Origin: Patescibacteria group bacterium
GTDB taxonomy: Bacteria; Patescibacteriota; Patescibacteriia; UBA2591; UBA6264
Direction: 5' to 3'
Length of the DNA stretch: 64,000 nt
Assembly: GCA_028713575.1 (NCBI GenBank)
Contig: JAQTOB010000004.1
Coordinates: forward strand, 5,250 to 69,249
Shown here: one piece after another, positions 1 to 64,000 of the stretch
Layout: the number at the start of each line of letters is the position of its first letter
Numbering within the stretch: position 1 is the first letter of the stretch
Position numbers and translations under genes: made by a program
Notes under the pieces: generated by a model
The model's input: only the letters and a program-made list of their open reading frames with translations
Database searches by the model: none
Told to the model about the DNA's origin: nothing

Positions 1-100
1 TTGTCGCAAGGAAATAGACAGCTCTAACTATTTTTGCGCCGCGGCGGGCAAAGCTTGTTCCGAAGGAGTTTCTGGTCATGAAGGTTATAGCGCGGGGAGT

Positions 101-2866
101 TTGGGCAGTTATGGCAACCCCAGCTGGTTATGTAGCGCAACTGATACCAGTTATCAGTGCAATGCGGCCAATAAATGTAAAACATATAACTCAAGATATT
201 GCGATGGCGTCAATACTTGGAATTCCGGCACAGGCGCAGGCATATCAGTGACAGGTTGCAACGCTTATTCTTGTGGTTCTAGTGTGTTGGTGGTGAGAGA
301 CGCTTGTAATGGTTTGGGAGCATGCGCACCTGGGTTTGTTTTAGTAACAACCTGTGGCGGCGGGGAAAATAGCAGTTGCGTTGCCGGACAATCAACTTGT
401 CAGAATCTTTGTTCCAACAGCGTGGATGACGACGGAGACGGATACAAAGACGCTCAGGATTCCGATTGCGGCGGCTGTTCGCAGTGCACTTCCGGTGCGT
501 GCTGTAATACCTCCACCGGTTGTTATTATTCTTCCAGCACTGTCTGTCGTACGGCGGCCGATCTTTGCGACGAGGTTGAAAATTGTACGGGGTCGTCCGC
601 CAGTTGTCCAAGTGACGCTTTAAAGCCCACTGGCACTGTCTGCCGCGCGGCGGCCGGACCCTGCGATGTGGCTGAAACTTGTATTGCCGGCGCGCCCTAT
701 TGTCCACAAGATGTCAAATTAAGCGGCAAACAATCCTGCAGCACCTGTCAGTATTGCAACGGTTCTTCCGCCACTTGCCAGTATATGGCTTCAGGATCCG
801 ATACTTACGGCGATTGCGGCACCACCGGATGTTATACCGGTAATTGTGACGGTGCCGGAGCCTGCGCTTATTATCTTTCCGGCCAGCGCAATTGCGCAAC
901 ATGCCAACAATGCAATGCCAGCGGGACCTGCGTCAATATCACTTCCGGTACCGATCCTTACGGCGATTGCGGGACTTGTAAAATTTGTTCCGGTGGCGCT
1001 TGTATTAATGTAGCAATTGGGGAAGACCCCAAGAATGATTGTCCTTTTGATGATTGCAAAACCGGTCTTTGTAGCGGTTCGGGTTATTGCGCTTATTATA
1101 CTTCCGGCGAGCAGGAATGCCCTGAATGTCAAGCGTGTAGTAGTAGTGGTGTATGCGTTAATGCAGAGACGCTGGCCTGTCCTCAAGACAGGATGTATTG
1201 TTCAGACACTAACAATCGTCTTTGCGGAGCAAAAGAACCGGGAGAAGTTTGCTGTGTCCTCAAGAGCTGGGGTTGTTTTACCGCCGACACCATGATTAAG
1301 ACTACATGGGGAGGTGATAAAAAAATAAATAAAATTAGAGTCGGCGACCTGGTCCAGGGATATGATACTGAAAAAAAACAAATAAAAGAAGTCGAGGTAA
1401 ATAATGTTTTTAAACATGAAAAGCAAAATTATTATTCAATTGAATTTAAGGACAAAAGCGCTTTGAGAGTGACTAAAGACCATCCTTTATACACGGAAAA
1501 TGGTTATTTAAAAGTGGAAAATTTGAAAGTAGGAGATAAAATTGGAAGAATAAATGGTGATAAACTGGAATTTGTGGAAATAACCAAAATAAAAAAGAGT
1601 TTATTTAAAAAATCCGTTTATAACCTGGAGGTTGACGAATACCACAATTATTTCGCTAACGGATTTCTAGCACACAACAAAGAAAACGCTTGCGATAAAG
1701 CGCCGGACAATGCAGGGATAAAAAAGAACTATCCTTGTGGCACATGTAAACTTTGCTATGATGGAAGTTGTGTCAATATTGCCGCAGGAAAAGATTTAAA
1801 CAACGAGTGTCTAGCTGAAGGATGTTTGACCGGTCTTTGTAGCGGTTCGGGTTATTGCGCTTATTATACTTCTGGCCAGCAAGCTTGTTATTACGGTATG
1901 GTCTGTGACAGTTCGGGAAAGTGCGTTGTAGATCCTAACACAAATACCCTTGGAGCGGTTCAGGGAGAGACAAGGTTAATAGTAAATAATAAAAATATTT
2001 CTTTTAAAGAGGCGGCCATCTTAACCTCCAAGATTGGAACCTGTTTAAATTATCCACGTCAGACGTGCCAATCAAATGAGGATTGCCAAATTACTGACTT
2101 TGAATGTTTGCCTATGTTAAGATGTTCAAATAATCTTACTGTTACATGTGATGATGATTCCGATTGTATAAGCGGAGAAAGCGTTTGTGAGGGAGCAAAC
2201 GTCCCTGCGATTTATGGGAGTCAAAATGAGAGCGTAATCATCGAGGCAGATATTACATTAAAGCCTGATGCTTATTTAATATTTGGCGATCAGCTTTTGT
2301 TTAATGGCGGAAAAATCATTTTGGACGGGGGAGCAATATTAAGGGCAGGAAGCATGATTCAATCAGGAGGAGGTCAGGGTAGAAGGGCCTGCGCGTGCGT
2401 ATACTCTTCACTTGAGAATGAGAATTATTCTTTTAGATCATCGGGCATACTCACTCTTAGTAGTGGACAAGGACTGTGTGATGATAGTATTGTTTGCGAA
2501 GAAGGGACCGAGTTATTGGACAATTCATCAATTGATGAGCAGTGGGTTTTTAAAAGTGAAACAAAGAAGGTAGATTGGGACGGGATTCCTTTTGATTGGG
2601 TTGAAGGTGTTCGTTATAAAAAATTTTCTAAATATGATAAATACAGTAATAATGATTGTCCCTCCGACTGTGATAAATTTTATTGGCGACCCAAAGAGGA
2701 TCCGGAATCTGGTGAAATTATCTGGTATTATTATATGTGTTGTTCCGGTATAGGCCCCTATGGCCTCTCAGGATGTGGTGGTGGCGAGGCCGTGGACAGG
2801 TGTTGGTATGATCCATATTTGCCTCAACTCGCTCCTACAACAATGCCGTTTTACGGGTGGCAATAA
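101..2866 (+). CDS. Cysteine-rich repeat protein carrying an embedded Hint/intein-like (BIL-type) domain. Roughly 50-aa Cys-rich modules (CxxCxxC...GYCAYYTSG) flank the insert. The C-terminal region is Gly-rich and possibly beta-helical.
   Basis: 921-aa ORF. The motif ...C(K/L)TGLCSGSGYCAYYTSG(E/Q)Q(E/A)C... recurs before and after the insert. The insert begins CFTADTMI and ends LAHN. Confidence 0.5.
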   Translation: MGSYGNPSWLCSATDTSYQCNAANKCKTYNSRYCDGVNTWNSGTGAGISVTGCNAYSCGSSVLVVRDACNGLGACAPGFVLVTTCGGGENSSCVAGQSTCQNLCSNSVDDDGDGYKDAQDSDCGGCSQCTSGACCNTSTGCYYSSSTVCRTAADLCDEVENCTGSSASCPSDALKPTGTVCRAAAGPCDVAETCIAGAPYCPQDVKLSGKQSCSTCQYCNGSSATCQYMASGSDTYGDCGTTGCYTGNCDGAGACAYYLSGQRNCATCQQCNASGTCVNITSGTDPYGDCGTCKICSGGACINVAIGEDPKNDCPFDDCKTGLCSGSGYCAYYTSGEQECPECQACSSSGVCVNAETLACPQDRMYCSDTNNRLCGAKEPGEVCCVLKSWGCFTADTMIKTTWGGDKKINKIRVGDLVQGYDTEKKQIKEVEVNNVFKHEKQNYYSIEFKDKSALRVTKDHPLYTENGYLKVENLKVGDKIGRINGDKLEFVEITKIKKSLFKKSVYNLEVDEYHNYFANGFLAHNKENACDKAPDNAGIKKNYPCGTCKLCYDGSCVNIAAGKDLNNECLAEGCLTGLCSGSGYCAYYTSGQQACYYGMVCDSSGKCVVDPNTNTLGAVQGETRLIVNNKNISFKEAAILTSKIGTCLNYPRQTCQSNEDCQITDFECLPMLRCSNNLTVTCDDDSDCISGESVCEGANVPAIYGSQNESVIIEADITLKPDAYLIFGDQLLFNGGKIILDGGAILRAGSMIQSGGGQGRRACACVYSSLENENYSFRSSGILTLSSGQGLCDDSIVCEEGTELLDNSSIDEQWVFKSETKKVDWDGIPFDWVEGVRYKKFSKYDKYSNNDCPSDCDKFYWRPKEDPESGEIIWYYYMCCSGIGPYGLSGCGGGEAVDRCWYDPYLPQLAPTTMPFYGWQ
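1274..1678 (+). other. Hint (Hedgehog/intein-like) domain of about 135 aa inside CDS 101-2866. It starts with Cys and ends with His-Asn, but the +1 residue is Lys, so it is BIL-like rather than a canonical intein.
   Basis: The N-terminal block is CFTADTM and the C-terminal block is FLAHN. The segment is markedly more AT-rich than the flanking Cys-rich repeats. Confidence 0.5.
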
Positions 2867-2935
2867 GCAAAAAATCTACAAAAAATATGGAGACCTTCAT
2901 TTAATGATGGTCTCCATTTTTTTGCATTTTGTTTT

Positions 2936-4366
2936 TTATTTTTCTAAAATCAGTTTTTTACGAACCGTTGCCTGGTCCGTAGACAACTGGTAGATGTATG
3001 CGCCGCTGGCGACAAAGTTTCCTTTGTCGTTTTTTCCGTTCCAGATTAACGCATAACCTCCCGGCTCTTGAAAGCCGCAAAAAAACGTCTTAACAATTTT
3101 ACCAGTGATATCGAAGATAATGATTTGCACAAATGTTCTTTTAGGAATCCAATACTCAATTGTTGTTGCCGAATTAAAGGGATTTGGAAAATTCTGTTTT
3201 AAGTCAACGTTTTTTGCCAGGGTAGGAGGGGGGAGAGGATTTTTGATGTTTGCGTTTTCAGGCACGGCGATCTTAATAGCCCAGGGAATGCCCCTTCCGC
3301 CGCTGATTAACAAAAATTTGTCTTGCGTTAAAATAGCGTTACCTGTTTCCAATTTTTCCCATTTTTTTTGGTATATTAAATTACCAGAGGCGTCCATTTT
3401 GACAACATGTAATTCTTCCCAGCTTGAGTAGGGCTTTGAAAGCCTACCTTTTATCACTCCGATATACTCATTATTTTTTTCCCAACAACCGAGCATCCCG
3501 GCAGGAGACGTTTCACTATTTAGAACATCATTATTCTGCCAAACAACACTTCCCTGTTTATCAATTTTTATCAGTCCGGCGCAATAAGGTCCGGAGTTAT
3601 AATTATGTCTTGACATACCGGAGATCAGATAGCCATCTTTTGTAACAGTTAAATGCGATTCTGCTCCCATTATTTCGTGTTCTGGGTATGTTTTTTGCCA
3701 AACAAGATTTCCTTCCCCGTCAAGTTTTATCAAGCCGCCTCTATACCCGGCAAACTGACCATGAATTCCGCCAAAAAGAACATAATCATCATCATCCTTA
3801 CCTATTGTTATTCCGCAAACGTCTCCTTCCTTTGGGAGATAAGCTTTTTCCCATAGAATTTCCAGATTCTGGTCGAATTTTACCAAACAAAAATACCCAC
3901 CGTCTTCACTTTTTAGAAATCCTAAGGCCGTATAGGTACTGTCTCCGTTTTCAACTGCGTCAGTCAGGCCTCCCCACGTATAGTTATCTGGCAACCAGGT
4001 ATTCCTTTTTAATTCATTTCCCAAATTGTCGGTAATTAATAACAAATGGCCATTATCAGTACCTCCGATTATTAATAATTTTTCGTCCGCCAGTGTGAAG
4101 ATTTTATTGGGGTGTGTATAGCCAGTGATGCGGTGCTCTTGATGCCAGATAATTTCACCATTTTCTTTTTTTATTTTTAATAAACTCATTTGACCTTGGC
4201 ACCCTAGGTTGGCGTAGACATAGCCATTTTCCATTTCACCGATTGTCTGAATACTAAAATCTGATTCAATAAGTTCCGGATATTCTTTGTCCCATTCTTG
4301 GGCGCTTACATTTTGAAAAAATATAAGCGATCCCAACAAAACACTGATAAAATATTTTGTTTTCAT
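2936..4366 (-). CDS. Secreted repeat (beta-propeller-like) protein with a C-terminal T9SS-type (Por_Secre_tail-like) sorting domain
   Basis: The signal peptide is MKTKYFISVLLGSLIFFQNVSA. Repeated ...G.L.K.D..G..VW.K.Y units are present. The C-terminus reads FPNPFNSATTIEYW...IFDITGKIV...WNGKNDKGNFVASGAYIYQL. Confidence 0.5.
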   Translation of the reverse strand: MKTKYFISVLLGSLIFFQNVSAQEWDKEYPELIESDFSIQTIGEMENGYVYANLGCQGQMSLLKIKKENGEIIWHQEHRITGYTHPNKIFTLADEKLLIIGGTDNGHLLLITDNLGNELKRNTWLPDNYTWGGLTDAVENGDSTYTALGFLKSEDGGYFCLVKFDQNLEILWEKAYLPKEGDVCGITIGKDDDDYVLFGGIHGQFAGYRGGLIKLDGEGNLVWQKTYPEHEIMGAESHLTVTKDGYLISGMSRHNYNSGPYCAGLIKIDKQGSVVWQNNDVLNSETSPAGMLGCWEKNNEYIGVIKGRLSKPYSSWEELHVVKMDASGNLIYQKKWEKLETGNAILTQDKFLLISGGRGIPWAIKIAVPENANIKNPLPPPTLAKNVDLKQNFPNPFNSATTIEYWIPKRTFVQIIIFDITGKIVKTFFCGFQEPGGYALIWNGKNDKGNFVASGAYIYQLSTDQATVRKKLILEK

Positions 4367-4439
4367 GATTTCCTCCTTTTTTGTTTTTTTGTAAAGATCG
4401 AATTTATCTTATCTGTTAATATTAAAGCACATTTTTGCC

Positions 4440-4960
4440 CTTTTGTCAATACCCTGTAAAAATCCACCCATAATAGTACACATCCTGTGCAAGTCCACCC
4501 ATAGTATTACACCTTAGTTTTAACAAACTCATTTACGAGATTATCTACGAGGCGAGACCTCGTAGATCGTAGATTTTGATCATTACATCCTGGGGTCTGA
4601 CCCCATAAACATTCCTTCTAAAACCCTTATCAACAAAGGATTATATGACAAAAATTTCAATTTGGTGTGATTTTGATTAAATTTTTTTATCTACGAGGCG
4701 AGACCTCGTAGGAGGCGTATCTACGAGGCGAGACCTCGTAGATTGTAAATTTTTTATGGGGCTTGGGGTCTGACCCCCTGGGGTCTGGGGTCTGACCCCA
4801 TAAACATTCCTTCTAAAACCCTTATCAACAAAGGATTATATGACAAAAATTTCAATTTGGTGTGATTTTGATTAAATTTTTTTATCTACGAGGTTATCTA
4901 CGAGGCGAGACCTCGTAGATTGTACCTCGTAGATTGTAAATTTTTTAAAGAATGTTAAAA
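4440..4960. repeat. Repeat-rich intergenic region. It holds two copies of the MITE-like element (ggggtctgacccc...tttcaatttggtgtgattttgatt) and four copies of the hairpin tctacgagg-cgaga-cctcgtaga.
   Basis: Direct reading of the sequence. The hairpins are at about 4544-4566, 4689-4711, 4719-4742 and 4898-4920. The element cores begin at 4592 and 4765. Confidence 0.8.
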
Positions 4961-4968
4961 TAAAAAAC

Positions 4969-6471
4969 ATGAACGCGATAAAAGCAAAAAAAGAAAAAAT
5001 ATTTTTTATTATTATTTTGGTTTTAGTTTCTGTTTTTTTTGTATTATTGCCCCGTTTCAGTTACGGCCGGCTGTCAGAAAGCCCTTATAGTTCTTTCTAC
5101 ACCTATCCCCTGCACACCGACGAATGGCAGCATTATACTATTAGCATGTCTTTGGAAGAGAATTTTTTTCACCCCCACGTTTTTTATTATGAGAATTATG
5201 AGCCCTTTATTGACGGCAGTCCCTTTTTTCATGAAATTATTTTTTTTGCCCAAAAGTTGGGTCTTTCTCCAGACAAGTTCTTTGTTTTGCCCATTTTACA
5301 AGGAATTTTTTTTGTTTTGATTTTTTTCTTTTTTTTAAGTTTATTTTTTAACCCTTCAGTTAGTTTTATTGGCAGTTTGTTGGTTTTTTCCCTCCAAAGC
5401 GATGTTAGGATTTTAGGGTTGGTATTTTTTAAGCCCTTTGTTTTGGGTTTTTGTTTTCTTCTCTTGGCCCTTATTATTTTCCAACGGAAAAAAAGAGTTT
5501 CTTTTGCTTTTGTGATTTTCAGCTTGATGTCATTTTTTTGTTATCCGCCCTTAGTTTTGTTATTAATAATTTATGTTTTTGTTTATGGTTTGGTCAACAA
5601 AAAAATTGACAAAAAATATTTATTTTACATTGGTTTTTTGATTGTCCTGGCATTACTCTTCGGCTTAATTATTTTTAAAAATAACGCTTCTTTTTTAATG
5701 GATAAAATAATTTATAAAGGTTATCTTAGCGGTCAAGACAGGACCGCTGTCCCTGAATATTTAAATATCTTTTTAGTTGTTTTAGGGTTGCTAGGATTTT
5801 TAAAGACGATAAAAAAGAAAGAATTTTGGCCTTGCCATAGTTTGTTTATTTTTTTGTTGCTGGATTTTATTTTAGCCACGATTTTTAGATTTAGTTTGGG
5901 TTTTCACTATATGAGGATTATTTATTTTATCGGCATTTTTCTCGGCGTTTATGTTGCTTATATTTTAGTCTATATTTTCAAAAATTTCAGTTTTTTTTCA
6001 AAAAGAAAAACATTGGCCACAGTTTGCCTTTTTTTGATTGTTCTGGCGATTTTGGTTCCTAATTTTAAATTTTATGCCCGGTCCCTTTCCTCCTTTAATC
6101 CGGCTGTTCATGCTCGGTGGTTGGGTCAAAATAATTTGCAGGTTCTGGAATATTTGAAAGAAAGAAACAATAAAGAGGCAAAACTTTTGCATCTGCCTTA
6201 TTTGGGCGCGGTGATTACTCCCTTGACCGGGTTTAAGGCTACGGCCGTATTTTCCGCTTTTACCGGAGGGAAAAAAAATAAATATGACGAGATATTCAAC
6301 TCTCCCAAGGACTGCCAAAAAATAAAAGAAATTATTGACGAAGAGAATTATAATTTATTATGGATGAAACGAAAAATTGATTGCCCTTTTTTAGAGTTAA
6401 TTTTTAACAATAATTTCAATTTTATTTATCAATATAATCCAACAATTTATAATTTGGGGCCTGGGGTCTGA
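4969..6471 (+). CDS. Polytopic membrane protein, possibly a GT-C-fold (ArnT/PMT-like) membrane glycosyltransferase
   Basis: 500 aa with more than 10 predicted TM helices. A DE motif lies in the first extracytoplasmic loop (HTDEW). It is adjacent to the glycosyltransferase cluster. The stop codon lies inside a repeat element. Confidence 0.3.
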   Translation: MNAIKAKKEKIFFIIILVLVSVFFVLLPRFSYGRLSESPYSSFYTYPLHTDEWQHYTISMSLEENFFHPHVFYYENYEPFIDGSPFFHEIIFFAQKLGLSPDKFFVLPILQGIFFVLIFFFFLSLFFNPSVSFIGSLLVFSLQSDVRILGLVFFKPFVLGFCFLLLALIIFQRKKRVSFAFVIFSLMSFFCYPPLVLLLIIYVFVYGLVNKKIDKKYLFYIGFLIVLALLFGLIIFKNNASFLMDKIIYKGYLSGQDRTAVPEYLNIFLVVLGLLGFLKTIKKKEFWPCHSLFIFLLLDFILATIFRFSLGFHYMRIIYFIGIFLGVYVAYILVYIFKNFSFFSKRKTLATVCLFLIVLAILVPNFKFYARSLSSFNPAVHARWLGQNNLQVLEYLKERNNKEAKLLHLPYLGAVITPLTGFKATAVFSAFTGGKKNKYDEIFNSPKDCQKIKEIIDEENYNLLWMKRKIDCPFLELIFNNNFNFIYQYNPTIYNLGPGV

Positions 6472-6605
6472 CCCCCTAAACATCCCTTCTAAAATTGGGT
6501 TGGGGCCTGGGGTCTGACCCCCTAAACATCCCTTCTAAAATTCGCATCAATAAAGGGTTATAGAGCAAAAATTTCAATTTGGTGCGATTTTGATTGATTT
6601 TAATA
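6455..6605. repeat. MITE-like element copy, with two ggggcctggggtctgaccccc heads and one conserved tail tttcaatttggtgcgattttgattgatttt
   Basis: Sequence identity to the elements at 4592, 29248 and 37236-37930. Confidence 0.75.
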
Positions 6606-6787
6606 TCGCAGCAATATTGCAGGCGAAACTTGTAATATTGACACTTAATATGAGTCCAAGATATTGCCCTTTACGATTTTTCCGAATGGTTTTATAATAT
6701 AAACATAAATAATTAATAAAATTTATAGACCCTGTTAGAAATTTTAAGTAAATAGAATTTTTAATCGGGACCAAGAGAACAAAATTT

Positions 6788-7447
6788 ATGGAAAATTCTA
6801 AAGAAATAAAAAAAGCTTGGTTAATCGTCGTTGCCCTGATTTTAATCGTTTTGGTTATTGTTTTTTTTGGTAAAACAAAAACAGCCCCAACTGAAGAAAT
6901 TCTTTCTAATGAGGGCGAGGTTTTAGAACCAGTCGTGGCGGTTACTGAAATAACAGAAACAGAAACAGGTCCTTCTGAAGGAGAACAGGCAATGGAAGGA
7001 CAAAAAGCCCTTGAGTCGGCAAAAACTTTGGCTTTAAATATGAATCAAGTGTCAGCCGAGGGCGTGGTTTTAACCACCAATGGTTTGCCGGCGGACAATT
7101 CTGCCTTGCCTGGCTCATTTGCCGCGCCTTACCAATCGGAAGTTTTAGAGGAAAATGAAATTCCTCGTGGAGCCATAAGATTAAAAATTTCAGTTGATGG
7201 TTTTGAGCCAAAAGAAATTAGCGCCGTCGCGGGAAAAGCCGTGATTATCGCCTTGACTTCAATGGATGAAAATGTTCATATTCTGCGGTTTGAAGACGAA
7301 TCCTTACGAGGAATAAGAATCATTGTTTCTCCGGAAGAAACCCGAGCCATTGTTTTTAATGCGCCGGAAAAAGGGGACTATGCTTTTTATTGTGAAGCGG
7401 AAGGCCATCAGGAGCGCGGCGAAAGCGGCACGATGCGTGTAAAGTAA
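6788..7447 (+). CDS. Membrane-anchored cupredoxin-like (type 1 copper, plastocyanin/azurin fold) protein
   Basis: N-terminal TM helix. The C-terminal domain carries a His in VHILRF followed by FYCEAEGHQERGESGTM (Cys-x3-His...Met), which is a cupredoxin ligand pattern. It is a paralog of 13342-13920. Confidence 0.5.
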   Translation: MENSKEIKKAWLIVVALILIVLVIVFFGKTKTAPTEEILSNEGEVLEPVVAVTEITETETGPSEGEQAMEGQKALESAKTLALNMNQVSAEGVVLTTNGLPADNSALPGSFAAPYQSEVLEENEIPRGAIRLKISVDGFEPKEISAVAGKAVIIALTSMDENVHILRFEDESLRGIRIIVSPEETRAIVFNAPEKGDYAFYCEAEGHQERGESGTMRVK

Positions 7448-7600
7448 ATAAAAAAGCGAAATTTTAGGCTTAGTTTTGCTTTTTTAATTTTTGTTTTAGA
7501 CATTCCACAAAAGTTTTTAATTAACGAAAAGTTTTACGGAGGAAGTCTTAGGAAATTTTACGACCGGAGATATGTTTGGGATTTATAAAATCAAATAAAA

Positions 7601-8710
7601 ATGGAAACAGAAAATAAAAAAATAGCAGTTATTTATACTTCTATGGACAACATCGGCGGCGCTGAAATCGTCGGCTTAACTTTGGCTCGGGAATTAAAGG
7701 CAGATATTTATACCACTAACATTGACGAAGATAAAATTAAAAAAATGGGTTTTACTAATATTAATTTAAAATCCATTGGTCAAGTGCCTATTAACGCCCC
7801 TTTTCGTCATCAAATGATTTTGCAAAAATTTCGTAAACTTAATTTGGGAAATCAATACGATTTTTACATTATTGACGGGGATTGGGCTATATCCGCTGTT
7901 GTCAATAATAAGCCGAATTTATGGTATGTCCATTCACCAATAAGAGAGATATGGGATCTTTATAAATATACGAGAAAAAATATTGTTCCCTTTTATTTTC
8001 GACCAATCTTTGATTTTTGGGTAAAATATAATCGGCAGTTAAACAGAAAATATGCTGAAGACGTGGGAATTTTTGTTTGCAATTCAGAAACTACGCAAAA
8101 AAGACTAAAAAGATACCTGAATAAGAATGCGACGGTGATTAATCCTCCGATTGAAACCGCCGATTTTTATTATCGTCAAAACGGCGATTACTGGCTTTCT
8201 GTCAATCGTTTGATTACCCATAAAAGAGTGGACTTACAGGTTAAGGCCTTTGCCAAATTACCTGAGAAAAAATTAATTATCGTCGGCAGTTATGAAAAGT
8301 CTAAACATTTTCAGGCTTACGCAAATTATATTAAGAAATTGAAAACAAAAAATATCACCATTTTAAGCTGGGTGGATAGGCCGCAACTGATTGACCTCTA
8401 CGCTAATTGTAAAGGATTTATTACCACTTCTAAAGATGAAGATTTTGGTATGACGGCGGTTGAGGCAATGGCCGCGGGAAAGCCGGTTATTGCTTCGGCC
8501 GAAGGCGGTTATAGGGAAACAGTGATTGATAATATTACCGGAAAATTGATTGATAATATTAACGTTGATAAATTAATTGAGGCAATAAAAGAAATAGAAG
8601 AGGGTCCGGAAAAATATAAAGACGCCTGTCTAAAACAAGCAAAAAAATTTGACACCAAGATTTTTATTGGAAAAATAAAAGAGCAGATGAAAAAATACTC
8701 AAAAGAATAA
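7601..8710 (+). CDS. Glycosyltransferase family 4 (GT-B, retaining)
   Basis: The C-terminal motif FGMTAVEAMAAGKPVIASAEGGYRETV is the GT4 EX7E signature region. Confidence 0.8.
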   Translation: METENKKIAVIYTSMDNIGGAEIVGLTLARELKADIYTTNIDEDKIKKMGFTNINLKSIGQVPINAPFRHQMILQKFRKLNLGNQYDFYIIDGDWAISAVVNNKPNLWYVHSPIREIWDLYKYTRKNIVPFYFRPIFDFWVKYNRQLNRKYAEDVGIFVCNSETTQKRLKRYLNKNATVINPPIETADFYYRQNGDYWLSVNRLITHKRVDLQVKAFAKLPEKKLIIVGSYEKSKHFQAYANYIKKLKTKNITILSWVDRPQLIDLYANCKGFITTSKDEDFGMTAVEAMAAGKPVIASAEGGYRETVIDNITGKLIDNINVDKLIEAIKEIEEGPEKYKDACLKQAKKFDTKIFIGKIKEQMKKYSKE

Positions 8711-8731
8711 GAGCGAAAAAAAATAAACAAA

Positions 8732-9586
8732 ATGAGACTTATTGAAAAAAAATTTCCCGGAAATATTAAATTAAAATTTAAAGTTGAGACGACAACCGAT
8801 GAAAAAAGGGTTCTGGAAATGTGGGCAATCAGGGATTATTTTAAAAAAAGATTGGTCATCCAAAATAAAGATATAGTTATTGATATTGGAGCGCATATTG
8901 GAACATTTACTGTTTATGCGGCAAAATTGGCTAAAGAAGGTATGGTCTATTCTTTTGAGCCGCATTCAGAGAACATAAGATTACTAAAAGAAAATTGTGA
9001 ATTAAATAATTTAAAAAATGTTAAATTATTCAGATACGGAGTTTGCGGAAAAAGAAGAAAGGTTAAATTATTTATAGATGAAAATTATACTGGTCGCCAT
9101 AGTCTTTATAAAAAATCCCAAAAGTTTATTTTTATAGAATGTATAACCCTTAAGGAAATTTTTGATGCCAATGAAATTGGACATTGCAATTTTCTTAAGT
9201 TAGATTGTGAGGGAGCGGAATATGATATTTTATTTAATACACCTCAAGATTATTTTGATAAAATAGATAAAATCGTTTTAGAATATCATGATTATCTTCA
9301 TCAAGAAAGAATATGGCCTCAATTAGCGAGATTTCTTCATCAACGGGGATTTAAAATCATAATTGACCCTTACTCGGAAAATCAGGGATTAATTTACGCC
9401 AAAAATATTTGGCGGAAAAAATCAATCGGGTATCATTTGAATTTAGCGGCAAATTTAATAACGGCTAAAAGTAAAATTTTTATTCCCTCCATATTTATAA
9501 AGACAGAAAAAGGCTTTAGTTTTTTGGGGCTTTTTTTGAAAAAATATTTTTCAGGATTGTATTCCGTGTTAAAGAAATTAAAATAG
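8732..9586 (+). CDS. FkbM-family SAM-dependent methyltransferase
   Basis: VIDIGAHIGTFTVYAAKLAKEGMVYSFEP and NCELNNLKNVKLFRYGV match the FkbM domain pattern. Confidence 0.7.
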   Translation: MRLIEKKFPGNIKLKFKVETTTDEKRVLEMWAIRDYFKKRLVIQNKDIVIDIGAHIGTFTVYAAKLAKEGMVYSFEPHSENIRLLKENCELNNLKNVKLFRYGVCGKRRKVKLFIDENYTGRHSLYKKSQKFIFIECITLKEIFDANEIGHCNFLKLDCEGAEYDILFNTPQDYFDKIDKIVLEYHDYLHQERIWPQLARFLHQRGFKIIIDPYSENQGLIYAKNIWRKKSIGYHLNLAANLITAKSKIFIPSIFIKTEKGFSFLGLFLKKYFSGLYSVLKKLK

Positions 9587-9587
9587 A

Positions 9588-10655
9588 ATGGGAAAAGCAA
9601 AGAACAAAAAAAATTTACTTGTAACATTGGCGGACAAAAATTATGTGGAACCGGCCAAACAGCTTTTTTCCAGTGTTTATTGGAATGCCGGATGGCGGGG
9701 CGATTATATGTTACTTGCTCATGAAATCTCCGAAAAAAAATTAGAGTGGTTTAGGAGAAAAGGAATTTTAATTAAGAAGTGTGAACCCCTCTATCGCGGT
9801 AAGGTTGGGGGGTGGAGGCCCGCAACTCACACAAGTAAGTTTTATCTATTTGCCCCTGAGTTTAAGAAATGGGACAATGTGGTGTATTTAGACGGGGATA
9901 TAATTGTAAGAGGCTCCTTGGACGAACTGACAGAAATTAATGGTTTTGGCGCGACACTTGACTTGTGGAATAGCAAATTGTCCGAACAAATTATAAATGT
10001 TAGGCTTATGAAAGAAAGGAGGGTGGATAAAAAAATTTTTATTAATCTTTCAAACGAGCTTATAAAATATTATGATTTAAAAGAAGATGCATTTAATTCA
10101 GGAGTAATGGCTTTTAGCACAGATATAATAAAAAAGGACACTTTTTCAAAATTATATAATATCTTTAAAAAATACGAAAAAATTGGCGTTGGCGGAGACC
10201 AGTTGATATTTAATATATTCTTTTATAAGAATTGGATAAAATTGTCCCCGCTTTATAATATTTGGCCTATTTTTATGAGGAGCATTTTCAATATTGAAGA
10301 TGAAAAAATTAAAGGAATAATACTGCATTTTGTGGGAATATGGCAAAACGATAAACCATGGATTGTAAATAATTATTTTTATAAAGAATGGACAAATAAT
10401 TTGCAAAGAGCCGAATTGATTAATTTCAAAAAAATCCCGCCTCCTTTAAAAAAATGGACTAAACCGGAAATTGAAAAATATTCTTTTTATTTGAAATCCA
10501 AACGCGTATATCTAAAAAAAATATATTTGAAAACCAAAGAGAACATTGAATTTACATATAAGCTTGCGCTCAGACACATTAGTAGATTTATTGGAATTGC
10601 GGGGTTATTCCTAAAAAAGCATTTTCCAAAATTATATTTTAAATTAAAAAAATGA
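9588..10655 (+). CDS. Nucleotide-diphospho-sugar transferase (GT8-like / capsule-LPS glycosyltransferase-like)
   Basis: GT-A-like N-terminal region with a DxD motif (VVYLDGDIIV). Membership of the glycan cluster supports the call. Confidence 0.45.
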   Translation: MGKAKNKKNLLVTLADKNYVEPAKQLFSSVYWNAGWRGDYMLLAHEISEKKLEWFRRKGILIKKCEPLYRGKVGGWRPATHTSKFYLFAPEFKKWDNVVYLDGDIIVRGSLDELTEINGFGATLDLWNSKLSEQIINVRLMKERRVDKKIFINLSNELIKYYDLKEDAFNSGVMAFSTDIIKKDTFSKLYNIFKKYEKIGVGGDQLIFNIFFYKNWIKLSPLYNIWPIFMRSIFNIEDEKIKGIILHFVGIWQNDKPWIVNNYFYKEWTNNLQRAELINFKKIPPPLKKWTKPEIEKYSFYLKSKRVYLKKIYLKTKENIEFTYKLALRHISRFIGIAGLFLKKHFPKLYFKLKK

Positions 10656-11512
10656 AAAATCCTAAAGTTTCCGTTATTATTCCGGTTTATAATCGGGGAG
10701 AAAAATTAAAGGGATGTTTAAAATCTGTTTTAAATCAGACTTATAAAGATTATGAGGTTATTGTCGTTGATAATAATTCCACGGATAACACCAAGGAAAC
10801 AATAAAAGAATTTCAAAAAAAAGACAAAAGGGTGAGATATTTATTTGAACCGAAAAGGGGCGCGGCGGCCGCCAGATATTTAGGCGAAATAAATTCACAA
10901 GGAGAAATAATTTTAATGACTGATTCTGATTGCATTGTTAAGGAAAATTGGGTGGCGGAAATAATTGAACCCATTGTCAAACGCGGCGCCGTGGCGGTAC
11001 AGGGCGTTAAAAGGGCCGCGATTAAGAATTACTGGACTTTACATATGGAAGAGGACGAGAGAAGGAATACGGCGGGAAGAGTCAAAGATAAAAAAATGGG
11101 TTTGTTGGATACGGCAACCTTTGCGATTAAAAAATCCGTTTTGGAAAAAATCGGCCTTACCAACCCCCGGCTTTCAATCGGTCACGACACTGAACTGGAG
11201 GCCAGATTTAAAATTCAAGGGTATGAGATTTTTTTAAAACAAGTTGAAGTATTGCATTATTATGCGGATAATGCAATAAAATTATTTAAAAAAATGTTTA
11301 TTAGGGGCTATTGGAATGCGAGAATTACAAAAACATATGGAGCTTATAAAAAAATTTTTTTCATTCAAAGTAAAATGGAACATTTGCGTTATTTTATAAG
11401 AGTTGGTCTTGAATTATTATATTTACATAAAAATTTTAAGTATGATTTAGTCGCGGGCGTGGGTTGGAGGATAGGATTAGTTTGCGGTTATATATGGAAA
11501 AAAATAAAATAA
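10652..11512 (+). CDS. Glycosyltransferase family 2
   Basis: The N-terminal VSVIIPVYNRGEKLKGCLKSVLNQTYKDYEVIVVDNNSTD is a classic GT2 signature. Its 4-nt overlap with the upstream gene suggests translational coupling. Confidence 0.8.
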   Translation: MKNPKVSVIIPVYNRGEKLKGCLKSVLNQTYKDYEVIVVDNNSTDNTKETIKEFQKKDKRVRYLFEPKRGAAAARYLGEINSQGEIILMTDSDCIVKENWVAEIIEPIVKRGAVAVQGVKRAAIKNYWTLHMEEDERRNTAGRVKDKKMGLLDTATFAIKKSVLEKIGLTNPRLSIGHDTELEARFKIQGYEIFLKQVEVLHYYADNAIKLFKKMFIRGYWNARITKTYGAYKKIFFIQSKMEHLRYFIRVGLELLYLHKNFKYDLVAGVGWRIGLVCGYIWKKIK

Positions 11513-11678
11513 AAATAAATTTCTAAAAAGTGTATTAGAAAAAAAATATACGACAGGTATAAAATTTTTTGTCGTTTTATTCCTAAATAATTTTTCAATT
11601 TATAAAAAGACGCTCCAGCGAAGCGTTTTTTGGTTTATGAAATTTTGTAGGGAATAATATGTGAAAATAGATAAAGAT

Positions 11679-12407
11679 TTAATGTTGTTTTAGGTATTCT
11701 TCAACAACATCTTCAGGGTTCCCCTGTTTGATAATTTTTCCTTTATTAACCCAGATAACCCTGTCACAATATTTTTTAATTATTGGAAGCCTATGGCTTA
11801 CAAGTAAGGCGCTTGCTCCGTTTTTAATCAATTCTTTCACCTTATTGACGCTTTTATGTTTAAATTCTTCATCGCCCATTTCAAAAACTTCGTCTAAAAT
11901 TAAAATATCGGGATTGCAATGAACGGCAATTGAAAAAATGAGCCTTTGTTTCATTCCGTCTGAAAATTGATAAATTTTAGTATTAACAAAATCTTTCAAA
12001 TCAGAGAATTCAATAATGGAATTAATTTTTTCTTTGATTTCTTTTAGGGACAACCCTAAAAGCAGAGAATATAGATATATATTATCTCTTAATGTTAATC
12101 TTTCCTTTAGGCCGTTGTTTAAATTTATTAGAGAAATTATTTTTCCTTGAGTATTGATTCGGCCTTTTTCTTTATCATATATTCCGGCGATAATTCTAAG
12201 CAATGTGCTTTTACCTGAGCCGTTTTTGCCGATAATTCCGACAATTTCTCCGGCGTTAACATAAAAAGAAATATTGTCTAAAACCTGGATATTTTTTTTT
12301 GTTTCTTTTCCGGAAAAAAGCGAAATAAATCTGGCTAAAATTCCCCGGTTTTTTTCAAAACCGATTTTAAATTTTTTTGACAAATTTTCAACAATTATTC
12401 TTTTCAT
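11679..12407 (-). CDS. ABC transporter ATP-binding protein, polysaccharide/teichoic-acid export type (Wzt/TagH/KpsT-like)
   Basis: Walker A is GIIGKNGSGKSTLL, the signature is FSDGMKQRL and Walker B is ILILDEV. Confidence 0.85.
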   Translation of the reverse strand: MKRIIVENLSKKFKIGFEKNRGILARFISLFSGKETKKNIQVLDNISFYVNAGEIVGIIGKNGSGKSTLLRIIAGIYDKEKGRINTQGKIISLINLNNGLKERLTLRDNIYLYSLLLGLSLKEIKEKINSIIEFSDLKDFVNTKIYQFSDGMKQRLIFSIAVHCNPDILILDEVFEMGDEEFKHKSVNKVKELIKNGASALLVSHRLPIIKKYCDRVIWVNKGKIIKQGNPEDVVEEYLKQH

Positions 12408-13228
12408 TAAATTAGTTCTGCGAATTTATACTTTAATTTATTAAAGACACATAAACCGACGATTAAAAACAGTAAACTGTAAAATATTGCCCCTAAAACC
12501 ATCCAGGTTTCAGGGGATTTTGCGTATATCATTAAATCTCGGGCCATAGTGATAAAATAGTAGATAGGATTTAATAAGTTTAGTTTAAATAACCAGCTTT
12601 GATTTTCAATTGTATAGAAAATGGGCGTTCCAAACCAAATTAAAAAAGAAATGAACAGCCATATATTGAATAGGTCAATAAAATAAACGGTTAGGGCCGC
12701 CAAGATAAGAGAGGCGCCGTAAATAAAAAGGCAAAATAAAAAAAGAATTAAAGGGTAAAAAATAATTCCTTGGGTTGAAACATTAAAAATAAAAAGAAGT
12801 ATAACAAAAAGAATTATTTCAAATATATGCGAAAATAAAGTTTTTAAGGTGAGTGAAGCGACCAGGCATTCGCGGGGGAAGTTTATGGATTTAATAAGCC
12901 AACGGTTTTCGTTTATTACTTGGGTGGATTCTATGGTGGTTTGGCGAAAAAAATTAAACATAATTATGCCTAAGAGCAGGTAAAGCGAATAATGTGGAAT
13001 ATTATTGCTGAATTTATTGGCAAAAACGACCAAAAGGACAAGAAATGTTAAGGTCGGATTGAGCAGATACCAAAAAATTCCTAAATAACTTCCTTCGTTT
13101 CTTAATTTAAATTCAGCCTTAGCTAAGGCAAGACTTTTGTTTAGGGTGTTTTTTAACGTAAAGAAAAATTTTTGGGCCTTGTTCGTCACAAATATAGCGT
13201 TAACAAATTTATTTTTTAAATATGCCAA
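12407..13228 (-). CDS. ABC-2 family permease (Wzm/TagG-like)
   Basis: Six TM helices. It overlaps the ATPase gene by 1 nt, which is the typical Wzm-Wzt arrangement. Confidence 0.7.
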   Translation of the reverse strand: MAYLKNKFVNAIFVTNKAQKFFFTLKNTLNKSLALAKAEFKLRNEGSYLGIFWYLLNPTLTFLVLLVVFANKFSNNIPHYSLYLLLGIIMFNFFRQTTIESTQVINENRWLIKSINFPRECLVASLTLKTLFSHIFEIILFVILLFIFNVSTQGIIFYPLILFLFCLFIYGASLILAALTVYFIDLFNIWLFISFLIWFGTPIFYTIENQSWLFKLNLLNPIYYFITMARDLMIYAKSPETWMVLGAIFYSLLFLIVGLCVFNKLKYKFAELI

Positions 13229-13341
13229 AATAAAAGGACTTTGTCAATTTATTTGTCCAGCTTCCCCTTTACGATTTATTTTGTTATTATATAATATATT
13301 AGTGATAATCAATAATTAATAATCATTAATCAGCCAATTTT

Positions 13342-13920
13342 ATGACGCAAAAAAATACTACTCGGATAATCATTGCCGTGATTATCTTGGTTGTTCTCGG
13401 TTTAATTTTATTAACCGCGCCAAAAACTACGCCAAAACCGGAAACAAATTTAGGAGAAGAGCTGGAAACAGATAAAGAAGCAACTTCAATTGAATTGGAA
13501 AGTTTGGTTCCGGGAGCCAGTCCGGTTTCGGAAAAAGGCGAAGTTTTGACAACCGAAGGCAAAGCGACCGACAACGCGGCCATTCCCGGTTCGCCGGACG
13601 CGCCTAAGCAATCTGCTTCTTTAAAAGAGGAAGAAATTCCAGAAGAAGCAGTTAAAATTTCCGTTTCTACCAACGGCTTTACTCCTAATGAATTTAAAGT
13701 TAAAGCCAAAAGCGCGATTACTCTTTCTCTTACTTCCACAGATATGACCCATGTTTTCAAATTTGATGACCCGGTTCTGCAGGCCATTGCCATCGGTGTG
13801 GGAGGTAAGGAAACCCGAGCTATTACTTTCAATGCGCCTTCAGCTGGCGACTACACTTTTTATTGCGATGTGCCTGGTCATCGTGGTCGTGGCGAAACAG
13901 GCGTGATGCATGTTGAATAA
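13342..13920 (+). CDS. Membrane-anchored cupredoxin-like protein (paralog of 6788-7447)
   Basis: N-terminal TM helix. The C-terminal domain has a His in THVFKF followed by FYCDVPGHRGRGETGVMHVE. It aligns with 6788-7447 over the whole C-terminal domain. Confidence 0.5.
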   Translation: MTQKNTTRIIIAVIILVVLGLILLTAPKTTPKPETNLGEELETDKEATSIELESLVPGASPVSEKGEVLTTEGKATDNAAIPGSPDAPKQSASLKEEEIPEEAVKISVSTNGFTPNEFKVKAKSAITLSLTSTDMTHVFKFDDPVLQAIAIGVGGKETRAITFNAPSAGDYTFYCDVPGHRGRGETGVMHVE

Positions 13921-13933
13921 GTATTATTGTTTT

Positions 13934-13988
13934 GAGAACAAAAATATCCCGGATTAACCGGGATATTTTTGTTCTCAGTAATTTTTTA
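13934..13988 (+). terminator. Intrinsic terminator. A perfect 19-bp stem (gagaacaaaaatatcccgg / ccgggatatttttgttctc) with an attaa loop is followed by a T-run. It lies between convergent genes.
   Basis: Inverted repeat read directly, with tttttt at 13983-13988. Confidence 0.7.
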
Positions 13989-15455
13989 CGGACCAATCAA
14001 ATTATTGGCGATTATCTTATAATCTTGATCATAAATAAATATGCTTAAGGCGATACTTTGACATTGCTTTGGTAAAAGAAGACTATCTTCAGTCGTTTTA
14101 TCAAGACAGATTAACGGCTTTTCATTCACCAAAATATCCCGAGAAACAATAACAATTATTTTTTGATTTTTATATTCTTTTTTATCCCGCAGTGATAATT
14201 GATTGTTTTCTTTAGATACCGAAAGTAGATGATTTCTTAATTGATGATAATGAAAATCAAATGATTGTTGAAAGCCGGAAACGATTTTTTGATTATCAGT
14301 AATAAACGCGCTTTCATCATTATTATAATTGGCTAAAAGGCTCCAATTATTAGTGCCAAAAAGCGCAGTTTTCCCGTCTATAATCAGAACATGATGATGA
14401 AGAAAAGAATTAAAAATTTCTTCGCCAATAGAACCTGGTATTTCATCATTAAAATCAAAAGTTCGCCAAACGTCGTCTAAGATTTCAAGATTGTCTATTT
14501 TTTTTCTCCATTTTTCATAAAGAAGCAAGTTAAAAGCGGAATCAGGTTTCCAAAGATTAAAGTCGTCAGTGATGATTTTAATATTTATTCCTTGTTCTGC
14601 TTTTTGCAAAATAGCTTTAGCGATTTTTCTATCCGTGAGTTGCCAAATCATTATTTCTATGTCTTTTTCCGCTTCCTTGATTAAATCAATGATTTTTTCA
14701 TTAAGAGAATTAGTTTTGAATCCCGGACTCCACCAAAGGTCAAAAAAACAATCGTTAAAATTTATTCTTTTTGCCCAGGGCCGATAGCCGTTTTCCCCCA
14801 GTTTTTTGATGCCGCTTAATCCGTTTTTCAATCTAATAAATTCATGATAATAAGTTTTAATAATTTCTTCTTCATTGGTGGTAAAAAGAAAACTGGGGTC
14901 AAATTGTTCCTGCCAGTCTGTCCAATTAAGGGACTCAACAATTAAATTTTGATTATTTGTCCCCTCATCAATAATTAGAAATTTATGATGCATATAGCCG
15001 AGATCGGTATTAGCGTCTATTCTTTTAATACCCGAGGGCAAGTCGTAAAAAACAAGATTATGTTGTTCTTCTTTTTCTTTGTCAAAAATCATGGTTATCT
15101 TTACGCCCCTTTGTTTTGCCCGATAAAGCTCTTCTTTAAAACCTTCTAAATTAAAGGAATACATGGCCAGATCAATGGTTTTTTTTGCATTTTTAATTTT
15201 TTTTATAATAATTTCAGAAAACAAATTGGTCTTGAATTCATTATTGAAATATATTTCGCCTCTAAAGTCGTTTTTTGATTCAACTTCCTGATGAGAAATG
15301 TATTTTGGCAATTTGAAATTAAATAAATTCCAAGCGGTTATTTTTTTAGAAACAAGAACAAGAAAAAAACAAAGAAAGAAAAAAATAATCAAACCAAGGG
15401 TAATAATTTTAAATTTTTTCAACCCCTTTTTGGAATAGAAAATATTTTTTATCAT
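13986..15455 (-). CDS. Membrane-anchored phospholipase D-family protein with two HKD-type motifs (PLD nuclease / cardiolipin-synthase-like fold)
   Basis: N-terminal TM helix. Motif 1 is MHHKFLIIDEGTNNQNLIVESLNW (HxKxxxxD...N). Motif 2 is LHHHVLIIDGKTALFGTNNWS, a variant HxH(x4)D...GTNN. Confidence 0.6.
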   Translation of the reverse strand: MIKNIFYSKKGLKKFKIITLGLIIFFFLCFFLVLVSKKITAWNLFNFKLPKYISHQEVESKNDFRGEIYFNNEFKTNLFSEIIIKKIKNAKKTIDLAMYSFNLEGFKEELYRAKQRGVKITMIFDKEKEEQHNLVFYDLPSGIKRIDANTDLGYMHHKFLIIDEGTNNQNLIVESLNWTDWQEQFDPSFLFTTNEEEIIKTYYHEFIRLKNGLSGIKKLGENGYRPWAKRINFNDCFFDLWWSPGFKTNSLNEKIIDLIKEAEKDIEIMIWQLTDRKIAKAILQKAEQGINIKIITDDFNLWKPDSAFNLLLYEKWRKKIDNLEILDDVWRTFDFNDEIPGSIGEEIFNSFLHHHVLIIDGKTALFGTNNWSLLANYNNDESAFITDNQKIVSGFQQSFDFHYHQLRNHLLSVSKENNQLSLRDKKEYKNQKIIVIVSRDILVNEKPLICLDKTTEDSLLLPKQCQSIALSIFIYDQDYKIIANNLIGP

Positions 15456-17145
15456 ATTTTAATAAAGAATTATCTTGACCGGAAAGAACGATAAAAATTG
15501 ATTCTTTCAGCTGATTGGTTAAAATTTTGAAGACTTTGTTCGTTATTTCGTTATTTAGGTCAGCATAAATAGCGTCCACGATTATTAACAAAGGCTTTTT
15601 TATCAGGCAATAAGCGGCCTGCAAAGAAAAAAGTTCCGTTAAATTCATTTTCATTGATTGAAAATCATGACCCATGAATTTGCTTAATGACATAATAAAA
15701 TTAAATTCTTTAAAGGGAGAAAGTGTTTGAAATGTTTTTTCAACATCTAGGGGCGTAATGTCTTCTTTATTTTTTCCTGTTAAAATTTCACCGATTTTTT
15801 TTTCCGTTGACAAATCGTTTTTGATAAAATAAGCGGGAAAAGAGGCTTGCTGCCAATGTTTGTAAAAAAATCTTTTACCATTGATTTTTACTATCCAGCT
15901 GGAAATATTGAATTGACCTTGACCGGAAAAAATAAGACCTAACTGATTTTTATTTGGATTTTTCCCAAAAATGAGAATTTTTTCACTTTTTTTGAATTCA
16001 AATTTTAGATGATGCGAATATCCGTCTGATTTTATTAATTTTGTTTTTTTTGCATTAAAGGAAATGGTTTGGAAATTTTTGAAATTGATAAATCGGCGCT
16101 TATTGGTTTTAGATTTAGGAACAGAGAGGATTAGCCCCAGCTTGGTAGGCAATGAATAAAATCCGATTTGTAAACTGGTGTAGAGTAAGCGAGTGAGATA
16201 AAAGATAATGATGCCAGAAAGAAATAGATTGCCAATTTCTATTTGCAGAAAAAAAGAAGGAAAATATATTTGCAAAATATAAAATATTCCGGCCAAAAGA
16301 ATTAAAAGAGCGAAAATTACCCGTGGTCCGAAATTGAGCCAAAGATTTCGGCGGATGCGAAAATAAGTGTCAATTTTTACTAAATCATCAAGTTTTTTCA
16401 AGCTTTTTTCTTCCAAGCGATGGCTTTGAATAAAGGGCAATTCATAAAGGTCGGTTACAATATTTTTGATTATTTCCGAATACAAAGTGGTTTCCTTGGT
16501 AATGTAGTTTTTTGCAATGAAATAGCCAATAACTCCAATGGCGATGTTTATAGGAATGAAGGCAAGAACAATGATTAAAAGTTTTGTGTTATAGAAAAAA
16601 GTGATGGAGATTAGTCCTAAAATATAAAGAATCCAACGCATTGAACCAATAAGGCTTTTTTCAACCCCCATTTGTAGCAAAGGAAGATGATATGATATTT
16701 TGGCAATTAAAGAGGCCTTGTTTTGACTTTTTGTTTTGAAAAAGGGACGATGCAGGAAGATTTTAAACCAACCCCTTCTCAAATCGTTTAATAAATAAAC
16801 AATTAGGGTTTTTTCTATTTTTAAACCAATAAAAGAACAAACAAGATAAATCATTACTCCGGCGGAGAGAATAAAAAAAACGATTGGCATTTTTTTGCGG
16901 ATTAAAAGAGCGCTGAATTGGGAAATAAAACTGTGGCTAAACAAAGACAAAATAACTTCTAAAATAACCAGAAAGAAAATAAGCAAAATCATGATTTTTA
17001 CTTCTTTTTTGTGTTTTTTTATAAAACGCAAAAGGTATTGGAAATGAAAATTTTCCAATTTCAGTTGATGGATGTTTTTTTTAATTTTTTCCCTTTGTTG
17101 ATACAAAGAGATCTGATAGTTTTTTTCTTCCATGATGGACCTCAA
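15409..17145 (-). CDS. ABC-exporter-like membrane protein (N-terminal 6-TM domain plus C-terminal NBD-like domain) with all catalytic motifs degenerate (pseudo-ATPase)
   Basis: The TMD carries an ABC_membrane-like LLNDLRRGWFKIFL region. In the NBD-like part the Walker A position reads ILIFGKNPNKNQL (no GxxGxGKS/T). The signature position reads FSLQAAY instead of LSGGQ. The Walker B position reads LLIIVDAIYADLN, so the catalytic E is replaced by A. Confidence 0.55.
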   Translation of the reverse strand: MRSIMEEKNYQISLYQQREKIKKNIHQLKLENFHFQYLLRFIKKHKKEVKIMILLIFFLVILEVILSLFSHSFISQFSALLIRKKMPIVFFILSAGVMIYLVCSFIGLKIEKTLIVYLLNDLRRGWFKIFLHRPFFKTKSQNKASLIAKISYHLPLLQMGVEKSLIGSMRWILYILGLISITFFYNTKLLIIVLAFIPINIAIGVIGYFIAKNYITKETTLYSEIIKNIVTDLYELPFIQSHRLEEKSLKKLDDLVKIDTYFRIRRNLWLNFGPRVIFALLILLAGIFYILQIYFPSFFLQIEIGNLFLSGIIIFYLTRLLYTSLQIGFYSLPTKLGLILSVPKSKTNKRRFINFKNFQTISFNAKKTKLIKSDGYSHHLKFEFKKSEKILIFGKNPNKNQLGLIFSGQGQFNISSWIVKINGKRFFYKHWQQASFPAYFIKNDLSTEKKIGEILTGKNKEDITPLDVEKTFQTLSPFKEFNFIMSLSKFMGHDFQSMKMNLTELFSLQAAYCLIKKPLLIIVDAIYADLNNEITNKVFKILTNQLKESIFIVLSGQDNSLLKYDKKYFLFQKGVEKI

Positions 17146-18319
17146 GATAATATTTATATAAAGAAGGGATTTTAATATTTTTCAAATCCTTTTTTAGTTT
17201 TTTTTGTAATCGGGGAGAATAAGAACCGTAAAAATATTTAGTAATGATGCGGAAAAAAGTTTCAGACAAATTTTTAATTTGTTGTTCGTCATTAACTAAG
17301 ATTTTTTGGCTGATAATTTGCAATAATTGGTTATTTAAAGAATTCTCTTTTTTATAAAGAAGTTGGGAAAAATGTTTCATTTTATTTTTTGGCTTAAAAG
17401 AAAGAAGTGACGTCCGCCAATAACTTATGGTTTTTTTAACAAATGAGTCCTCTAAACTAATTAAACGGTCATGGAAACAATAGCCTAAAAAATTAAATTT
17501 TTCTTTTCCATTTATCAATCTGGTTTTTTCTTTTTTAATTTCTAATTTTAATTCTTTAAGGTGTTGATATAAATATTTTTCAATTTCTTTAAGTTTTTTT
17601 AGACTTGGGTCAAAGGCGATTAAATCGTCGCCGATGCGACGATAAAGGCAAATTTTTGGCCCCAAGTATTTGTCTAGGTCGTCCAAATAAAGATTAGTAA
17701 AAAGGGCGATTAAAGGCACGCCTTGAATAACGCCGATTTTTGGCTGATAAATTTTTTTATCCTTATAAACCGCATTTTTAATGAAAAGTTTAAGGATTTC
17801 CATCAGCGGTTTTTCAGAAATAGTTTTTTCAAGTTTGGTTATTAAAATATCTTGGTCAATGTAATCGGAATAATTTTTAAGGTCGGCAATCAGAATAAAA
17901 TCTTTATCATAATAACGTTGATAGCGTCGCGCCACGCTACGACTGGCGTAAAAACTGCTATGAGAAGAACGATAAGAGAATAGATAAGGCGAATAAAGAT
18001 TTTCAAAAATTGGCTCTAAAACCCGATAAATAGCTTGAGCTTTAATTCGGGCTCTAACTGAATAAACATATATGTCTCTTAAAGAACCGTCTTTTTTTGG
18101 AATGTAATGGCAAATAGCTGGCGCCAAAGGAGTAATTTCAATTAATTCTTTCCTCGCTTTTTGGCAGAATTCTTCTGCCTGAGATTTAACGTCGTTTAGG
18201 CCAAGTCCTTCAATGCCGACGTATCTTGCCGTTAAGGATTTTTGGTCAAATTTTTTAGCCAAATCCAAATAGGCCTGCCGAATGTTTTTAATGTCAATTA
18301 TTTTTTCAAAAAGTTTCAT
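17081..18319 (-). CDS. Reverse transcriptase (group II intron / retron-like RT motifs 0-7 plus a roughly 130-aa C-terminal extension) with an unusual IGDD motif C
   Basis: Motif 0 is RYVGIEGLG and motif 1 is IPKKDGSLRDI. Motif 2 is SVRARIKAQAIYRVLEPIFE and motif 3 is FSYRSSHSSFYA. Motif 4 is ILIADLKNYSDYID and motif 5 is GVIQGVPLIALFTNLYLDDLD. Motif C is LYRRIGDDLIAF and motif 7 is LKLEIKKEKTRLIN...FNFLGYCF. The gene overlaps the downstream gene by 65 nt. Confidence 0.8.
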   Translation of the reverse strand: MKLFEKIIDIKNIRQAYLDLAKKFDQKSLTARYVGIEGLGLNDVKSQAEEFCQKARKELIEITPLAPAICHYIPKKDGSLRDIYVYSVRARIKAQAIYRVLEPIFENLYSPYLFSYRSSHSSFYASRSVARRYQRYYDKDFILIADLKNYSDYIDQDILITKLEKTISEKPLMEILKLFIKNAVYKDKKIYQPKIGVIQGVPLIALFTNLYLDDLDKYLGPKICLYRRIGDDLIAFDPSLKKLKEIEKYLYQHLKELKLEIKKEKTRLINGKEKFNFLGYCFHDRLISLEDSFVKKTISYWRTSLLSFKPKNKMKHFSQLLYKKENSLNNQLLQIISQKILVNDEQQIKNLSETFFRIITKYFYGSYSPRLQKKLKKDLKNIKIPSLYKYYLEVHHGRKKLSDLFVSTKGKN

Positions 18320-18330
18320 TTTTATATCAA

Positions 18331-18369
18331 GCCCCGTATTTCAAAAACAAAATACGGGGCTGTTTTTTT
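18331..18369 (+). terminator. Strong hairpin (gccccgtattt / aaatacggggc, 11-bp stem) followed by tgttttttt on the + strand. It lies 12 nt upstream of the minus-strand RT start codon.
   Basis: Read directly from the sequence. It would terminate + strand (antisense-to-RT) transcripts. Alternatively it is part of a structured RT leader RNA. Confidence 0.55.
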
Positions 18370-18727
18370 ACCATAACATGGCAATGCCCAACGGCGAGCC
18401 ATTAATCAAGTCAAATTGAGATAACAGTGCTAAATAGGTTTTTTTTATTTTTTTTATTATTTCACTTGCTGTTTTGGTATTAGGCGGTTTTATAACAACA
18501 AGCCGGATAATTTTTAATACCCCTTATTTAAAGAGTGGTTATGGTTTTAATTTAATTGAAATTTTTATTTGAACAGCAATTATTGGAAATTTCCATTCAA
18601 CTACATTTTAACACGGATTTTAAAAAATTGATATGCTTGTCTTGTGGAAAAGTTTTTAAATTAATTGAAGTTTTTAATTGTTATTTTCCCCTTTTTATAC
18701 TATAATAAAAGTATTATTATTGGTTTT

Positions 18728-21700
18728 ATGTCTTTGTTTTCAAAATTTAATTTTAAAAATTTTTTGATTGTTACGGGGTCTTTTTTTCTGCTGTTTATCC
18801 TTATTTTAACCGGCATTTTTTTATTTAACCGAAAAATGAATATTCAGGCGGCGGAAACACACAAGCTCCGCGGTTGGGGTTGGTCGGAAAACGTCGGTTG
18901 GATTTCTATGAATTGTTTTAATGATTTTGATAATGATGGCGTTTTTGAAAATTGTTGTCCCGGCGGTACAGAATGTACTAGTGAAAATACCCCTTATACC
19001 CAATGTTGCCCTTATGATTTGAGCGCTGATTATGGGGTCAATTATGATACGATTTCAAAGGAATTAAGCGGTTATGCTTGGGCGGAAAATATCGGTTGGA
19101 TTTGTTTTGGCAAAACCTGCGATGGCGCGACGCCTGACGGCAATAACGCTTGGGCCTGCGTCGGCAACGGGTCTTGTCTCAATGGTGTTTGTTCCTGTGT
19201 CGGCGACCAAGGGGAAGATTTTCTGGATACCGACAAGGCGTGTACCGAATCCAATCATTTAAAAGCTCACTGGAAAATGAATGATATAGTTAATGGGAAA
19301 ATTATTGACGAGACTACGGTTAATGGAGGAACCTTAATGCCCGCGGTTGCTCCGCCCGCTTTAACCAAAGGAAAGTTTGAAAATGCTTTGAAATTTGATG
19401 GGATAGAGGATTATGTTGAAATGGCGGACAGTCCCAATCTCAGTATGACCGGCAATTTAACCATTGAGGCATGGGTAAAAAGAAATGAAGTCGGCGGAGA
19501 ACAAACTATTGTTGCTAAATGGGATGAATCTCAAAACAAAAAAAGCTATCGGCTTTGGTTTAGCAGTGACAACCGATTAAATTTTACTGTTTCTAATAAT
19601 ACTAATCTCGCCACGGCGCAGCAAAAAAACGGCATTTGCGTGGGCAGTAATAGAAAGCAGTGTTATAACGGTCTGGAAACAAATGAACAAAGTTGTTCTT
19701 TTCATGCTGATTGTCCAATTGGTTATTATTGTCACGAAAAACTTTGCGACAATGATAGCAATTGTGACCAGGATTTACACGAAATCTGCCAGAACGCGCC
19801 CATTACTGACATTAAAAAATGGCATCATGTCGTGGGCAAGTATGTGGCTGATATTCCCGGCACTGATGTTGATGAAAAAGCCCTGTTGCTTTTTATTGAT
19901 GGTTCGCCGGCTTTCGTTAACATTACTGGAACTATTCCCAATGCTTTAATTGATGACAGCCAGAATTTTTATATTGGCGCAAAAAAGGGAACCACTGTCA
20001 TGAATACTTATTTTAAGGGCAATATTGACAATGTGTCTGTTTGGTCTTGTCAAAATTTGGGCAAAATTTTGGGTCGCCACAAAAAAGAGATTTGGAATGA
20101 CGCCAAAATGGAAGTGGACGGTTGGGCAAAAATAGTTTCTTTGAATGACGGCGGGTGGTTAAAATTACAAGGACTTACTCGCGATAGCCGAGTTTGGGGC
20201 AGTTATTTAAACAATTATAATACTTTTTACACTTTTAGCGGTTATATGGCTAATCGTTATGTTAAAGAACCTACAAATAGCTCCGGTTTAATGGCTTATT
20301 GGAAAATGAATGAACCATTTTGGAATGATAGCATTAATGAGGTGATTGATTCTTCAATTAATAATAATCATGGCACCGCAAAAAATGGGGCCAAAATTAT
20401 CAATAACGGCGCTTTACATAATGCCGGAGATTTTGACGGCGAAAATGATTGTTTGTTGATACCGGATTCTCCCACTTTGGACATTGCCAATAGCATCACT
20501 TTAAGCATCTGGATTTTAAATGAAGGCCCGGGAAGCGGAAATGAAAGTTCGTCAAAGGGAATGATTATATCTAAAAATTATGCCGGCAATAATGGCGTTT
20601 ATAATTTGCATTTAAATTACTATACCTCCGGCAATAAAATAGAATTTGAAGTCTATGATTTAAACGATACCCGGCATTATTTGGAATCAACCACGGTGGT
20701 TGAGGATAAAAAATGGTATCACGTTGTCGCTATCTACGATTATGGTTCGGGCAAAGCGAAAATTTATATTAATGGAGAAAAAGAAGAAAACGAAGGGACA
20801 TGGGGCGGTTATAACTTAAAAACAACATCATTAGCCACCAGTATCGGCTGTTCAACTTCCGCGGACAACACTCCTTTAAAGATGTTTTTTAGCGGTTTGA
20901 TTGACGATGTGATGATTTATAATAGAGTATTGAGCGAAACCGAAATTAAAGCGATTTATAATTCATCTATTCCTTTTTGTGCCGGCTGGGAAGACCACGA
21001 ACATGAATATAGCGGTCCGCCCGCGCCTTTGGATTTTGATAATTTAAGCCTGGACAATACTTTGCTTTGTGGGCAAATGTCATTGCAATGGGAGTCCTCT
21101 GATTGGGCGGAAAGCTATACTTATGAGCGTTGCGACAATGTTTCAGAGACAGAATGTGCCAGTTGTTCTTATGTGGAAAAGAGCGTTTTGGACGATTCTT
21201 GCGAATTAACGGGTTGTTATTTGGTTGATAATGATTTAATTCCAAACACTGGTTATTGTTACAAGGTTCAGGCACACAATGAAACCGGTTCTACTTATAA
21301 CTCCGAGGGGCCGGTTTGGAAAAGCACTTTGTTTTGCGCCCCGACTTTTGGTGTGATTGACAATTCGGTTTGCGGACAACTTTCTCTTCAATGGGAATCA
21401 ATTGAAGAGGCCGACGGCAATAATATTTATCGTTCTTTAACAAACAATGGTTGTTATGATGTTTACAGCCCCACTTGCGAATTAATTGGTCACGTGGCAG
21501 AGGGTATGAATTATTATGTTAATAACGATGAGCTTAAAGATTTAATCGCTCATTGGAAAATGAATGAATCGTCTTGGAGTGGCGCGACTGATGAAGTCAA
21601 TGATTCTTCTGGTAATGGAAATCACGGGGTTGCCAGCACCGGAACCACGACTACTGGCAATGGAAAATTTGATTATGCCGGCGTTTTTGACGGCAACGAT

Positions 21701-22450
21701 TATTTAACTATCGGACACCATGAACAATTTGATTTGGGCGAAGATGATAAAATGACTATTGAAGCTTGGGTTTATTTAAATGCCGCGCCGACTAATTATC
21801 AGATGATTTTAAGCAAGGGCTATAATCCGGGCTATGAATTTAGAATCAATACTGGTCGTTATGCGCAATTTTTAAATGTGGCAACCGGCTATAGTTCTTA
21901 TGTTCTTACTTCCACTAATGCTTTGTCTTTAAATGAATGGTATCATTTGGCCGTGACTAAAAGTAATATGACTGGTGAAACAAAAATTTATATCAATGGC
22001 GTTTTGGATAAAACCGGATTTTTAGATACTTTTGATTATAGTAATGAAAATGAAATAAGAATCGGCCGTGATGCTGATGACGGATGCGCCAACGGCAATG
22101 CCTATTTTAAGGGTTATTTGGACAATTTGGCCGTTTATAACGCGATTAAAGACGAAGAACAAATGAGAATTGATTACGAAGCAGGCAATTGCGGTGCTGA
22201 TAATTGCCGAATAAGTGAAGTTTGCAATCTTTGTCATGTTCAGGGCGTTGACGACGGAATTTGCGGCAGAATATCAAGCGATGCCAGTGTTTGTTGTTGT
22301 TCCTTTACTGATTCGCGCATTGTTCCTTTTGTTGATTATCACTATGTTTTTACTGTCACCAGCGGACAAGGCGAATCAACACCCGGTCCGGAACCGCCCT
22401 TAACCAGTCAAACGATTTGTTTTCCGCCAACAGAAGAAGAAGAAAATTAA
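18728..22450 (+). CDS. Large membrane-anchored surface protein with multiple LamG-like (concanavalin A-like lectin/glucanase) domains and FN3-like segments
   Basis: An N-terminal TM helix follows MSLFSKF. The block AHWKMNE...NGNHG...A..DG.DDY... ...EAWV... recurs three times and is LamG_3-like. The ORF track starts at 18665, but the later ATG at 18728 immediately precedes the TM helix. Confidence 0.6.
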   Translation: MSLFSKFNFKNFLIVTGSFFLLFILILTGIFLFNRKMNIQAAETHKLRGWGWSENVGWISMNCFNDFDNDGVFENCCPGGTECTSENTPYTQCCPYDLSADYGVNYDTISKELSGYAWAENIGWICFGKTCDGATPDGNNAWACVGNGSCLNGVCSCVGDQGEDFLDTDKACTESNHLKAHWKMNDIVNGKIIDETTVNGGTLMPAVAPPALTKGKFENALKFDGIEDYVEMADSPNLSMTGNLTIEAWVKRNEVGGEQTIVAKWDESQNKKSYRLWFSSDNRLNFTVSNNTNLATAQQKNGICVGSNRKQCYNGLETNEQSCSFHADCPIGYYCHEKLCDNDSNCDQDLHEICQNAPITDIKKWHHVVGKYVADIPGTDVDEKALLLFIDGSPAFVNITGTIPNALIDDSQNFYIGAKKGTTVMNTYFKGNIDNVSVWSCQNLGKILGRHKKEIWNDAKMEVDGWAKIVSLNDGGWLKLQGLTRDSRVWGSYLNNYNTFYTFSGYMANRYVKEPTNSSGLMAYWKMNEPFWNDSINEVIDSSINNNHGTAKNGAKIINNGALHNAGDFDGENDCLLIPDSPTLDIANSITLSIWILNEGPGSGNESSSKGMIISKNYAGNNGVYNLHLNYYTSGNKIEFEVYDLNDTRHYLESTTVVEDKKWYHVVAIYDYGSGKAKIYINGEKEENEGTWGGYNLKTTSLATSIGCSTSADNTPLKMFFSGLIDDVMIYNRVLSETEIKAIYNSSIPFCAGWEDHEHEYSGPPAPLDFDNLSLDNTLLCGQMSLQWESSDWAESYTYERCDNVSETECASCSYVEKSVLDDSCELTGCYLVDNDLIPNTGYCYKVQAHNETGSTYNSEGPVWKSTLFCAPTFGVIDNSVCGQLSLQWESIEEADGNNIYRSLTNNGCYDVYSPTCELIGHVAEGMNYYVNNDELKDLIAHWKMNESSWSGATDEVNDSSGNGNHGVASTGTTTTGNGKFDYAGVFDGNDYLTIGHHEQFDLGEDDKMTIEAWVYLNAAPTNYQMILSKGYNPGYEFRINTGRYAQFLNVATGYSSYVLTSTNALSLNEWYHLAVTKSNMTGETKIYINGVLDKTGFLDTFDYSNENEIRIGRDADDGCANGNAYFKGYLDNLAVYNAIKDEEQMRIDYEAGNCGADNCRISEVCNLCHVQGVDDGICGRISSDASVCCCSFTDSRIVPFVDYHYVFTVTSGQGESTPGPEPPLTSQTICFPPTEEEEN

Positions 22451-22680
22451 TAGAAAAATAAAGGAATTGATGATGCTCCTGATGAGGTGGTTCCGATGAC
22501 ACTTAAAGATACTTAGGAGGATACTTGGGAGCAAGGCTCCGAAGTAAGTCTCATAAGTACGGAAAAAACAAGACCGGAGATAGAAGTCACACGCAATAGC
22601 CATGGATTAAATGGATTAAAAAAGTTTTATAAAGGGTTCTATATTCTATATTATATTATATTTTTCATTTTTCAGATTTT

Positions 22681-22710
22681 CTTTTTGGCAGGTGCTCACC
22701 TGCCAAAAAG
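22681..22710. repeat. REP-like palindrome ctttttggcaggtg-ct-cacctgccaaaaag immediately upstream of the Y1 transposase gene
   Basis: Perfect 14-bp inverted repeat. Half-site echoes (gacctgccaaaaaa, acccgccaaaaac) follow. Confidence 0.75.
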
Positions 22711-22752
22711 AAAATGACCTGCCAAAAAAGACCAAACCCGCCAAAAACCAAA

Positions 22753-23412
22753 ATGTCTCTTAAAAATTCACTTAAAATTTACATTAAAGATGGAATCTAT
22801 CACATCTATAACCGGGGCATAGAAAAAAGAAACATCTTTTTAGATGAACAGGATTATAAAGTATTTTTATATTATTTGAAAAGTTATTTAACACCAGTTG
22901 GTCAACAAGAAAAACCGCCCTATGGTATTGATAGAAATGTTTTAGATTTCACCCTTTATAAACAAATCCGGCTTTTTTGTTTTTGTTTAATGCCAAATCA
23001 TTTTCATTTAATGATTCAGCAATTAACTGAAAGGGCGATTATAGAATTTATGAAGCGTTTAACTAACGCCTATGTAAGATATTTTAATGAAAAGTATGAT
23101 CGCAAAAGTATAGGTCCGCTTTTCCAGGGCAAATATAAAGCTGTGTTAATAAAAAAAGAACAACAATTCTTATATTTGCCGTATTATATCCATTTTCACA
23201 ATCCGGAAGGATTATATAGAAACAAGAGAGATGCTGAGTTAATCAAAAAAATACAAAATTATCCTTGGTCAAGTTATGCCGATTATTTAGGTAAACGTGA
23301 CACCAAATGGATTTATAAAAAAGGAATAATGGAGCAATTTATGGAAACAGAAGAAATAAAGCCGGAGACGGAAACTACGCGCAAAATTTTAGGTTCAACG
23401 GTTATAGATTAA
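22753..23412 (+). CDS. Y1 HUH transposase (IS200/IS605 TnpA-like; REP-associated tyrosine transposase-like)
   Basis: YHIYNRG is present. The HUH motif is CLMPNHFHLM. The candidate catalytic Tyr lies in LFQGKYKAVLI. The gene is flanked on both sides by related palindromes. Confidence 0.65.
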   Translation: MSLKNSLKIYIKDGIYHIYNRGIEKRNIFLDEQDYKVFLYYLKSYLTPVGQQEKPPYGIDRNVLDFTLYKQIRLFCFCLMPNHFHLMIQQLTERAIIEFMKRLTNAYVRYFNEKYDRKSIGPLFQGKYKAVLIKKEQQFLYLPYYIHFHNPEGLYRNKRDAELIKKIQNYPWSSYADYLGKRDTKWIYKKGIMEQFMETEEIKPETETTRKILGSTVID

Positions 23413-23425
23413 AGGGAATGTGTAT

Positions 23426-23447
23426 TTGGAAGGTGAGCACCTTCCAA
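23426..23447. repeat. REP-like palindrome ttggaaggtg-ag-caccttccaa immediately downstream of the Y1 transposase
   Basis: Perfect 10-bp inverted repeat of the same ttggNaggtg family as 22681-22710. Confidence 0.75.
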
Positions 23448-23478
23448 GAAATATCTTCCAAGAAATAAGAAATAATTT

Positions 23479-25515
23479 ATGGGTCAACAAGAGGCAAAAC
23501 AAAGAATTGAAAAATTAAAAACGGAACTGAATCATCACCGTTATTTTTATCATGTTTTAGATAAACAGGAAATTTCTGACGCGGCCTGGGATTCTTTAAA
23601 ACACGAATTAGCCAGTTTAGAAGAGCAATACCCGGAATTTATCACTTCTGATTCTCCCACGCAAAGAGTCGGTGGCGAGCCCTTAGAAAAGTTCGTTAAA
23701 ATTAAACACCCCGAACCCATGTTGTCTATTGAAGATGTTTTTAATTTTAAGGAATTGCAAGAATGGGAAGATTATATGAAAGATTATCTTTTAAAAGAAA
23801 TGGGGGTTTTCCCAAAATTCACTTATTTTTGCGAACGAAAAATTGACGGCGTGGACATTGTTTTAATTTATAAAAAAGGAGTTTTATTTAACGCCGCCAC
23901 GCGAGGTAATGGCTTAATTGGCGAAGATGTCACTCAAAACATTAAAACAATAGAAGCTATTCCTTTGCGTTTAGAAAAAGAAATTGATTTGGTGGTCAGA
24001 GGAGAAATTTTTTTACAAAAAAAAGATTTTCAGAAACTTAATCGTGAACGAGAAAAAAGAGGCCTACCGACCTATGCCAATCCTCGTAATATTGCCGCTG
24101 GTTCAATTCGTCAATTAGACCCAAAAATCACGGCTCAACGTTTTCTTGATTGCTATATTTTTGAAATTATCACGGATTTGGGACAGAAAACCCATCAGCA
24201 AGTTCATGAAATTTTAAAACAACTGGGCTTTAAGACAGATTCTCAAACTAAACTTTGTTTTGATTTAAAACAAGTCCAGAAATATTATTTATTTTTAAAT
24301 CAGAAACGGCTAGAAAATTCTTTTGATTATGACGGCATGGTGGTAATGTTAAATGATATTGTTTTACAAAAAAAATTGTCTTTTATTGGCAAATCGCCGC
24401 GTTGGATGCGCGCTTATAAATTTCCTGGAGAACAGACAACAACGATTATAGAAGATATTTTTATTCAGGTTGGCCGAACTGGCGTTTTGACCCCGGTGGC
24501 AAAATTAAAGCCGGTTTCATTGATGGGAACTACGGTTTCTCGCGCTACTTTACATAATCAGGACGAGATAGAGCGATTGGACGCGCGTCTTGGTGACAGC
24601 GTAATTATTGAGAAGGCCGGCGATATTATTCCGGCTGTGGTTAAAGTTTTGAAAAATTTAAGAACCGGGAAAGAAAAAAAATTTCAGATGCCGACAAAAT
24701 GTCCGATTTGCAACGGCCCGATAAGAAAAAAAGAAGGCGAAGTCGCTTATTATTGTCAGAATAAAAATTGTTTTGCCAGCCAGCAAAGAAAAATTAGTTA
24801 TTTTGTTTCTAAAAGATGTTTTGACATTGAAGGTTTGGGCCCAAAAATTATAGGCAAACTTTTAGAAGCGGGATTAATATCAGATGCAGCCGATTTGTTT
24901 AAATTGCAAAAAGGAGATATTATTTTATTAGAAAGTCCGTCTGATATCAAACCGAAAGTTTTAGTGCGGGGGTTCGCGGAAAAATCGGCGGATAATTTAA
25001 TCAAGGCCATTGATAAAAGTAAAGAGATAGAATTGTCGCGCTTTATTCAGGCCCTGGGTATTCGTCACATTGGCGAACAAATGGCTAATGATTTGGCCGA
25101 GTATTTTAAAAGTTTTGAAAAATTTTCTCAAACCAAAAAAGAAGAATTGCTGACCTTATCGGATATTGGTCCGATTGCCAGTCAAAGCATTGTTATGTGG
25201 CTTAAAAACAAAGAAAATCAAAAATTTTTGGGAAAATTAAAAAAATATGGCGTGATTATAAAGAATCATTATTTATTAAAAGCAAAACAAATTTTAAAAG
25301 GAAAATCTTTTGTTTTAACCGGCGTTTTAACATCAATGTCGCGGGAAAAAGCCAAAGAAAAAATTCAAAGTCTTGGCGGCAGGGTTTTAAACGCGGTCAG
25401 CACAAAAACCGATTTTCTTGTTAGTGGAAAAAATCCTGGAAGTAAATATAATACAGCGAAGAGCCTAAGAATTAACATAATCAACGAGCAGGAATTTTTA
25501 AAGATGGTTAGATAG
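23479..25515 (+). CDS. ligA: NAD-dependent DNA ligase
   Basis: The adenylation site is KIDGVDIV (KxDG). The Zn finger is CPICNGPIRKKEGEVAYYCQNKNC. HhH and C-terminal BRCT regions are present. Confidence 0.95.
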   Translation: MGQQEAKQRIEKLKTELNHHRYFYHVLDKQEISDAAWDSLKHELASLEEQYPEFITSDSPTQRVGGEPLEKFVKIKHPEPMLSIEDVFNFKELQEWEDYMKDYLLKEMGVFPKFTYFCERKIDGVDIVLIYKKGVLFNAATRGNGLIGEDVTQNIKTIEAIPLRLEKEIDLVVRGEIFLQKKDFQKLNREREKRGLPTYANPRNIAAGSIRQLDPKITAQRFLDCYIFEIITDLGQKTHQQVHEILKQLGFKTDSQTKLCFDLKQVQKYYLFLNQKRLENSFDYDGMVVMLNDIVLQKKLSFIGKSPRWMRAYKFPGEQTTTIIEDIFIQVGRTGVLTPVAKLKPVSLMGTTVSRATLHNQDEIERLDARLGDSVIIEKAGDIIPAVVKVLKNLRTGKEKKFQMPTKCPICNGPIRKKEGEVAYYCQNKNCFASQQRKISYFVSKRCFDIEGLGPKIIGKLLEAGLISDAADLFKLQKGDIILLESPSDIKPKVLVRGFAEKSADNLIKAIDKSKEIELSRFIQALGIRHIGEQMANDLAEYFKSFEKFSQTKKEELLTLSDIGPIASQSIVMWLKNKENQKFLGKLKKYGVIIKNHYLLKAKQILKGKSFVLTGVLTSMSREKAKEKIQSLGGRVLNAVSTKTDFLVSGKNPGSKYNTAKSLRINIINEQEFLKMVR

Positions 25516-25689
25516 CGACACTATTGCTACAAATTAACATACTAATGCTACGAATACGAGAGAAGATATTATTTATCCAAATTCGTCTTATAAATTAGTT
25601 GGCATATTTTTTAATGTTTATAGAAATATGAAATTTGCATTAATCCTCAGCATTCGCATGCTGTTCGCATATAATTCGCATCGCTTTAT

Positions 25690-25995
25690 ATGATCTCAAA
25701 AGAAGAAGTCCAACATATCGCCAAATTAGTCCGCCTGCGTCTAAGTGAGGCGGAAATAAAAAAATACCAGAAGCAACTGGGGGAAATTTTAGATTATGTT
25801 AGCCAATTGAAAAAAATTTCCACAAAAAACATTATGCCCTTTTCTTTGTTTGGATTAAAAAACATTTTTCGTTTAGATAAACCAAAAGAAAAGAATCAAG
25901 AACAGACAAGAAAATTGGTCCAATCTGCGCCGGCGCAAAAAGAGGGGATGATTAAAACAAAAGGAATTCTTAACATTAAAGCATTAAAGCATTAA
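25690..25995 (+). CDS. gatC: Glu-tRNA(Gln)/Asp-tRNA(Asn) amidotransferase subunit C
   Basis: MISKEEVQHIAKLVRLRLSEAEIKKYQKQLGEILDYVSQL is typical of GatC. It lies upstream of gatA. Confidence 0.8.
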   Translation: MISKEEVQHIAKLVRLRLSEAEIKKYQKQLGEILDYVSQLKKISTKNIMPFSLFGLKNIFRLDKPKEKNQEQTRKLVQSAPAQKEGMIKTKGILNIKALKH

Positions 25996-26232
25996 AGTAC
26001 ACAATAAGTAATTGATTTTCCAGGCCCCGTTATTTTACATTACATTTTGAGGCTGCCGTCCTTTTTTGAAAGGACGGGGTCCGGCCCATTTGTAGATGGC
26101 CTGCGGTTTGAGTTTTGTATTCTGAATTTTTTAATGGAGCAGGCATTTTGACCATGAAAGAAAAAAAATAATTTTAGATTTAAAAAGTAAGAATATTTTT
26201 TATAAAAAGAATTTACAGCATTTACATTATTT

Positions 26233-27666
26233 ATGAATTTAAATCAATTAACAATTTTATCGGTTCATCAGGGTTTAAAAAAGAAAGAATTTTCCAGTCA
26301 AGAATTGACTAAAGATTGCTTAACAAAAATAAAAAAAAGCAATAAAGAAATTAATGCTTTTATTACTGTTTTAGAAAAACAAGCTTTAAAACAAGCCGAG
26401 GAAATTGATAAAAAAATTAAAATTCAAGGCGTGGATAATTTTTTAACTGGTATTCCCCTGGGAATTAAAGACAATATTTTAATTCAAGATGTTGTTTGTA
26501 CTGCTGGTTCAAAAATTTTAGAAAATTATCAGGCTATCTATGATGCCACGGTAATTAAAAAATTAAAAAAAGCTGGAGCGATTTTTTTAGGCAAAACCAA
26601 TCTTGACGAATTCGCCATGGGTAGCTCTACTGAATCGTCTGCCTTTGGTCCGACCAAAAATCCTATTAATTTATCTTATATTCCCGGTGGTTCTTCTGGC
26701 GGTTCTGCCGCCGCAGTCGCGGCTAATATGTGTTTGGCTGCCCTTGGTTCTGATACTGGCGGTTCTGTCCGTCAACCGGCGGGATTTTGTGGCGTCGTTG
26801 GACTAAAACCAACCTATGGGCGGGTTTCTCGCTATGGCTTGATTGCCATGGCTTCTTCTCTTGATCAAATCGGACCATTGACCAAAAACATTGAAGACGC
26901 GGAAATTTTATTTAAAACAATTAAGGGCAAAGATGATTTTGATGCCACTAGCGTTGAGGTAAAAGATGAAGACCCAGGGAAAATGAAAACAAAAAAAATA
27001 AAAATTGGCCTACCTAAAGAATATTTTATCCAAGGGCTTGACTCGCAGATAAAGGAAGTCATCAATAACTTAATTAAAAAATGGCAGAAGCAAGACGCTG
27101 AATTTATAGAGGTTAGTTTGCCCCACGCATCGCTCGCTTTGGCTTGCTATTATATTATTATGCCCGCGGAAGTTTCTTCTAATTTGGCTCGTTATGACGG
27201 CATTAAATACGGATTTTCCACCAATGGGGAAAATAAAAATTTATTAGATGTTTATTTAGATTCTCGAACCACGGGTTTTGGCGAAGAAGTCAAACGCCGA
27301 ATTATGCTCGGCGCCTATACTTTGTCTGCCGGCTATTATCAGGATTATTATTTACAGGCGCAGAAAGTAAGAACTTTAATCAAAAAAGATTTTGAAAAAC
27401 TTTTTCAAGAAAAAGATATAGATTGTTTATTAACCCCAATTAGCCCAACTTTGCCCTGGAAATTGGGAGAAAAAATAAACAACCCTTTAAGTATGTATTT
27501 GGCGGATGTTTATACCGTTTCCGCCAATCTGGCTGGTTTGCCGGCGCTTTCATTGCCTATTGGTAAAATTGATGATTGGCCGGTCAATGGGCAATTAATC
27601 GGTAATTATTTTCAGGAAAGCAAAATTCTGCATCTCGGAAAAATGATTGAAAAATTAGGACTTTAA
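26233..27666 (+). CDS. gatA: Glu-tRNA(Gln) amidotransferase subunit A (amidase signature family)
   Basis: The amidase signature is GGSSGGSAAAVAANMCLAALGSDTGGSVRQPAGFCGVVGLKPTYGRVSRYG. Confidence 0.95.
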   Translation: MNLNQLTILSVHQGLKKKEFSSQELTKDCLTKIKKSNKEINAFITVLEKQALKQAEEIDKKIKIQGVDNFLTGIPLGIKDNILIQDVVCTAGSKILENYQAIYDATVIKKLKKAGAIFLGKTNLDEFAMGSSTESSAFGPTKNPINLSYIPGGSSGGSAAAVAANMCLAALGSDTGGSVRQPAGFCGVVGLKPTYGRVSRYGLIAMASSLDQIGPLTKNIEDAEILFKTIKGKDDFDATSVEVKDEDPGKMKTKKIKIGLPKEYFIQGLDSQIKEVINNLIKKWQKQDAEFIEVSLPHASLALACYYIIMPAEVSSNLARYDGIKYGFSTNGENKNLLDVYLDSRTTGFGEEVKRRIMLGAYTLSAGYYQDYYLQAQKVRTLIKKDFEKLFQEKDIDCLLTPISPTLPWKLGEKINNPLSMYLADVYTVSANLAGLPALSLPIGKIDDWPVNGQLIGNYFQESKILHLGKMIEKLGL

Positions 27667-27718
27667 GGTTTTTGGAGACCAGGTCTCCAAAAACCTTTTG
27701 GAGACCAGGTCTCCAAAA
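27667..27718. repeat. Two adjacent REP-like palindromes (ggtttttggagacc-a-ggtctccaaaaacc and ttttggagacc-a-ggtctccaaaa) directly after the gatA stop codon
   Basis: Perfect inverted repeats. The same family clusters around the second Y1 transposase gene at 58931-59843. Confidence 0.8.
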
Positions 27719-28208
27719 AAGGTATTCAAAAAATGGCTGCTAAAATTCTGTATCTCGGAAAAATGCTGGAAAAAATATAGAAAAACGTACGGAACAAAGC
27801 TTTGTCGTTTTTTATCTATGCGCAAGTCCACCCATAGCATTACACCTGTCTGTTTGAGTAGACGAGAGGTTAAAAGGATAGCGGTCGCCGCCTTGGTATC
27901 GGCTACTCTGCCTACGGCGGGGCCTCGCACGTTGTTGACGTTTATCTCGACCACTCCAACGACAACGGGGGCTTTCGGCTCGCGGTCGTGTTTAAAATCA
28001 AGTCCTGACCTTTGATTCCTAATTTCTAATTGATTTGGAGGACTGAGGACTGAAAACTGAAGACTAATTTTAGGGAGCATTAATGATAGATGGAGATGGC
28101 AATACTTTTTATTTCATTTATCCACATCCTTTGAATGAGCGGGTATGTTGACAAAAATTTTGAAGACTATAAACTAAATAATATTAATTTGTAATTTATT
28201 TTATTCTT

Positions 28209-29231
28209 ATGGAAGAAGTAAAAAATTTAGAAATGGCGAAAAAGCCTTGCCGTTGTAAATTCGGCCTTTGGCAAATAATTGCCGCGATTTTACTTATTAT
28301 TACTGTTGTTTCGGTTTTAACCGGAGGGTTTGGTTTAAAATTGTTCGGAGCTTCTCCTGATAAATTAGCCAAACAAACAGTAGAATTTATTAATCAATAT
28401 TTATTACAGGCAGGCTCTACTGCTTCTTTGATTACCTCTGAATGTAATCATAAAGTTTCTCTTTGTAAATTTAAAATTGATGTTTCTGGCGCCGAATATG
28501 ATTCTTATGTGAGCAGTGACGGTCAAATACTTTTCCCCGACGCGATTGAAATAGAGAAATTTAAAGAACAACAAATTTCGGCAAATCAGGAACAGCAGGT
28601 TTCTTTGGAGGATTTGCCCAGAGCTGAAAAACCCGAAGTAGACCTCTTTATTATGTCCTATTGTCCTTATGGTTTGCAGGCGCAAAAGGCCATGTTGCCG
28701 GCAATGGATTTATTAAAGGATAAAGCGGATATTAAAATTCGTTTTGTTGACTACATTATGCACGACAAACAGGAAATAGATGAAAATTTGAGGCAGTATT
28801 GTATTCAAAAGGAAGAACAGGAAAAATATACAGCTTATCTTAATTGTTTTGTAATTGCCGGTGAATTTGAAAAATGTTTAACCGAAGCGAAAATTAATAA
28901 AACAAAAATGAATAATTGTATTTCTCAAACAGATAAAGAATACAAAATTAGCGCCAATTATGAAGATAAGTCAACCTGGCTGAATGGAAATTATCCCGCT
29001 TTTAATGTGGAGGCGGATTTGAATGACCAATATAATGTTCAAGGTTCTCCCACTTTAGTTATTAATGGACAAGAAATTAATGTTAATCGCACCCCTAATG
29101 ATTACAAAGAAGCGATTTGTTTTGGCTTTGAATCAATGCCCGAAGAGTGCGCTCAAGAGCTTTCTGCCCAATCTTCAACGCCCAGTTTTGGTTTAGAGGC
29201 GGGAGAATCAACTGACGCTGAATGCCAATAA
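28209..29231 (+). CDS. Membrane-anchored thioredoxin-fold (DsbA-like) protein with a CPYG active-site variant
   Basis: N-terminal TM helix. MSYCPYGLQA sits at the usual CxxC position. The C-terminal GSPTLVINGQEI resembles the DsbA/thioredoxin-like motif before the final helix. Confidence 0.35.
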   Translation: MEEVKNLEMAKKPCRCKFGLWQIIAAILLIITVVSVLTGGFGLKLFGASPDKLAKQTVEFINQYLLQAGSTASLITSECNHKVSLCKFKIDVSGAEYDSYVSSDGQILFPDAIEIEKFKEQQISANQEQQVSLEDLPRAEKPEVDLFIMSYCPYGLQAQKAMLPAMDLLKDKADIKIRFVDYIMHDKQEIDENLRQYCIQKEEQEKYTAYLNCFVIAGEFEKCLTEAKINKTKMNNCISQTDKEYKISANYEDKSTWLNGNYPAFNVEADLNDQYNVQGSPTLVINGQEINVNRTPNDYKEAICFGFESMPEECAQELSAQSSTPSFGLEAGESTDAECQ

Positions 29232-29244
29232 ATAAATTTTAAAT

Positions 29245-29465
29245 TTTGGGGGCTGGGGTCTGACCCCCTAAACAGACCCCCCAAAACCATTATTAGATTT
29301 GCAAAGTAGAACGATTTTTCTAATTTGGTGCGATTTTGTTGAATTTATTATATCATACCACTACAACTTCTTGCAGGTCAGACCTGCAAGAAGTCTCTGC
29401 AAGAAGTACTGCAAGAAGTAGGGCAAAAATTTTGATTTGGTGTAATTTTGACGGATTTTCATTTT
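29245..29465. repeat. MITE-like element copy (ggggctggggtctgaccccc...tttctaatttggtgcgattttgttgaattt) with an appended hairpin cttcttgcagg-tcaga-cctgcaagaag and half-site echoes
   Basis: Sequence similarity to the elements at 4592, 6455 and 37236. The hairpin is at 29367-29393. Confidence 0.7.
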
Positions 29466-29548
29466 TTTAATTTTAACTAAATTTATTTTGGTAATCTCTC
29501 AAAAAATTTAACCCAAGTTTTATTTTTTTGAGTTTATGTCTCTTAAAT

Positions 29549-30403
29549 ATGTTTGATTTGTTTTTTAATTTTTTACATAATTTTAAACCCCAGCCGATTA
29601 TTTTACGGCTGGGATTTTTTAATGTCTATTGGTATAGTTTTTTAATTGTTTTGGGCCTTGTTTTAGGTTTGATTTTGGTTTTTAAATTGGCTCCGCGATT
29701 TAAAATAAAAAAAGAAAATTTGGAAGATTTGATTTTTTATTTAATTATTGCTGGTTTTATCGGCGCCAGGCTTTATCATGTTTTTTCCGAACTTCCTTAT
29801 TATTTTAAAAATCCGTTAGATGTTTTTAAGGTTTGGAACGGAGGTTTGGGGATTTACGGTGCGATTATCGCCGGTTTGCTTATTTTGTTTTTTTCCGCAA
29901 AAAAATATAAGATAAAATTTTTTGTTTTGGCTGATTTATTTGTGCCTGCTTTGGCTTTGGGTCAGGCTATTGGTCGCTGGGGAAATTATTTTAATCAGGA
30001 AGTTTTTGGCAGGCCGACTGATTTACCTTGGGGAATTTTTATTGAAGCGGCTAATCGGCCATTTGAGTTTTTTTCTGAACAGTATTTCCACCCGACTTTT
30101 TTATATGAATCAATCTGGAATTTTTTGATTTTTTTTGTTTTAATCTTAATGATAAAATCTAATTTTTATAGAAATTTTTTTGGAGAAAATTTTTATGGAG
30201 GTCGGACCTCCAAAGAAAACCGTTCGGGTGTTATTTTTGGATTTTATCTTATGTTTTATTCCTTCGGCCGGTTTTGGCTGGAGTTTATAAGAATTGATTC
30301 CCAACCAATGCTATTGGGACTGAGGCTGGCGCAGGTAATCTCAATTTTAATGTTTATTGTCGGCGGAGTGATATTAATGAGAAAATATAAAATATTAGAA
30401 TAA
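29549..30403 (+). CDS. lgt: Prolipoprotein diacylglyceryl transferase
   Basis: The Lgt signature is GQAIGRWGNYFNQEVFGRPTDLPWGI. It is a multi-TM protein. The ATG at 29549 (MFDLFF...) is preferred over the TTG at 29528. Confidence 0.9.
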   Translation: MFDLFFNFLHNFKPQPIILRLGFFNVYWYSFLIVLGLVLGLILVFKLAPRFKIKKENLEDLIFYLIIAGFIGARLYHVFSELPYYFKNPLDVFKVWNGGLGIYGAIIAGLLILFFSAKKYKIKFFVLADLFVPALALGQAIGRWGNYFNQEVFGRPTDLPWGIFIEAANRPFEFFSEQYFHPTFLYESIWNFLIFFVLILMIKSNFYRNFFGENFYGGRTSKENRSGVIFGFYLMFYSFGRFWLEFIRIDSQPMLLGLRLAQVISILMFIVGGVILMRKYKILE

Positions 30404-30453
30404 AAGAGAATTTGTAATTTATGGTTATTTTTATGCTCCCATATTTTTATTTT

Positions 30454-31107
30454 CTACCCCCGCATCAGGACAATACCCCAAATTTCTTTAGCCCCGGCTT
30501 GATGCAATGATTTTGCCGCTTCCGCCAAGGTGGCGCCAGTGGTTAAAATATCATCAACTAAAACCAAATTGGTTGGACAATCGGCTTTAATCCGGAAAAC
30601 GTTTTTGACGTTATTTTTTCTTTCTTCAGGACTAAGATTTGTTTGAGAGCGCGTGTTTTTAATTTTTTTCAGAATTTTTGTATTTAGGTTTAAATTAAAT
30701 TCCGTGGCTATTTCTTTGGCGATTAGTTCCGATTGATTAAATCCGCGTTGAGCTAATTTTCTTTTGGTTAGGGGGATTGGGATTAAAACAAAATTGTTTT
30801 TTTTCAAATAATCTATGGTCGTGGGCGAATATCTCAAAAATTCAATTAAAAAGGGGATAAGATAATTTAAAATATTTTGGTTAAAGGGCGGGTATTTAAA
30901 ACTTCTAATAGCTTTTTTAATTAAGGGTTGATCATAGTCAAGAACGGTAATGATTTTTTTTAGGTTGCCGAAAGAGGGAAGATATTGTCCAGTGAGAATG
31001 ATTTCCGATAAACAGGTTGGGCAAATCAATTCTCCGGACTTGCCGCAGCCAAGGCAGTTAGATGGCAAAAAAATATCAAGCAATTTTTTTATTTTATTTA
31101 TCCACAT
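30454..31107 (-). CDS. comFC: ComF family competence protein (phosphoribosyltransferase domain)
   Basis: The N-terminal Zn finger is CLGCGK...CPTC. The C-terminal PRTase motif is LVLVDDILTTGATL. Confidence 0.8.
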   Translation of the reverse strand: MWINKIKKLLDIFLPSNCLGCGKSGELICPTCLSEIILTGQYLPSFGNLKKIITVLDYDQPLIKKAIRSFKYPPFNQNILNYLIPFLIEFLRYSPTTIDYLKKNNFVLIPIPLTKRKLAQRGFNQSELIAKEIATEFNLNLNTKILKKIKNTRSQTNLSPEERKNNVKNVFRIKADCPTNLVLVDDILTTGATLAEAAKSLHQAGAKEIWGIVLMRG

Positions 31108-31402
31108 CGGGGTTGTAAAAATAAGATTTTATAGTATAATGATAACATAAAATATAAGAACATTAAAACGCCAGAACACTAGAATATAGTGACAGAAATA
31201 CAATAACTAATTATTCTAATTATTCCAATGAATACCCAATTTCCAACCCCCAATGTCTAAAAATTTTTGGTCATTCAGTCATTGGTTATTGGGATTTTGT
31301 TAGGTCAATTAGAAATTAGGTTAATTAGGTTAATTTTATCTTATTTGTTCCAATGTTCCTATGTTATAATGTTCTAATGTTCTAATATTAAAATGATTTA
31401 TT

Positions 31403-32446
31403 ATGGGGCTTTTTGGTATAAGAAAAAATAAAAGTTTTTTGGGCATTGATATTGGGTCAACCAGCATCAAGTTGGTTGAATTAGGCAAAGAAAACGGTTT
31501 GCCGGTTTTATTGACTTATGGTTATGCCGAGAGGGCGATGAGCGATATTGTTAACGGTGATGCCAAAGAAATTTTGAGTAAAGTGGCAGTTTTGCTTAAA
31601 AAGTTATATACGCAGGCCGGAGCGGACAGCTATCAGGCAGTCACGGCTTTGCCGAATTTTTCAGTTTTCAATTCCGTGATTACCCTGCCGATGATGAGCA
31701 AAAAAGAACTTGATTCTGCGATTCATTGGGAGGCAAAAAAATTTATTCCTATGCCCATTGAAGAAGTAATTTTAGATTGGCGAATTATTGATGTTATTGA
31801 TGTGGATAAAAAAAGAAAAAATTATCGCATTCTTTTAACCGCCGCGGCAAAAAATTTGGTTAAAAGATATGTGGAAATTTTTAAACAAGCCGACCTGCAA
31901 CTTCTTTTTTTGGAAACAGAAGCTTTTGCCTTAGTTCGTTCCTTGCTTGGTAAATCGCAAGCCACTACCATGATTATTGACACCAGTGCCGTCACCACGG
32001 ATATTATTATTATTGAAAAGGGCGTGCCCGCGCTTAATCGTAGCATTGATGTTGGCGGGATTACTATTTCTCAGGCCATTGCCAATGGATTGAGCATTGA
32101 TTTTAAAAGAGCGGAGCAATTTAAAAGAGACATTGGGATGAGCGGTCCTTCAAAAATTTCCCGGGTGATTGAAGAAATTTTAAAACCAGTAGTTGATGAG
32201 ATGAGTTATTCTTTAAGGCTTTATCAGGATCAATCGGGTAAAAAAGTGGAACAAATTATTTTGTCTGGCGGTTCGGCTTATTTGCCGGATTTATCCGATT
32301 ATTTTTCAAAAATTATGAATATACGCGTTATTGTCGGCAATCCTTGGGCCCGTATTTCTTTTAACCAAGAATTAAAGCCGGCCTTGGATGAAGTGGCTCC
32401 GCGTTTTGCCGTTGCCATTGGTTTGGCTTTAAGGGAAATTATTTAA
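31403..32446 (+). CDS. pilM: Type IV pilus assembly protein PilM (actin-like ATPase fold)
   Basis: The N-terminal actin-fold phosphate-1 motif is GIDIGSTSIKLVEL. The gene is the first of the pilMNO-B-T-C arrangement. Confidence 0.85.
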   Translation: MGLFGIRKNKSFLGIDIGSTSIKLVELGKENGLPVLLTYGYAERAMSDIVNGDAKEILSKVAVLLKKLYTQAGADSYQAVTALPNFSVFNSVITLPMMSKKELDSAIHWEAKKFIPMPIEEVILDWRIIDVIDVDKKRKNYRILLTAAAKNLVKRYVEIFKQADLQLLFLETEAFALVRSLLGKSQATTMIIDTSAVTTDIIIIEKGVPALNRSIDVGGITISQAIANGLSIDFKRAEQFKRDIGMSGPSKISRVIEEILKPVVDEMSYSLRLYQDQSGKKVEQIILSGGSAYLPDLSDYFSKIMNIRVIVGNPWARISFNQELKPALDEVAPRFAVAIGLALREII

Positions 32447-32450
32447 TAAT

Positions 32451-33152
32451 ATGGATTTGCAAAAAGATTTGGGAAAAGATAATTCTTCCGATACGGTTAA
32501 AAAAACCGGCTTGTTTAAATCTCTTTTTAAAAAGAGAAAAACAGAAGAAAAGTTAAAAAAAGAATCGGTTTTGAAAAATCTTAAACAAACGTCGGATAAC
32601 GGCGACTTGGGAATCAGCCTGATGCCGGCAAAGGCGATTATCATTCCCCGTATTGTTCATTCAAGAAGTTTATTTTTAATCGCGGCCATTATTGTTATTA
32701 TTAATATTTTTATCATTACTTGGCTTTATCTTGATTGGCATTTTGAAAAAATAGAGAACGCGGTGGCAGAAATTGAAAGAGAAATTCAATTTATGAAAAC
32801 GCAAAGTTTATCCTTGTTAAATGTCAGAGACGAGATAGCCGTTTTGGAAAAAAATGCCGCTCGGGCAGAAAGTATTTTAAACAATCATATTTATTGGACG
32901 AAATTTTTTAGTTTATTGGAAAAATATACTATATCGGATGTTTTTTTCAATGATTTTACCGCCGACACAAGCGGCATTATTCGTTTAGATTCAGTTGGTC
33001 GTGACCTTATTTCCATTGCTAAACAATTTGTCATTTTTTCTCAAGCCCCGGATTTTGTCAAACAAGTGGATGTTTCCGATGTGGTTAATACGGTAAACGG
33101 CATCAGAGCCACCTATACTTTAGTTTTAGAAGATAATGTATTTAAAAGGTAA
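32451..33152 (+). CDS. pilN: PilN-like type IV pilus biogenesis protein
   Basis: K-rich cytoplasmic N-terminus, single TM helix and periplasmic coiled coil. It immediately follows pilM. Confidence 0.5.
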   Translation: MDLQKDLGKDNSSDTVKKTGLFKSLFKKRKTEEKLKKESVLKNLKQTSDNGDLGISLMPAKAIIIPRIVHSRSLFLIAAIIVIINIFIITWLYLDWHFEKIENAVAEIEREIQFMKTQSLSLLNVRDEIAVLEKNAARAESILNNHIYWTKFFSLLEKYTISDVFFNDFTADTSGIIRLDSVGRDLISIAKQFVIFSQAPDFVKQVDVSDVVNTVNGIRATYTLVLEDNVFKR

Positions 33153-33374
33153 GATATGGCAACATTGTAATTAGAAATATTAAGATTAAAACAAACAAGA
33201 TTAATTTTTCCTTATAAATTACAAATTTCTTCGTTCCTCACTCAAGAGCTGCACTTAGGAGATTTGTTCCTAAGTATTTCTGATGGGGGATGCACCCCAT
33301 CAGTTTGCCCCTAACGTCAATTTTAAGTTGTATATTCCAATGTTAAGATGTTAGAATGTTAAAATGATTTTTGT

Positions 33375-33932
33375 ATGGCGCAAATAAAAAAAACAGAAAC
33401 AAAAAAAACAAAACTATACAGAAATGTCATTATTAGATTTTATTGGTTAGTTATTCTTGTTATTTTTCTTTTAAGTTTTTCATTTGAATATTTTGTTATT
33501 ATTAAGCCGAAAATCCAGCAGACAAAAAATAACGGACCACTGGATTTAGCCAGTCGTCAAGTCGTTTTAAATGAACAAAAAGATTATCTTGGAAAATTAA
33601 AGGTCTTAAAAAATGAAGCAGAGAACATTAATCGCGTTGAATTGGAAAAAATAAATTATGTCTTGGCGGAAAAAATAAATGTTTCTGATATTTTAAAACA
33701 AATATCCATCATTTCTCAGCAACCAAAATTTAATCTGGAGGGTTTTAGCTATAAATACGGAGAAGGCGTTTTAATCTTTAATTTTAATTTTGTCGGTGGG
33801 ACTTATCAGGATGTAAAAAAATTCTTGGAAGAAATTGAAAAAAATATCCGCGTTATGGATGTTACCAATATCGCGATTAAAAACGCCGGCGACGGATTTT
33901 CTTTGGTTATAAAAAGTTATTATTTGGAATAA
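33375..33932 (+). CDS. pilO: PilO-like type IV pilus biogenesis protein
   Basis: Single N-terminal TM helix plus periplasmic coiled-coil/ferredoxin-like region. It sits between pilN and pilB. Confidence 0.4.
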   Translation: MAQIKKTETKKTKLYRNVIIRFYWLVILVIFLLSFSFEYFVIIKPKIQQTKNNGPLDLASRQVVLNEQKDYLGKLKVLKNEAENINRVELEKINYVLAEKINVSDILKQISIISQQPKFNLEGFSYKYGEGVLIFNFNFVGGTYQDVKKFLEEIEKNIRVMDVTNIAIKNAGDGFSLVIKSYYLE

Positions 33933-33933
33933 T

Positions 33934-34236
33934 ATGGCCAAAATAGGGAAACAATATCTATTTTTAACAACATTTTTCCTTTTGATTTTAGTTATTGGTT
34001 TTATTGTTTTTAAAAATAGCGATGTTTTTTTAACCCCGGAAATTGAGGTTTCCGGTTTTGAAAAACCGGCTTATTTAAGTCAGCCGATTCCTAAAATAGA
34101 TAAAATAAAAACAATTGTTGATAATCCGAAATTTAAAGAATTGAAATACATTAAAAGTTTTTTTGAGCCGGTGGAGACAACTGTTTCCGGCCGGATTAAT
34201 CCTTTTATTCCTTTTATAAATTTGGAAGAGAAATAA
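33934..34236 (+). CDS. Small membrane-anchored protein in the pilus operon (possible PilP-like)
   Basis: 100 aa with an N-terminal TM helix. The stop/start with neighbours is translationally coupled (ATAATATGG). Confidence 0.25.
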   Translation: MAKIGKQYLFLTTFFLLILVIGFIVFKNSDVFLTPEIEVSGFEKPAYLSQPIPKIDKIKTIVDNPKFKELKYIKSFFEPVETTVSGRINPFIPFINLEEK

Positions 34237-34248
34237 TTTTTATAAATT

Positions 34249-35997
34249 ATGGCCGGACAGACAGATAACAATATTGTGCGTTTTTTAGCCCAACACGGGA
34301 AGATTTCTCAGGAGCAATTTCAGGAGCTTATTGCTGAAGCTCAAGAAGTTAATATCTCTGCGGATCGGCTTTTGGAAACAAAAAAAATTCTTTCAGAAGA
34401 AGATGTCGCTTGGGCCAAAAGTCAGCTTTATAATATTCCCATTGCTGATATTTATGGTATGGTGGTGGACAGAAAAGTTTTAGAAATAATCCCCAAAGAT
34501 GTGGCCGAAAATTATAATGTTGTCGCCTTTGCCAAAGAAAAAGATATTTTAAAAGTGGCGATTCTTGACCCGAGTAATTTTAAGGCGCGTGAAGCGGTGG
34601 AATTTGTCGCCCGAAGAAAAAATTTAAAAGTGGAATTATGTACCGCCGCCACAACAGCCCTGAAAAATATTTTGGCTCAATATGGCGGTTTGTCCGCGGA
34701 GGTTGAAGAAGTGGTTGGCGCGGTTGAATCAAGATTTGCATCAGTGGGCCAAGAGAAGAAAATAACCGGCGAAATGGACATAGAAAAAGCGGGACAAGAA
34801 GCACCCATTGCCAAATTGGTCAGTTCTATTTTAAAATATGCCGTGGACAACCAAGCCTCAGACATTCATATTGAGCCGCTTTTAGATAAAACCAGGGTGC
34901 GTTACCGCTTAGACGGCATTTTAAAAGAGACCGCTCTTTTGCCCGGGCACCTTCATTCTTCTATTATTTCCAGAATAAAAGTGATGGCCAATCTTAAACT
35001 TGATGAAACTAGAGTACCCCAAGACGGCCGTATCCGAATTATGGCTGCCAACAGAAAAATAGACCTTCGTATTTCTGTTCTTCCTCTTTTTGACAAAGAA
35101 AAAGTGGTGATGAGAGTTTTAGACCCGATGCGCAGAGTTTTTGATTTAAAGGATTTGGGGCTTTGGGGGAATGCGCTGGAAGTGGTTAATAAAAATTTAA
35201 CGCGGCCGCACGGATTAATTTTGATTACTGGACCGACTGGTTCTGGTAAAACCACTACGATTTTCGCCGCCATGAAAATTCTTAATCAGCCGGCGGTTAA
35301 TGTGGTGACCCTGGAAGACCCGATAGAATATTTTTTGTCCGGGGCCAACCAGTCGCAAGTTAAGCCAAACATTGGTTATACTTTTGCTTCGGGCTTGCGT
35401 TCAATTGTTCGGCAAGACCCGGACATTATTATGGTGGGCGAAATTCGCGACACGGAAACAGCTGAATTATCTACGCACGCAGCCTTGACCGGTCATGTTG
35501 TTTTGTCTACTCTGCACACCAATGATTCTTTTGGCGCGATTCCTCGTTTAATTGATATGGGCATTGAACCGTTTTTAATTGCCTCTTCAATGAATTTGGT
35601 TATTGCTCAGCGTTTGGTTAGAAAAATTTGTCCTCATTGCGCCGAACAAGTTGAACCCTCGCCACAGATTGAAGAATCAATTGAACAAAGCCTAAAAGAC
35701 ACTAAGGACATTGATTTGGATTATTATCGGGATAAAAAAACTAATCATTTGAAATTTTATCGCGGGCGCGGCTGTTCTCGTTGCAACAATGAAGGTTATC
35801 GCGGTCGTTTAGCCATTTTTGAAGCCTTGGAAATAACTGACGAAATGAAAAAAATTATTACTAGCGGCTGTAGAATAGAAGAAGTTAAAAATGAATTTTG
35901 CCGGCAAAAAATGATTACCATGCTTCAAGACGGATATATCAAAGTTTTGCGCGGAGAAACGACCATTGAAGAAGTTTTAAGGGCCGCCAGAGAGTAA
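34249..35997 (+). CDS. pilB: Type IV pilus assembly ATPase PilB (GspE family)
   Basis: N-terminal GSPII_E_N domain. Walker A is LITGPTGSGKTTT. The Asp/His boxes and the tetracysteine CPHC...CSRC motif are present. Confidence 0.95.
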   Translation: MAGQTDNNIVRFLAQHGKISQEQFQELIAEAQEVNISADRLLETKKILSEEDVAWAKSQLYNIPIADIYGMVVDRKVLEIIPKDVAENYNVVAFAKEKDILKVAILDPSNFKAREAVEFVARRKNLKVELCTAATTALKNILAQYGGLSAEVEEVVGAVESRFASVGQEKKITGEMDIEKAGQEAPIAKLVSSILKYAVDNQASDIHIEPLLDKTRVRYRLDGILKETALLPGHLHSSIISRIKVMANLKLDETRVPQDGRIRIMAANRKIDLRISVLPLFDKEKVVMRVLDPMRRVFDLKDLGLWGNALEVVNKNLTRPHGLILITGPTGSGKTTTIFAAMKILNQPAVNVVTLEDPIEYFLSGANQSQVKPNIGYTFASGLRSIVRQDPDIIMVGEIRDTETAELSTHAALTGHVVLSTLHTNDSFGAIPRLIDMGIEPFLIASSMNLVIAQRLVRKICPHCAEQVEPSPQIEESIEQSLKDTKDIDLDYYRDKKTNHLKFYRGRGCSRCNNEGYRGRLAIFEALEITDEMKKIITSGCRIEEVKNEFCRQKMITMLQDGYIKVLRGETTIEEVLRAARE

Positions 35998-36153
35998 AGA
36001 TTTTTCCCAAAAAGAGTTAGAATTATTACTGAAAGAATTGATAGAAATGACCAAAGTGATTGCTTTAAATATTTTAACCTTAAAAGGTAAAAATAATTTT
36101 ATATTTTAAATTGTCATTTTAATTTTTGAGATTTGCATTTTACGCTTAATTTT

Positions 36154-37227
36154 ATGTCTACTCAAAATGAAATTATTTTAAATCGTATTTGTCAAAATAG
36201 CGCCGAAAAAAGGGCCTCAGAAGTTTATTTATTGCCAGCTCAGCCACCCTTTGTCAGAATTGACGGAAAAATGGGAATTTTGGCCGGCGAAAGCATTATC
36301 ACCGCTTCTTTTATCAACGATTTTTTTAAAAATATTCTTGATGAAAGAGAGCAGTCCGTTTTAGAAAAAGAAAAGCAGATTGAAGTGATAAAAAATATCG
36401 GGAAAATGGGGGAGTGCCAAATAGATATTTATTATCAAAAAAATTCTTTGGCTTGCCGTATAAAATTATTGGCCCAAGAAGTTATTGACTTGGAAAAACT
36501 TGGCTTGCCTAAAATGGTTACTCGTTTTGCGGACTTTTTTAAAGGCATTATTTTTATTGCCGGACCGCGCGATTCAGGTCGTTCCACTTTGGCAAATTCT
36601 ATTTTAAATCATATTAATAAAAATCAAGCTAAATTTATCGCCACCGTAGAAAAACCCATAAAATCAATTTTAATTGGAAGAAGAAGCGTAGTTGAACAAA
36701 GAGAAGTGGGGAAAGATGTTCTTTCTTTTTTGTCCGGTCTCCGTTATATTCGGCAAAGAAATGCTGATGTCGTTTTTGTTTCGCAAATAGATGACGCAGC
36801 GACAATGGATGAAATTTTTGCTATTGTTGAGGCCGGAAGCTTGGTTTTTGCCATTATGGATACGGAATCAGCCATTAAAACAATTAAAAGAATTTTGCAT
36901 TTTTATCCTACTGACAAAGAAGAAACCGCCCGTTATTTTTTAAGTGAAAATTTAGCCGGCATTGTTGTTTCCCGTCTGGTTCCTAAAATTGGTGGTGGCC
37001 GAATTAGGGCTTTGGAGGTTTTGGCCGGTACGCCGGCGGTTCGTTCAATTATCGCCAGTGGACGCTTTCATCAATTAGCCGGTGTTATCCAGGCGACAGA
37101 AGACCAAACCTCTGTTTCTTTAGACCAATCCTTGGTTGACTTAGTCACTTCAGGGAAAGTGGTTTCTGAAGAAGCCATAAAACATTGCAACAACGAAGAA
37201 ATTTTTAGGAATTTGTTGAGAAAATAA
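36154..37227 (+). CDS. pilT: PilT-family retraction-ATPase paralog with degenerate catalytic motifs
   Basis: The PilT-like C-terminus is ALEVLAGTPAVRSIIASGRFHQL...SLDQSLVDLV. Walker A reads AGPRDSGRST (Lys replaced by Arg). Walker B reads DVVFVSQIDD, with Gln in place of the catalytic Glu of GEMRD. Confidence 0.7.
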   Translation: MSTQNEIILNRICQNSAEKRASEVYLLPAQPPFVRIDGKMGILAGESIITASFINDFFKNILDEREQSVLEKEKQIEVIKNIGKMGECQIDIYYQKNSLACRIKLLAQEVIDLEKLGLPKMVTRFADFFKGIIFIAGPRDSGRSTLANSILNHINKNQAKFIATVEKPIKSILIGRRSVVEQREVGKDVLSFLSGLRYIRQRNADVVFVSQIDDAATMDEIFAIVEAGSLVFAIMDTESAIKTIKRILHFYPTDKEETARYFLSENLAGIVVSRLVPKIGGGRIRALEVLAGTPAVRSIIASGRFHQLAGVIQATEDQTSVSLDQSLVDLVTSGKVVSEEAIKHCNNEEIFRNLLRK

Positions 37228-37235
37228 AGAGATAA

Positions 37236-37930
37236 TTAGATAATTGGGGTCGGAGATAATTGGGGTCTGACCCCATGAGCATCCCTTCTGAGATAATTGG
37301 GGTCTGACCCCATGAGTATCCCTTCTAAAACATACATGATAATTGGGGTCTGATAATTGGGGTCTGACCCCATGAGCATCCCTTCTAAAACATACATCAA
37401 TAAAGGATTATAGAACGAAAATTTCAATTTGGCGCGATTTTGATTGATTTCCAATAATTTTTTATCAAAACAACGATTTTTGACACTAATTTTGGGGTCT
37501 ACACTAATTTTGGGGTCTGACCCCATGAGCATCCCCTCTAAAACATACATCAATAAAGGATTATAGAACGAAAATTTCAATTTGGTGTGATTTTGATTGA
37601 TTTCCAATCACTAATTTTGGGGTCTGACCCCATGAGCATCCCTTCTAAAACATACATCAATAAAGGATTATAGAACGAAAATTTCAATTTGGTGTGATTT
37701 TGATTGATTTCCAATAATTTTTTATTAAAACAACGATTTTAATTGAAAATTGATAATTATTTAATTTACATTTAATCACTAATTTTGGGGTCTGACCCCA
37801 TGAGTATCCCTTCTAAAACATACATCAATAAAGGATTATAGAACGAAAATTTCAATTTGGTGCGATTTTGATTGATTTCCAATAATTTTTTAACAAAACA
37901 ACGATTTTAATTGAAAATTGATAATTATTT
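37236..37930. repeat. Array of at least 4 full plus partial copies of the roughly 100-115-bp MITE-like element (ggggtctgaccccatgagcatcccttctaaaacatacatcaataaaggattatagaacgaaaatttcaatttggtgYgattttgattgatttcc) between pilT and pilC
   Basis: Direct reading. The copies are near-identical, contiguous or separated by short AT-rich linkers. Confidence 0.85.
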
Positions 37931-37981
37931 AATTTACATTTTGCATTTTGATTTTTCAGTTTTGAATTTAGCGAAGCGCTT

Positions 37982-39193
37982 ATGTTATTTGAATATCAAG
38001 CGAAAAATTTAAAAGGAGAAACCATCACCGGAACAATTGAATCCATTAATCAGAACGCCGCCCTTGAGATGTTGGCGCGCCGGCAAATGATTATTATCTC
38101 CCTGAAAGAAACAAGCGCTTTGCCCATTTGGCGCCGGCCGATTAATCTGTCTTTTTTAGAAAGAGTAACCGGCAAAGATATGGTTTTTCTTTCCCGCCAA
38201 TTATCCGTAATGGTTATGGCGGGCTTGCCTTTGGTTGAATCTTTGGAAATTTTGGCGCGCCAAACAAGCAAACCGGCCTTAAAAAAGATTGTGGAAAGCG
38301 TTGCGGAAAATGTTCGTGGCGGTTCAAGATTTTCCAGCGCTTTAGCAAAGTATCCCAAAGTCTTCAACAATTTTTATATTAATATGGTGCGCGCCGGAGA
38401 AACCGCGGGCAAACTTGACGAAGTCTTAGATTATTTGGCCAATGAACAGGAAAAAAATTATGATTTAATGAGTAAAATTAGGGGGGCTATGATTTATCCG
38501 ATTTTTGTTATTTCTGCGGTTATTGGCGTGATGATTTTGATGATGGTTTTTGTTGTCCCTCAATTAACTGACATTTTAAAGGAATCGGGCGTATCATTGC
38601 CCTTGCCAACCAAAATTCTTATTGCCACTAGCGATTTTTTAGAAAATTATACTTTATTAATCGTTTTGTTCCTTGTGGTTTTTGTTGTCGCTTTCAGGTT
38701 TTTTTTAAAAAGTAAAGCGGGTCAGATGATTTGGGACAAAACGCTTTTAAAAATGCCGATTTTTGGTGTTCTTTTTAAACAAGTTTATTTAGTTCGTTTT
38801 ACTCGCAGTCTTTCTACTTTGATTATTGGCGGTATTCCTTTAACCGCGGGATTAAAAATTGTTTCCGAAGTGGTAAGTAATTATGTTTTTAAAGAAATAA
38901 TCCTTGACGCGATTATTGACGTGGAAGAGGGACGTTCGGTCAGCAATGCTTTTCTTAATTCTTCAGCCGTGCCTAAAATGCTTCCCCATTTAATGGCGAT
39001 TGGAGAAGAAACCGGCAAGCTTGACGAAGTTTTGGGGAAAATTGCTGATTTTTATTCTCGGGAAGTGGAAAACATTTTAAGCAAATTAGTCACTTTGCTT
39101 GAACCGATTATTCTTATTTTTTTAGGAGTAGTTGTTGGCGGCATGGTTGCTTCTATTATTTTGCCAATGTATAAACTTGCCACCGCCTTTTAA
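37982..39193 (+). CDS. pilC: Type IV pilus inner-membrane platform protein PilC (GspF family)
   Basis: Two GspF repeats (MVRAGETAGKLDEVL and MAIGEETGKLDEVL), each with TM helices. Confidence 0.9.
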   Translation: MLFEYQAKNLKGETITGTIESINQNAALEMLARRQMIIISLKETSALPIWRRPINLSFLERVTGKDMVFLSRQLSVMVMAGLPLVESLEILARQTSKPALKKIVESVAENVRGGSRFSSALAKYPKVFNNFYINMVRAGETAGKLDEVLDYLANEQEKNYDLMSKIRGAMIYPIFVISAVIGVMILMMVFVVPQLTDILKESGVSLPLPTKILIATSDFLENYTLLIVLFLVVFVVAFRFFLKSKAGQMIWDKTLLKMPIFGVLFKQVYLVRFTRSLSTLIIGGIPLTAGLKIVSEVVSNYVFKEIILDAIIDVEEGRSVSNAFLNSSAVPKMLPHLMAIGEETGKLDEVLGKIADFYSREVENILSKLVTLLEPIILIFLGVVVGGMVASIILPMYKLATAF

Positions 39194-39272
39194 TGCATTT
39201 TCCCTTAATGAAGTTTTTTTTGATGAGTTTTGATGAGGTGCGTTCCCATCAAGGGCGGGGAAAGTAAAATTT

Positions 39273-39347
39273 GGGCGCTTGGCTCAGTGGTAGAGCGTTT
39301 GCTTCACATGCAAAAGGCCACAGGTTCAAATCCTGTAGCGCCCACCA
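39273..39347 (+). tRNA. tRNA-Val (anticodon CAC), CCA encoded
   Basis: Manual cloverleaf. The acceptor stem is GGGCGCT/AGCGCCC and the D stem is GCTC/GAGC. The anticodon stem is TTTGC/GCAAA with loop TTCACAT. The T stem is ACAGG/CCTGT with loop TTCAAAT, and the 3' ACCA is encoded. Confidence 0.85.
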
Positions 39348-39404
39348 GTATTAAAATATTTTAAAAATAGGTCGACACTTTAATAATTTTTTAACTTAAA
39401 CATT

Positions 39405-40127
39405 ATGAAAAACAAAATTTTAGTCGTCGGAGTTTTTGTCTTTATTTTTATTCTCGCCACCAATATGTATGCCATTGCTCAAAATGGCGATACCGGAATG
39501 GGTAATCAAATGCAACAGCGAATTCAGATTGACAATCAGAGCGAGAATGACCAAATCCAGACGCAAAACAGAGAACAAGTTCAATTAGAAATGAATGTTG
39601 AAATGGGCAATCAGGTGCAACAGCAAAATCAAGTGCAAAATCAAGGCGAAACAAGTCAACTTCAAAACAGCGAACAACAACAAACACAAACTCAAAAGAA
39701 TTTATCTTTAAACGAACAGAGAAGAAGTCAAGTTGCCAATGCTGTGCAGGAAATGTTGCAGGTAGCGGAAAAAGATAGTGAAATGGGTCAGCAAATAAGA
39801 ATAATTGCTCAAAATCAAAATCAAAATCAGGAAAAAATTGAAGACAGTTTGCAAAAAGTCCAAAGCCGAAGCGGCTTTGTTAAATTATTTATCGGACAAA
39901 ATTACGCAGAAATCAACAATATTAAAAAAATGTTGATGCAGAATAAAGAACAGATTGAACAGTTAAACCAGATTAAAAATCAACTTGTTAATCAAGATGA
40001 CCAGCAACAGTTAAATGAACAAGTTCAAGTTTTAGAGCAGACTAATTTGCAAGTTGGGAGTTCTTTGGAGGCGGCTCAAAAAGGATTCAGTTTATTCGGC
40101 TGGATGTTTAGAATGTTTGCCAAATAA
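39405..40127 (+). CDS. Secreted Gln/Asn-rich low-complexity protein
   Basis: Signal peptide MKNKILVVGVFVFIFILATNMYA, followed by a Q/N-rich coiled-coil-like sequence. Confidence 0.4.
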   Translation: MKNKILVVGVFVFIFILATNMYAIAQNGDTGMGNQMQQRIQIDNQSENDQIQTQNREQVQLEMNVEMGNQVQQQNQVQNQGETSQLQNSEQQQTQTQKNLSLNEQRRSQVANAVQEMLQVAEKDSEMGQQIRIIAQNQNQNQEKIEDSLQKVQSRSGFVKLFIGQNYAEINNIKKMLMQNKEQIEQLNQIKNQLVNQDDQQQLNEQVQVLEQTNLQVGSSLEAAQKGFSLFGWMFRMFAK

Positions 40128-40251
40128 TTTTTCGGCAGCGCATAACTCCGTATAAAAGTGGCTTAAATTTGGCTAAATAATCATATTAATTTTTAAAGAC
40201 TCGGTCTTCAAGGGGTCCTTTCGCTTGAATTGTAATTTTAATAAAATTTTT

Positions 40252-41085
40252 ATGCCTGAATTGCCCGAAGTGGAGACAATAAAAAGTCAGCTTAATCGTC
40301 GGCTTAAAGGGGGGAAAATAAAAAAAATAGAAATATTTTTGCCCAAAATTATCCGGTTGGAGGCAAAATTTTTTATTAACAAGACCGTGGGGGCGAAAAT
40401 AAAAAAAGTTTGGCGTCGGGCCAAGATGATTATTATTGACTTAGATAATGGTTATTCTTTGCTGATTCATTTAAAATTGACCGGACGGTTGATTTTATGT
40501 CACCGGCTTCGGGAAGATTACCAAAAGCATACGCATTTAGTTTTCCATTTTTTTGACAAAAGTGTCCTGATTTTTCAGGATATCCGGCAATTCGGATATT
40601 TTGACCTTTATCGTACTGAAAACCTGAAGGGATTTTTTCAGGAAAAGAAACTGGGGCCTGAGCCCTTGAAAAAAAGTTTTACTTTAAAAAAATTTACTGA
40701 GTTATTAAGCAAAAAACCGGATAAAAAAATTAAACCCTTGTTAATGGAACAAAATTTTATTGCCGGCATTGGCAATATCTATGCTCAGGAAATTTGTTGG
40801 TCGGCCAAAATTTCTCCTCTTCGTCTCGCCAAAACTTTGAATAAAAAAGAAATTCAAGAAATTTACCGCCACTTGCTCATGATTTTAAAAAAAGCCGTTA
40901 AACAGGGCGGAACCACAGCCGCGGATGAAGGGTATATTGATGCGCGAGGGAATAAAGGAAAATACGGCTCGCAACTAAAAGTTTATCAAAGAGAAGGGGA
41001 AAAATGTTTTCGTTGCAAAGGGATAATAGAAAGAATTGTTTTGACCGGCAGGGGAACCGCTTATTGTCCTCGTTGTCAAAAGTAA
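40252..41085 (+). CDS. mutM: Formamidopyrimidine-DNA glycosylase
   Basis: The N-terminal MPELPEVET has the catalytic Pro2. The C-terminal Zn finger is CFRCKG...CPRCQ. Start is set at the MPELPEV Met. Confidence 0.9.
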   Translation: MPELPEVETIKSQLNRRLKGGKIKKIEIFLPKIIRLEAKFFINKTVGAKIKKVWRRAKMIIIDLDNGYSLLIHLKLTGRLILCHRLREDYQKHTHLVFHFFDKSVLIFQDIRQFGYFDLYRTENLKGFFQEKKLGPEPLKKSFTLKKFTELLSKKPDKKIKPLLMEQNFIAGIGNIYAQEICWSAKISPLRLAKTLNKKEIQEIYRHLLMILKKAVKQGGTTAADEGYIDARGNKGKYGSQLKVYQREGEKCFRCKGIIERIVLTGRGTAYCPRCQK

Positions 41086-41278
41086 TCAAGAGTGATTGGT
41101 CGCGTTAAAAAACTCGCATGGAAATTTTTTAAAACAAATTTAATCACCCCGGAGGAAATATATGATTTTCTAACGAGGTTGACAGAATTCAAACTTTTGA
41201 TATTATAAATCAATAAAGGGGAGTTTTTCTCCTGTTTTTTAAATCTTTAAAATTAAATAAAAATAAAAGGAGGAAAAA

Positions 41279-41746
41279 TTGATTTGGTCAGAAATTATTG
41301 CCGGAATTTTACTTGTTGTCCGGTCAGAATTTGCTATTATGCAGTTTCACCATATTGGTTTAACAGCAATAATAGCTTTTCTGATTGTGACAATTTGGAC
41401 CAATTTTAAAGTGGTCTTGATTTTTACGTCCACCGGCCTGGTTGACTGGTTGGTGGCGAAATTTGGAAAAAGGCACCGCCATCTGGGAGAGATGGCAGTT
41501 AATTGGCCTTGGTTAAAAAAAATAAATCAAGGGGTCAGGAGTGGCCGAAAAAAATTACTGGCTTGGCTAATCACTCATAATAAGCTGGCAATTTTCCTAA
41601 TCTTGTTTGTTCCTTTTACGCCATTTATGGAAGATGTTGCCATTGTGGCGGCGCGTATCGCCAAGATTAAGGGAGCATTGCCGCTGTTGCTTATCGCTAA
41701 CACGGCGCGCATGGCCTTGATGACCTTTGTCGTGTATTTGTTTTGA
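41279..41746 (+). CDS. Small integral membrane protein, function unknown
   Basis: Four predicted TM helices and a TTG start in the ORF track. Confidence 0.3.
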   Translation: MIWSEIIAGILLVVRSEFAIMQFHHIGLTAIIAFLIVTIWTNFKVVLIFTSTGLVDWLVAKFGKRHRHLGEMAVNWPWLKKINQGVRSGRKKLLAWLITHNKLAIFLILFVPFTPFMEDVAIVAARIAKIKGALPLLLIANTARMALMTFVVYLF

Positions 41747-41829
41747 AAATTATATAAGAGGACGTTGAGAAACGTTCTCTTGTTCGTTTAAAAACAAAAA
41801 TCGGAATACCGAAATTTGAACTCGGGCTT

Positions 41830-41870
41830 CCGCCAAGGGCGGACCCGCCTTTGGCGGGAAATATTTTTTT
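41830..41870 (+). terminator. Intrinsic terminator (ccgccaagggcgg / ccgcctttggcgg stem followed by a T-run) after CDS 41279-41746
   Basis: Inverted repeat with one G-U position, with ttttttt at 41864-41870. Confidence 0.6.
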
Positions 41871-41899
41871 AGCGAGTCATAACGATATCAATTTTAAAA

Positions 41900-41973
41900 T
41901 CGGGATGGTGGGATTCGCACCCACGGTCTCCACGTCCCGAACGTGGCGCATTAGACTACTATGCTACACCCCG
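41900..41973 (-). tRNA. tRNA-Pro (anticodon CGG), CCA not encoded
   Basis: Manual cloverleaf on the minus strand. The acceptor stem is CGGGGTG/CATCCCG with one G-U pair and the D stem is GCAT/ATGC. The anticodon stem is CCACG/CGTGG with loop TTCGGGA. The T stem is GTGGG/CCCAC. Confidence 0.8.
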
Positions 41974-42093
41974 ATTGGTGTAAATAATATAGATTATTTA
42001 TGAAGATTTGACAAGGTCGCGCTTGAAATGTTTTCAAAATACTTTACTATAAATCAGGATGCGAGATGTTTAAATTAACCAAAAATCATATCC

Positions 42094-43251
42094 ATGAAAT
42101 TTTTTAACTTAACTCCCAAAATCAATCTTTCTAAAGATTTTAAAATGCTTTGCCTTTATCAAACCATTATTGCTTTGGCTGACGGTATGATCGGTTTATT
42201 TTTGCCGATTTTTTTATTTGAAAAATTAAATCAATCAATTTATCCGGTGATTATTTTTTACGCTACCGGTTATTTGCTTTACGGCCTTTTAGTGCCTTTG
42301 GGCGCCATTTTAATGAATAAAATCGGCTTGGAAAAATCAATTCTCTGGGGCCGTTTTTTTACCATTCCCTTTTATCTTTGTTTGTTTTTTTTGAAAAATA
42401 ATCCTTGGGTTTTTCTTGTTTTGGCCGGTTTGTTTTTGTTGTTTTTTCGCCTTCTTTACTGGGTGCCTTATCATGTTGATTTTGTTAGTTTTACCGAAGG
42501 CAGATATCGCGGTCGGCAAATGGCTTATTTGGCTATTTTGGGTTACCTTGTTGCCATTGGCGCGCCCTTGTTGTCTGGATTTTTGCTTAATAGCTTTAGT
42601 TTTGAATTTGTTTTTCTGTTAGTAATAATTATTTTAATAATTTCTTTGATTCCTTTAAAAAAATTAAATGACACTCAGGCCAATTTTCAATTTTCTTATT
42701 TGCAAACATTTAAGGAATTATTTAAAAAGCAAAATAGGTCAGCCTCTTTGGCTTATTTGGCTGACGGCGGACAAAATATGATTGGCGTTGTTATTTGGCC
42801 GCTTTTTATCTACCAAATTTTGGAAAAGCAATACTTGGCCTTGGGCGCGGTGGCCGCCTTAATTACAATTGGAACCGTCCTTTGCCGTTTGTTAATCGGC
42901 AGTTATACTGACAAGTATTCAAAAAAGAAACTTTTAAAAATCGGGTCCTTTTTTTACGCTTTAGGCTGGCTGGCAAAGTCATTGGTGGAAACCGCTTTTC
43001 AGATTTTTATTATCGGCACTTTTCACAGTTTTATGTCCATTATTATGCGTTCGCCCCTGGATGCTTTGACTTACGAAAGAATTTCCGTTCGCGATTCTTA
43101 TATTGACGAATATACGGTTTTGCGCGAGATAAGCGTTAGCTTGGGTTATTTTTTAATGGGAATGATTGTTTTGCTTTTAGTCGGATTGGTTGGCCTTAAA
43201 ATTACTTTTTTAGTCGCGGCTTTTTGTAGCTTATTTGTCAATAAATTATAA
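42094..43251 (+). CDS. Major facilitator superfamily transporter
   Basis: 385 aa with about 12 TM helices in a 6+6 arrangement and a basic central loop. Confidence 0.55.
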   Translation: MKFFNLTPKINLSKDFKMLCLYQTIIALADGMIGLFLPIFLFEKLNQSIYPVIIFYATGYLLYGLLVPLGAILMNKIGLEKSILWGRFFTIPFYLCLFFLKNNPWVFLVLAGLFLLFFRLLYWVPYHVDFVSFTEGRYRGRQMAYLAILGYLVAIGAPLLSGFLLNSFSFEFVFLLVIIILIISLIPLKKLNDTQANFQFSYLQTFKELFKKQNRSASLAYLADGGQNMIGVVIWPLFIYQILEKQYLALGAVAALITIGTVLCRLLIGSYTDKYSKKKLLKIGSFFYALGWLAKSLVETAFQIFIIGTFHSFMSIIMRSPLDALTYERISVRDSYIDEYTVLREISVSLGYFLMGMIVLLLVGLVGLKITFLVAAFCSLFVNKL

Positions 43252-43254
43252 TTT

Positions 43255-43800
43255 ATGCCGCCCAAATTATTGCTTCATGTTTGTTGCGCCAATTGCGGAA
43301 TAGTTCCCATTGAATTACTAAGAGACCGGTTTGACCTGACTTTATTTTGGTATAATCCGAATATTTATCCCCGAACAGAATATCAAAAACGCTTGGCAGA
43401 TGTTAAAAAATTAGTTAAAATATATAAAAAGGATTTGATTGTTGAAAACAATGATATTAAAAAGTGGTTTGAAATTACCAAAGAGCTGGAAAACGAGCCA
43501 GAAGGGGGTAAAAGGTGCGAAAAATGTTTTCAAATGCGATTAAGCCGAACCGCGCGGTTAGCCAAAGAAAAAAGTTTTGATTTTTTTGCCACTACTTTAA
43601 GTGTCGGACCGCAGAAAAGGGCGAAAATAATTAATAAATTGGGAGAAAAATTGGCGAAAGAATGCGATTTGAAATTTTACCCGGCGGATTTTAAAAAACA
43701 AGATGGATTTAAAAAAAGCGTTGAACTGAGCAAAAAATACGGGTTTTACCGCCAGCACTATTGCGGTTGCGTCTTTAGCATTAGAACGTCAAAACATTAA
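43255..43800 (+). CDS. queH: Epoxyqueuosine reductase QueH (DUF208)
   Basis: N-terminal LLLHVCCANCG matches the HxCCAPC-type motif. The C-terminal motif is HYCGCVFS. Confidence 0.7.
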   Translation: MPPKLLLHVCCANCGIVPIELLRDRFDLTLFWYNPNIYPRTEYQKRLADVKKLVKIYKKDLIVENNDIKKWFEITKELENEPEGGKRCEKCFQMRLSRTARLAKEKSFDFFATTLSVGPQKRAKIINKLGEKLAKECDLKFYPADFKKQDGFKKSVELSKKYGFYRQHYCGCVFSIRTSKH

Positions 43801-43803
43801 AAC

Positions 43804-44160
43804 ATGAAAACAAGTAGTTTTAAAGAAAATTTAAAAAAGAAAATGGATGAATATGTTCATTTTGTTTATAAAATTACTCTTAATTTTCCTAAAGCGGAAA
43901 TATATGGAACTGTTTCTCAATTAAGAAGGGCGTCTTTGTCGGTGGTTTTAAATTATATAGAAGGATTTGCCAGAAGAAAGAGACTTGTTCAATTGAATTT
44001 TTTAGAAATTTCTTACGGGTCGTTAAAAGAATCAAAATATCTTTTACATTTTGCTTTGATTGAAAATTATTTGGACACAAAAGACTATAAAATTGCTTTA
44101 AAAATGGCAGAAGAAATCGGAGCTATGCTTTGGACAGAAATATCTAATTTAGATAAATAA
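43804..44160 (+). CDS. Four-helix-bundle protein (TIGR02436-like; 23S rRNA intervening-sequence protein family)
   Basis: 118 aa. The sequence YKITLNFPKAEIYGTVSQLRRASLSVVLNYIEG...LKESKYLLHFA is typical of the family. Confidence 0.6.
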   Translation: MKTSSFKENLKKKMDEYVHFVYKITLNFPKAEIYGTVSQLRRASLSVVLNYIEGFARRKRLVQLNFLEISYGSLKESKYLLHFALIENYLDTKDYKIALKMAEEIGAMLWTEISNLDK

Positions 44161-44242
44161 TTAATTGTTTTTTAGCCAAAGGCTGATCCGTCTCCGACGG
44201 AAATGTTCTAATGTTCTAGTGTTTTAATGTTTTAATGTTTTT

Positions 44243-44611
44243 ATGTTTTTATGTTTTTATGTTTTTATGAATCCTAATAAATGGGAAAATTTAATATTTA
44301 TGGCTGAGGAAAAATTTGGTTTAGACAAGAAATACATGGAAGATTTTGAGGTTTCCGAACTTTCTACGGGCGAGAAAATTATGGGCCAAAAAGAAATTGT
44401 GGAATTTAAGAGTCCTTTGGGTCGGATAAAGTTAGAAAAAACTTCCCGGCCAAAAGTCATTGATAAAAAAGTTTTACACACCAAGAGAATTGGCGGCAGA
44501 ACCGCCATTGATTTCGTTTATTCGCCGGACGAAAGAGTTGAAGAGCTTAAAATTTATAAAGAAAATAAAGAAGGGGAATGGGAAGAGTTAACGGCATTGA
44601 AGGAATTTTAA
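44243..44611 (+). CDS. Hypothetical protein
   Basis: ORF only. The likely start is the later ATG at 44300 (MAEEKFGL). Confidence 0.3.
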   Translation: MFLCFYVFMNPNKWENLIFMAEEKFGLDKKYMEDFEVSELSTGEKIMGQKEIVEFKSPLGRIKLEKTSRPKVIDKKVLHTKRIGGRTAIDFVYSPDERVEELKIYKENKEGEWEELTALKEF

Positions 44612-44623
44612 TTTTTATTTTTT

Positions 44624-45301
44624 ATGAATAAGTCTTATTTTTATTTGCCGGCTATTTTTTGTTTAATTCTTTTTTTTATTTTTAAATTTCCTTCCGTTAA
44701 AGCAATAATTATTGGTTATGATTTGATTTTAGTTTTAACCATTTTTTTAGTTTTTTTCTTGATTAAAAAGAAGATAAAAACCCGCTGGATGTTTTTGGCT
44801 CAAAGCGCGGTTTTTGTTTTAAGCGGTCTGGGATTTTTCCTTTTTGTCGCCGATGTCTTTTGGCAATTTGTTTTCGGCCTGATTTTTATTCTCGGCTTGG
44901 GCTATTTTTTCTTTCATATTTTTAAATTATTTAATCAGCCCCGTATTTGCCAGCCGGATGCTTTGGAAAAAATGAGTTTTTGGCAAAATTTCATTATTAT
45001 TTATTGGACTTTAAGCGTGATTGGCGCCACTCTCGGAGTTAATCCTTTAAATTGGCGATTTTTTTCCGCTTTGCCTTTGGTTTTTCTTCTGTTTTATTGG
45101 TTGGGTTATTATTCTTTTTATCTTAAATCAGGAGAGCTCAAATTGATTAAAATTGATTTGTTAATCATTGGTTTGGTTTTGACGGAAATTCATTTAGCCA
45201 TAAATTTTTTGCCCTTAGGTTTTTATCTAAACGCTTTGATAATTTCTTCATTATATGGTATAATTATTAACATATGGCAAAAGATAAAGAGTTTTGTTTA
45301 A
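44624..45301 (+). CDS. Integral membrane protein, function unknown
   Basis: 225 aa with about 6 TM helices. Confidence 0.35.
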   Translation: MNKSYFYLPAIFCLILFFIFKFPSVKAIIIGYDLILVLTIFLVFFLIKKKIKTRWMFLAQSAVFVLSGLGFFLFVADVFWQFVFGLIFILGLGYFFFHIFKLFNQPRICQPDALEKMSFWQNFIIIYWTLSVIGATLGVNPLNWRFFSALPLVFLLFYWLGYYSFYLKSGELKLIKIDLLIIGLVLTEIHLAINFLPLGFYLNALIISSLYGIIINIWQKIKSFV

Positions 45302-45426
45302 AATTTGGAGCCGCCAGTTGGCGGGGAACAAATTTTAGAAACAAAACCTTTACCCCGCCCCCATTTTTTCTAAATTTTCTATAATATCCGACTATGTAGT
45401 ATTATGTATATGTTCTACAAGATAAA

Positions 45427-45630
45427 TTGACAAAAGAGATATACATTGGTTATAGCGAAAATTTAATTTCTAGAGCCAAAGACCACCAAAAGCAAAATAA
45501 AAATTGGGTACTTGTCTACTACGAAGCTTATCAATCAGAAAAAGCTGTTCAAGAAAGAGAAAAAAGATTGAAATATTATGGTACCTCGCTTTCTAATTTA
45601 AAACGTCGTATTAAAGATTGCTTTTTCTGA
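45427..45630 (+). CDS. GIY-YIG nuclease-superfamily small protein, N-terminally truncated
   Basis: KEIYIGYSENLISRAKDHQ...WVLVYYEAY matches the YIGxTxxLxxRLxxH / WxLVYxE core of UPF0213/GIY-YIG proteins. The first beta-strand is missing and there is no in-frame ATG. Confidence 0.4.
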   Translation: MTKEIYIGYSENLISRAKDHQKQNKNWVLVYYEAYQSEKAVQEREKRLKYYGTSLSNLKRRIKDCFF

Positions 45631-45768
45631 GAAAAAATGGGGGCTGGGTGCTCATAATTATAACGAAATTATTTCCCCAGCACATAATGGATTTTCTAAA
45701 AAAAGAATATCAATATTATTATGAAATTAAAATAAGATAATCAAAACTCAGCATAGCGCCATATATTT

Positions 45769-47052
45769 ATGTGCTGGGTCATAATTTTGATAATTATGGT
45801 AAAAAAAATTGATATCACCGATGATTTAGAAGAAAAAGAAGTGGAAATAAAAAAAAGCGAGAGGTTGAACGCTTTGGAAAACCGCCAAAACAAAGCAGAG
45901 AAAAAAATCTCGGAATTTTATCAGAACAAAGAGTTTTCTTTTGAAAAGCCCAAAGCTTCAACCAAGGGCCTTGTTTGGCTGATTATTATTTGGTCAATTG
46001 TTTTCGGTTTGGCTGGTGGCACTTTGGCCAGTTATTTTATGTTGACGCGCGAAAGCATTAACATTCCTTTTTTGAATAAAGAAATTAAATTAAATAAAAT
46101 TTTTTCTCCCAAGGAGGTTAATACGGTAACGGAAAAAAATGTTACGGTTCTGGCCGAAACCAGAATGGCGGAATTAGTTGATGATTTATTTGTTAAAACC
46201 GTTAGAATTTTTAAAACCAAAACTCAAGACCAAACAAGTTTTTTAGAGCAGATTTATGCTCCTTGGCAGGCCTTGGGAATCGGCGCTTTCGTCAGTCCTA
46301 ATGGTTGGCTAATTACTGCTTATAACTTTGAGCCGGAGACAGATTATGTGGTCGTTGATTATAAAAATAATATTTTAAGCATTGAAAAAATAATCAGTGA
46401 CCCAATCACTGATTTGAGTTTTTACAAAATCAATCAGGAAGAATCCCCCTTTTTTGAATTAGAAGAAAAAAAAGGAATAATCCCGGGTCAGCAAGCGATT
46501 ATTTCGGACAAATTGCAGAATGTTCATTTAACTGCCATCAGTCAACCTTTGACTAGAAACATTTTTAAAACCGAAGATTTGGTTTATTCCAGTGACAAAT
46601 TTTCCGAATTTATGCGCTTGGAGTTTTCTGAGGTCGCTTTTCCCCAAAGTTTAATTTTCGGCTTAAACGGTAAACTTTTGGGATTTATTTCGCAAAAAGC
46701 CGTTCCGGCGTGGCAAGTGAGAGCTTTAATTGACCAGGTAGTGGCCACGGGTGAGATTAAGCGGCCGTTTTTGGGCATTGATTATTTAAGAATAGACCAA
46801 GCTCCCGGCTTAACCAGTCCCCGTTTTAAAGATTTGAACCAAGGGCTGATTGTTTATGGCTCGCCTTTGGCAAATAGTCCGGCAGAAAAGGCCGGGATTA
46901 AAAACGCGGATGTGATTGTTAAAATAGACGGCCAAATTATTGACAAAAATATTGACTTGACTGAATTGGTTTTACAGAAGATACCTCAAGAAATGGAAAT
47001 AACGGTTTTAAGAGAAGGAGAGCAAATAATTTTAAAAGTTGTCTTAGAATAA
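45769..47052 (+). CDS. HtrA/DegP-like membrane-anchored protein with a C-terminal PDZ domain and a degenerate protease catalytic triad
   Basis: N-terminal TM helix. The trypsin-fold region has TAYNF where HtrA has TNNHV, and LIFGLNGKLLGFIS without a GNSGGP motif. The PDZ domain is clear (GIDYLRIDQAPGL...LANSPAEKAGIKNADVIVKIDGQII). Confidence 0.5.
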   Translation: MCWVIILIIMVKKIDITDDLEEKEVEIKKSERLNALENRQNKAEKKISEFYQNKEFSFEKPKASTKGLVWLIIIWSIVFGLAGGTLASYFMLTRESINIPFLNKEIKLNKIFSPKEVNTVTEKNVTVLAETRMAELVDDLFVKTVRIFKTKTQDQTSFLEQIYAPWQALGIGAFVSPNGWLITAYNFEPETDYVVVDYKNNILSIEKIISDPITDLSFYKINQEESPFFELEEKKGIIPGQQAIISDKLQNVHLTAISQPLTRNIFKTEDLVYSSDKFSEFMRLEFSEVAFPQSLIFGLNGKLLGFISQKAVPAWQVRALIDQVVATGEIKRPFLGIDYLRIDQAPGLTSPRFKDLNQGLIVYGSPLANSPAEKAGIKNADVIVKIDGQIIDKNIDLTELVLQKIPQEMEITVLREGEQIILKVVLE

Positions 47053-47251
47053 AAAAGTGATAAAAGTGATAAAAGTGATATGAAAAATTTACTTAAGAGC
47101 AAGACTTCTAAGTAGTTTTTTTGTAAAAAGTTTTTCACAGGAGGTTTTAAAAAATAAAAATAAGTGATATAATACAATCAAGATATATAAAAAAATAGCA
47201 TTTTATAAAATGAGTCATTAAAGAGAAAAAATAAATTTAATTTAAAATTTT

Positions 47252-50200
47252 ATGAAAATCAAAAACAAAATTTTTAGGAGGGTGAAACAAAAAATCACAA
47301 AAATTATTTTTGTTTTTTTAATGGTCGCGACGATGACGGGGAGTTTAACTAACATTGCTCAAGCTTATTTATTAGACGCGGTTGATTTGTTAGGACAAAT
47401 GGACACTTTAGACGAACCGATTTATACGCGAAGCACGCAAAACAATCCTTATAGTACCATAGTCAGCAATGCGGTTTTCAACGGCGCGGAAGATGTGAAA
47501 ATTGATACAGTTCATCACCGTTTATTCGTCGCCGACCGCAGTAACAATAGGGTTTTAGTTTATGATTTGGACGAAAATAATCAATTTGAACATTATGCCG
47601 CTGATTATGTTTTGGGTCAGCCGGATTTTACCACGGTCAGCGCCGGCACCACGCAGAGCAAATTCAACGCTTCAAGATATATCGCCTATGATTCCAATCA
47701 TCAGCGTTTGTTTGTTTCCGAAGAAGAAAATAAACGGGTAACGGTCTTTGATTTATCCGAAGGAGTTACCACTGGTATGGACGCTTCTTATGTTCTTGGT
47801 CAGCCGGATTTCACCACCAGCGACACTACCACCACTTTATTTGGTTTTGATTATTGTTGGGGACTGGCTTATGACTTAGATAATGATTATTTGTATGTGG
47901 CTGACGGATCTTCCCATAATCGTATTTTAATTTTTGATGTTGCCCCCGAAGAAATGTATAACTATAAACCGGCCTTTGCTCATTTGGGCTCTTTGATCGG
48001 CACTGCTTTGGACGATTCTCATTTTGAGGGTCCCCATGGCTTGGTTTTGGACAAGACCAATGATATTTTATATGCGACCGACACCGACCATCATAGAATA
48101 ATGATTTTTGATACAGAAGAAATTATCAATGGAGAAAGCGCGATTAATGTCCTTGGTCAATTAAATTTTACTTCAGATAGCACCAGCACTAGCAGCGTGG
48201 GTATGAATTACCCTTATAATGTTGATTTTGATGGAGTTGATGAGCGTTTATTTGTTGCTGACGCTACCAATCATCGCGTAATGGTTTTTGACGTTTCTGG
48301 GGGAGTGACAGATGGCATGGAAGCCTCTTATGTTTTGGGTCAGATTGATTTTGACGCCAACAGTTCTGGCGCGACCCAATCTAAATTTAATAAGCCTCGC
48401 GGCGTGGCCTATAATTCCGTTACCAAAGAATTATATGTCGGCGATTCAGGCAATAATCGGATAATGGTTTTTGATTTATCCCAAGGTATTACTAACGGCA
48501 TGAACGCTTCCAAACTTTTAGGACATACCACGCGCGGCGGCGTGCCGAATTGGACTTTTACCACTGCCAATCAAATGGGAGCACCTATTGACGACATCGG
48601 TTTGCACACGCCCGATAAAGTCCATTTTGATTCTGTCGGGCACCGTTTGTTCCAATCAGACCAGAACAATAGCCGTATCTTGGTTTATAATTTGGATGAA
48701 AATAATAATTTAATTGACCATGTTGCGGATTATGTGATTGGCAGAGATGATTTTTTTACCGGCGGCTCGGACAATACCGGTGGCGGTCAAGCCGCTTTTA
48801 AATGGCAACATAATTCAATTCTTGATTCCGGGCGTCAGCGTTTATTCGTTTCTGATTCTTATAATAACCGGATTATGGTTTTTGACATTTCCGAAGGCAT
48901 CGCCAACGGCATGAATGCGGCTTATGTTCTTGGTCAACCGGATTTTACTTCTTATGATGCGATTACTACCATTAGTGGCGTTAACGGGCCTCGCGGTTTT
49001 GCTTTTGATTCAAGCACTGACCGTTTATTTGTTGCCGACCGCAATAATCATCGGGTTTTGGTTTATGATGTGGCGGAAATTGAAACCGGCGAAGACGCAA
49101 TCAATGTTTTGGGCCAGTCCGACTTCACTAGCAACTCCGCAACCACTAGTATCAGTGGCATGGACTATCCTTATGATTTAGCTTTGGACCAAACCAATCA
49201 ACGTTTATTTGTTATTGACAAGAACAACAACCGAGTGGTTGTTTATGATGTGGCGGAAATTACTAACGGCGAAGACGCGGTGGCGGTTCTGGGTCAAGCT
49301 GATTTTAATTCTAAAATTGATACCGTTGAAGATGTTGAACAAAGGATTCAAACCCAAGATAGATTATTTAACACCAGGGGAGTGGCTTATGATTCGGTTA
49401 ATAATTGGTTATTTGTCGTGGAATACGCCGGTCATCGGGTAATGGTATTTGATGTCACGGAAATTGAAAACGGCGAGCCGGCAATCAATGTTTTAGGAGA
49501 CGAAACTTTTAATACGACTCTTTTGGAAACAATTGATGCCAATGAAAATACGAATCGGGTCGCGACTGCCAGCAATTTTTGGACGCCCGAGACAGCGGAA
49601 ATAGACGGAACCAATAGAAAATTATATGTTAGCGACCAAAATCATAACCGGACCATGATTTTCCAATTGCCCAAAATTACGACTGCTTCATTAAGTAATG
49701 GCACTGTAGGCGAAGTTTATAGTCAAACAATTTCCGGTACTGGCGGCGCTGAGCCCTATGTTTGTTCTTTGGTCTCAGGCACTTTGCCCACTGGTTTATC
49801 CTTAAACGCTAATTGCACTATTACCGGCGCGCCATCAGCGGCCGGAACAGCCAATAATCTTGTTATTCGTTTTTCTGACAGTTCAATTACTTCGCCGGAA
49901 ACAGTCGGCTTATGGCACAACAAAACTTTTAGTTTAACTGTTGACGAGTCTTTGGCTAACATTAAAATTTCAGCCAAAGCCGAATTAACCGCGGCCTTGG
50001 CGACTTATAATCAGGAGGATTACACCGAAGAAAACTGGACAGGTCTAAATACTTATAAAACCGATGGCGACACAGCTATTGATGATGCCGAAGATACAGC
50101 CGGAGTTACAACAGCTAAAAATACGGCTATCAATGGAATGGCCGGAGTGGAAACCATTGCTCAAACACTTAAAACAATTACTGCTTTTTCTGTTCCTAAT

Positions 50201-51994
50201 CAAGTTGGCGCGTCAACGATTAATCAAACCGACAAGACAATCAAATTAGTGGTTCCGTTTGGCACAGATGTTACTGACCTTGTGGCGTCTTTTACTACTA
50301 CTGGCGCCTTGGTTAAAGTTAGCGGAGCAACACAAACCAGCGGTCAAACCGCTAATGATTTCACAAATTCTTTAATTTATACTGTTTCCGCCGTCAATGA
50401 GACAACACAGAATTATACGGTTAGTGTCACGGTCTTGACTAATACGCAAACCGCCATAGATGATGAGGGCGCTGTTACCATTGATAACAGCACGCCTCAG
50501 GCGGTTATTATTAATCCAACTCAGGCAGTCACTGTTGATATTGCCGAAGACACGGAAGGCCCGAGCATTGATGTTAGTTCATTTATTAGTGCCGGAACAG
50601 GAACCATTCCTCAAATTACTATTACAGCCGCGAACGCGAATAATGTTAATGTAGCCATTCCCGCCTCCACCACTGTGACCAGTGCTGATTCGGCTTGGGA
50701 TGGAGTAATTGCCGCGCCAGTCGTGACCACGGTCACTTTGCCCAATACTTCAGGAGAAATGAAAACATTAAGCACAGCCATTGAAGTCGGATTCTCCGGT
50801 GCCAAATTATCTTTTGATAAGGCGGTTAGGCTATTATTGCCGAACCAAGCGGGGAAAAGAGTAGGTTACATTAGAACAGGAATTGATTTTACGGAAATAA
50901 CTTCGGTTTGTGACGCAGACAGCCAAGCGGTTGGCGACCTCTTGTCCGCTGACGGTGAATGTAAAAAAGATGTGGGCAATGATTTAGTTGTCTGGACAAA
51001 ACATTTTACTTCCTTTGCCACTTTTAGCGCGGTTCCTTTGTCTAGTGGCGGAGGAGGCGGCAGCGCTCCTGTTTTAGTGGGCCCCTCTGATTTAAGTTTA
51101 AAAATAAATAATGATGCATTGGAAACTTTTTCAAGAAATGTTGTTTTAAATATTAATGCCGCTAATGCCACGGAAATGTTAGTCGGCGATACTGTTGATT
51201 TTGCCAATGTTGATTGGGAAGAGTATGCGAGTTTGAAAAATTGGACCTTAACTTCTGGCAATGGAGAAAAAATAATTTATATTAAATTTAGAGACAGCAG
51301 TCACAATGAATCTTCTGTAGTTTCCGACACGATTATATTAGAAGAAGAAATAGTTGCGGTTGGCGAGGGAAGCTTGGTTAAAACTGCTGATTCTACTGCT
51401 TTGTATTTGATTCTTAATGCCAAGCGTCATGTTTTTCCGCACTTGGCCGTTTATCATTCCTGGTCTTATCCAAATGATTTTTCCACTGTTAAAACAATTA
51501 CTACTGTTGAATTAAATCAATATCCGGAAGGCGATGCCGTTCCTTTCCGCGACGGCTCAATGTTCAGGGGCACGACCCAATCCTTGTATGGTAAATCCGC
51601 TTCTGCTGTTTTTTATGTAGAAGACGGGAAATTAAGAGCAGTTAAATCAGGAGAAATTTATCAGACACTTTTTAATGACCCGAATTGGTCATTAGTCACT
51701 TGGGTTCCGGACGACTTGTTGGCCAAGTTTAATTATGAATTGTCTAATGATTTAGATTCGTCAGATATCCATCCCAATGGTTCTTTGGTTAAATACCCTG
51801 ATGCTCCTGCGGTTTACCTGATTAAAAATGGCAAAAAGCAACCCTTTTCTTCTTGGGACATTTTCGTCGCTAACGGTTATAGTCAAAGGAAGATTTTTGT
51901 CATTTCGGCTGAAGAGACCTATGAAACAGCAGAAATAATCAGCAGTTTAGCCGAATCCCTGACTACGCCAGTCATTGCTGCGATGTATCAATAG
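47252..51994 (+). CDS. Giant secreted/surface protein: N-terminal signal peptide, numerous NHL-type beta-propeller repeats, Ig-like domains, and a C-terminal roughly 190-aa domain shared with the 55179-58928 protein
   Basis: RLFVADRSNNRVLVYD-like units occur at least 12 times. The Ig-like segment is SLSNGTVGEVYSQTISGTGG...LPTGLSLN. The C-terminal block KRHVFPH...PFRDGSMFRGT...VTWVPDDLLAKFNYE is shared with 55179-58928. Confidence 0.6.
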   Translation: MKIKNKIFRRVKQKITKIIFVFLMVATMTGSLTNIAQAYLLDAVDLLGQMDTLDEPIYTRSTQNNPYSTIVSNAVFNGAEDVKIDTVHHRLFVADRSNNRVLVYDLDENNQFEHYAADYVLGQPDFTTVSAGTTQSKFNASRYIAYDSNHQRLFVSEEENKRVTVFDLSEGVTTGMDASYVLGQPDFTTSDTTTTLFGFDYCWGLAYDLDNDYLYVADGSSHNRILIFDVAPEEMYNYKPAFAHLGSLIGTALDDSHFEGPHGLVLDKTNDILYATDTDHHRIMIFDTEEIINGESAINVLGQLNFTSDSTSTSSVGMNYPYNVDFDGVDERLFVADATNHRVMVFDVSGGVTDGMEASYVLGQIDFDANSSGATQSKFNKPRGVAYNSVTKELYVGDSGNNRIMVFDLSQGITNGMNASKLLGHTTRGGVPNWTFTTANQMGAPIDDIGLHTPDKVHFDSVGHRLFQSDQNNSRILVYNLDENNNLIDHVADYVIGRDDFFTGGSDNTGGGQAAFKWQHNSILDSGRQRLFVSDSYNNRIMVFDISEGIANGMNAAYVLGQPDFTSYDAITTISGVNGPRGFAFDSSTDRLFVADRNNHRVLVYDVAEIETGEDAINVLGQSDFTSNSATTSISGMDYPYDLALDQTNQRLFVIDKNNNRVVVYDVAEITNGEDAVAVLGQADFNSKIDTVEDVEQRIQTQDRLFNTRGVAYDSVNNWLFVVEYAGHRVMVFDVTEIENGEPAINVLGDETFNTTLLETIDANENTNRVATASNFWTPETAEIDGTNRKLYVSDQNHNRTMIFQLPKITTASLSNGTVGEVYSQTISGTGGAEPYVCSLVSGTLPTGLSLNANCTITGAPSAAGTANNLVIRFSDSSITSPETVGLWHNKTFSLTVDESLANIKISAKAELTAALATYNQEDYTEENWTGLNTYKTDGDTAIDDAEDTAGVTTAKNTAINGMAGVETIAQTLKTITAFSVPNQVGASTINQTDKTIKLVVPFGTDVTDLVASFTTTGALVKVSGATQTSGQTANDFTNSLIYTVSAVNETTQNYTVSVTVLTNTQTAIDDEGAVTIDNSTPQAVIINPTQAVTVDIAEDTEGPSIDVSSFISAGTGTIPQITITAANANNVNVAIPASTTVTSADSAWDGVIAAPVVTTVTLPNTSGEMKTLSTAIEVGFSGAKLSFDKAVRLLLPNQAGKRVGYIRTGIDFTEITSVCDADSQAVGDLLSADGECKKDVGNDLVVWTKHFTSFATFSAVPLSSGGGGGSAPVLVGPSDLSLKINNDALETFSRNVVLNINAANATEMLVGDTVDFANVDWEEYASLKNWTLTSGNGEKIIYIKFRDSSHNESSVVSDTIILEEEIVAVGEGSLVKTADSTALYLILNAKRHVFPHLAVYHSWSYPNDFSTVKTITTVELNQYPEGDAVPFRDGSMFRGTTQSLYGKSASAVFYVEDGKLRAVKSGEIYQTLFNDPNWSLVTWVPDDLLAKFNYELSNDLDSSDIHPNGSLVKYPDAPAVYLIKNGKKQPFSSWDIFVANGYSQRKIFVISAEETYETAEIISSLAESLTTPVIAAMYQ

Positions 51995-52026
51995 AATTAA
52001 GCCGAAATTCGGTTTAAATAAAGAAA

Positions 52027-52600
52027 AGTCCTCCTATTTTTGAGGGGGTCTTTTCTTTGTTTTGAGACTCGGTTTCCCGTTGGAAACCGAGTCTCTTCAC
52101 TTCTTGGTTGTTTTGAGACTCGGTTTCCCGTTGGAAACCGAGTCTCTTCACTTCTTGGCTTCCTGTTTAAAGTTCGGTTTCCCGCTTTGCTTCGTAGCGA
52201 GCTTTGCTCTGCTACTGGGGCTGGAAGCCGAACTTCTTTATTTTATAAAAAGCCACTTGGTCTTTAAAGTCCTCCTATTTTTGAGGGGGTCTTTTCTTTG
52301 TTTTGAGACTCGGTTTCCCGTTGGAAACCGAGTCTCTTCACTTCTTGGCTTTGATACTTTGGCGCAATCCCTGATTATGCCGGCTATGGCCGATTTAGCG
52401 CAATAAAGCTTCTATTATATATACACTTTGTTTTGAGACTCGGTTTCCCGTTGGAAACCGAGTCTCTTCACTTCTTGGCTTCCTGTTTAAAGTTCGGTTT
52501 CCCGCTTTGCTTCGTAGCGAGCTTTGCTCTGCTACTGGGGCTGGAAGCCGAACTTCTTTATTTTATAAAAAGCCACTTGGTCTTTAAAGCCTTTTTTATA
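52027..52600. repeat. Complex tandem repeat region built on a 32-nt perfect hairpin gagactcggtttcc-cgtt-ggaaaccgagtctc (4 copies) plus a twice-repeated 104-bp structured segment and duplicated leader tcctcctatttttgagggggtcttttctttg
   Basis: The hairpin copies are at 52064-52095, 52115-52146, 52305-52336 and 52435-52466. The 104-bp segment is at 52157-52260 and 52487-52590. Confidence 0.85.
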
Positions 52601-52689
52601 GGGAGGTTTGACCCCTTCCTCTTGTTATAAATATTATAAATGTTATAATAATTTTCTACTATTTTCGTAAAATTTTCGTATTTCGTAGC

Positions 52690-53220
52690 ATGTTCCACCT
52701 CAGAGAGAAAATCCTTTTTCATCAAATTAAAAACGGTGACGAACAGGCCTTCACCGTCTTTTATAATACCTATAAAGACAGAATTTATCGTTTTATTTAT
52801 TTTAAAGTTTCTGATCGTGAAAAAGTTTATGATTTGGTTTCCGAAGTTTTTATTAAAATATATGATTATATTAAAGAGGGGAATGACATTGATAATTTTC
52901 AAGCTTTTTTGTATAAAATCGCTCGTAATTTAGTAATAGATTTTTATCGCACTAAAAAAGAGGAAATTTCTTTAACTGATGCGCCGGAAACAGTTTCTCC
53001 TATCAATTTAGAAAAAGAAGTGGGAGATAAGGTTGCCGTGGAAAACGTCAAAAGATACCTTAATAAAATTAAACCAGAATACCGCGAAGCGGTTCATCTT
53101 CATTTTTTTGAAAATTTTTCTTTTTCCGAGATTGCGGATATTATCAATCAATCCGAAGGCAATGTTAGGATTAGGGTTTATCGCGGCATTAAGCAATTAA
53201 AAGAGGTTTTAAGGGGTTGA
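52690..53220 (+). CDS. RNA polymerase sigma factor, ECF (sigma-70 group 4) family
   Basis: Region 2 is FYNTYKDRIYRFIYFKVSD...DLVSEVFIKIY. Region 4 is FSFSEIADIINQSEGNVRIRVYRGIKQLK. Confidence 0.8.
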   Translation: MFHLREKILFHQIKNGDEQAFTVFYNTYKDRIYRFIYFKVSDREKVYDLVSEVFIKIYDYIKEGNDIDNFQAFLYKIARNLVIDFYRTKKEEISLTDAPETVSPINLEKEVGDKVAVENVKRYLNKIKPEYREAVHLHFFENFSFSEIADIINQSEGNVRIRVYRGIKQLKEVLRG

Positions 53221-53760
53221 ACCCCTTCTATATGTAGGGGTTCAACCCCCTCCCCAATAATCGCCATCATAAACTTTTTACACAGGAACTTTTTACACAT
53301 TTTTACACAGGACATTTTTACACAGGTTGAACCTGTGTAAATTTTCATTTGCATATTTCACAAAACAAATCCAAAATCCAAAACCCAAATTTTCATAATC
53401 ACTTGGGAACCGAGTTTCTAAAAAGCAAGAAAGCAAGAGATGGATTCTACGCTAGAAACTCGGTTTCCCGTTGGAAACCGAGTTTCCTTCTCCCCAATAA
53501 TCGCCATCATAAACTTTTTACACAGGAACTTTTTACACATTTTTATACAGCACATTTTTACACAGCACATTTTTATACATTTTTACACAGGTTGAACCTG
53601 TGTAAATTTTCATTTGCATATTTCACAAAACAAATCCAAAATCCAAAACCCAAATTTTCATAATCACTTGGGAACCGAGTTCCTAAAAAGACATTTTTAC
53701 ACAGGTTGAACCTGTGTAAATTTTCATTTGGCATTTAGTCATTTGATATTGATTTGACAT
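53213..53760. repeat. Repeat region downstream of the sigma gene. It has palindromes ggggttgaacccc and ggggttcaacccc, a roughly 200-bp direct repeat (two copies), and a compensatory variant of the 52-kb hairpin (gaaactcggtttcc-cgtt-ggaaaccgagtttc).
   Basis: Direct repeat copies at about 53246-53440 and 53490-53690. ttacacaggttgaacctgtgtaa palindromes occur at 53313-53341 and again in the second copy. The variant hairpin is at 53454-53485. Confidence 0.8.
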
Positions 53761-53867
53761 TTGACATTGGAAATTTGACATTTCACGTTTTAATGGTGTA
53801 TAATTTTTCCCCTTTCTTCGTCTTATTATTTGTCATTTAGCCATCAAATAGTTAAATCTCAATTTCA

Positions 53868-54845
53868 ATGAAATTTAAAAATTTGACCCGACAATATAAT
53901 TCAATAAAATTGGATACTGTTTCTGAAGATAAAATTCGGGAACGGGTTTTTGATTATTTTCAACAAACTCGTCCTGCTACGCCAACAATGAGTTATCATT
54001 TTAGTTTGTTTCTTAAACCGGCTTTAATAAGTTTGCTGGTTTTGTTTTTTATTTTTACAACTGGTTTTGGAACAATAGCCGTGGCGAAAAAATCCTTGCC
54101 CGGTGATTTTTTATATTCTCTTAAAAGAGTTGTGGAAAAAAGTCAAATGTTTTTGGCTTTTAGTTCTTCGCAAAAAGTCGTTTTACGCGCGGAAATTTTA
54201 AATAATCGTTTTGATGAAGCCAAGGTTTTGGTTAAGAAAATGGAAACAGGAGACAAGGAGTCAGAATCAGATTTTAATATCTTGGCCGCGAATTTTAATC
54301 AGGAATTAAAAATTTTAAAAGAAGAAATTGGAGAACAAATTTTAGTAGAGGATGGGCCTTTTCCGGCTGAGGACTTATTAAACACCGAATTATTGGACCA
54401 GGGTTCATTGCCGATTCAAGACCAACGCCAGATGTTTACTGTTTTGCCCAATGAAGACATTGAAAGACTCTTGACTGAAACCAGAGAATTGCTGGCTGAA
54501 AAAAATATGGCTTTGGCCCTAGCTCGGATTGAGCAAGTAGAAAAAATAGTCAGCGGTGAAGAAAAAGTAGAACCCCAAGAGGCAGAATCTCAGGAAATAG
54601 AACTTCAAGAAATTCAGGAAAATGAAAAGAGGATTTTAGAATCAACAGAAGAAAATTTTCAATTTCCAGCTCTTCAACCGGCGGAACAATCTCCGAATTC
54701 CGAATTGCTTGAAACCCAATCCTTGAATTCCCAATTACCCAATTTAGGTTCAACAGGAAATCTTTCAAAAGAAAAACAAGATGATTTTAAAGTTAAAATA
54801 GAAAAGGATTCTTCAGCGCAAACCAGTATGATTCGGGAAGAGTAG
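53868..54845 (+). CDS. Membrane-anchored protein downstream of the ECF sigma, possibly an anti-sigma factor
   Basis: A roughly 60-aa cytoplasmic N-terminus and a single TM helix (LISLLVLFFIFTTGFGTIAVA) precede an acidic extracytoplasmic domain. The position next to the sigma gene is the main argument. Confidence 0.3.
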   Translation: MKFKNLTRQYNSIKLDTVSEDKIRERVFDYFQQTRPATPTMSYHFSLFLKPALISLLVLFFIFTTGFGTIAVAKKSLPGDFLYSLKRVVEKSQMFLAFSSSQKVVLRAEILNNRFDEAKVLVKKMETGDKESESDFNILAANFNQELKILKEEIGEQILVEDGPFPAEDLLNTELLDQGSLPIQDQRQMFTVLPNEDIERLLTETRELLAEKNMALALARIEQVEKIVSGEEKVEPQEAESQEIELQEIQENEKRILESTEENFQFPALQPAEQSPNSELLETQSLNSQLPNLGSTGNLSKEKQDDFKVKIEKDSSAQTSMIREE

Positions 54846-55178
54846 TTTTTTAAAAAAGTATTCGCAATATTTAGATAAATTCGTAATTTAGAATTATTTA
54901 ACTAACTAACCATTAATATAATTTTCCCCCTTGGTGAAAGTTGATTCTCTGTCGATAGTCAGCGATTAGCTAATCCTTCGCGGGAATTAAAGGTCGAGCT
55001 CAATTTTGAGAAATTTTCGGACATCGGGATATCCCCCGAGAGTTTCAAGAAAAGAGCGGGGTAAAAATAATAAATATACGAATAATCATGAATTATAAAA
55101 CAAAATACCAATCGCGAATTCGTGATTAGTTAAAATTCGTTCAAAATTCGTGAAAATTCGTAATAATTAGAGGATTAA

Positions 55179-58100
55179 ATGAATAAACTTAAAAAATTGA
55201 TTGCTTTGGGAACAACCGTTTCAATGCTTTTGAGTTTAGTAGTGGTGATGCCTGCTCGAGCCGTGACCATCGCCGATGGCGATTTGGTTATGACCACCAG
55301 CAGCTCTGCTGTTTACTATATTCAAGGAGCGTATAAACGCGTTTTTCCTCATTATAATGTCTATCTTTCTTGGGGCTATCCTTCTGATTTTTCTACCGTT
55401 AAAACGGTCAGCACTTCGGAATTAGCCTCTTATACCGACGCCAATCCAATGCCGTTCCGCGACGGAGCGCTCTTCCGCGGCACTGCTGCCAGTTTAGGCG
55501 ATAAAGATGCAACTGCTGTTTTTTATGTTGAAAACGCTCAGCTTCGCCCTGTTTTATCAGAGCAAGTTTATCAAGCGTTATTCAAAGATACAGACTGGGC
55601 AAAAGTTACTTGGGTTCCTGATGATTTATTGAGCAAATTCAATTATGAAATGGGCTCAAATCTTTCTTCATCTTCAACCCATCCTGATGGCAGTTTGGTC
55701 AAGTATTCTAACTCAGACCAAATTTATGTCATTGAAAGCGGAAAAAAGAGAGCGATTTCTGCTACGGCTTTTGATGCCAACCGCTATAGTGTCGCCAATG
55801 TCATTACCATTGACTCAAGCGAAACTTATGCTAACGGTTCGGCTGTCACTGGCGTTGAATCCAGCTTATTAACACCAGGTTGGCTTGGAACCACTGTTGC
55901 TTCCGGTGCTTTGACCGCGAGTTTATATAACCCTCCGGCTGGCGCCACTATTCCGAACAAAGCTACTAATGTTTCTCTTTTAAAAGTTAAATTAACCGCG
56001 GGTAATACCGCTGCCACTATTAGTGGTTTGACTTTTAAGAGGAGTGATTTGGGCGCAACCACTGATTGGGACACCCTTTATGTTTATGAAGGGAATGATT
56101 GTATTACTCCCAATGGCCGTAGCTTAAGTTCGGACGACCATACTGTTGAATTCGCGGTAAACATTAGCGTTCCTGCTAATGGTTATAAAGTTCTTGAATT
56201 GCGCGGTGATTTGAAAGCCGGTGGCGCGACCGCCAACAACCGCCATGCTTTCCAAATAACTGAGGTAGCAACTTCAGCCACGGTTAGCGGCTTGCCTTTA
56301 ACTGGCAATGTGATGATTGTCGGCTCGGTCAATGTAACCACTGCTATTATCAGCGCCGGCACCCTTCCGATCAATCCTTCGGTCGGTGCTCAGGACGCCG
56401 AAATCGCCAACTTTAAGATTCAGGCCGGCGATAACGACATTACTTTCAGCCAGATCGTCTTCACCTTTGCTGGCACTATGTCCAGAGGCGATATCACTAA
56501 TCTTAATCTTTATTTGCTTGGTGAAACCGAATCTTTGGCGAGTGTTTCCGGTATCGCTTCCAACGACACCTTCACTTTGACTCTTGATTCTCCCTATGTC
56601 ATTACTAAAGGACAGACCAAAAATTTTGTGTTAAGAGCTGATTTGACTGGTGAAGTCGGACGAACTTTGGAGATGTATATGGAAGAAACCTATCATTTGG
56701 CGGTTAGCGACAACGAATATAATTTCGGCGCCGCTGTCACCAATAGTTTTGGCAACGCCGATGTGACTGCGTTAACTTTACAGGGTGGTGAAATCACCAT
56801 GGCTGATAACGGTCCTTTGGCAGGAAATGTTGCGCAAAACCAACAGGATGTGGTTTTAACCAAAATTGCTATTACTGCTGACCGGAGCATTGAAGTCCGC
56901 AAGTTATTTGTTACCTTGGCCAGTGATGTGGCGGGTGCTGCTAACCCGACTGACGGAGTCAGCGACTTAAGAATTAAAGATGAAGATACTGGTCAAACTT
57001 TGATGACTCCGACTTCTGCAGTCGGCACCACCATCTCCGGTAATTATCTGATGACTGGAACCTTTAATTTAACCGCCAATACTACCCGTAATTTAGTTAT
57101 TACGGTTGACATTGGTGTTGATGCGGGTGATGCCCTTGACGGCAAATATGTTTCAGCCGACTTAAAAATGGTTGACCGCAGCGACGATTCAGTGGCGGAC
57201 AACAGTAGCGGTGAAGAAGCGCAGATGCGTGATTCTTCCACTGGCGACTGGATTTTAACCGCTGATATTATTCCGATTAGCGTTTCTGGCGAACACCAGA
57301 CTATCCAAACCCCGGCTTTGACCACGGCTGTGGCTTCAACTCCGGTTTCCGGCTTGACTTCCATTAAGGGTGCGTCAAAAGTTGATGGTATTGGCATTGT
57401 CTTTACCGCCGGTGATGCTTCTGCTGTTTCTTTACGGCAGTTCTCAGTCAGAGCTTATGTCAACAGCGCCGCTACTTTCTTGGCGACCAATGAAGACACT
57501 TCTCCGACTGGCGAAGTCACCACGGTCTACTTGTATGATGACTCCGGAACTTTATTGGCTTCTAAAACATTAAGTGCCACTTCCGCGAATCATGATTATG
57601 GCGCGGCTACTTTCAGTGGTCTTACTGTTACCATTCCGGCTGGTGAAAACAAGAAATTAACGGTTAAATTTGATGTCAATTCAACTTTAGAGGCGGCTAG
57701 ATATGTTGCCTTTGGTATTGACGACGCGAGCATTACTGCTTATGACAGCGAAGGTTCAACCGTGGATGTCACGGGCGACCTGAATTTCTACGCCAGCGAC
57801 CTCAGCGTTCCGACTCACTACACTTATCTTGACACCGGTGGCGCTTTAACCATGGCGCAGGATCCGTCAACGCCTGATTCAGATATTGTTTTGGCGGGCG
57901 CGACTGACGTGATTATGTCCAAGATTAAATTCACCGCTACCAAAGAAGATTGGACGGTCAGTAAGTTGAGAGTTGAAATGGCTACTTCAGCCAATGAGAG
58001 CAGCGTCTCTAAAGTCAAGATTTCTTATCCGGGCGGTAGCGCCACGGGCACTTTGTCCGGCGGTTTTGCTAAATTCACTGGCCTTAACTGGCTAATTGAA

Positions 58101-58928
58101 AAAGACACCGAAGAAATTTTGACCATCAGCGTTGATTTGGCGGATATCAATCAGGATATCGCCACCACTGGTCGCGACTTGAAGGTCGGCCTTGATTGTT
58201 CCGATGCTGACGACGATTGTGAAGCCATCGGCACCTCTTCAACCGTTTTGGGCGATGCTGACAGTGAGTTAAGCGATGTGGACGGCAACTCAATGTATTT
58301 GAGAAAGTCTCGTCCGACCGTTGCTGCTGCTTCTTTACCATCAAGTCAATTAATTAATGGAACCAGAGTCATTAACAAGTTCACTGTTACAGCTGATGCT
58401 GCGGGTGCCATCACCCTTAAGAAATTCAGTTGGGACGTTAATGTGAGCGACTACAATACTGACGGTTTATCTGTCACTAATTGGAGAGTTTATGACACTG
58501 GTAATTCAACCGCTTTGGCTGGTCATTGGTCAAACGCTACAACCACCAGCACTTCTGGCGCGATTGCCGTTACCAACGGAGCCAAGGTTATGATTGTTGA
58601 ACTTGATGACGAAATCGAAATTGCTGCCGGCACTAGCAAAACATTTGAGTTAAAAGCAGATGTTTCTAGCGCTGCCATTTACGATTCAGTCAGCTCAAGC
58701 TTACTCAACGATGATAACGACACAGCGGTTAGAACCGGCGGTTTAGCCGACCATGATACCCAAGGTGTCCAACTTGAAGGCAGTGTTGCCGTTGATTTCC
58801 TCTGGTCTGATAAGGCCCGGGGTGCCAACCACACTGATTCATACCAGACAACCTATGATGACTGGACCAATGGTTACTTGATTGACGTGTTGCCGACCGA
58901 AACTGTCTCATTGATCTATCCTAGCTAA
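55179..58928 (+). CDS. Large secreted surface protein with repeated Ig-like/invasin-like beta domains. Its N-terminal roughly 190-aa domain is homologous to the C-terminus of 47252-51994.
   Basis: Signal peptide MNKLKKLIALGTTVSMLLSLVVVMPARA. Repetitive T/S/A-rich beta-strand modules (LTVTAD...FEL.AD.S) are present. GC content is visibly higher than in the surrounding DNA. Confidence 0.55.
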   Translation: MNKLKKLIALGTTVSMLLSLVVVMPARAVTIADGDLVMTTSSSAVYYIQGAYKRVFPHYNVYLSWGYPSDFSTVKTVSTSELASYTDANPMPFRDGALFRGTAASLGDKDATAVFYVENAQLRPVLSEQVYQALFKDTDWAKVTWVPDDLLSKFNYEMGSNLSSSSTHPDGSLVKYSNSDQIYVIESGKKRAISATAFDANRYSVANVITIDSSETYANGSAVTGVESSLLTPGWLGTTVASGALTASLYNPPAGATIPNKATNVSLLKVKLTAGNTAATISGLTFKRSDLGATTDWDTLYVYEGNDCITPNGRSLSSDDHTVEFAVNISVPANGYKVLELRGDLKAGGATANNRHAFQITEVATSATVSGLPLTGNVMIVGSVNVTTAIISAGTLPINPSVGAQDAEIANFKIQAGDNDITFSQIVFTFAGTMSRGDITNLNLYLLGETESLASVSGIASNDTFTLTLDSPYVITKGQTKNFVLRADLTGEVGRTLEMYMEETYHLAVSDNEYNFGAAVTNSFGNADVTALTLQGGEITMADNGPLAGNVAQNQQDVVLTKIAITADRSIEVRKLFVTLASDVAGAANPTDGVSDLRIKDEDTGQTLMTPTSAVGTTISGNYLMTGTFNLTANTTRNLVITVDIGVDAGDALDGKYVSADLKMVDRSDDSVADNSSGEEAQMRDSSTGDWILTADIIPISVSGEHQTIQTPALTTAVASTPVSGLTSIKGASKVDGIGIVFTAGDASAVSLRQFSVRAYVNSAATFLATNEDTSPTGEVTTVYLYDDSGTLLASKTLSATSANHDYGAATFSGLTVTIPAGENKKLTVKFDVNSTLEAARYVAFGIDDASITAYDSEGSTVDVTGDLNFYASDLSVPTHYTYLDTGGALTMAQDPSTPDSDIVLAGATDVIMSKIKFTATKEDWTVSKLRVEMATSANESSVSKVKISYPGGSATGTLSGGFAKFTGLNWLIEKDTEEILTISVDLADINQDIATTGRDLKVGLDCSDADDDCEAIGTSSTVLGDADSELSDVDGNSMYLRKSRPTVAAASLPSSQLINGTRVINKFTVTADAAGAITLKKFSWDVNVSDYNTDGLSVTNWRVYDTGNSTALAGHWSNATTTSTSGAIAVTNGAKVMIVELDDEIEIAAGTSKTFELKADVSSAAIYDSVSSSLLNDDNDTAVRTGGLADHDTQGVQLEGSVAVDFLWSDKARGANHTDSYQTTYDDWTNGYLIDVLPTETVSLIYPS

Positions 58929-58930
58929 AT

Positions 58931-59293
58931 TCTTTGGAGACCAGGTCTCCAAAGATAGATATAACGTTTGACTGAAGCGCGTGTCCGCCTCTGGTGGACT
59001 AAAATCAGTCCATCTGGAATAATATAATAAAAATATTAGTTCCATCGCCAAAATCCCCTTAACAGGGGATTTTGGCTTTTAAAAGGGCGCAATACCTGCC
59101 TATCGGCAGGTTTTGGAGACCAGGTCTCCAAAAAAAGTCTCCAAAAAAATCTTGCGAGGTTTTTTAGTTTTAGAGACCAGTTTTTTGGAGACCTGGTCTC
59201 CAAAAAACCCTGCGAGGCCTTTTAGGGATTGTTTTTTTTAAATTAAAATATTATAATAATTGGAGACCTAATTTGGAGACCTGGTCTCCAAAT
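58931..59293. repeat. Cluster of at least 4 REP-like palindromes of the ttggagacc-N-ggtctccaa family (58931-58955, 59111-59133, 59181-59207, 59273-59293) plus half-site fragments, upstream of Y1 transposase paralog 2
   Basis: Perfect inverted repeats. Same family as 27667-27718. Confidence 0.85.
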
Positions 59294-60028
59294 TACTCCA
59301 AATTAAAAAATAGCCTTATGAGAAAAATTAAATTTGTTAATGATGAGTATTATCATATTTATAACCGTGGAGTAGATAAACGGATTATTTTTGAGGATAA
59401 AGATGATTTAAAAAGATTTTTCCAAAGTATGAAAGAGTTTAATGTTTTAGAGCCAATAGGTAGCATTTATGAAGCGGTTCGTTGTAAAACTTTTAGAGAA
59501 ACTTTTGGAGACCAAGTCTCCAAAAGTTTTACAAATAATGAAAGATTGGTTGATTTTATTTGTTACAATTTACTTCCCAATCATTATCATTTCATTTTAA
59601 AACAGTCAGTTGAAGATGGAATTAAGAAATTTATGCATAGACTCGGATTGGGTTACGCAATGTTTTTCAATCAAAAGTATAAGCGCAACGGTTCATTGTT
59701 CCAAGGACCGTTTAAGGCGATTCATATTGATTCCGAAGCTTATTTGCTTCACTTGAGCGCTTATATTAATTTGAATCATAGGGTTCATTCTAAATTTGAG
59801 GATTTTGGAGACCTTGAGGATTTTGGAGACCTGGTCTCCAAAAGATATAAATCAAGCTGGGAGGAATATTTGGGATTAAATCAAGAAAAATTTTGTCAAA
59901 AGGAAATTCTTTTAGACCAATTTGACACAATAAAAAGCTATAGAGAGTTTGCCGAAGAATCATTAAAAGGAATAAGAGAAAGAAAGGAAATAAAAAAGTT
60001 TCTTTTAGATGATCAAATAATTGGTTGA
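59273..60028 (+). CDS. Y1 HUH transposase paralog 2 (IS200/RAYT-like). It carries in-frame REP-palindrome insertions and a Phe at the position aligned with the catalytic Tyr of paralog 1.
   Basis: YHIYNRG is present and the HUH motif is LLPNHYHFIL. GPFKAI aligns with GKYKAV of paralog 1. REP copies are at 59501-59527 and 59821-59843 inside the ORF. The start may instead be the ATG at 59318. Confidence 0.55.
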   Translation: METWSPNYSKLKNSLMRKIKFVNDEYYHIYNRGVDKRIIFEDKDDLKRFFQSMKEFNVLEPIGSIYEAVRCKTFRETFGDQVSKSFTNNERLVDFICYNLLPNHYHFILKQSVEDGIKKFMHRLGLGYAMFFNQKYKRNGSLFQGPFKAIHIDSEAYLLHLSAYINLNHRVHSKFEDFGDLEDFGDLVSKRYKSSWEEYLGLNQEKFCQKEILLDQFDTIKSYREFAEESLKGIRERKEIKKFLLDDQIIG

Positions 60029-60064
60029 TTGACAAACGGTTAATTTTCTGATAAAATTTGGCAT

Positions 60065-61486
60065 ATGAAGATTAAAATTATTGCCATTTTTATTTTTGTA
60101 ATTTTGCTGTTTCCGGGCAAGTTATTTGCTTCTGCCGCGCCGATTGAAGAAAAATACTGGTGTGGCAATTTTGTTTCTTCTGGTTCTTGCGACCGTGAGC
60201 GAAGCAATGTTGACTGGGAAAATAAAACTATGGTTTTAAATAAAAGAGACGACAATACTTATTCATCTTCCAGTATTTGTTGGACCAATGAAATAAGGTT
60301 TGGAAAACATATTCACTCCATTACGAATTTAAGTGGCGTCTATTCTTCGCCCGGCGGGACAAGCGTTAAAGCTTTTTTTCGTTTTGGCGATGCGGAAGAA
60401 GAATATCTTTTAAACTGGGGAGGAATTTATGAACCCAAAGAGGCGTTTAAAAGTTTTCGCCTGAAAATATTTCTTGCTTCAAATAATTCTGCCGTTTCTC
60501 CCAATGTTTCTCAGATTTGTTTTAAAGTAAGATTGCAAGACCGCTCAATTGAAGGAATTAAAAGTCGGGACAGAACGAGGGTTTCTAATTTGGAAAAGAC
60601 TAAAAATGTTTTAAAAAAATATTATGAAGATTTTAATCAATATCCTGTTGTTGATATTCAGCCAACCGAGAAACAGCGTCAATGGGATTTATTAAAAAAT
60701 ACTTTATCTTCTGCTTCTTTTAATCATTACGAAAATTATACTCGTGGTTTTATTGATCAGCCCGAAAATGTTAGTGAGGATTATCAATATGGTTATTTAA
60801 CCAGTTCTCTTGGTCTGTATTATCTTCTTTGGACAAAATTGGAAGATATTAATTCCGAGCGTTTTGAAAATTCTTGGACCGGAGAAATTTTAAACGTGGA
60901 TTGTTCTCCGCCGATTTATTGCATTTATTCTCGGGCCGATGCCGACCCAGAGGTCTTGTTAAAAGAATTTAATAATAAACAAAAAAAGGAAAATATTGAG
61001 GATGCGGAATTTATTAGAACGCCGGACGATTCCAAGGTTTGGCTAAAGACAAAAAATCGCCGCGTTTGGCTAAGAACCCCGGAGATTTTTAATCAAGCTA
61101 ATGGGAACTGGGATAAAATAACAATAAAAAACACCCTGGCAGATGTTCCTTTATTAAAATTCATTAAATTTAAAGACAAAGAAGAGATATATTTAGTTAG
61201 CGAGAAAGGGTTTAAAAGGCACATGTCTAACAGTCAAATCCTTAATTTTTATGGGCAAATTTCAGAAATTGTTGTTTTTGATAATGAAAAAATTATTAAT
61301 CTTTTACCCGAAAACCGTTTAATCAAAGGCAAGGGACTGTCAGAAGTCTATTTTCTTGACCAAAAAATAAAAAGATGGATTACTTCTCCTGAGGTTTTCG
61401 CAAAAATGGGATTTGATTGGAATGAAGTAGTAGAAGTGGACCCCCGGGAATTAGATTATTATCCGGAAGCAACCCCGATGTTTTAG
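60065..61486 (+). CDS. Secreted hypothetical protein
   Basis: Signal peptide MKIKIIAIFIFVILLFPGKLFASAAP. 473-aa ORF. Confidence 0.4.
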   Translation: MKIKIIAIFIFVILLFPGKLFASAAPIEEKYWCGNFVSSGSCDRERSNVDWENKTMVLNKRDDNTYSSSSICWTNEIRFGKHIHSITNLSGVYSSPGGTSVKAFFRFGDAEEEYLLNWGGIYEPKEAFKSFRLKIFLASNNSAVSPNVSQICFKVRLQDRSIEGIKSRDRTRVSNLEKTKNVLKKYYEDFNQYPVVDIQPTEKQRQWDLLKNTLSSASFNHYENYTRGFIDQPENVSEDYQYGYLTSSLGLYYLLWTKLEDINSERFENSWTGEILNVDCSPPIYCIYSRADADPEVLLKEFNNKQKKENIEDAEFIRTPDDSKVWLKTKNRRVWLRTPEIFNQANGNWDKITIKNTLADVPLLKFIKFKDKEEIYLVSEKGFKRHMSNSQILNFYGQISEIVVFDNEKIINLLPENRLIKGKGLSEVYFLDQKIKRWITSPEVFAKMGFDWNEVVEVDPRELDYYPEATPMF

Positions 61487-62061
61487 TTAAAATATTTTAT
61501 TAGATGGAATTTTTTAATTTCAAAATAATAAAATAACTAATTAAGTTTAATAAAAAAATATGATTGAGGAAAAAACTTTTTTAAATCAACAAAATCAAAA
61601 ACAAGAAAAAAACAAAATCGGACAAAAGAAGAGGCCCAACAAGAATTAATTGAAAAGTTTGGATTAAGAAAAACCTCTGATTTTCAATTAGCCTTGCAAC
61701 AAGGTAAAATTGAATTGGCCGAAGCATGGCTGGATTACATTGTGGGGAATAAAGAAAATTTTCCTCAATATAAAGCTACCTGGGACAGTTGGTTGGAAGA
61801 TCGCCGAAGAGAATTATTAGATGCTAAAAATTTAAATAAGACATAAAAGGAAGCTATCCCTGTGGAAAACTTTTTTGACAAAAAAGAAATATAAACTATT
61901 ATGAATTAAAATAATAGAAAGTAGAAAAAAATAAATGGAGAGGCGTAGGAGTAAACAAAAATTTATTTTTTTAAAAAAGTTAATAAATTTTATCAGCTAA
62001 TTTTAAGTACCCTTAATTGGTATTTTTTTTGTTTATAAAAATATGTTAATTTACTGGATTC

Positions 62062-62100
<39 letters not shown>

Positions 62101-62179
62101 TTTTTCGGCGATTTTTTAATTTCTATAGATACTGTTTTTAGACAGTATTTTTATTATAATTAAAAATTCTAAAAAATTT

Positions 62180-63088
62180 ATGAAAAAAATATTAAAAATT
62201 TTATTAATAGTCTTTTTTTGTTTTGTCGTCGCTTATGGAATAAGAATTTTTTACGGTTTATGGATTTTGCGCCATGTTTCTTCAGGCGACCAGCTTAAAA
62301 TAGCGCGATCAGCCTATGAAAGTTGCCTTGCTCGAGGGGAAGAAAATTGCGAATCTTATTTAAACAGGGGAATAAAAATGTCTTTAGAAACTCAAAAGAA
62401 AGAATTGATGGATAGAATGTTGGATGAAAATAATTTAACAGAAGACAGATTATTGGCCTTGGATATGTTTTATAGATACTGCCGCAATGAGGATGAATTC
62501 TTGGGTTGGGAAGAGGCCGAACTTTATTTTTCCATTACTAATAATAAGGAAGAGTCAGGAGAATTGCGCAGCGAGGCGGCCAAATATCTATTACAGACAA
62601 AAACCAAAGACGAAACAGTTAGTAAATTGCAAAAAGAGGCCTTAGAAGGAACAGAAACGAGCATTGAGTATAAAAGAGCGGCCCTTCAGGGCGTGGCCGG
62701 CTTAGAAGATGACGAAGCGATAGACGCTTTAATAAAAGCGCTAAAAGACGAAACAGGAGAAATTAGTGTTAAAGCGCACAGCGCTTTAATTGCGATGGGA
62801 TTAAAAATAGAACAAAGAATTCCTCAATTTTTAGAAATTAGCATTGATGAAAGCGAATCCCTTTTAGCCAGAAATAATGCCCTTGATATAATTAGTTCTT
62901 TGGCCAAAAATTATGGAATAAAAAATCAAGAAGCGATTGAAAAATTAAAATCCTTAATAAAACACCCTCATTACGTTATTCGTTCTTCAGCCGCTGAAGC
63001 CCTTAAAGCAATGACCGGCAAAGAATATGAAATTGAACCAGGAACCCAAGAAGAAGAGGAGGAGCTTTTAGACGCTATTCTTTTTTAA
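62180..63088 (+). CDS. Membrane-anchored HEAT-repeat (PBS-lyase HEAT-like) protein
   Basis: N-terminal TM helix. Repeated ...A(A/L)..L..(I/L)GD..A(I/V)..L(I/L)..L.D... units (e.g. KRAALQGVAGLEDDEAIDALIKALKDETGEISVKAHSALIAMG). Confidence 0.45.
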   Translation: MKKILKILLIVFFCFVVAYGIRIFYGLWILRHVSSGDQLKIARSAYESCLARGEENCESYLNRGIKMSLETQKKELMDRMLDENNLTEDRLLALDMFYRYCRNEDEFLGWEEAELYFSITNNKEESGELRSEAAKYLLQTKTKDETVSKLQKEALEGTETSIEYKRAALQGVAGLEDDEAIDALIKALKDETGEISVKAHSALIAMGLKIEQRIPQFLEISIDESESLLARNNALDIISSLAKNYGIKNQEAIEKLKSLIKHPHYVIRSSAAEALKAMTGKEYEIEPGTQEEEEELLDAILF

Positions 63089-63123
63089 AATTAGAATAAA
63101 AAATATTTTTTTAATGTTATTGC

Positions 63124-64000
63124 TATGAAAATTTCAGGGAATAAAAATCAAATTTTTTTTATTTTTATATTTATACTGTTTTTTGTTTTATTTTTTCCTT
63201 CCACCATTAAAGCAATTCCCAGAGGGACAATTCTTTATAAAACCTCGGAGGACGGGAAAATGTATGGATATAATAATTTTGATTTTTCTTTAATCACGGG
63301 AAAATTTTATCCTGGAGGAGTCGCGATTTATATTGGAAGAGATAAAATAAAAAAAGAAGATATGATTGTTGAGGTGGATTATAATGGCGTAAGAAAAATT
63401 CCGGCTAAATATTTTGTTGATTTAGACAAAGGAGAAAAATTTATTGGAGCAAAAATACCAAACGGTTTTAAGGGAATAAGTGAAAAGATGGCGGAGAATA
63501 TTGTAAATCAATATGGCGAGAATTTTGACTTTACTTACCATAAGCAAAAAGGACCGCAAAGTGGGGATTGGACTTCGGCCGGATTTGTGGAAAAAATTTA
63601 TGAAAGCGCGGAATCGTCTCAATTAACTTATCACCAGGAACCCATCTGGAATTATACATATTATTCCGCTTTTAATATCACTCCGGACAGCTATGATAAT
63701 GAATCGGAAATTAATAATAATCATGACTGTTTCTCAGAGAAAATGGAATTTTCTAAAATTCATAAACTCGGTCAAGGGGGATTTTTTGAACGGTTTTTTA
63801 CTCAGGAGGCAAAAAGTTTGGTTAAGGCCATCCAGTCCTCGCTCTCTGAAGCCGCCGACGAGATTATTAATCTTAATGTTCTTGGTAAAAAATATGACGG
63901 GGAGAGATATTTTTTCTTCCCTTACACCCAATTTAAACAGCCGTCTTTGCAAGAAGTTGAAATTGATATTCCCGTTGCTTCTCATGGAAAAGCCCAAGCT
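63124..64000 (+). pseudogene. Secreted protein gene running off the window end, apparently split by a +1 frameshift in a T-run near 63418-63424
   Basis: Frame A (ATG 63124, MKISGNKNQIFFIFIFILFF... signal peptide) reads through to a stop at about 63471. A second frame is open from 63392 to the window end. Removing one T from gattttag joins them into ...VRKIPAKYFVDLDKGEKFIGAKIPNGF.... This was read by eye. The ORF track lists neither piece, so treat with caution. Confidence 0.25.

What the first reader, a model, noticed from the sequence alone, without database searches (positions are those of the whole stretch)
17081..18319. RT motif C reads IGDD (RRIGDDLIAF) instead of the canonical Y/F-x-DD
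The aromatic residue that normally precedes the catalytic aspartates (YADD, YVDD, FADD) is replaced by Gly. This gives a GDD triplet reminiscent of RNA-dependent RNA polymerases. That aromatic contacts the primer/template and influences dNTP versus rNTP discrimination and fidelity. The substitution could therefore indicate unusual substrate use (for example untemplated or protein-primed synthesis, as in Abi RTs) or a diverged clade.
Basis: partly seen in the sequence, partly recalled or inferred. Interest (0 to 1): 0.6.

Follow-up and report, generated by a model that had tools for sequence, protein, structure and literature searches.

The report
GDD reverse transcriptase with partner RNA
The odd IGDD active-site motif is real and marks a small, apparently undescribed family of reverse transcriptases in ultra-small (CPR) bacteria; each gene sits behind its own conserved folded RNA and ahead of a transporter-like membrane protein and a membrane-anchored nuclease, and the enzyme's nucleotide pocket looks rebuilt.

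Summary
The 412-aa ORF at 17081-18319 (-) is a full-length group II intron-like RT. Its motif C is I-G-D-D, aligned to YADD of GsI-IIC RT, so Tyr becomes Ile and Ala becomes Gly.

The motif defines a clade. All 120 closest homologues and all 62 species-level loci carry [V/I/L/C]GDD, with Gly at 100%. The motif A aromatic that packs on the dNTP sugar (F143 in GsI-IIC) is Ser/Thr in 55 of 62. An exhaustive search finds only about 50 clusters, nearly all Patescibacteria, sharply separated from YADD RTs.

Three points are new:
- The RT is always followed by overlapping genes for an ABC-exporter-like protein with a degenerate ATPase site, then a membrane-anchored tandem Nuc/Zucchini-type PLD.
- It is always preceded by a roughly 200-nt pseudoknotted RNA with strong covariation and no Rfam match. 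In one RNA subtype its closing helix hides the RT's ribosome-binding site.
- A small non-CPR sister clade has [Y/F]GDD, also lies beside an ABC exporter, and also has an upstream structured region.

Best reading: a DRT/retron-like RNA-RT-effector module with a remodelled sugar pocket. Its function and substrate are inferred, not shown.

The parts
17081..18319 (-). Reverse transcriptase gene, 412 aa. It is group II intron-like, with fingers, palm, thumb and a C-terminal region.
   Evidence: The ORF is. RVT_1 scores 69 bits. TIGR04416 scores 146 bits, below its 300 cutoff. The AF2 model has pLDDT 92. Foldseek's best match is GsI-IIC RT 6ar1, TM 0.75 over 414 columns.
17624..17635 (-). Motif C (RT5), I229-G230-D231-D232, in place of Y-A-D-D.
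   Evidence: Alignment to 6ar1 and 7kft. Gly, Asp and Asp are invariant in 62 loci; position 229 is V 55, I 4, L 3. Counts in 120 homologues are.
17864..17884 (-). Motif A (RT3), D146-L-K-N-Y-S151-D152. S151 aligns to the sugar-packing F143 of GsI-IIC RT.
   Evidence: Gap-free alignment of DLKNYSD to DLEKFFD. Position 151 is S 45, T 10, A 3, C 2, G 1, F 1 in 62 loci. The role of F143/F150 is described in bioRxiv 10.1101/2025.01.14.632616.
17693..17725 (-). Motif B (RT4), Q199-G-V-P-L-I-A-L-F-T-N209, where group II RTs have QGxxxSP.
   Evidence: G200, P202 and N209 are invariant. Q199 is kept in only 40 of 62 loci. The sister clade has P[T/A/S]GS.
18329..18545 (-). Conserved structured RNA upstream of the RT. 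It is either a leader or an ncRNA. Elements:
- P1: 18538-18545 pairs with 18371-18378.
- P2: about 18519-18536.
- Pseudoknot: 18515-18520 pairs with 18477-18482.
- Long hairpin P3: 18456-18511.
- P4 with a CCGUUGGG tip: 18379-18402.
- A 14-bp hairpin at 18329-18362 that buries the only G-rich Shine-Dalgarno-like stretch before the ATG.
   Evidence: The family-wide alignment is. For the window subtype (A6), 87.9% of cells pair and 30 of 31 pairs show compensatory change, against 35-46% paired in slid controls. The single-sequence MFE fold reproduces the architecture with z = -4.58. There is no Rfam match.
15409..17145 (-). ABC-exporter-like membrane protein, 574-578 aa. Its start overlaps the RT's 3' end. 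The ATPase domain is degenerate.
   Evidence: Present after the RT in 61 of 62 loci. A profile search against the PDB hits MsbA, TM288 and PCAT1 across both the membrane and nucleotide-binding domains. Walker A is present in 39 of 56 and lost in the window copy. LSGGQ is present in 0 of 56. The residue after the Walker B Asp is Asn in 48 of 56 and never Glu.
13986..15455 (-). Membrane-anchored tandem PLD-family protein of the Nuc/Zucchini/NucT type, 489 aa, overlapping the ABC-like gene.
   Evidence: Present in 59 of 62 loci and missing only at contig ends. PLDc_2 scores 123 bits. The best solved relatives are MitoPLD/Zucchini, NucT and Nuc. HKD1 is canonical in 57 of 57. HKD2 is HxHxxxxD in 57 of 57. 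A single N-terminal TM helix is present in 57 of 57.

Best explanation
The ORF encodes a genuine and probably catalytically active reverse transcriptase. It belongs to a distinct small family that descends from group II intron-like / class 2 'UG' RTs.

**The family signature is a rebuilt nucleotide pocket**
- Motif C is R-[V/I]-G-D-D instead of R-Y-A-D-D.
- The motif A aromatic that packs against the incoming dNTP's sugar is Ser/Thr.
- The motif B Gln is relaxed.

**The RT is one part of a fixed four-part module**
- A roughly 200-nt pseudoknotted RNA transcribed just upstream.
- The RT itself.
- An ABC-exporter-like membrane protein that has lost the residues needed for ATP hydrolysis.
- A membrane-anchored tandem PLD nuclease-type protein.

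**Most likely mechanism (inferred)**
1. The RT binds its upstream RNA, as group II intron RTs bind DIVa and as DRT2, DRT9 and DRT10 RTs bind their ncRNAs.
2. That binding stabilises helix P1 (Falkowbacteria-type RNA subtype) or the following hairpin (window-type subtype). Both occlude the RT's ribosome-binding site, so the RT autoregulates.
3. The RT copies a short stretch of that RNA into a specialised polynucleotide.
4. The widened, more polar sugar pocket relaxes sugar selection or fidelity.
5. The product, or the RNP state, controls or feeds the two membrane partners. The likely setting is an accessory, defence-like or nucleic-acid-handling module.

**Shown:** the motif, its clade-wide conservation, the fold, the gene triad and the RNA structure.
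**Inferred:** RT-RNA binding, templating, the substrate and the biological role.
For: **Motif and register**
- establish the alignment and the counts.
- The catalytic D146, D231 and D232 are invariant, as are K75 and R81 (triphosphate binding), K265 (motif D) and the LGY primer grip.

**Fold and family boundary**
- The AF2 model has pLDDT 92. Its best match is GsI-IIC RT at full length, followed by DRT9 and G2L4.
- Only 50 of 1.84 billion representatives reach E <= 1e-30, with a score gap to generic RTs. Family members carry [VCLMI]GDD plus Y[ST]; the outgroup carries RY/F-A-DD plus FFD/YFD.

**Gene triad**
- RT, ABC-like and PLD occur together in every locus where the contig continues (61 of 62 and 59 of 62), with overlapping genes and unrelated flanks.

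**The RNA**
- A conserved block lies behind a TATAAT-like box in all loci.
- In the Falkowbacteria-type alignment A4, 91.9% of cells pair and 33 of 42 pairs show compensatory change, including a pseudoknot. Slid controls pair at 35-46%.
- The window-type alignment A6 behaves the same way.
- The covariance model hits lie only on the RT strand, upstream of the operon.
- In the Falkowbacteria-type subtype the P1 3' strand is the only Shine-Dalgarno-like sequence (GGGGGUGAU), about 9 nt before the ATG.
- The RNA subtype tracks the RT subclade: model R1 does not reach the window subtype. The same is reported for the UG17/DRT10 ncRNAs.

**Relation to known RT groups**
- The best PADLOC matches are the class 2 UG models UG26, UG4, UG17, Drt9 and UG27.

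**Sister clade**
- It has [Y/F]GDD, lies next to an ABC exporter in 5 of 5 loci, and has a conserved upstream region with a closing stem.

**Accessory character**
- Five MAGs carry 2-3 divergent copies, which suggests an accessory system.
Against: - There is no experimental evidence of any kind, and no transcript data for the RNA.
- The RNA has hallmarks of a cis-regulator rather than a template. P1 occludes the RBS. In several loci a terminator-like hairpin sits between the RNA and the ATG. Three loci carry tandem copies. In L044 two pilin-like genes lie between the RNA and the RT.
- No template region or priming site could be identified.
- The flanks are housekeeping or cell-surface genes (prepilins, LamG giants, a T2SSE ATPase, an ECF sigma factor, tRNA synthetase, NusB). 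They are not known defence genes.
- The ABC-like protein matches no PADLOC model, and the PLD matches only DrmC models, at moderate to weak scores (best 63-66 bits).
- The family is not a member of any UG model: the best score is 119 bits to UG26.
- The sugar-pocket argument rests on sequence alignment and analogy with HIV-1 Y115, MMLV F155 and GsI-IIC F143. A few family members keep Phe at the gate.
Confidence: 0.45

Rival explanations
1. Housekeeping nucleic-acid scavenging or uptake operon under a riboswitch-like leader.

- The upstream RNA is a cis-regulatory aptamer that senses a metabolite, for example a nucleotide. It turns the operon off by closing P1 over the ribosome-binding site or by forming a terminator.
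- The extracytoplasmic NucT/Nuc-like PLD cuts environmental DNA or RNA.
- The ABC-like protein is the conduit.
- The RT processes what comes in.

This would suit CPR bacteria, which lack de novo nucleotide synthesis.
For: - P1 contains the RT's only Shine-Dalgarno-like sequence.
- The same RNA core is followed by different expression platforms: RBS occlusion in some loci and hairpin plus U-run in others.
- Tandem RNA copies occur in L012, L028 and L061.
- In L044 the RNA precedes pilin genes as well as the RT.
- The PLD's closest solved relatives include NucT and Nuc. All 57 copies have an N-terminal membrane anchor.
- Prepilin-like genes, LamG surface giants and a T2SSE ATPase recur next to the operon.
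- The operon is essentially absent from viral contigs, with 1 hit.
Against: - The distribution is patchy: 61 species representatives found, and about 50 clusters at 50% identity. Up to 3 divergent copies occur in one MAG.
- Few nucleotides are invariant, and the RNA subtype co-diversifies with the RT clade. That fits a protein partner better than a small-molecule pocket.
- All significant (E <= 1e-4) plus-strand hits in 0.75 Mb of CPR sequence lie upstream of this operon.
- In the sister clade an upstream structured region goes with the RT alone, while the ABC gene is transcribed convergently.
- There is no obvious reason why scavenging would need a polymerase.
Confidence: 0.25
2. The GDD pocket means the enzyme polymerises ribonucleotides, or mixed or modified nucleotides. 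It would then be an RT-derived cellular RNA polymerase or non-discriminating polymerase rather than a DNA-making RT. This concerns the chemistry only and is compatible with either module model.
For: Four sugar-pocket positions change together:
- The sugar-packing Phe becomes Ser/Thr in 55 of 62 loci.
- The x residue is Gly in 100%.
- Tyr becomes Val/Ile.
- The motif B Gln is relaxed in the CPR clade and replaced by Thr/Ser/Ala in the sister clade.

Gly before DD, and Ser/Thr before the motif B Gly, are the RdRP states (established knowledge). The canonical RdRP motifs are summarised in PMC10542131.

Five family members pass the Pfam RdRP_1 gathering score (24.4-28.5 bits against 23.9) over 80-170 residues spanning motifs B/C to E.

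Small substitutions at the equivalent gate residue of retroviral RTs allow rNTP incorporation (established knowledge: HIV-1 Y115, MMLV F155V).
Against: - The family profile matches RTs only. Group II RT scores 131 bits. The one hit labelled only 'Polymerase' (7sr6, identity not checked) scores 17.9 bits at E = 0.01.
- The window protein itself has no RdRP_1 match at E <= 1.
- There is no Asp at motif A position +5, which is the RdRP 2'-OH reader. D/N/E sits at +6, as in ordinary group II RTs.
- Y150 next to the gate is conserved and could take over the gate role.
- Some members keep Phe at the gate.
- There is no structure with a bound nucleotide.
Confidence: 0.2
3. [quoted passage not shown] This was the first reader's suggestion.
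For: Only the unusual motif C, together with the general precedent that AbiK, AbiA and Abi-P2 have non-canonical active-site surroundings (Y(R/V)DD).
Against: - Abi-lineage RTs lack RT0, RT2a and RT7 and carry a different C-terminal region (PMC4244168). This protein aligns to group II RTs from RT0 through the thumb and has the FLGY RT7 motif.
- The top 25 PADLOC matches of 30 shown include no Abi model.
- A conserved partner RNA argues for templated synthesis.
Confidence: 0.07
4. A mobile group II intron, or a decaying remnant of one. On this view motif C has simply drifted, and the RT is now only an RNA-binding maturase or is inactive.
For: - The closest solved structures and the best NCBIfam model are group II intron RT/maturases.
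- An RNA that contains the RT's own ribosome-binding site recalls the DIVa binding site of intron-encoded proteins (established knowledge).
Against: - There are no Rfam group II intron domains on either side, even at E <= 1 and in 11 other loci.
- The 3' end of the RT overlaps the next gene, which leaves no room for domains V and VI.
- TIGR04416 scores 146 bits against a cutoff of 300.
- All catalytic residues are invariant across proteins only 35-60% identical. That indicates purifying selection on catalysis.
Confidence: 0.03

Closest known systems
Group II intron RTs (GsI-IIC RT, PDB 6AR1) and free-standing group II-like RTs (G2L4)
   Same: - Same fold over the full length, TM 0.75.
- Same motif order, RT0 to RT7 plus thumb.
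- Like G2L4, it is free-standing with no intron RNA, and its hallmark is a change inside YxDD. G2L4 has YIDD, which alters its activity.
- An RNA carrying the RT's own RBS recalls DIVa.
   Different: - Motif C is [V/I]GDD.
- The sugar-packing Phe is replaced by Ser/Thr.
- The score is below the TIGR04416 cutoff.
- There are no ribozyme domains.
- It has a fixed partner RNA and a fixed ABC-like/PLD operon. G2L4 has none of these.
Class 2 UG/DRT systems: DRT2 (UG2), DRT9 (UG28), DRT10 (UG17), UG27, and above all UG26
   Same: - The best PADLOC matches are to these models. DRT9 is the second-best structural match.
- The architecture is a structured ncRNA upstream, then the RT, then (in some) a membrane effector. 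The ncRNA has a basal closing stem, and ncRNA subtypes track RT subtypes.
   Different: - Scores are far below member level: 119 bits to the 398-position UG26 model.
- The effectors, an ABC-exporter-like protein and a PLD, are not reported for any UG group. UG26 is sometimes found with a YcjD/Vsr nuclease.
- The hosts are CPR bacteria.
- No template repeat was identified.
- A defence role is untested, and the flanks are not defence islands.
Retrons
   Same: A structured RNA lies immediately upstream of the RT on the same strand, closed by a long-range helix that recalls a1/a2. Effector genes sit in the same operon.
   Different: - The RT is group II-like, not retron-type. Retron RTs match only weakly, at 30 bits.
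- The retron NAxxH and VTG motifs are not seen in the sequence.
- No msr/msd organisation or branching G was identified.
Viral RNA-dependent RNA polymerases (GDD palm)
   Same: - h-G-D-D-h-h motif C.
- A small polar residue where RTs have the sugar gate.
- Five family members pass the Pfam RdRP_1 threshold.
   Different: The overall sequence and fold are RT. The RdRP motif A second Asp at position +5 is absent. The gene is chromosomal and cellular.

Membership tests
Group II intron RT/maturase (NCBIfam TIGR04416) | Score at or above the curated equivalog cutoff of 300 bits. | tested here: not met
   146.4 bits.
Group II intron RT/maturase | The ORF is embedded in intron RNA, with domains I-IV upstream and V-VI downstream. 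| tested here: not met
   No Rfam hit at E <= 1 in 14000-22000 and none in 11 related loci. The RT's 3' end overlaps the next gene.
Group II intron RT/maturase | RT0-RT7 plus a thumb/X fold. | tested here: met
   Foldseek TM 0.75 to 6ar1 over 414 columns.
Group II-like free-standing RTs (G2L; G2L4) | A group II-like RT without intron RNA. G2L4 specifically has YIDD and the RT3a insertion. | tested here: inconclusive
   The generic definition is met. The G2L4-specific YIDD is not met, since the motif is IGDD. The G2L4 match is weak, E = 1e-10 to the family profile.
UG/Abi class 2, group UG26 | Member-level match to the UG26 profile. | tested here: inconclusive
   UG26 is the best named UG model but scores only 119 bits. 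The best of 38 members reaches E = 1.3e-39. The sister clade scores 157-167 bits. No phylogeny was made.
UG/Abi class 2 (DRT2/9/10-like) | A structured ncRNA encoded next to the RT and required by it. | tested here: inconclusive
   A conserved covarying RNA is present upstream in all loci. Whether the RT requires or binds it cannot be tested with these tools.
UG/Abi class 2 (defence-associated RTs) | Anti-phage function, or enrichment in defence islands. | tested here: not met
   The recurrent neighbours are pilins, LamG proteins, a sigma factor and housekeeping genes. The ABC-like protein has no PADLOC hit. The function itself is not testable here.
Diversity-generating retroelement RT | A TR/VR repeat pair nearby and the (I/V/L)GxxxSQ motif in RT4. 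| tested here: not met
   No TR/VR-like repeat in 10000-26000. RT4 reads IQGVPLIALF, with no SQ.
Retron RT | Retron-type RT sequence (NAxxH, VTG) and an msr/msd RNA with a1/a2 repeats and a branching G. | tested here: not met
   Retron RTs match at only 27-30 bits. The motifs are not seen in the sequence. The RNA has a closing helix, but no msr/msd features were identified.
Abi RTs (AbiK, AbiA, Abi-P2) | Absence of RT0, RT2a and RT7; Y(R/V)DD; a distinct C-terminal domain. | tested here: not met
   RT0 to RT7 and the thumb align to group II RTs. The feature list comes from PMC4244168.
Viral RdRP (Pfam RdRP_1, PF00680) | Score at or above the gathering threshold of 23.9 bits. | tested here: not met
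   The window protein has no match at E <= 1. Five homologues score 24.4-28.5 bits. The family profile hits RTs.
Any described RNA family (Rfam 15), for the upstream RNA | Covariance-model match. | tested here: not met
   No hits at the gathering score or at E <= 1. Only chance-level hits appear at E <= 10.
ABC exporters (type IV fold: MsbA, TM287/288, PCAT1), for the second gene | A six-helix membrane domain plus an NBD with Walker A, the LSGGQ signature, and Walker B Asp-Glu. | tested here: not met
   The fold-level match covers both domains. LSGGQ is present in 0 of 56. The catalytic Glu is present in 0 of 56 (Asn in 48). Walker A is present in 39 of 56 and lost in the window copy.
PLD superfamily, Nuc/Zucchini nuclease branch, for the third gene | Two HxKxxxxD motifs forming one active site. 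| tested here: inconclusive
   HKD1 is canonical in 57 of 57. HKD2 is HxHxxxxD in 57 of 57. The best solved relatives are MitoPLD/Zucchini, NucT and Nuc.

The most novel reading that the evidence does not exclude
This RT lineage comprises the CPR [V/I]GDD clade and its [Y/F]GDD sister. It has converted a reverse-transcriptase palm into a polymerase that accepts ribonucleotides or other 2'-substituted nucleotides. It copies, or extends from, its own partner RNA. The polynucleotide is then handed to the co-evolving ABC-exporter-type protein and the extracytoplasmic PLD phosphodiesterase/transferase. The outcome would be export, surface attachment or processing of a templated nucleic-acid polymer. 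That would be a cellular, RT-derived, RdRP-like activity coupled to membrane export.
Probability: 0.12. Interest if true: 0.95.

Novelty: new variant of a known kind. Interest (0 to 1): 0.78.

Why it matters
- **Enzymology.** The residues changed here are the ones that set sugar selection, fidelity and primer handling in every well-studied RT: the Y and x of YxDD, the aromatic under the dNTP sugar, and the motif B Gln. This natural family is under purifying selection and has changed all of them together, so it is a ready-made test of what those residues do. It is also a candidate source of polymerases with unusual substrate range.
- **Biology.** It adds a fourth kind of partner set to the growing list of RNA-guided bacterial RT modules. 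The set is an ABC-exporter-like protein, a membrane PLD and a new roughly 200-nt pseudoknotted RNA. It occurs in CPR/Patescibacteria, where almost nothing but DGR RTs has been described (PMC8632793).
- **Evolution.** A sister clade outside the CPR repeats the RT-ABC exporter link. That suggests an old functional coupling between this RT lineage and membrane export, which has no precedent that I could find.
- **RT and RdRP.** If the RdRP-like reading were right, it would bear on the evolutionary relationship between RTs and RdRPs.

Tried and rejected
- **DGR.** No template/variable repeat pair lies near the RT, and there is no SQ motif. Rejected.
- **Mobile group II intron.** There are no intron RNA domains, the RT overlaps the next gene, and the score is below the equivalog cutoff. 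Rejected.
- **A missed YxDD elsewhere.** The alignments to three solved RTs place IGDD on YADD/FADD without gaps. Rejected.
- **Phage origin.** Only 1 relative appears in 2.9 million viral contigs.
- **The hairpin at 18330-18361 as a terminator.** The scan calls it only on the plus strand, where it would end a transcript antisense to the RT. On the RT strand it lacks a U-run. I read it as an RBS-sequestering hairpin. Related loci do have hairpin plus U-run on the RT strand.
- **Covariance model R1** (built from 23 Falkowbacteria-type RNAs). It found the RNA in many untrained loci but did not reach the window subtype. The only window hit was chance-level, at 58920-59095 with E = 0.42. I therefore showed the window RNA through a separate alignment (A6), pair counts and its own fold. 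A6 has 448 columns, which is too many to build a second model.
- **A metagenome-wide exact-pattern scan for the RNA.** Not run. Patterns short enough to tolerate the variation would give thousands of chance hits. Specific ones would only recover orthologous loci.
- **Family-level RdRP signal.** The profile search of the PDB gives RTs only.
- **Literature.** Nothing was found for VGDD RTs, RTs in Falkowbacteria, RT+ABC+PLD in Patescibacteria, or RT-linked RNA motifs in Parcubacteria. The library does not hold most subscription-journal papers.
- **The helix 'c' part of P3.** It could not be put in one register in the MAFFT alignments. Per-sequence folds show it in all 23 Falkowbacteria-type sequences.

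Full report
**1. The observation**

The minus-strand ORF 17081-18319 encodes 412 aa. It is a reverse transcriptase. Pfam RVT_1 scores 69 bits against a cutoff of 29.6. NCBIfam group II RT/maturase scores 146 bits, below its 300-bit cutoff.

RRIGDDLIAF is residues 227-236. The codons for I-G-D-D are ATC GGC GAC GAT at 17635-17624.

HMMER alignments to solved structures put R-I-G-D-D on R-Y-A-D-D of the GsI-IIC group II intron RT. They also put it on R-F-A-D-D of Cas6-RT-Cas1. Neither alignment has a gap. This is therefore the true motif C, and no other YxDD exists.

The aromatic position is Ile. The Gly occupies the 'x' position.

**2. It is a clade signature, not a one-off**

- All 120 best homologues have xGDD: VGDD 105, IGDD 12, CGDD 2, AGDD 1.
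- In 62 species-level loci (61 GTDB representatives plus the window), G230, D231 and D232 are invariant. Position 229 is V 55, I 4, L 3.
- An exhaustive phmmer search of 1.84 billion cluster representatives finds only 50 proteins at E <= 1e-30. The score gap is clear: family members, including fragments, score 128 bits or more, while generic RTs score 122 or less.
- Across that boundary the motifs switch:

| Group | Motif C | Motif A |
|---|---|---|
| Family | R[V/C/L/M/I]GDD | Y[S/T] |
| Outgroup | R[Y/F]ADD | FFD or YFD |

- xGDD occurs only sporadically elsewhere, as a few YGDD or FGDD.
- The published surveys I could read list YADD, FADD, YIDD, YVDD, Y(R/V)DD and Y(V/M)DD for the known prokaryotic RT groups. 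None lists [V/I]GDD (PMC4244168).

**3.

Motif A aligns gap-free as D146-L-K-N-Y-S-D to GsI-IIC D138-L-E-K-F-F-D. S151 therefore corresponds to F143.

F143 (F150 in G2L4) packs on the sugar of the incoming dNTP and corresponds to HIV-1 Y115. The x residue of YxDD stacks on a sugar, and the Tyr hydroxyl contacts a base of the bound nucleic-acid substrate (bioRxiv 10.1101/2025.01.14.632616).

In the 62 loci this position is S 45, T 10, A 3, C 2, G 1 and F 1. The motif B Gln (QG) is kept in only 40 of 62.

The residues needed for catalysis are invariant: D146, D231, D232, K75, R81, K265 and the LGY of RT7. The enzyme therefore looks active, but with a widened and more polar sugar pocket.

**4. 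Fold**

An AlphaFold2 model built from a 38-sequence alignment has pLDDT 92 and pTM 0.85. Foldseek's best hits are:
- GsI-IIC RT over the full length (TM 0.75, 414 columns);
- DRT9 (TM up to 0.74);
- G2L4, group II RNP RTs and DGR RT.

The family profile hits only RTs in the PDB.

**5. What it is not**

- There are no group II intron RNA domains, and the RT's 3' end overlaps the next gene.
- There is no DGR repeat pair.
- The RNA lacks recognisable retron msr/msd features, and the RT lacks the retron-type motifs.
- The family is essentially absent from viral contigs, with 1 hit.

**6. The conserved gene triad**

I clustered all ORFs in the 62 loci. The RT is followed on the same strand, overlapping or abutting, by two genes:
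- a roughly 570-aa protein in 61 of 62 loci;
- then a 390-500-aa protein in 59 of 62 loci.

The exceptions are all contig ends. The flanks differ between loci.

*The second gene product* matches type IV-fold ABC exporters (MsbA, TM288, PCAT1) across both the membrane and nucleotide-binding domains. Its ATPase site is degenerate:
- Walker A is present in 39 of 56 and lost in the window copy.
- The LSGGQ signature is present in none.
- The residue after the Walker B Asp is Asn in 48 of 56 and never Glu.

*The third gene product* has one N-terminal membrane helix in 57 of 57 and two PLD domains. The closest solved relatives are the nuclease-type PLDs Zucchini/MitoPLD, NucT and Nuc. The first HKD motif is canonical. 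The second is HxHxxxxD in 57 of 57. Its only PADLOC matches are to DrmC models, at moderate to weak scores (best 63-66 bits). The ABC-like protein has none.

**7. The conserved RNA**

The spacer upstream of the RT is typically about 190-450 nt in these compact genomes. The spacer after the PLD gene is mostly 50-120 nt.

All upstream regions align and share conserved blocks behind a TATAAT-like box.

*Falkowbacteria-type RNA subtype (23 RNAs, alignment A4).* RNAalifold and hand inspection give this architecture:
- a long-range closing helix P1;
- a small hairpin P2;
- a long hairpin P3, whose apical loop pairs with the strand 5' of it to form a pseudoknot;
- a conserved single strand, CCUCNUUGGAUUUAAU;
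- a hairpin P4.

On this structure 91.9% of cells pair and 33 of 42 pairs show double compensatory changes. The covariation score is 0.555, against 0.11-0.19 when the partners are slid by 1-3 columns. Slid controls pair at 35-46%.

*Window-type RNA subtype (15 RNAs including the window, alignment A6).* 87.9% of cells pair and 30 of 31 pairs show compensatory change.

*The window's own sequence.* Its MFE fold reproduces P1, P2, P3 and P4, leaves the pseudoknot partners unpaired, and has z = -4.58.

*Covariance model R1.* It was built from the Falkowbacteria-type set.
- It finds the RNA on the RT strand upstream of the operon in many untrained loci and in the single viral contig.
- It finds tandem copies in L012, L028 and L061.
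- In L044 it finds the RNA ahead of two prepilin-like genes that precede the RT.
- Apart from weaker minus-strand echoes of the same sites, no significant hit lies elsewhere in 0.75 Mb.

Rfam 15 has no matching family.

*Relation to the ribosome-binding site.*
- In the Falkowbacteria-type subtype, the 3' strand of P1 is GGGGGUGAU, about 9 nt before the ATG. It is the only Shine-Dalgarno-like sequence there, so folding of P1 hides the RT's ribosome-binding site.
- In the window-type subtype, P1 is followed by a separate strong hairpin (18329-18362) that buries the G-rich stretch before the ATG.
- Several relatives have hairpin plus U-run at this place.

**8. Relatives**

The best PADLOC models are the class 2 UG groups: UG26 at 119 bits, then UG4, UG17, Drt9 and UG27. 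None scores at member level.

The nearest outgroup proteins, P0164 and P0208, score 157-167 bits to UG26. They form a tiny non-CPR clade of 11 clusters. Its motifs are:
- motif C [Y/F]GDD in 12 of 12;
- motif B P[T/A/S]GS;
- gate residue T 8, F 3, V 1.

In 5 of 5 loci examined, that RT lies beside a convergently transcribed complete ABC exporter gene. In four the 3' ends overlap; in L068 a pseudouridine synthase gene lies between them. Here the ABC_tran domain is intact.

Its upstream 265-660 nt are conserved and predicted to close with a long-range stem. That prediction rests on only four sequences.

So Gly in motif C, a small gate residue, an upstream structured region and an ABC-exporter neighbour are shared by both clades. 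The Tyr-to-Val/Ile change and the PLD gene are specific to the CPR clade.

**9. Interpretation**

*Shown:* the motif, its conservation, the fold, the family boundary, the triad and the RNA structure.

*Inferred:* the closest known architecture is that of several class 2 UG/DRT systems. These combine an ncRNA with a basal stem and an RT that binds and copies it, and in DRT10 also a membrane effector. Their ncRNA subtypes track RT subtypes (PMC9226505; bioRxiv 10.64898/2026.04.29.721553).

I therefore favour an RNA-RT-effector module, at confidence 0.45. In this model the RT binds its upstream RNA. Binding also shuts off RT translation, as group II intron proteins do at DIVa (established knowledge). 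The RT makes a specialised product whose synthesis tolerates or needs the rebuilt pocket.

*The main rival (0.25)* treats the RNA as a riboswitch-like leader. RBS occlusion, variable expression platforms and tandem copies all fit that reading. It treats the operon as a nucleic-acid scavenging or uptake device. Evidence for this includes a NucT-like nuclease outside the cell and recurrent pilin, LamG and T2SSE neighbours.

*The chemistry question* is whether the enzyme accepts rNTPs. It is separate from the module question and I put it at about 0.2. The four coordinated pocket changes, and the fact that five members pass the Pfam RdRP_1 cutoff, argue for it. The RT-only profile matches, the missing RdRP +5 Asp and the conserved neighbouring Tyr argue against it.

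**10. Novelty**

None of Pfam, NCBIfam, PADLOC or Rfam has a member-level model for the RT family or the RNA. I found no paper describing a [V/I]GDD RT, an RT-ABC-PLD operon, or an RT-linked RNA in these bacteria. The library is limited to open-access text.

I class it as a new variant of a known kind, namely RNA-coupled domesticated RT modules. There is a minority chance that the chemistry is categorically new.

Noticed in passing
L063:6001-9235, L065:6001-9202, L066:5001-8181, L067:13-3297, L068:699-4995: A small non-CPR sister clade of RTs has [Y/F]GDD, P[T/A/S]GS and a Thr gate. It lies next to a convergently transcribed full ABC exporter gene in 5 of 5 loci; the 3' ends overlap by 30-160 nt in four of the five, and in L068 a pseudouridine synthase gene lies between them. 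The flanks are otherwise unrelated. The 265-660 nt upstream of these RTs are conserved and GC-rich, with a predicted closing stem.
   Followed up: partly
L028:5509-5707 and 5812-6003; L012:914-1194 and 1220-1511; L061:5383-5660 and 5687-5989: The RT-associated RNA occurs as two tandem complete copies upstream of the RT in three loci.
   Followed up: no
L044:3795-3987 (RNA), 4070-5992 (two prepilin-like genes), 6001 (RT start): In this locus the RNA is separated from the RT by two genes that carry the prepilin N-terminal methylation motif. Prepilin-like genes (cluster c4) lie next to the operon in 14 loci.
   Followed up: partly
proteins P0023, P0026, P0042, P0062, P0078: Five members of the RT family score above the Pfam gathering threshold of viral RdRP_1 (24.4-28.5 bits against 23.9) over 80-170 residues from motif B/C to E. 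They also match RVT_1. The window protein does not match RdRP_1.
   Followed up: partly
window 13986-15455 (-): The second HKD motif of the PLD-like protein reads HxHxxxxD, with His in place of the phosphate-binding Lys. This holds in all 57 full-length family members, while the first motif is canonical.
   Followed up: partly
window 18665-22450 (+): A 1261-aa protein is transcribed divergently from the RNA/RT. It has a hydrophobic N-terminus, four Laminin_G_3 (LamG) domains and internal DNA repeats (20287-20373 / 21541-21627, 74% identity). Similar LamG giants flank the operon in 11 loci.
   Followed up: no
window 18535-18571 and 18644-18680 (+): A 37-nt direct repeat (81% identity). The first copy overlaps the 5' end of the RNA on the opposite strand. 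The second overlaps the start of the LamG gene. The sequence is AT-rich, so this may be chance.
   Followed up: no
window 22714-23412 (+): An IS200-like Y1 transposase ORF (Y1_Tnp, 34.5 bits) lies between the LamG gene and the NAD-dependent DNA ligase gene (23479-25515).
   Followed up: no
L006, L009-L013, L015, L017, L018, L022, L024, L061 (downstream of the PLD gene): In 12 of the 14 loci that carry it, a roughly 196-aa protein with no Pfam or PADLOC match (cluster c3) directly follows the PLD gene. It is often followed by cupredoxin-like proteins (c6) and a LamG protein. It may be a fourth operon member in that subclade. The window has a cupredoxin-like gene at 13342-13920 (+) but no c3.
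   Followed up: no
loci L033, L041, L054 (one MAG); L012 and L022; L032 and L036; L009 and L040; L035 and L050: Five MAGs carry two or three divergent copies of the whole RNA-RT-ABC-PLD module. The copies often belong to different RT/RNA subtypes.
   Followed up: no

What the first reader, a model, noticed from the sequence alone, without database searches (positions are those of the whole stretch)
22681..23447. Y1 HUH transposase flanked on both sides by cognate REP-like palindromes (a REP/RAYT-type unit)
The IS200-like tyrosine transposase gene (HUH = NHFHLM, candidate catalytic Y in GKYKAV) is bracketed by ctttttggcaggtg-ct-cacctgccaaaaag upstream and ttggaaggtg-ag-caccttccaa downstream. 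Both share the half-site ttggNaggtg. Single-copy Y1 transposases bounded by their own hairpin substrates are the signature of RAYT-type domesticated transposases. These systems propagate REP sequences in trans.
Basis: partly seen in the sequence, partly recalled or inferred. Interest (0 to 1): 0.6.

Follow-up and report, generated by a model that had tools for sequence, protein, structure and literature searches.

The report
RAYT-like nuclease gene with private palindromes
A Patescibacteria chromosome carries a fixed, single-copy relative of the REP-associated tyrosine transposases, bracketed by its own DNA palindromes; this is a known kind of unit (REPtron/TIRtron) found in a phylum where I found no published description of it.

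Summary
A 219-aa Y1 HUH gene (22753-23412; the true start is not 22714) lies between TTGGCAGGTG-CT-CACCTGCCAA (perfect 19-bp arms, 22676-22715) and TTGGAAGGTG-AG-CACCTTCCAA (23426-23447). Chance expects none.

Its motifs (NHFH, FQ, YIHxNP, SS), its only NCBIfam hit (the RAYT model, below cut-off) and its best fold match (E. coli TnpA-REP, 4ER8) place it in the RAYT class, closest to subclass 2.1/TIRYT, not IS200. No tnpB is adjacent.

Four species keep the gene between the same two neighbours. It is as conserved as LigA (69-70% vs 64-66%), yet the palindromes differ in each species. Among 76 homologous loci, 32 have an upstream palindrome, 26 a downstream one and 23 an in-frame internal one.

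This particular palindrome has no other copy in the 64 kb, so spreading in trans is not shown for it. A 35%-identical paralogue at 59318-60028 has its own palindrome (TTGGAGACC-W-GGTCTCCAA), with copies 31 kb away and inside its own coding sequence.

Near-identical strains differ by gain or loss of single palindrome arms.

The catalytic tyrosine is Y145, not the Y in GKYKAV.

Verdict: partly supported; a new member of a known kind.

The parts
22676..22715 (.). Upstream palindrome T1u: ATTTTCTTTTTGGCAGGTG-CT-CACCTGCCAAAAAGAAAAT. It has 19-nt perfect arms and ends 38 nt before the start codon, in the probable 5' leader.
   Evidence: Folds as ssDNA at -19.6 kcal/mol, z -5.8. An orthologous palindrome sits at the same distance (-77) in L097, with both arms changed.
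22718..22751 (+). Two degenerate direct copies of the right arm (CCTGCCAAAAAAG, CCCGCCAAAAACC). Their copy number varies between strains.
   Evidence: Strain L001 carries an extra 17-nt arm unit and an extra 13-nt unit here.
22753..23412 (+). Y1 HUH gene, 219 aa plus stop. HUH is H83-F84-H85 (22999-23007). The predicted catalytic Tyr is Y145 in YIHFHNP (23185-23187). The SS tail motif is S173/S174.
   Evidence: AF2 model with pLDDT 87.7. Top Foldseek hit is 4ER8.
23426..23447 (.). Downstream palindrome T1d: TTGGAAGGTG-AG-CACCTTCCAA. It starts 14 nt after the stop codon and ends 32 nt before the ligA start. Its central dinucleotide is the reverse complement of that in T1u.
   Evidence: Folds as ssDNA at about -9 kcal/mol, z about -3.
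23448..23475 (+). Tandem partial copy of the right arm plus tail (TCTTCCAAGAAATA, AGAAATAA).
   Evidence: Strain L003 carries an extra 22-nt left-arm unit just upstream of T1d.
59318..60028 (+). Paralogous Y1 gene (236 aa, 35% identical, HUH = NHYH). It carries two in-frame copies of its own palindrome at 59499-59529 and 59821-59843, encoding ..FGDQVSK.. and ..FGDLVSK...
58931..59295 (.). Cluster of four extragenic T2 palindromes (TTTGGAGACC-W-GGTCTCCAAA) at 58931, 59111, 59180 and 59269, with partial arm repeats, immediately upstream of the paralogue.
   Evidence: TTGGAGACC occurs 17 times against 0.31 expected.
27665..27718 (.). Two tandem T2 palindromes directly after the gatA stop codon, 31 kb from the paralogue. 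This is the dispersed, extragenic (REP-like) copy.
   Evidence: Strains L001 and L087 carry an extra 17-nt left-arm unit here.
29366..29420 (.). Palindrome T3: ACTTCTTGCAGGTC-A-GACCTGCAAGAAGT, followed by two tandem right-arm units. It shares the GCAGGT core with T1u and may be a diverged relative.
   Evidence: One arm unit fewer in strain L001.

Best explanation
The locus is a chromosomally fixed REPtron/TIRtron-type unit. It consists of a single-copy, vertically inherited Y1 HUH single-strand DNA nuclease of the RAYT (TnpA-REP, class 2) lineage, closest to subclass 2.1/TIRYT, together with its own cognate palindromes just outside both ends of the gene.

Inferred mechanism: when the region is single-stranded (at a replication fork or during transcription), each palindrome folds into a hairpin. 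The enzyme binds the hairpin, cuts nearby through H83/H85-bound metal and Y145, and rejoins the DNA. The conserved inner core of the arms (family consensus RAGGTY-N-RACCTY; here CAGGTG/AAGGTG) would be the common recognition element. The variable outer arm would give each paralogue its own specificity.

The visible products of this activity, or of hairpin-induced replication slippage, are gains and losses of single arms next to the palindromes. In some family members the products also include extra copies inside the gene's own loops and elsewhere in the genome.

For this gene the palindromes are private to the locus as far as can be seen. For the paralogue 36 kb away they are dispersed.

Shown here: the anatomy, the class assignment, the family-wide gene-palindrome association, the synteny and the strain-level arm variation. 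Inferred: binding, cleavage and any copying in trans.
For: 1. Protein class. Motifs NH[FY]H, FQ, Y[IV]HxNP and SS are invariant or nearly so in the alignment. They match class 2/subclass 2.1 of Quentin et al. 2018 (PMC6006769). All 25 aligned members hit only NCBIfam REP_Tyr_transpos and no IS200 model. The AF2 model (pLDDT 87.7) has 4ER8, TnpA-REP bound to a REP hairpin, as its best PDB match (E 1e-5).

2. Gene-palindrome link. Among 76 homologous loci, 32 have an upstream palindrome and 26 a downstream one (arms at least 10 nt, within 150 nt). 22 have both, and 19 share an 8-mer between the two sides. The background expectation is 0.02 per 150 nt. Arm similarity rises with protein identity (Mantel r 0.17, 1 of 2000 permutations). 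Two paralogues in this window, and two in another genome, each have a different palindrome.

3. Fixed gene. The order Laminin_G_3 - Y1 - ligA is kept in four species (window, L097, L099, L100). Y1 identity is 69-70% and LigA identity 64-66%. The palindrome is at the same offset (-77) in L097, with both arms changed.

4. Not viral. There is 1 relative in 2.9 million viral contigs, against at least 591 in GTDB genomes.

5. Ongoing dynamics. Between strains 99.3% identical over 20.6 kb, all four indels of 13 nt or more are single arm units, at T1 (two), T2 and T3.
Against: No other copy of the T1 palindrome exists in 64 kb. Only 5 of 76 homologous loci show related palindromes more than 400 nt away within +/-10 kb. 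So the defining RAYT behaviour, mass dispersal of REPs, is not seen for this gene or for most of the family.

There is no GT[AG]G guide tetranucleotide. The near-perfect palindromes with 1-2 nt spacers would suit a dimeric double-strand DNA binder as well as a hairpin binder.

The sequence profile against PDB chains finds only ISDra2 TnpA (E 6e-4) and not 4ER8. The RAYT equivalog score is far below its cut-off.

Arm gains and losses could be plain replication slippage. No biochemical evidence exists.
Confidence: 0.72

Rival explanations
1. The unit is an autonomous IS200-type insertion sequence. The two palindromes are the left- and right-end hairpins, and the 770-bp unit excises and inserts as a single-stranded circle.
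For: The unit is compact: a gene plus subterminal hairpins of related sequence on both sides. The palindromes are mostly private to the unit across the family. The sequence profile against PDB finds ISDra2 TnpA. Several diverged paralogues occur per genome.
Against: The gene sits in the same chromosomal slot in four species and is conserved as well as LigA. There is no second near-identical copy in 64 kb; the paralogue is only 35% identical. The Y motif is the class 2 form Y...NP, not the IS200 form Y...Q. No IS200 NCBIfam hit was found. No tnpB is present. The protein is 219 aa with an SS tail rather than a core of about 150 aa. The family is virtually absent from viral contigs.
Confidence: 0.08
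2. The palindromes are cis-regulatory elements only. They would act as operators, or as 5'-leader and 3' RNA hairpins through which the Y1 protein or another factor controls expression of this gene and ligA. No DNA cleavage or copying would be involved.
For: The upstream palindrome lies between a weak promoter-like site (22616-22654) and the start codon. The perfect dyads with 1-2 nt spacers resemble dimer-binding operators. The palindromes are private to the gene in most loci. The position is conserved at -77 in an orthologue.
Against: This does not explain the same palindrome occurring in frame inside the coding sequence at two fixed loops in 23 of 76 loci. It does not explain dispersed extragenic copies of the paralogue's palindrome 31 kb away. 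It does not explain the retention of invariant HUH and Tyr catalytic residues, nor the arm-unit copy-number changes between strains. The promoter-like sites are not more frequent than in shuffled sequence.
Confidence: 0.13
3. The palindromes are passive passengers. They would be generic hairpin-forming repeats of this genome, moved by some other agent or generated by slippage, that merely accumulate in tolerant spots such as the flanks of a dispensable gene.
For: The window holds at least seven palindrome families in intergenic DNA, and most are not next to a Y1 gene. The arm-unit changes are compatible with slippage.
Against: There is a roughly 20-fold enrichment at both ends of Y1 genes across 76 genomes. 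Palindrome sequence is specific to each paralogue. Arms co-diverge with the protein. An RAGGT core is conserved family-wide.
Confidence: 0.05

Closest known systems
TIRtron / TIRYT (Di Nocera et al. 2013, PMC3733652). Equivalent to TnpA-Y1 subclass 2.1 (Quentin et al. 2018, PMC6006769) and to RAYT Group 1 (Bertels et al. 2017, PMC5581495).
   Same: The motif set is the same: NH[YF]H, FQ, Y[IV]HLNP and an SS tail, in a protein of about 220-240 aa. The gene is flanked by inverted repeats that may be self-complementary. Several paralogues occur per genome, each with its own repeats, and only some of these form dispersed families. This matches gene 1 compared with gene 2 here.
   Different: Here each flank holds a complete, near-perfect palindrome with an AGGT core, not the GGGGWSAS-type terminal repeat. 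No C-terminal DnaA-like HTH was detected by Pfam. Copies also sit in frame inside the gene. The host phylum is Patescibacteria. Quentin et al. found no REP-like structures next to subclass 2.1 genes.
REPtron: the E. coli-type RAYT (TnpA-REP, PDB 4ER8; subclasses 2.2 and 2.5) flanked by REPs.
   Same: It is a single-copy, vertically inherited Y1 HUH gene bracketed by cognate hairpin-forming repeats. It has the class 2 Y...NP motif. It is the best structural match. The paralogue's palindrome is extragenic and dispersed, like a REP.
   Different: There is no GT[AG]G foot. The stems are perfect, without bulges. The score is 33.5 bits against a cut-off of 80 for the NCBIfam equivalog. No dispersed copies of this gene's palindrome occur in 64 kb.
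Subclass 2.4 RAYTs (Cyanobacteria/Bacteroidetes) with REPs inserted in frame in the tnpA-REP gene (PMC6006769).
   Same: Copies of the cognate palindrome lie inside the enzyme's own coding sequence without breaking the frame.
   Different: [quoted passage not shown] Here they lie at two fixed loops that bracket the catalytic core: before HUH (about residues 50-76) and just after Y...NP (about residues 148-162). Gene 1 itself has none.
IS200/IS605 TnpA (IS608, ISDra2; subclass 1.1).
   Same: Same fold and same HUH/Tyr chemistry, with subterminal hairpins at both ends of the gene.
   Different: IS200/IS605 TnpA has the Y...Q motif, a core of about 150 aa only, many near-identical copies and often tnpB. 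None of these is seen here.

Membership tests
RAYT / TnpA-REP (class 2 TnpA-Y1) | HUH motif plus the class-specific Tyr motif Y---NP | tested here: met
   NHFH is invariant. The family consensus is YIHxNP, with Y145 and N150 invariant, matching the published motif table. Gene 1 and its close orthologues have one extra residue (YIHFHNP).
RAYT / TnpA-REP (class 2 TnpA-Y1) | Closer to RAYT than to IS200 transposase by profile and by fold | tested here: met
   All 25 of 25 members hit only NF047646 REP_Tyr_transpos and no IS200 model. The top Foldseek hit is 4ER8. Caveats: the profile against PDB sequences finds only ISDra2, and the score is below the equivalog cut-off.
RAYT / TnpA-REP (class 2 TnpA-Y1) | Low copy number, vertical inheritance, fixed chromosomal position | tested here: met
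   The same neighbours are found in four species. Y1 identity is 69-70% against 64-66% for LigA. There are only two Y1 genes in 64 kb, and they are 35% identical.
RAYT / TnpA-REP (class 2 TnpA-Y1) | Gene flanked by its cognate palindromes (REPtron arrangement) | tested here: met
RAYT / TnpA-REP (class 2 TnpA-Y1) | The same palindrome is dispersed in many extragenic copies through the genome | tested here: inconclusive
   There are zero other T1 copies in 64 kb. A metagenome scan found only the same locus. The rest of the genome could not be read. The feature is met for the paralogue's T2 palindrome.
RAYT / TnpA-REP (class 2 TnpA-Y1) | GT[AG]G guide tetranucleotide at the 5' foot of the hairpin (canonical REP) | tested here: not met
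   The arms start TTGG/TTTGG, with no GTAG or GTGG at the foot.
NCBIfam NF047646 REP_Tyr_transpos (E. coli RayT equivalog) | Score at or above the curated cut-off of 80 bits | tested here: not met
   33.5 bits.
TIRYT / subclass 2.1 / RAYT Group 1 | Motifs NH[YF]H, FQ, Y[IV]HLNP and an SS tail; length about 238 aa | tested here: met
   The alignment consensus reads LMPNHFH, LFQG, RYIHxNP and YSSY, with lengths of 205-250 aa, matching Table 1 of PMC6006769.
TIRYT / subclass 2.1 / RAYT Group 1 | C-terminal HTH (Bac_DnaA_C, HTH_23 or HTH_28) and GGGGWSAS-type terminal inverted repeats | tested here: not met
   There is no such Pfam hit at E <= 1. The flanking repeats are AGGT-cored palindromes.
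IS200/IS605 insertion sequence | Y---Q motif, near-identical multiple copies, often a tnpB partner | tested here: not met

The most novel reading that the evidence does not exclude
Patescibacteria harbour a very large, vertically inherited clade of subclass-2.1-like Y1 nucleases; published surveys report subclass 2.1 as not REP-associated. In this clade each paralogue keeps its own fast-evolving, AGGT-cored perfect palindrome at up to four fixed positions: the 5' leader, two in-frame loops that bracket the catalytic core, and the 3' flank. The palindromes usually do not spread through the genome. This would point to an enzyme that acts mainly in cis on its own locus, through self-processing, autoregulation or local arm shuffling, rather than to a REP disperser. 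It would also make these small genomes a natural system for reading RAYT activity from strain-level arm gains and losses.
Probability: 0.3. Interest if true: 0.6.

Novelty: new member of a known kind. Interest (0 to 1): 0.38.

Why it matters
What RAYT-class nucleases actually do, and how REPs are copied, is still unsettled.

This locus extends the gene-plus-cognate-palindrome arrangement to Patescibacteria. It does so for a protein subclass that published surveys describe as lacking REPs.

One window holds two paralogues with different palindromes, one private and one dispersed.

Near-identical strains differ almost only by single palindrome arms. That gives a concrete, testable read-out of activity.

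For annotation, these genes, now labelled 'transposase', are better treated as fixed chromosomal genes than as insertion sequences.

The palindromes also coincide with ends of contigs in other assemblies.

Tried and rejected
1. Genome-wide count of the T1 palindrome. The metagenome scan returned 13 loci, of which only one (L087) is the same locus. The rest are unrelated chance palindromes with no Y1 gene. The source metagenome is evidently not in that collection, so the count is uninformative.

2. Fixed relative orientation of the upstream and downstream palindromes, read from the central base. The result was 7 same against 9 inverted, so there is no rule.

3. Terminator reading. No terminator-like site lies in 22400-23600.

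4. Promoter reading. The promoter-like matches are not above the shuffled expectation.

5. Extra Y1 pseudogenes near the other palindrome clusters. tblastn with 25 family members found only the two genes.

6. Exact-protein look-up of the paralogue. It is not on record with the ATG start, because other assemblies call it with other starts. The region was recovered through its neighbour gene instead.

7. Profile search against PDB sequences did not reach 4ER8, even at E 10. The fold search did.

8. Rfam. Only two tRNAs were found in the window.

9. A link between the nearby reverse transcriptase and the Laminin_G_3 protein as a diversity-generating retroelement. No template/variable repeat pair was found.

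10. The arms contain type IIS restriction sites (GGTCTC, CACCTGC). I treated this as coincidence and did not pursue it.

Full report
OBSERVATION. The reported features are present. The sequence ctttttggcaggtg-ct-cacctgccaaaaag lies at 22681-22710 and is the core of a longer perfect palindrome with 19-nt arms (22676-22715). The sequence ttggaaggtg-ag-caccttccaa lies at 23426-23447. The shared pattern TTGGNAGGTGNNCACCTNCCAA matches only these two sites in 64 kb, even with two mismatches allowed; shuffles give 0.00. As single-stranded DNA the two regions fold at -19.6 kcal/mol (z -5.8) and about -9 kcal/mol (z about -3). The ORF between them hits Pfam Y1_Tnp above its cut-off.

Two details need correcting. 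The gene starts at the ATG at 22753 and encodes 219 aa. That product is identical over its full length to the database protein 'MAG: transposase [Patescibacteria group bacterium]', from GCA_028711035.1 and a 98.8-kb JGI contig. The stretch 22714-22752 is leader sequence made of degenerate copies of the right arm. The proposed catalytic tyrosine (GKYKAV, Y128) is phenylalanine in the paralogue, whereas Y145 in YIHFHNP is invariant in the family alignment.

WHAT THE PROTEIN IS. An alignment of 25 family members has the conserved blocks YHIYNRG, LMPNH[FY]H, LFQGxYKA, RYIHxNP and YSSY. In the classification of Quentin et al. 2018 (PMC6006769), Y---NP is the signature of class 2, the TnpA-REP/RAYT class, and Y---Q is the signature of IS200. 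The combination NH[YF]H, FQ, Y[IV]HLNP, an SS tail and about 238 aa defines subclass 2.1. That subclass corresponds to Bertels' Group 1 and largely to Di Nocera's TIRYTs. All 25 members hit only the NCBIfam RAYT model NF047646 and no IS200 model, but at 33 bits against a cut-off of 80. A confident AlphaFold model (pLDDT 87.7) has E. coli TnpA-REP bound to a REP hairpin (4ER8) as its best PDB match (E 1e-5). ISDra2 and IS608 TnpA follow. A sequence profile against PDB chains reaches only ISDra2 (E 6e-4). The neighbours are a 1261-aa Laminin_G_3 protein and LigA. There is no tnpB.

THE PALINDROME ASSOCIATION IS FAMILY-WIDE. The family is very large: 4965 proteins at E <= 1e-5 and at least 591 loci in GTDB species genomes. 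Most of the 80 loci kept carry Patescibacteria-type record titles, though many are labelled otherwise (for example 'uncultured Gammaproteobacteria'). I analysed 76 loci that have enough flank. Of these, 32 have a palindrome (arms at least 10 nt, at most 1 mismatch, spacer at most 4) within 150 nt upstream, and 26 within 150 nt downstream. 22 have both, and in 19 the two sides share an 8-mer. The background in the same loci is 0.02 per 150 nt. Each genome has its own sequence, but the inner arm is conserved as RAGGTY-N-RACCTY. Gene 1 (CAGGTG, AAGGTG) fits this. Arm similarity increases with protein identity (Mantel r 0.17; 1 of 2000 permutations reach it). Paralogues in one genome carry different palindromes (L007 against L009; gene 1 against gene 2 here). 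In 23 of 76 loci the same palindrome also lies in frame inside the gene. The internal copies cluster at two places: about nt 150-230, before HUH, and about nt 445-485, just after Y...NP. At protein level they appear as twin peptides such as EVRPxxRSDL. Only 5 of 76 loci show related palindromes more than 400 nt away within +/-10 kb.

THE GENE IS FIXED, NOT MOBILE. Proteins 69-70% identical to gene 1 lie in the same slot, Laminin_G_3 - Y1 - ligA, in three other species (L097, L099, L100). LigA in these loci is 64-66% identical and the Laminin_G_3 protein 43%. The Y1 gene is therefore conserved like a housekeeping gene. The palindromes are not. L097 has CTTGCAGGGT-GTTG-ACCCTGCAAG at the same offset (-77), with both arms changed in concert. 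L099 has TGACAGGGTC-G-GACCCTGTCA upstream, internally and downstream. Only one relative was found in 2.9 million viral contigs. Plasmid hits are 25-29% identical 'transposases' of other phyla.

THE REST OF THE WINDOW. A second Y1 gene lies at 59318-60028 (236 aa, 35% identical, Pfam Y1_Tnp). It is associated with a different palindrome, TTTGGAGACC-W-GGTCTCCAAA. Four copies lie just upstream (58931, 59111, 59180, 59269). Two lie in frame inside the gene (59499, 59821; FGDQVSK and FGDLVSK). A tandem pair lies directly after the gatA stop codon at 27665-27718, 31 kb away. The half-site TTGGAGACC occurs 17 times against 0.31 expected. This paralogue therefore shows the REP-like dispersal that gene 1 does not. 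The window holds further intergenic palindrome families, listed under things noticed. CAGGT..ACCTG-cored palindromes occur 5 times against 0.045 expected. One of them, at 29366-29394, shares the GCAGGT core with gene 1's upstream palindrome and might be a diverged relative. No other Y1 gene or fragment is present.

STRAIN-LEVEL DYNAMICS. All these palindromes are followed or preceded by partial direct copies of the adjacent arm. The window and a JGI contig are 99.3% identical over 20.6 kb. All four indels of 13 nt or more between them are single arm units: two at the upstream T1 palindrome, one at the gatA T2 pair and one at T3. A Logan assembly with the identical protein has an extra 22-nt left-arm unit at the downstream palindrome. 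The NCBI MAG has a 6-nt in-frame insertion next to an internal palindrome of gene 2. Contigs of other assemblies end inside these clusters.

HOW IT MOST LIKELY WORKS. I commit to the following explanation at about 0.7. The locus is a domesticated RAYT-class Y1 nuclease with cognate hairpins at its gene borders. On single-stranded DNA the palindromes fold. The enzyme recognises the conserved AGGT-cored inner stem together with a paralogue-specific outer stem. It then cuts and rejoins using HUH-bound metal and Y145. The observed arm gains and losses and the in-frame and dispersed copies are the products of this activity, possibly helped by hairpin-induced slippage. Binding, cleavage and copying are inferred, not shown.

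Three rivals remain. An autonomous IS200-type element (0.08) conflicts with the synteny, the copy number and the motifs. A purely regulatory role for the dyads (0.13) does not explain the internal and dispersed copies or the retained catalytic residues. Passive hairpin repeats unrelated to the enzyme (0.05) conflict with the roughly 20-fold enrichment, the paralogue specificity and the co-divergence.

COMPARISON AND NOVELTY. Every single feature has a precedent. REPtrons show flanking cognate REPs. TIRtrons show flanking, sometimes self-complementary repeats that may or may not form a dispersed family, with several differently decorated paralogues per genome. Subclass 2.4 shows in-frame REP copies inside the gene. 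What differs here is the following: the host phylum, for which I found no paper linking RAYTs or REPs to Patescibacteria/CPR in the library searched; the subclass, reported as lacking REP-like structures; the AGGT-cored perfect dyads without a GT[AG]G foot; and the two fixed internal sites that bracket the catalytic core. Some database copies are already annotated 'REP element-mobilizing transposase RayT' by COG transfer.

I rate it a new member of a known kind, of moderate interest (0.38). The unit type is right. Propagation in trans is not shown for this palindrome, which is unique in the sequence available. The catalytic tyrosine and the ORF start were misassigned.

Noticed in passing
window 59318-60028, with 58931-59295: A second Y1 HUH gene (35% identical to gene 1) has its own palindrome family, TTTGGAGACC-W-GGTCTCCAAA. 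Four copies lie upstream. Two more lie in frame inside the coding sequence (59499-59529 and 59821-59843), encoding FGDQVSK and FGDLVSK.
   Followed up: yes
window 27618-27781: Two tandem T2 palindromes sit directly after the gatA stop codon. They are followed by a diverged duplicate of the last 13 or so codons of gatA (KILHLGKMIEKLGL* against KILYLGKMLEKI*). It looks as if the palindrome insertion came with a replacement or duplication of the gene's 3' end. Strains differ by one 17-nt arm unit here.
   Followed up: partly
window 29366-29420: The palindrome ACTTCTTGCAGGTC-A-GACCTGCAAGAAGT is followed by two tandem right-arm units (CTGCAAGAAGT). There is one unit fewer in a 99.3%-identical strain, and a contig of another metagenome ends exactly here. 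It shares the GCAGGT core with gene 1's upstream palindrome.
   Followed up: partly
window 52064-53486: Five copies of GAGACTCGGTTTCC-CGTT-GGAAACCGAGTCTC are embedded in longer repeated units of about 180-250 nt. These units also contain a second long hairpin (aagttcggtttccc...ggaagccgaactt). All are intergenic, around an ECF sigma factor gene. No Rfam match was found.
   Followed up: no
window 53270-53720: Three copies of TTTACACAGGTT-G-AACCTGTGTAAA, each preceded by an array of 3-5 partial left-arm copies (TTTTTACACAGG). They lie between the sigma factor gene and a DUF5667 gene. The architecture (dyad plus arm repeats) is the same as at the Y1 genes.
   Followed up: no
window 4540-4930; L100 1517-1570 and 2462-2515: Four copies of ATCTACGAGG-CGAGA-CCTCGTAGAT, plus GGGGTC-T-GACCCC dyads, lie in one intergenic region. 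The same palindrome flanks the orthologous Y1 gene on both sides in another species from the same sample (L100). Contigs of two other assemblies start inside this cluster.
   Followed up: partly
alignment A1; loci L011, L040, L043, L055, L056, L063, L071, L075 and others: Across the family, the in-frame internal palindromes occupy two fixed loops that bracket the HUH-to-Tyr catalytic core. They give twin peptides in one protein, for example EVRPRWRSDL and EVRPGSRSDL in P0082. The family-wide inner-arm consensus is RAGGTY-N-RACCTY.
   Followed up: partly
window 17081-18319 (- strand): A reverse transcriptase gene (RVT_1, E 5e-19) lies two genes upstream of the Laminin_G_3 protein. No template/variable repeat pair was found in 13-23 kb and there is no group II intron Rfam hit, so its type is unresolved.
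   Followed up: partly
L004 and L023 (genome contigs): Two of the best homologous loci, each with palindromes next to the gene (L004 on both sides, L023 upstream only), come from MAGs labelled Bathyarchaeia and Nanoarchaeia. This is either mis-binning or presence of this class 2 family in archaea, which published surveys do not report.
   Followed up: no
window 62066-62097: A (GA)n microsatellite of about 16 units. It varies by 4 nt between assemblies, and several Logan contigs break here.
   Followed up: no

Follow-up and report, generated by a model that had tools for sequence, protein, structure and literature searches.

The window, which is the whole 64 kb stretch of DNA analysed here, carries an intact gatA, encoding subunit A of the Asp/Glu-tRNA amidotransferase, downstream of gatC (Table 1). 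The Pfam Amidase family matched the gatA product over residues 24-466 (E=2.8e-150), and proteins 100% identical to it carry the name GatA (in a Patescibacteria MAG). The 3' terminus of the gene reads ...AAAATTCTGCATCTCGGAAAAATGATTGAAAAATTAGGACTTTAA. In syntenic relatives, 102-152 nt separate gatA from the gene for a 340-aa protein that follows it, whereas the distance is 542 nt here. The lineage-specific spacer 3' of gatA comprises 475 nt and holds two REP palindromes, a second copy of the gatA tail, and a truncated fragment of a DGR target gene. Its right edge is a promoter-like site that is conserved in the relatives (by-eye alignment with L015 and L016).

Table 1 Features of the gatA 3' spacer and of the transposase locus in the 64 kb window.
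Feature	Position	Strand	Description
gatC	25690-25995		Upstream of gatA
gatA	26233-27666	+	Asp/Glu-tRNA amidotransferase subunit A; intact ORF, 477 aa
Tail 1	27622-27657	+	In-gene copy of the 36-nt repeat (KILHLGKMIEKL); C-terminal helix of gatA
REP cluster	27665-27733	.	REP1, REP2, and degenerate right arm
Degenerate right arm	27721-27733		GGTATTCAAAAAA; after REP2
Tail 2	27742-27777	+	Derived copy of the gatA tail (KILYLGKMLEKI); 32/36 repeat match
A-run/hairpin/U-run	27781-27813	+	Weak, terminator-like; directly after the tail-2 TAG; -9 kcal/mol, z=-2.46
Repeated intergenic motif	27819-27847	+	29 nt, (C)AAGTCCACCCATAGCATTACACCT; second copy at 4486-4514 (blastn, 93% over 29 nt)
Orphan DGR-type variable region (VR)	27874-28008	+	Last 44 codons and stop of a DGR target gene (KDSGRRL...GGFRLAVVFKIKS*)
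Conserved 3' flank of the VR	28009-28053	+	Common to full-length target genes of sister species (blastn, L023/L024; 5' end of L023)
Promoter-like site	28148-28175	+	TTGACA-16-TAAACT; serves the next gene
Next gene	28209-29231		340 aa
REP copies upstream of the RAYT-like gene	58933-59292	.	Four copies
RAYT-like IS200-family Y1 transposase gene	59318-60028	+	Pfam PF01797 Y1_Tnp, E=7.2e-6, 26.6 bits (cutoff 23)

The palindrome TTTTGGAGACCAGGTCTCCAAAAA occurs at 27670-27693 (REP1) and 27696-27719 (REP2), each time with 100% identity, and the extended palindrome of REP1 (27665-27697) overlaps the final two bases of the gatA TAA stop codon. Both units are near-perfect palindromes with the same central base (A), and together they can also form a single long hairpin. 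The predicted RNA fold of 27660-27740 reached -37 kcal/mol (z=-5.8). A search of 27500-28400 against Rfam, at gathering and permissive thresholds, returned no RNA family and only spurious miRNA-like matches on the REP hairpins, implying that the GC-rich block is not a known RNA. Allowing at most one mismatch on the better-matching strand, TTTGGAGACCWGGTCTCCAAA had eight copies in the window compared with 0.00 expected, and its core GGAGACCNGGTCTCC likewise occurred eight times (0.06 expected). Six of the eight copies are intergenic, while the other two lie in frame within a transposase ORF. In scans of GTDB genomes for the REP, one Saccharibacteria MAG was the sole match, and viral scans for both REP types in the window were empty.

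Six of the eight REPs cluster around and within the RAYT-like Y1 transposase gene, whose product shows an HUH motif (NHYHFIL) and, further downstream, a Tyr (SAYINLN). The first of the four upstream copies starts 5 nt past the stop codon of a 1249-aa gene, and the two in-frame copies (59504-59524 and 59822-59842) encode FGDQVSK or FGDLVSK. Since the same palindrome flanks this gene and sits inside it, the gatA-side palindromes are true REPs that are cognate to it. A second RAYT-like gene, at 22714-23412, is accompanied by cognate palindromes of another type. It should be noted that both proteins score below the cutoff of 80 bits of the NCBIfam model for REP-associated tyrosine transposases (NF047646, REP_Tyr_transpos), at 20.7 bits for the gene at 59318-60028 and 33.5 bits for the second; both genes are IS200-like Y1 transposases with a RAYT-like context rather than certified RAYT equivalogs. 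Across very distant Patescibacteria, the transposase gene has its own REP conserved in frame within it. Among the papers searched, none linked RAYTs to Patescibacteria, and nothing directly relevant was found on RAYT/REP systems in this group or on REP-joined duplications.

The two tails form a 36-nt direct repeat with 32/36 identity (89%) and 120 nt from start to start. Tail 2 begins 75 nt beyond the gatA stop codon, on the far side of the REP cluster, and lies within a 15-codon mini-ORF (27733-27780) consisting of ATG GCT GCT, 12 codons, and TAG. The boundaries of the repeat are sharp, with homology starting at 27622/27742 and ending at 27657/27777. The region is AT-rich, and a nearby 29-nt inverted match (27641-27669 with 28008-28036, 76% complementary) was indeed within the range of chance, and an invertible or inverted-repeat-bounded element was rejected on that account. 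The tail match itself, however, has next to no probability of being a chance similarity. When 27400-28100 was shuffled 300 times with dinucleotides preserved, the top direct match over 36 nt was 20-25/36 and no shuffle reached 32/36, which refutes a chance origin. Moreover, the 24-nt core pattern was found only at these two sites in the 64 kb window (0 expected), and the tails match in frame, codon for codon. A scan of the window for other gene-tail duplicates found none in real genes except gatA. The sequence-only reading, which had proposed two REPs followed by a degenerate duplicate of roughly the last 45 nt of gatA, was right that the palindromes are REPs, given their copy number and their clustering at the transposase gene, and right that a duplicate lies past them; its length is 36 nt (12 codons), not ~45 nt.

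The tails differ at four bases in three codons, and the three codon differences are all non-synonymous, with no synonymous change. At three of the four bases (CAx and both bases of ATT/ATC), outgroups L009, L015, L016, and L019 have the tail-1 state, so that tail 2 is unambiguously derived there; at the fourth, the first base of codon 12, the outgroups are mixed (T, T, C, A). This match of the outgroups to the in-gene copy shows that the present gatA C-terminus is ancestral and the downstream copy a decaying relic. DNA homology with orthologues spans tail 1 up to 27657/8, and a profile built from 86 homologue tails gave 28.7 bits for tail 1 vs 25.4 bits for tail 2. The stop context of tail 1, '..xTT TAA', also resembles those of L015 (TTT TAA) and L016 (GTT TAA). 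Tail 1 is the ancestral, functional, and selected C-terminus of gatA, and tail 2 is apparently an inert relic with no function of its own. The lack of synonymous changes among the tail-2 differences is what neutral decay would give and is at odds with a second allele under selection. The amino-acid changes are all conservative (H/Y, I/L, L/I), which over so few sites is uninformative and compatible with a past spell under selection.

These comparisons do not support the earlier proposal that the C-terminus of gatA had been replaced: the GatA protein has not been remodelled, with nothing replaced. If it had been, a REP-free allele was expected to end with the tail-2 version, but the REP-free syntenic relatives L015, L016, and L019 all end in the upstream type, as does gatA of the sister species L009. 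The syntenic relatives had no duplicate. Both tails and the REPs are present in each of the four same-species assemblies long enough to cover the region (L001, L007, L008, L022), and no REP-free allele was found among the same-species assemblies. As far as the compared sequences go, the tail duplicate is specific to this species or lineage.

The junction between gatA and the REPs varies among strains. Four structural alleles of the REP cluster were found in strains sharing 99% identity or more, with flanks of the duplicated junction 99.0-99.9% identical. L001 has TAAGGTTTTTGGAG twice at the gatA/REP junction, and L007, L008, and L022, from three independent samples, have AGGTTTTTGGAGACCAG twice; L002 and L003 show more complex forms. 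The tandem duplications of 14 and 17 nt take in the stop codon of gatA together with half of a REP site. These differences in cluster structure are indirect evidence for a putative mobility catalysed by the RAYT-like protein. In addition, an 18-nt unit, TTGAGGATTTTGGAGACC, is present twice next to a REP within the RAYT-like gene. Because such duplications of stop codon and REP half-site occur at the strain level, it is plausible that REP activity caused the tail duplication.

Our best explanation, which we consider about equally likely to be right or wrong, is that the duplicate is a lineage-specific 36-nt patch of gatA, copied at a hairpin-bearing junction, and that the downstream copy is its relic. 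With REP hairpins right after the stop codon, this junction would be liable to replication slippage, template switching, or break repair. The 14- and 17-nt tandem duplications may be present-day, small-scale products of that process, and in one larger templated event, 36 nt of the adjacent coding tail would have been copied into the spacer, where the copy then gathered four substitutions. Several findings stand against this explanation. The tail duplicate exists in one lineage only, so its association with REPs is not statistically testable. The strain duplications are simple tandems, whereas the 84 nt between the tails are not repeated after tail 2, and a search for a tandem-duplication join found no second copy of TTCAAAAAATGGCTGCT; as the 36-nt patch is not tandem, it would need a different or multi-step event. 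Furthermore, four differences in 36 nt suggest an event far older than the present REP copies, which are perfectly conserved and fast-changing.

The position of the A-run/hairpin/U-run, which follows tail 2 and not tail 1, also speaks against the patch and suits an insertion. An 84-nt element (GGACTTTAA, REPs, and TGGCTGCT) may have entered the gatA tail with a 36-bp target duplication. The gene would once have ended ...MIEKL-TAG followed by the hairpin at 27781-27813, and the new upstream copy, two element-encoded codons, and a stop would have rescued the essential gene while the old copy decayed. A stop codon followed directly by the hairpin element is what an original gene end would look like, and the L015 stop likewise has a hairpin within 5 nt. 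The sharp repeat boundaries agree with an insertion, as does the polarity, given that an insertion would have started out with two identical copies. However, IS200/IS605-type Y1 transposases insert into single-stranded DNA and are not known to make target duplications, and to our knowledge all known transposon target duplications are far shorter than 36 bp. The '..xTT TAA' ending shared with L015 and L016 suggests that GGACTTTAA is ancestral rather than element-borne, and the other REP sites in the window have no flanking duplication. We regard an insertion as unlikely. It should be noted that a simple terminator scan did not call the hairpin element.

Element integration is a classic source of gene 3'-end duplication with a diverged, displaced copy, and the tails differ by 11% when the strains differ by only 0.1-0.3%. 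Both points would fit the capture of an allele, in which the gatA 3' end of incoming DNA became the expressed one, the resident tail was displaced downstream, and the element was mostly lost; site-specific integration or homology-facilitated illegitimate recombination, as with e14 and phage 21 in E. coli icd, could have been the route. Between two functional alleles, most differences would be expected at synonymous sites, whereas none of the four here is synonymous. The tails also share derived synonymous states (CTG, CTC, GGA) relative to the outgroups, so both come from this lineage, and the 84 nt between them are REPs with no integrase or element remnant. We regard such a capture as quite unlikely.

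The spacer also holds the orphan VR. Its three alleles differ at 18 sites within the hypervariable core (27887-27967), and 17 of these sites fall in codon positions 1-2, as in an AAY-type design; SNPs numbered 7/91 and 14/91 inside the VR vs 9/~6,500 and 20/~7,340 outside, a density ~55-fold above that of the flanks. In-frame stops lie directly before it (TAA at 27871-27873), with no start codon and no ORF, and the fragment is a remnant and not a functional DGR target. In an exhaustive HMMER search of 1.84 billion proteins, the VR peptide had 63% amino-acid identity to the C-terminus of the 398-aa protein P0125 (E=6e-4); a 5-mer word search and Pfam gave no match. The VR also showed 78% nucleotide identity over 180 nt to L023/L024 (blastn). 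The family is linked to a DGR in L026; the member P0142 lies beside bAvd and an RVT_1 gene with a TR, and 26 of 29 VR/TR mismatches are on TR adenines. The 64 kb window has no DGR RT or TR, and blastn of the VR against the window and against the RT flanks recovered only the VR. A scan of viral contigs for the TR found none, and in JGI metagenomes the sole match was a further VR copy. An RT encoded at 17081-18319 was considered as a DGR RT and rejected, being group-II-like or unclassified (QGVPL..., RIGDD; 146 bits, cutoff 300) and having no TR.

This VR without a gene body lies 97 nt downstream of tail 2, and tail 2 with its stop, hairpin, and U-run resembles a transcript 3' end. Aberrant DGR retrohoming at this VR might have switched template to the mRNA of gatA and inserted a piece of its 3' end before the VR, with the body of the target gene deleted in the same RT-mediated event. 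We consider this very improbable: the window has neither DGR RT nor TR, the gatA transcript as it now ends (tail 1, GGACTTTAA, and REPs) does not match tail 2 followed by TAG and a hairpin, and we know of no precedent for such a patch made by a DGR.

Returning to the templated patch, the tail duplicate in itself is of little weight, since GatA is unchanged and the copy apparently inert. It is rather a clean, datable footprint, indicating that the border between gene and REP cluster is structurally unstable in ultra-small Patescibacteria genomes and that this instability reaches the coding end of an essential gene. A broader and rather doubtful generalization is that, in these tiny genomes, stop-adjacent REP hairpins cause recurrent templated duplications (14-18 nt segregating, 36 nt fixed), and that a DGR acting in trans rewrites the gene-less VR cassette in the spacer. 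If true, stop codons and coding tails would be repeatedly copied into spacers, providing raw material for changing C-termini, including those of essential genes. The orphan VR and the in-frame REP in the transposase gene are more interesting leads than the tail copy. The spacer also calls for caution in annotation, since gene calling in MAG pipelines yields a spurious minus-strand 'gene' of 141-144 aa that runs over the REPs, tail 2, and the DGR remnant. We rejected this ORF (27655-28080, 141 aa, a gene in public assemblies) and a plus-strand ORF (27698-28015), as neither had a Pfam match or a synonymous bias in the changes between strains.

REP/REPIN-RAYT systems are known from Pseudomonas and from the BIMEs of E. 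coli (Bertels and Rainey 2011; PMC3116915, PMC3337134). Like them, the palindromes here are short and GC-cored, occur in several copies mostly right after stop codons, and cluster at a single IS200-like Y1 (HUH) transposase gene. Unlike them, they are low in copy number (eight in 64 kb, at two loci), lack a GTAG-type 5' tetranucleotide, and are near-perfect palindromes, so that an inverted-doublet (REPIN) architecture is unreadable here; two copies are in frame within the transposase gene, the proteins fall below the NCBIfam RAYT cutoff, and the host is an ultra-small Patescibacterium.

Gene 3' ends are duplicated at integrated elements such as e14 and phage 21 in E. coli icd and those with tRNA-gene integrases. 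As at icd/e14, the essential gene here keeps a working 3' end and a diverged, displaced copy lies a short way downstream. However, 84 nt separate the copies, no integrase is present, all differences are non-synonymous, and the in-gene copy is the ancestral one. Slippage and template switching at hairpins or quasi-palindromes are a source of duplications, and the strain-level tandem units of 14, 17, and 18 nt, each consisting of unique flank and one REP arm, resemble their products, whereas the copies of the fixed 36-nt patch stand 120 nt apart, dispersed and not in tandem. Rickettsia palindromic elements are palindromes inserted in frame in ORFs, as is the REP in the protein-coding, RAYT-like gene here; in contrast to them, the in-frame REP is in the transposase gene only and gatA is uninterrupted.

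Truncated or 'suspicious' remnants of DGR targets have been described in Treponema denticola isolates, some of which have no RT and TR (PMC4891356). The orphan VR resembles them as a VR-bearing 3' fragment of a target without the gene body. It differs in that its truncation falls almost precisely on the 5' boundary of the VR, in having no ORF, and in its location in the 3' spacer of gatA, and three VR alleles persist here among strains more than 99% identical.

The gatA gene is preceded immediately by gatC and then by ligA, and public proteins 100% identical to its product are named GatA ("Patescibacteria group bacterium" MAG). A repeat search recovered a 36-nt direct repeat, with one copy inside the 3' end of gatA (tail 1) and the other, 120 nt apart, downstream of the gene (tail 2), identical at 32 of 36 positions. 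Shuffling positions 27400-28100 300 times with dinucleotides preserved gave best 36-nt direct matches of 20-25, and never 32. The layout described in the sequence-only reading, in which the last 45 nt of gatA are followed by two palindromes and a downstream look-alike, is exact. The 24-nt core of the repeat has no further occurrence in the 64-kb window, its edges are sharp at both ends, and the two tails align codon for codon and in frame (KILHLGKMIEKL versus KILYLGKMLEKI).

Features of the gatA locus and related elements
Feature	Coordinates	Strand	Description
Reverse transcriptase	17081-18319	-	412 aa; RVT_1 E=5e-19; group-II-like at 146 bits, short of the 300-bit cutoff
Second Y1 (RAYT-like) transposase gene	22714-23412		bordered by TTTTGG...CCAAAA palindromes of its own, distinct from the gatA REP (region 22681-23447)
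gatA	26233-27666	+	477-aa ORF; Pfam Amidase E=2.8e-150
Tail 1	27622-27657		in-gene repeat copy
Species-specific spacer	27667-28141		~475 nt; in order: REP cluster; 8 nt; tail 2 + TAG; hairpin; 29-nt motif; GC-rich block; 87 nt
Palindromes after gatA	27670-27693, 27696-27719		two copies
Tail 2	27742-27777		downstream repeat copy
Putative orphan DGR-type VR	27874-28053 (hypervariable core 27887-27967)	+	no ORF upstream; homologous to P0125-family 3' ends
Y1 transposase gene	59318-60028		236 aa

The gene order ligA-gatC-gatA-340 aa-lgt is common to the window and three relatives (L015, L016, and L019; 71-73% amino acid identity), in which the gap between gatA and the next gene is 102-152 nt, compared with 542 nt in the window, and contains no tail duplicate. 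In the nearest species (L009-L014; 76% amino acid identity), uppS starts 12 nt past gatA. DNA homology to the orthologues covers tail 1 and ends at 27657/8, and the "...xTT TAA" ending of tail 1 is similar to those of L015 (TTT TAA) and L016 (GTT TAA). Among four outgroups (L009, L015, L016, and L019), codon 4 (CAT in tail 1, TAT in tail 2) has C in all four, as in tail 1, and codon 9 (ATT versus CTG) reads ATT or ATC in all four, while codon 12 (TTA versus ATA) has T in L015 and L016, C in L009, and A in L019. The outgroup states at codons 4 and 9, together with the orthologue homology of tail 1, lend no support to the earlier suggestion that the C-terminus of gatA was replaced, as well as its prediction that REP-free alleles would end with the downstream version. 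Both tails carry the derived synonymous states CTG, CTC, and GGA against the outgroups, indicating that the copy was made within this lineage. The four differences between the tails fall in three codons and are non-synonymous in all three, which is the pattern of neutral decay and not of two selected alleles. Allele capture of the icd/e14 type is improbable, since synonymous differences between the tails are absent and no element is present. Compared with 86 homologue tails, both peptides resemble GatA ends (28.7 bits for tail 1, 25.4 bits for tail 2). From these comparisons, we conclude that gatA is intact and retained its ancestral C-terminus, and that tail 2 is a derived, decaying relic.

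The palindrome after gatA, TTTTGGAGACCAGGTCTCCAAAAA, was found by the repeat search in two 100%-identical copies. The window holds eight copies of it against zero expected, and the other six lie within 58933-59842, around and inside a gene whose product matches Pfam Y1_Tnp (IS200-like) over threshold and has the HUH motif NHYHFIL; its match to the NCBIfam REP-associated tyrosine transposase model was below cutoff only. This abundance and clustering bear out the identification of the palindromes as REPs in the functional sense. The REP also lies in frame within the transposase gene itself (59504-59524 and 59822-59842; FGDQVSK and FGDLVSK). In a Saccharibacteria MAG (L005), the REP core is identical and the transposase 52% identical; the transposase gene there contains the identical 21-nt REP in frame at the equivalent position (L005:948-968), so that the REP DNA is far better conserved than the surrounding protein. 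The palindromes flanking the second Y1 gene (TTTTTGGCAGGTG-CTC-ACCTGCCAAAAA and TTGGAAGGTG-AG-CACCTTCCAA) share the TTTGG...CCAAA design of the gatA REP, though their core differs. Three or more additional families of palindromic repeats are present in the window, in intergenic clusters (4543-4920, 52065-53485, and 53317-53720): ATCTACGAGGCGAGACCTCGTAGAT (three copies), AGACTCGGTTTCCCGTTGGAAACCGAGTCT (five copies), and TTTACACAGGTTGAACCTGTGTAAA (three copies). Units of GGGGTCTGACCCC also occur near 4590-4800.

Tail 1, the REPs, and tail 2 were present in all four same-species assemblies reaching far enough (L001, L007, L008, and L022; four samples); the L002 and L003 contigs stop within the REP cluster, and no REP-free allele was found among these six assemblies. 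The same-species flanks are 99.0-99.9% identical, but the REP cluster exists in four structural versions: that of the window, a tandem duplication of TAAGGTTTTTGGAG (stop codon plus REP left arm) in L001, a duplication of AGGTTTTTGGAGACCAG in L007, L008, and L022, and more complex forms in L002 and L003. The small duplications at the gatA REPs take in the stop codon. Within the transposase gene, an 18-nt unit beside the REP (TTGAGGATTTTGGAGACC) is duplicated as well. Small duplications of unique flank plus REP arm thus recur at these hairpins, which makes a REP-associated origin of the 36-nt patch plausible. We infer, with about even confidence, that tail 2 was made by REP-associated local templated duplication, which could have involved slippage, template switch, or repair. 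Of the proposed REP-mediated event, the duplication is real and co-occurs with REPs in 4/4 assemblies, and the role of the REPs is plausible, with the link resting on a single lineage. Against a REP origin, the patch is dispersed, unlike the tandem strain duplications, and its ~11% divergence makes it far older than the REP copies of today. The main rival, insertion of the REP block into the gatA tail with duplication of 36 bp, would fit the position of tail 2, which, unlike tail 1, precedes a TAG stop and, at 27781-27813, an A-run, hairpin, and U-run (-9 kcal/mol, z=-2.5). However, tail 1 has an orthologue-like stop context and Y1 transposases insert without target duplication, and we consider this rival unlikely. 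In L015, nothing but a hairpin of REP-like design (TTTGGAAGC-GAG-GCTTCCAAA; L015:1985-2005) separates the gatA stop from the promoter that follows; a REP-like terminator hairpin after gatA may thus be an ancestral feature and not have inserted anew.

Past the spacer lies the promoter of the next gene, which is conserved; just 5' of its -35 box, the other strains have four inserted nucleotides (GAAT) compared with the window (28142/28143). The 29-nt motif AAGTCCACCCATAG(C/T)ATTACACCT occurs in two unrelated intergenic regions (27819-27847 and 4486-4514; 93% identity), with a degenerate third copy at 4460-4481, and could be a promoter, operator, or element end. A minus-strand "gene" of 141-144 aa called in public assemblies (27655-28080) spans the DGR fragment, tail 2, and the REPs in antisense. 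It matches no family, has no synonymous bias between strains, and is almost certainly spurious.

The GC-rich block matched no known RNA family and was ruled out as a known RNA. In the strain alignment, 18 variable sites are concentrated in its hypervariable core, with SNPs at 7/91 and 14/91 positions inside the block versus 9/~6,500 and 20/~7,340 outside. In one plus-strand frame, 17 of the 18 sites fall at codon positions 1-2, and transversions are involved at 8/18 block sites versus 2/17 in the upstream flank (23233-27600). This frame reads KDSGRRLGIGYSAYGGASHVVDVYLDHSNDNGGFRLAVVFKIKS* (stop 28006-28008), is closely preceded by stops, and lacks a start codon. In an exhaustive HMMER search the fragment had one match, the 398-aa P0125, with 63% identity over the final 43 residues of that protein. 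The P0125 gene comes from the samples that also contain the sister species and aligns at 78% to the variable region (VR) plus 3' flank (27874-28053). The P0125 family (40 members, no Pfam domain) has the common ending ...WEWTST...DSGxRLxVGxSxxGGA...GFRLxVVF. In contig L026, a member adjoins bAvd, an RVT_1 reverse transcriptase, and a template repeat (TR), and 26 of 29 VR/TR mismatches are at TR adenines, linking the family to a diversity-generating retroelement (DGR). Strain hypervariability, P0125 homology, and this linkage together point to the block being an orphan DGR VR cassette, cut almost exactly at the VR 5' edge. The cassette has three alleles among 99%+ identical strains, one common to L007, L008, and L022. 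Neither the window nor the one metagenome scan yielded a cognate TR or DGR reverse transcriptase; the reverse transcriptase of the window (motifs QGVPL... and RIGDD) is not DGR-type and has no repeat partner nearby. In sister-species contigs (L023:1-81 and 1192-1371; L024), each next gene is preceded by a VR end with its 3' flank, and DGR target genes appear to be in tandem; these contigs are just 1.3-1.4 kb, probably owing to assembly breaks at VRs.

The spacer is a collecting place for debris, namely the REPs and the remnant of a DGR, with tail 2 as a by-product there. Truncated VR-bearing remnants have already been described in Treponema denticola (PMC4891356). RAYT-REP systems in Patescibacteria had no description in the literature searched. 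REP/RAYT elements, hairpin-associated duplications, and DGR target remnants are all of known kinds, and what is new here is their occurrence in an ultra-small Patescibacteria genome.
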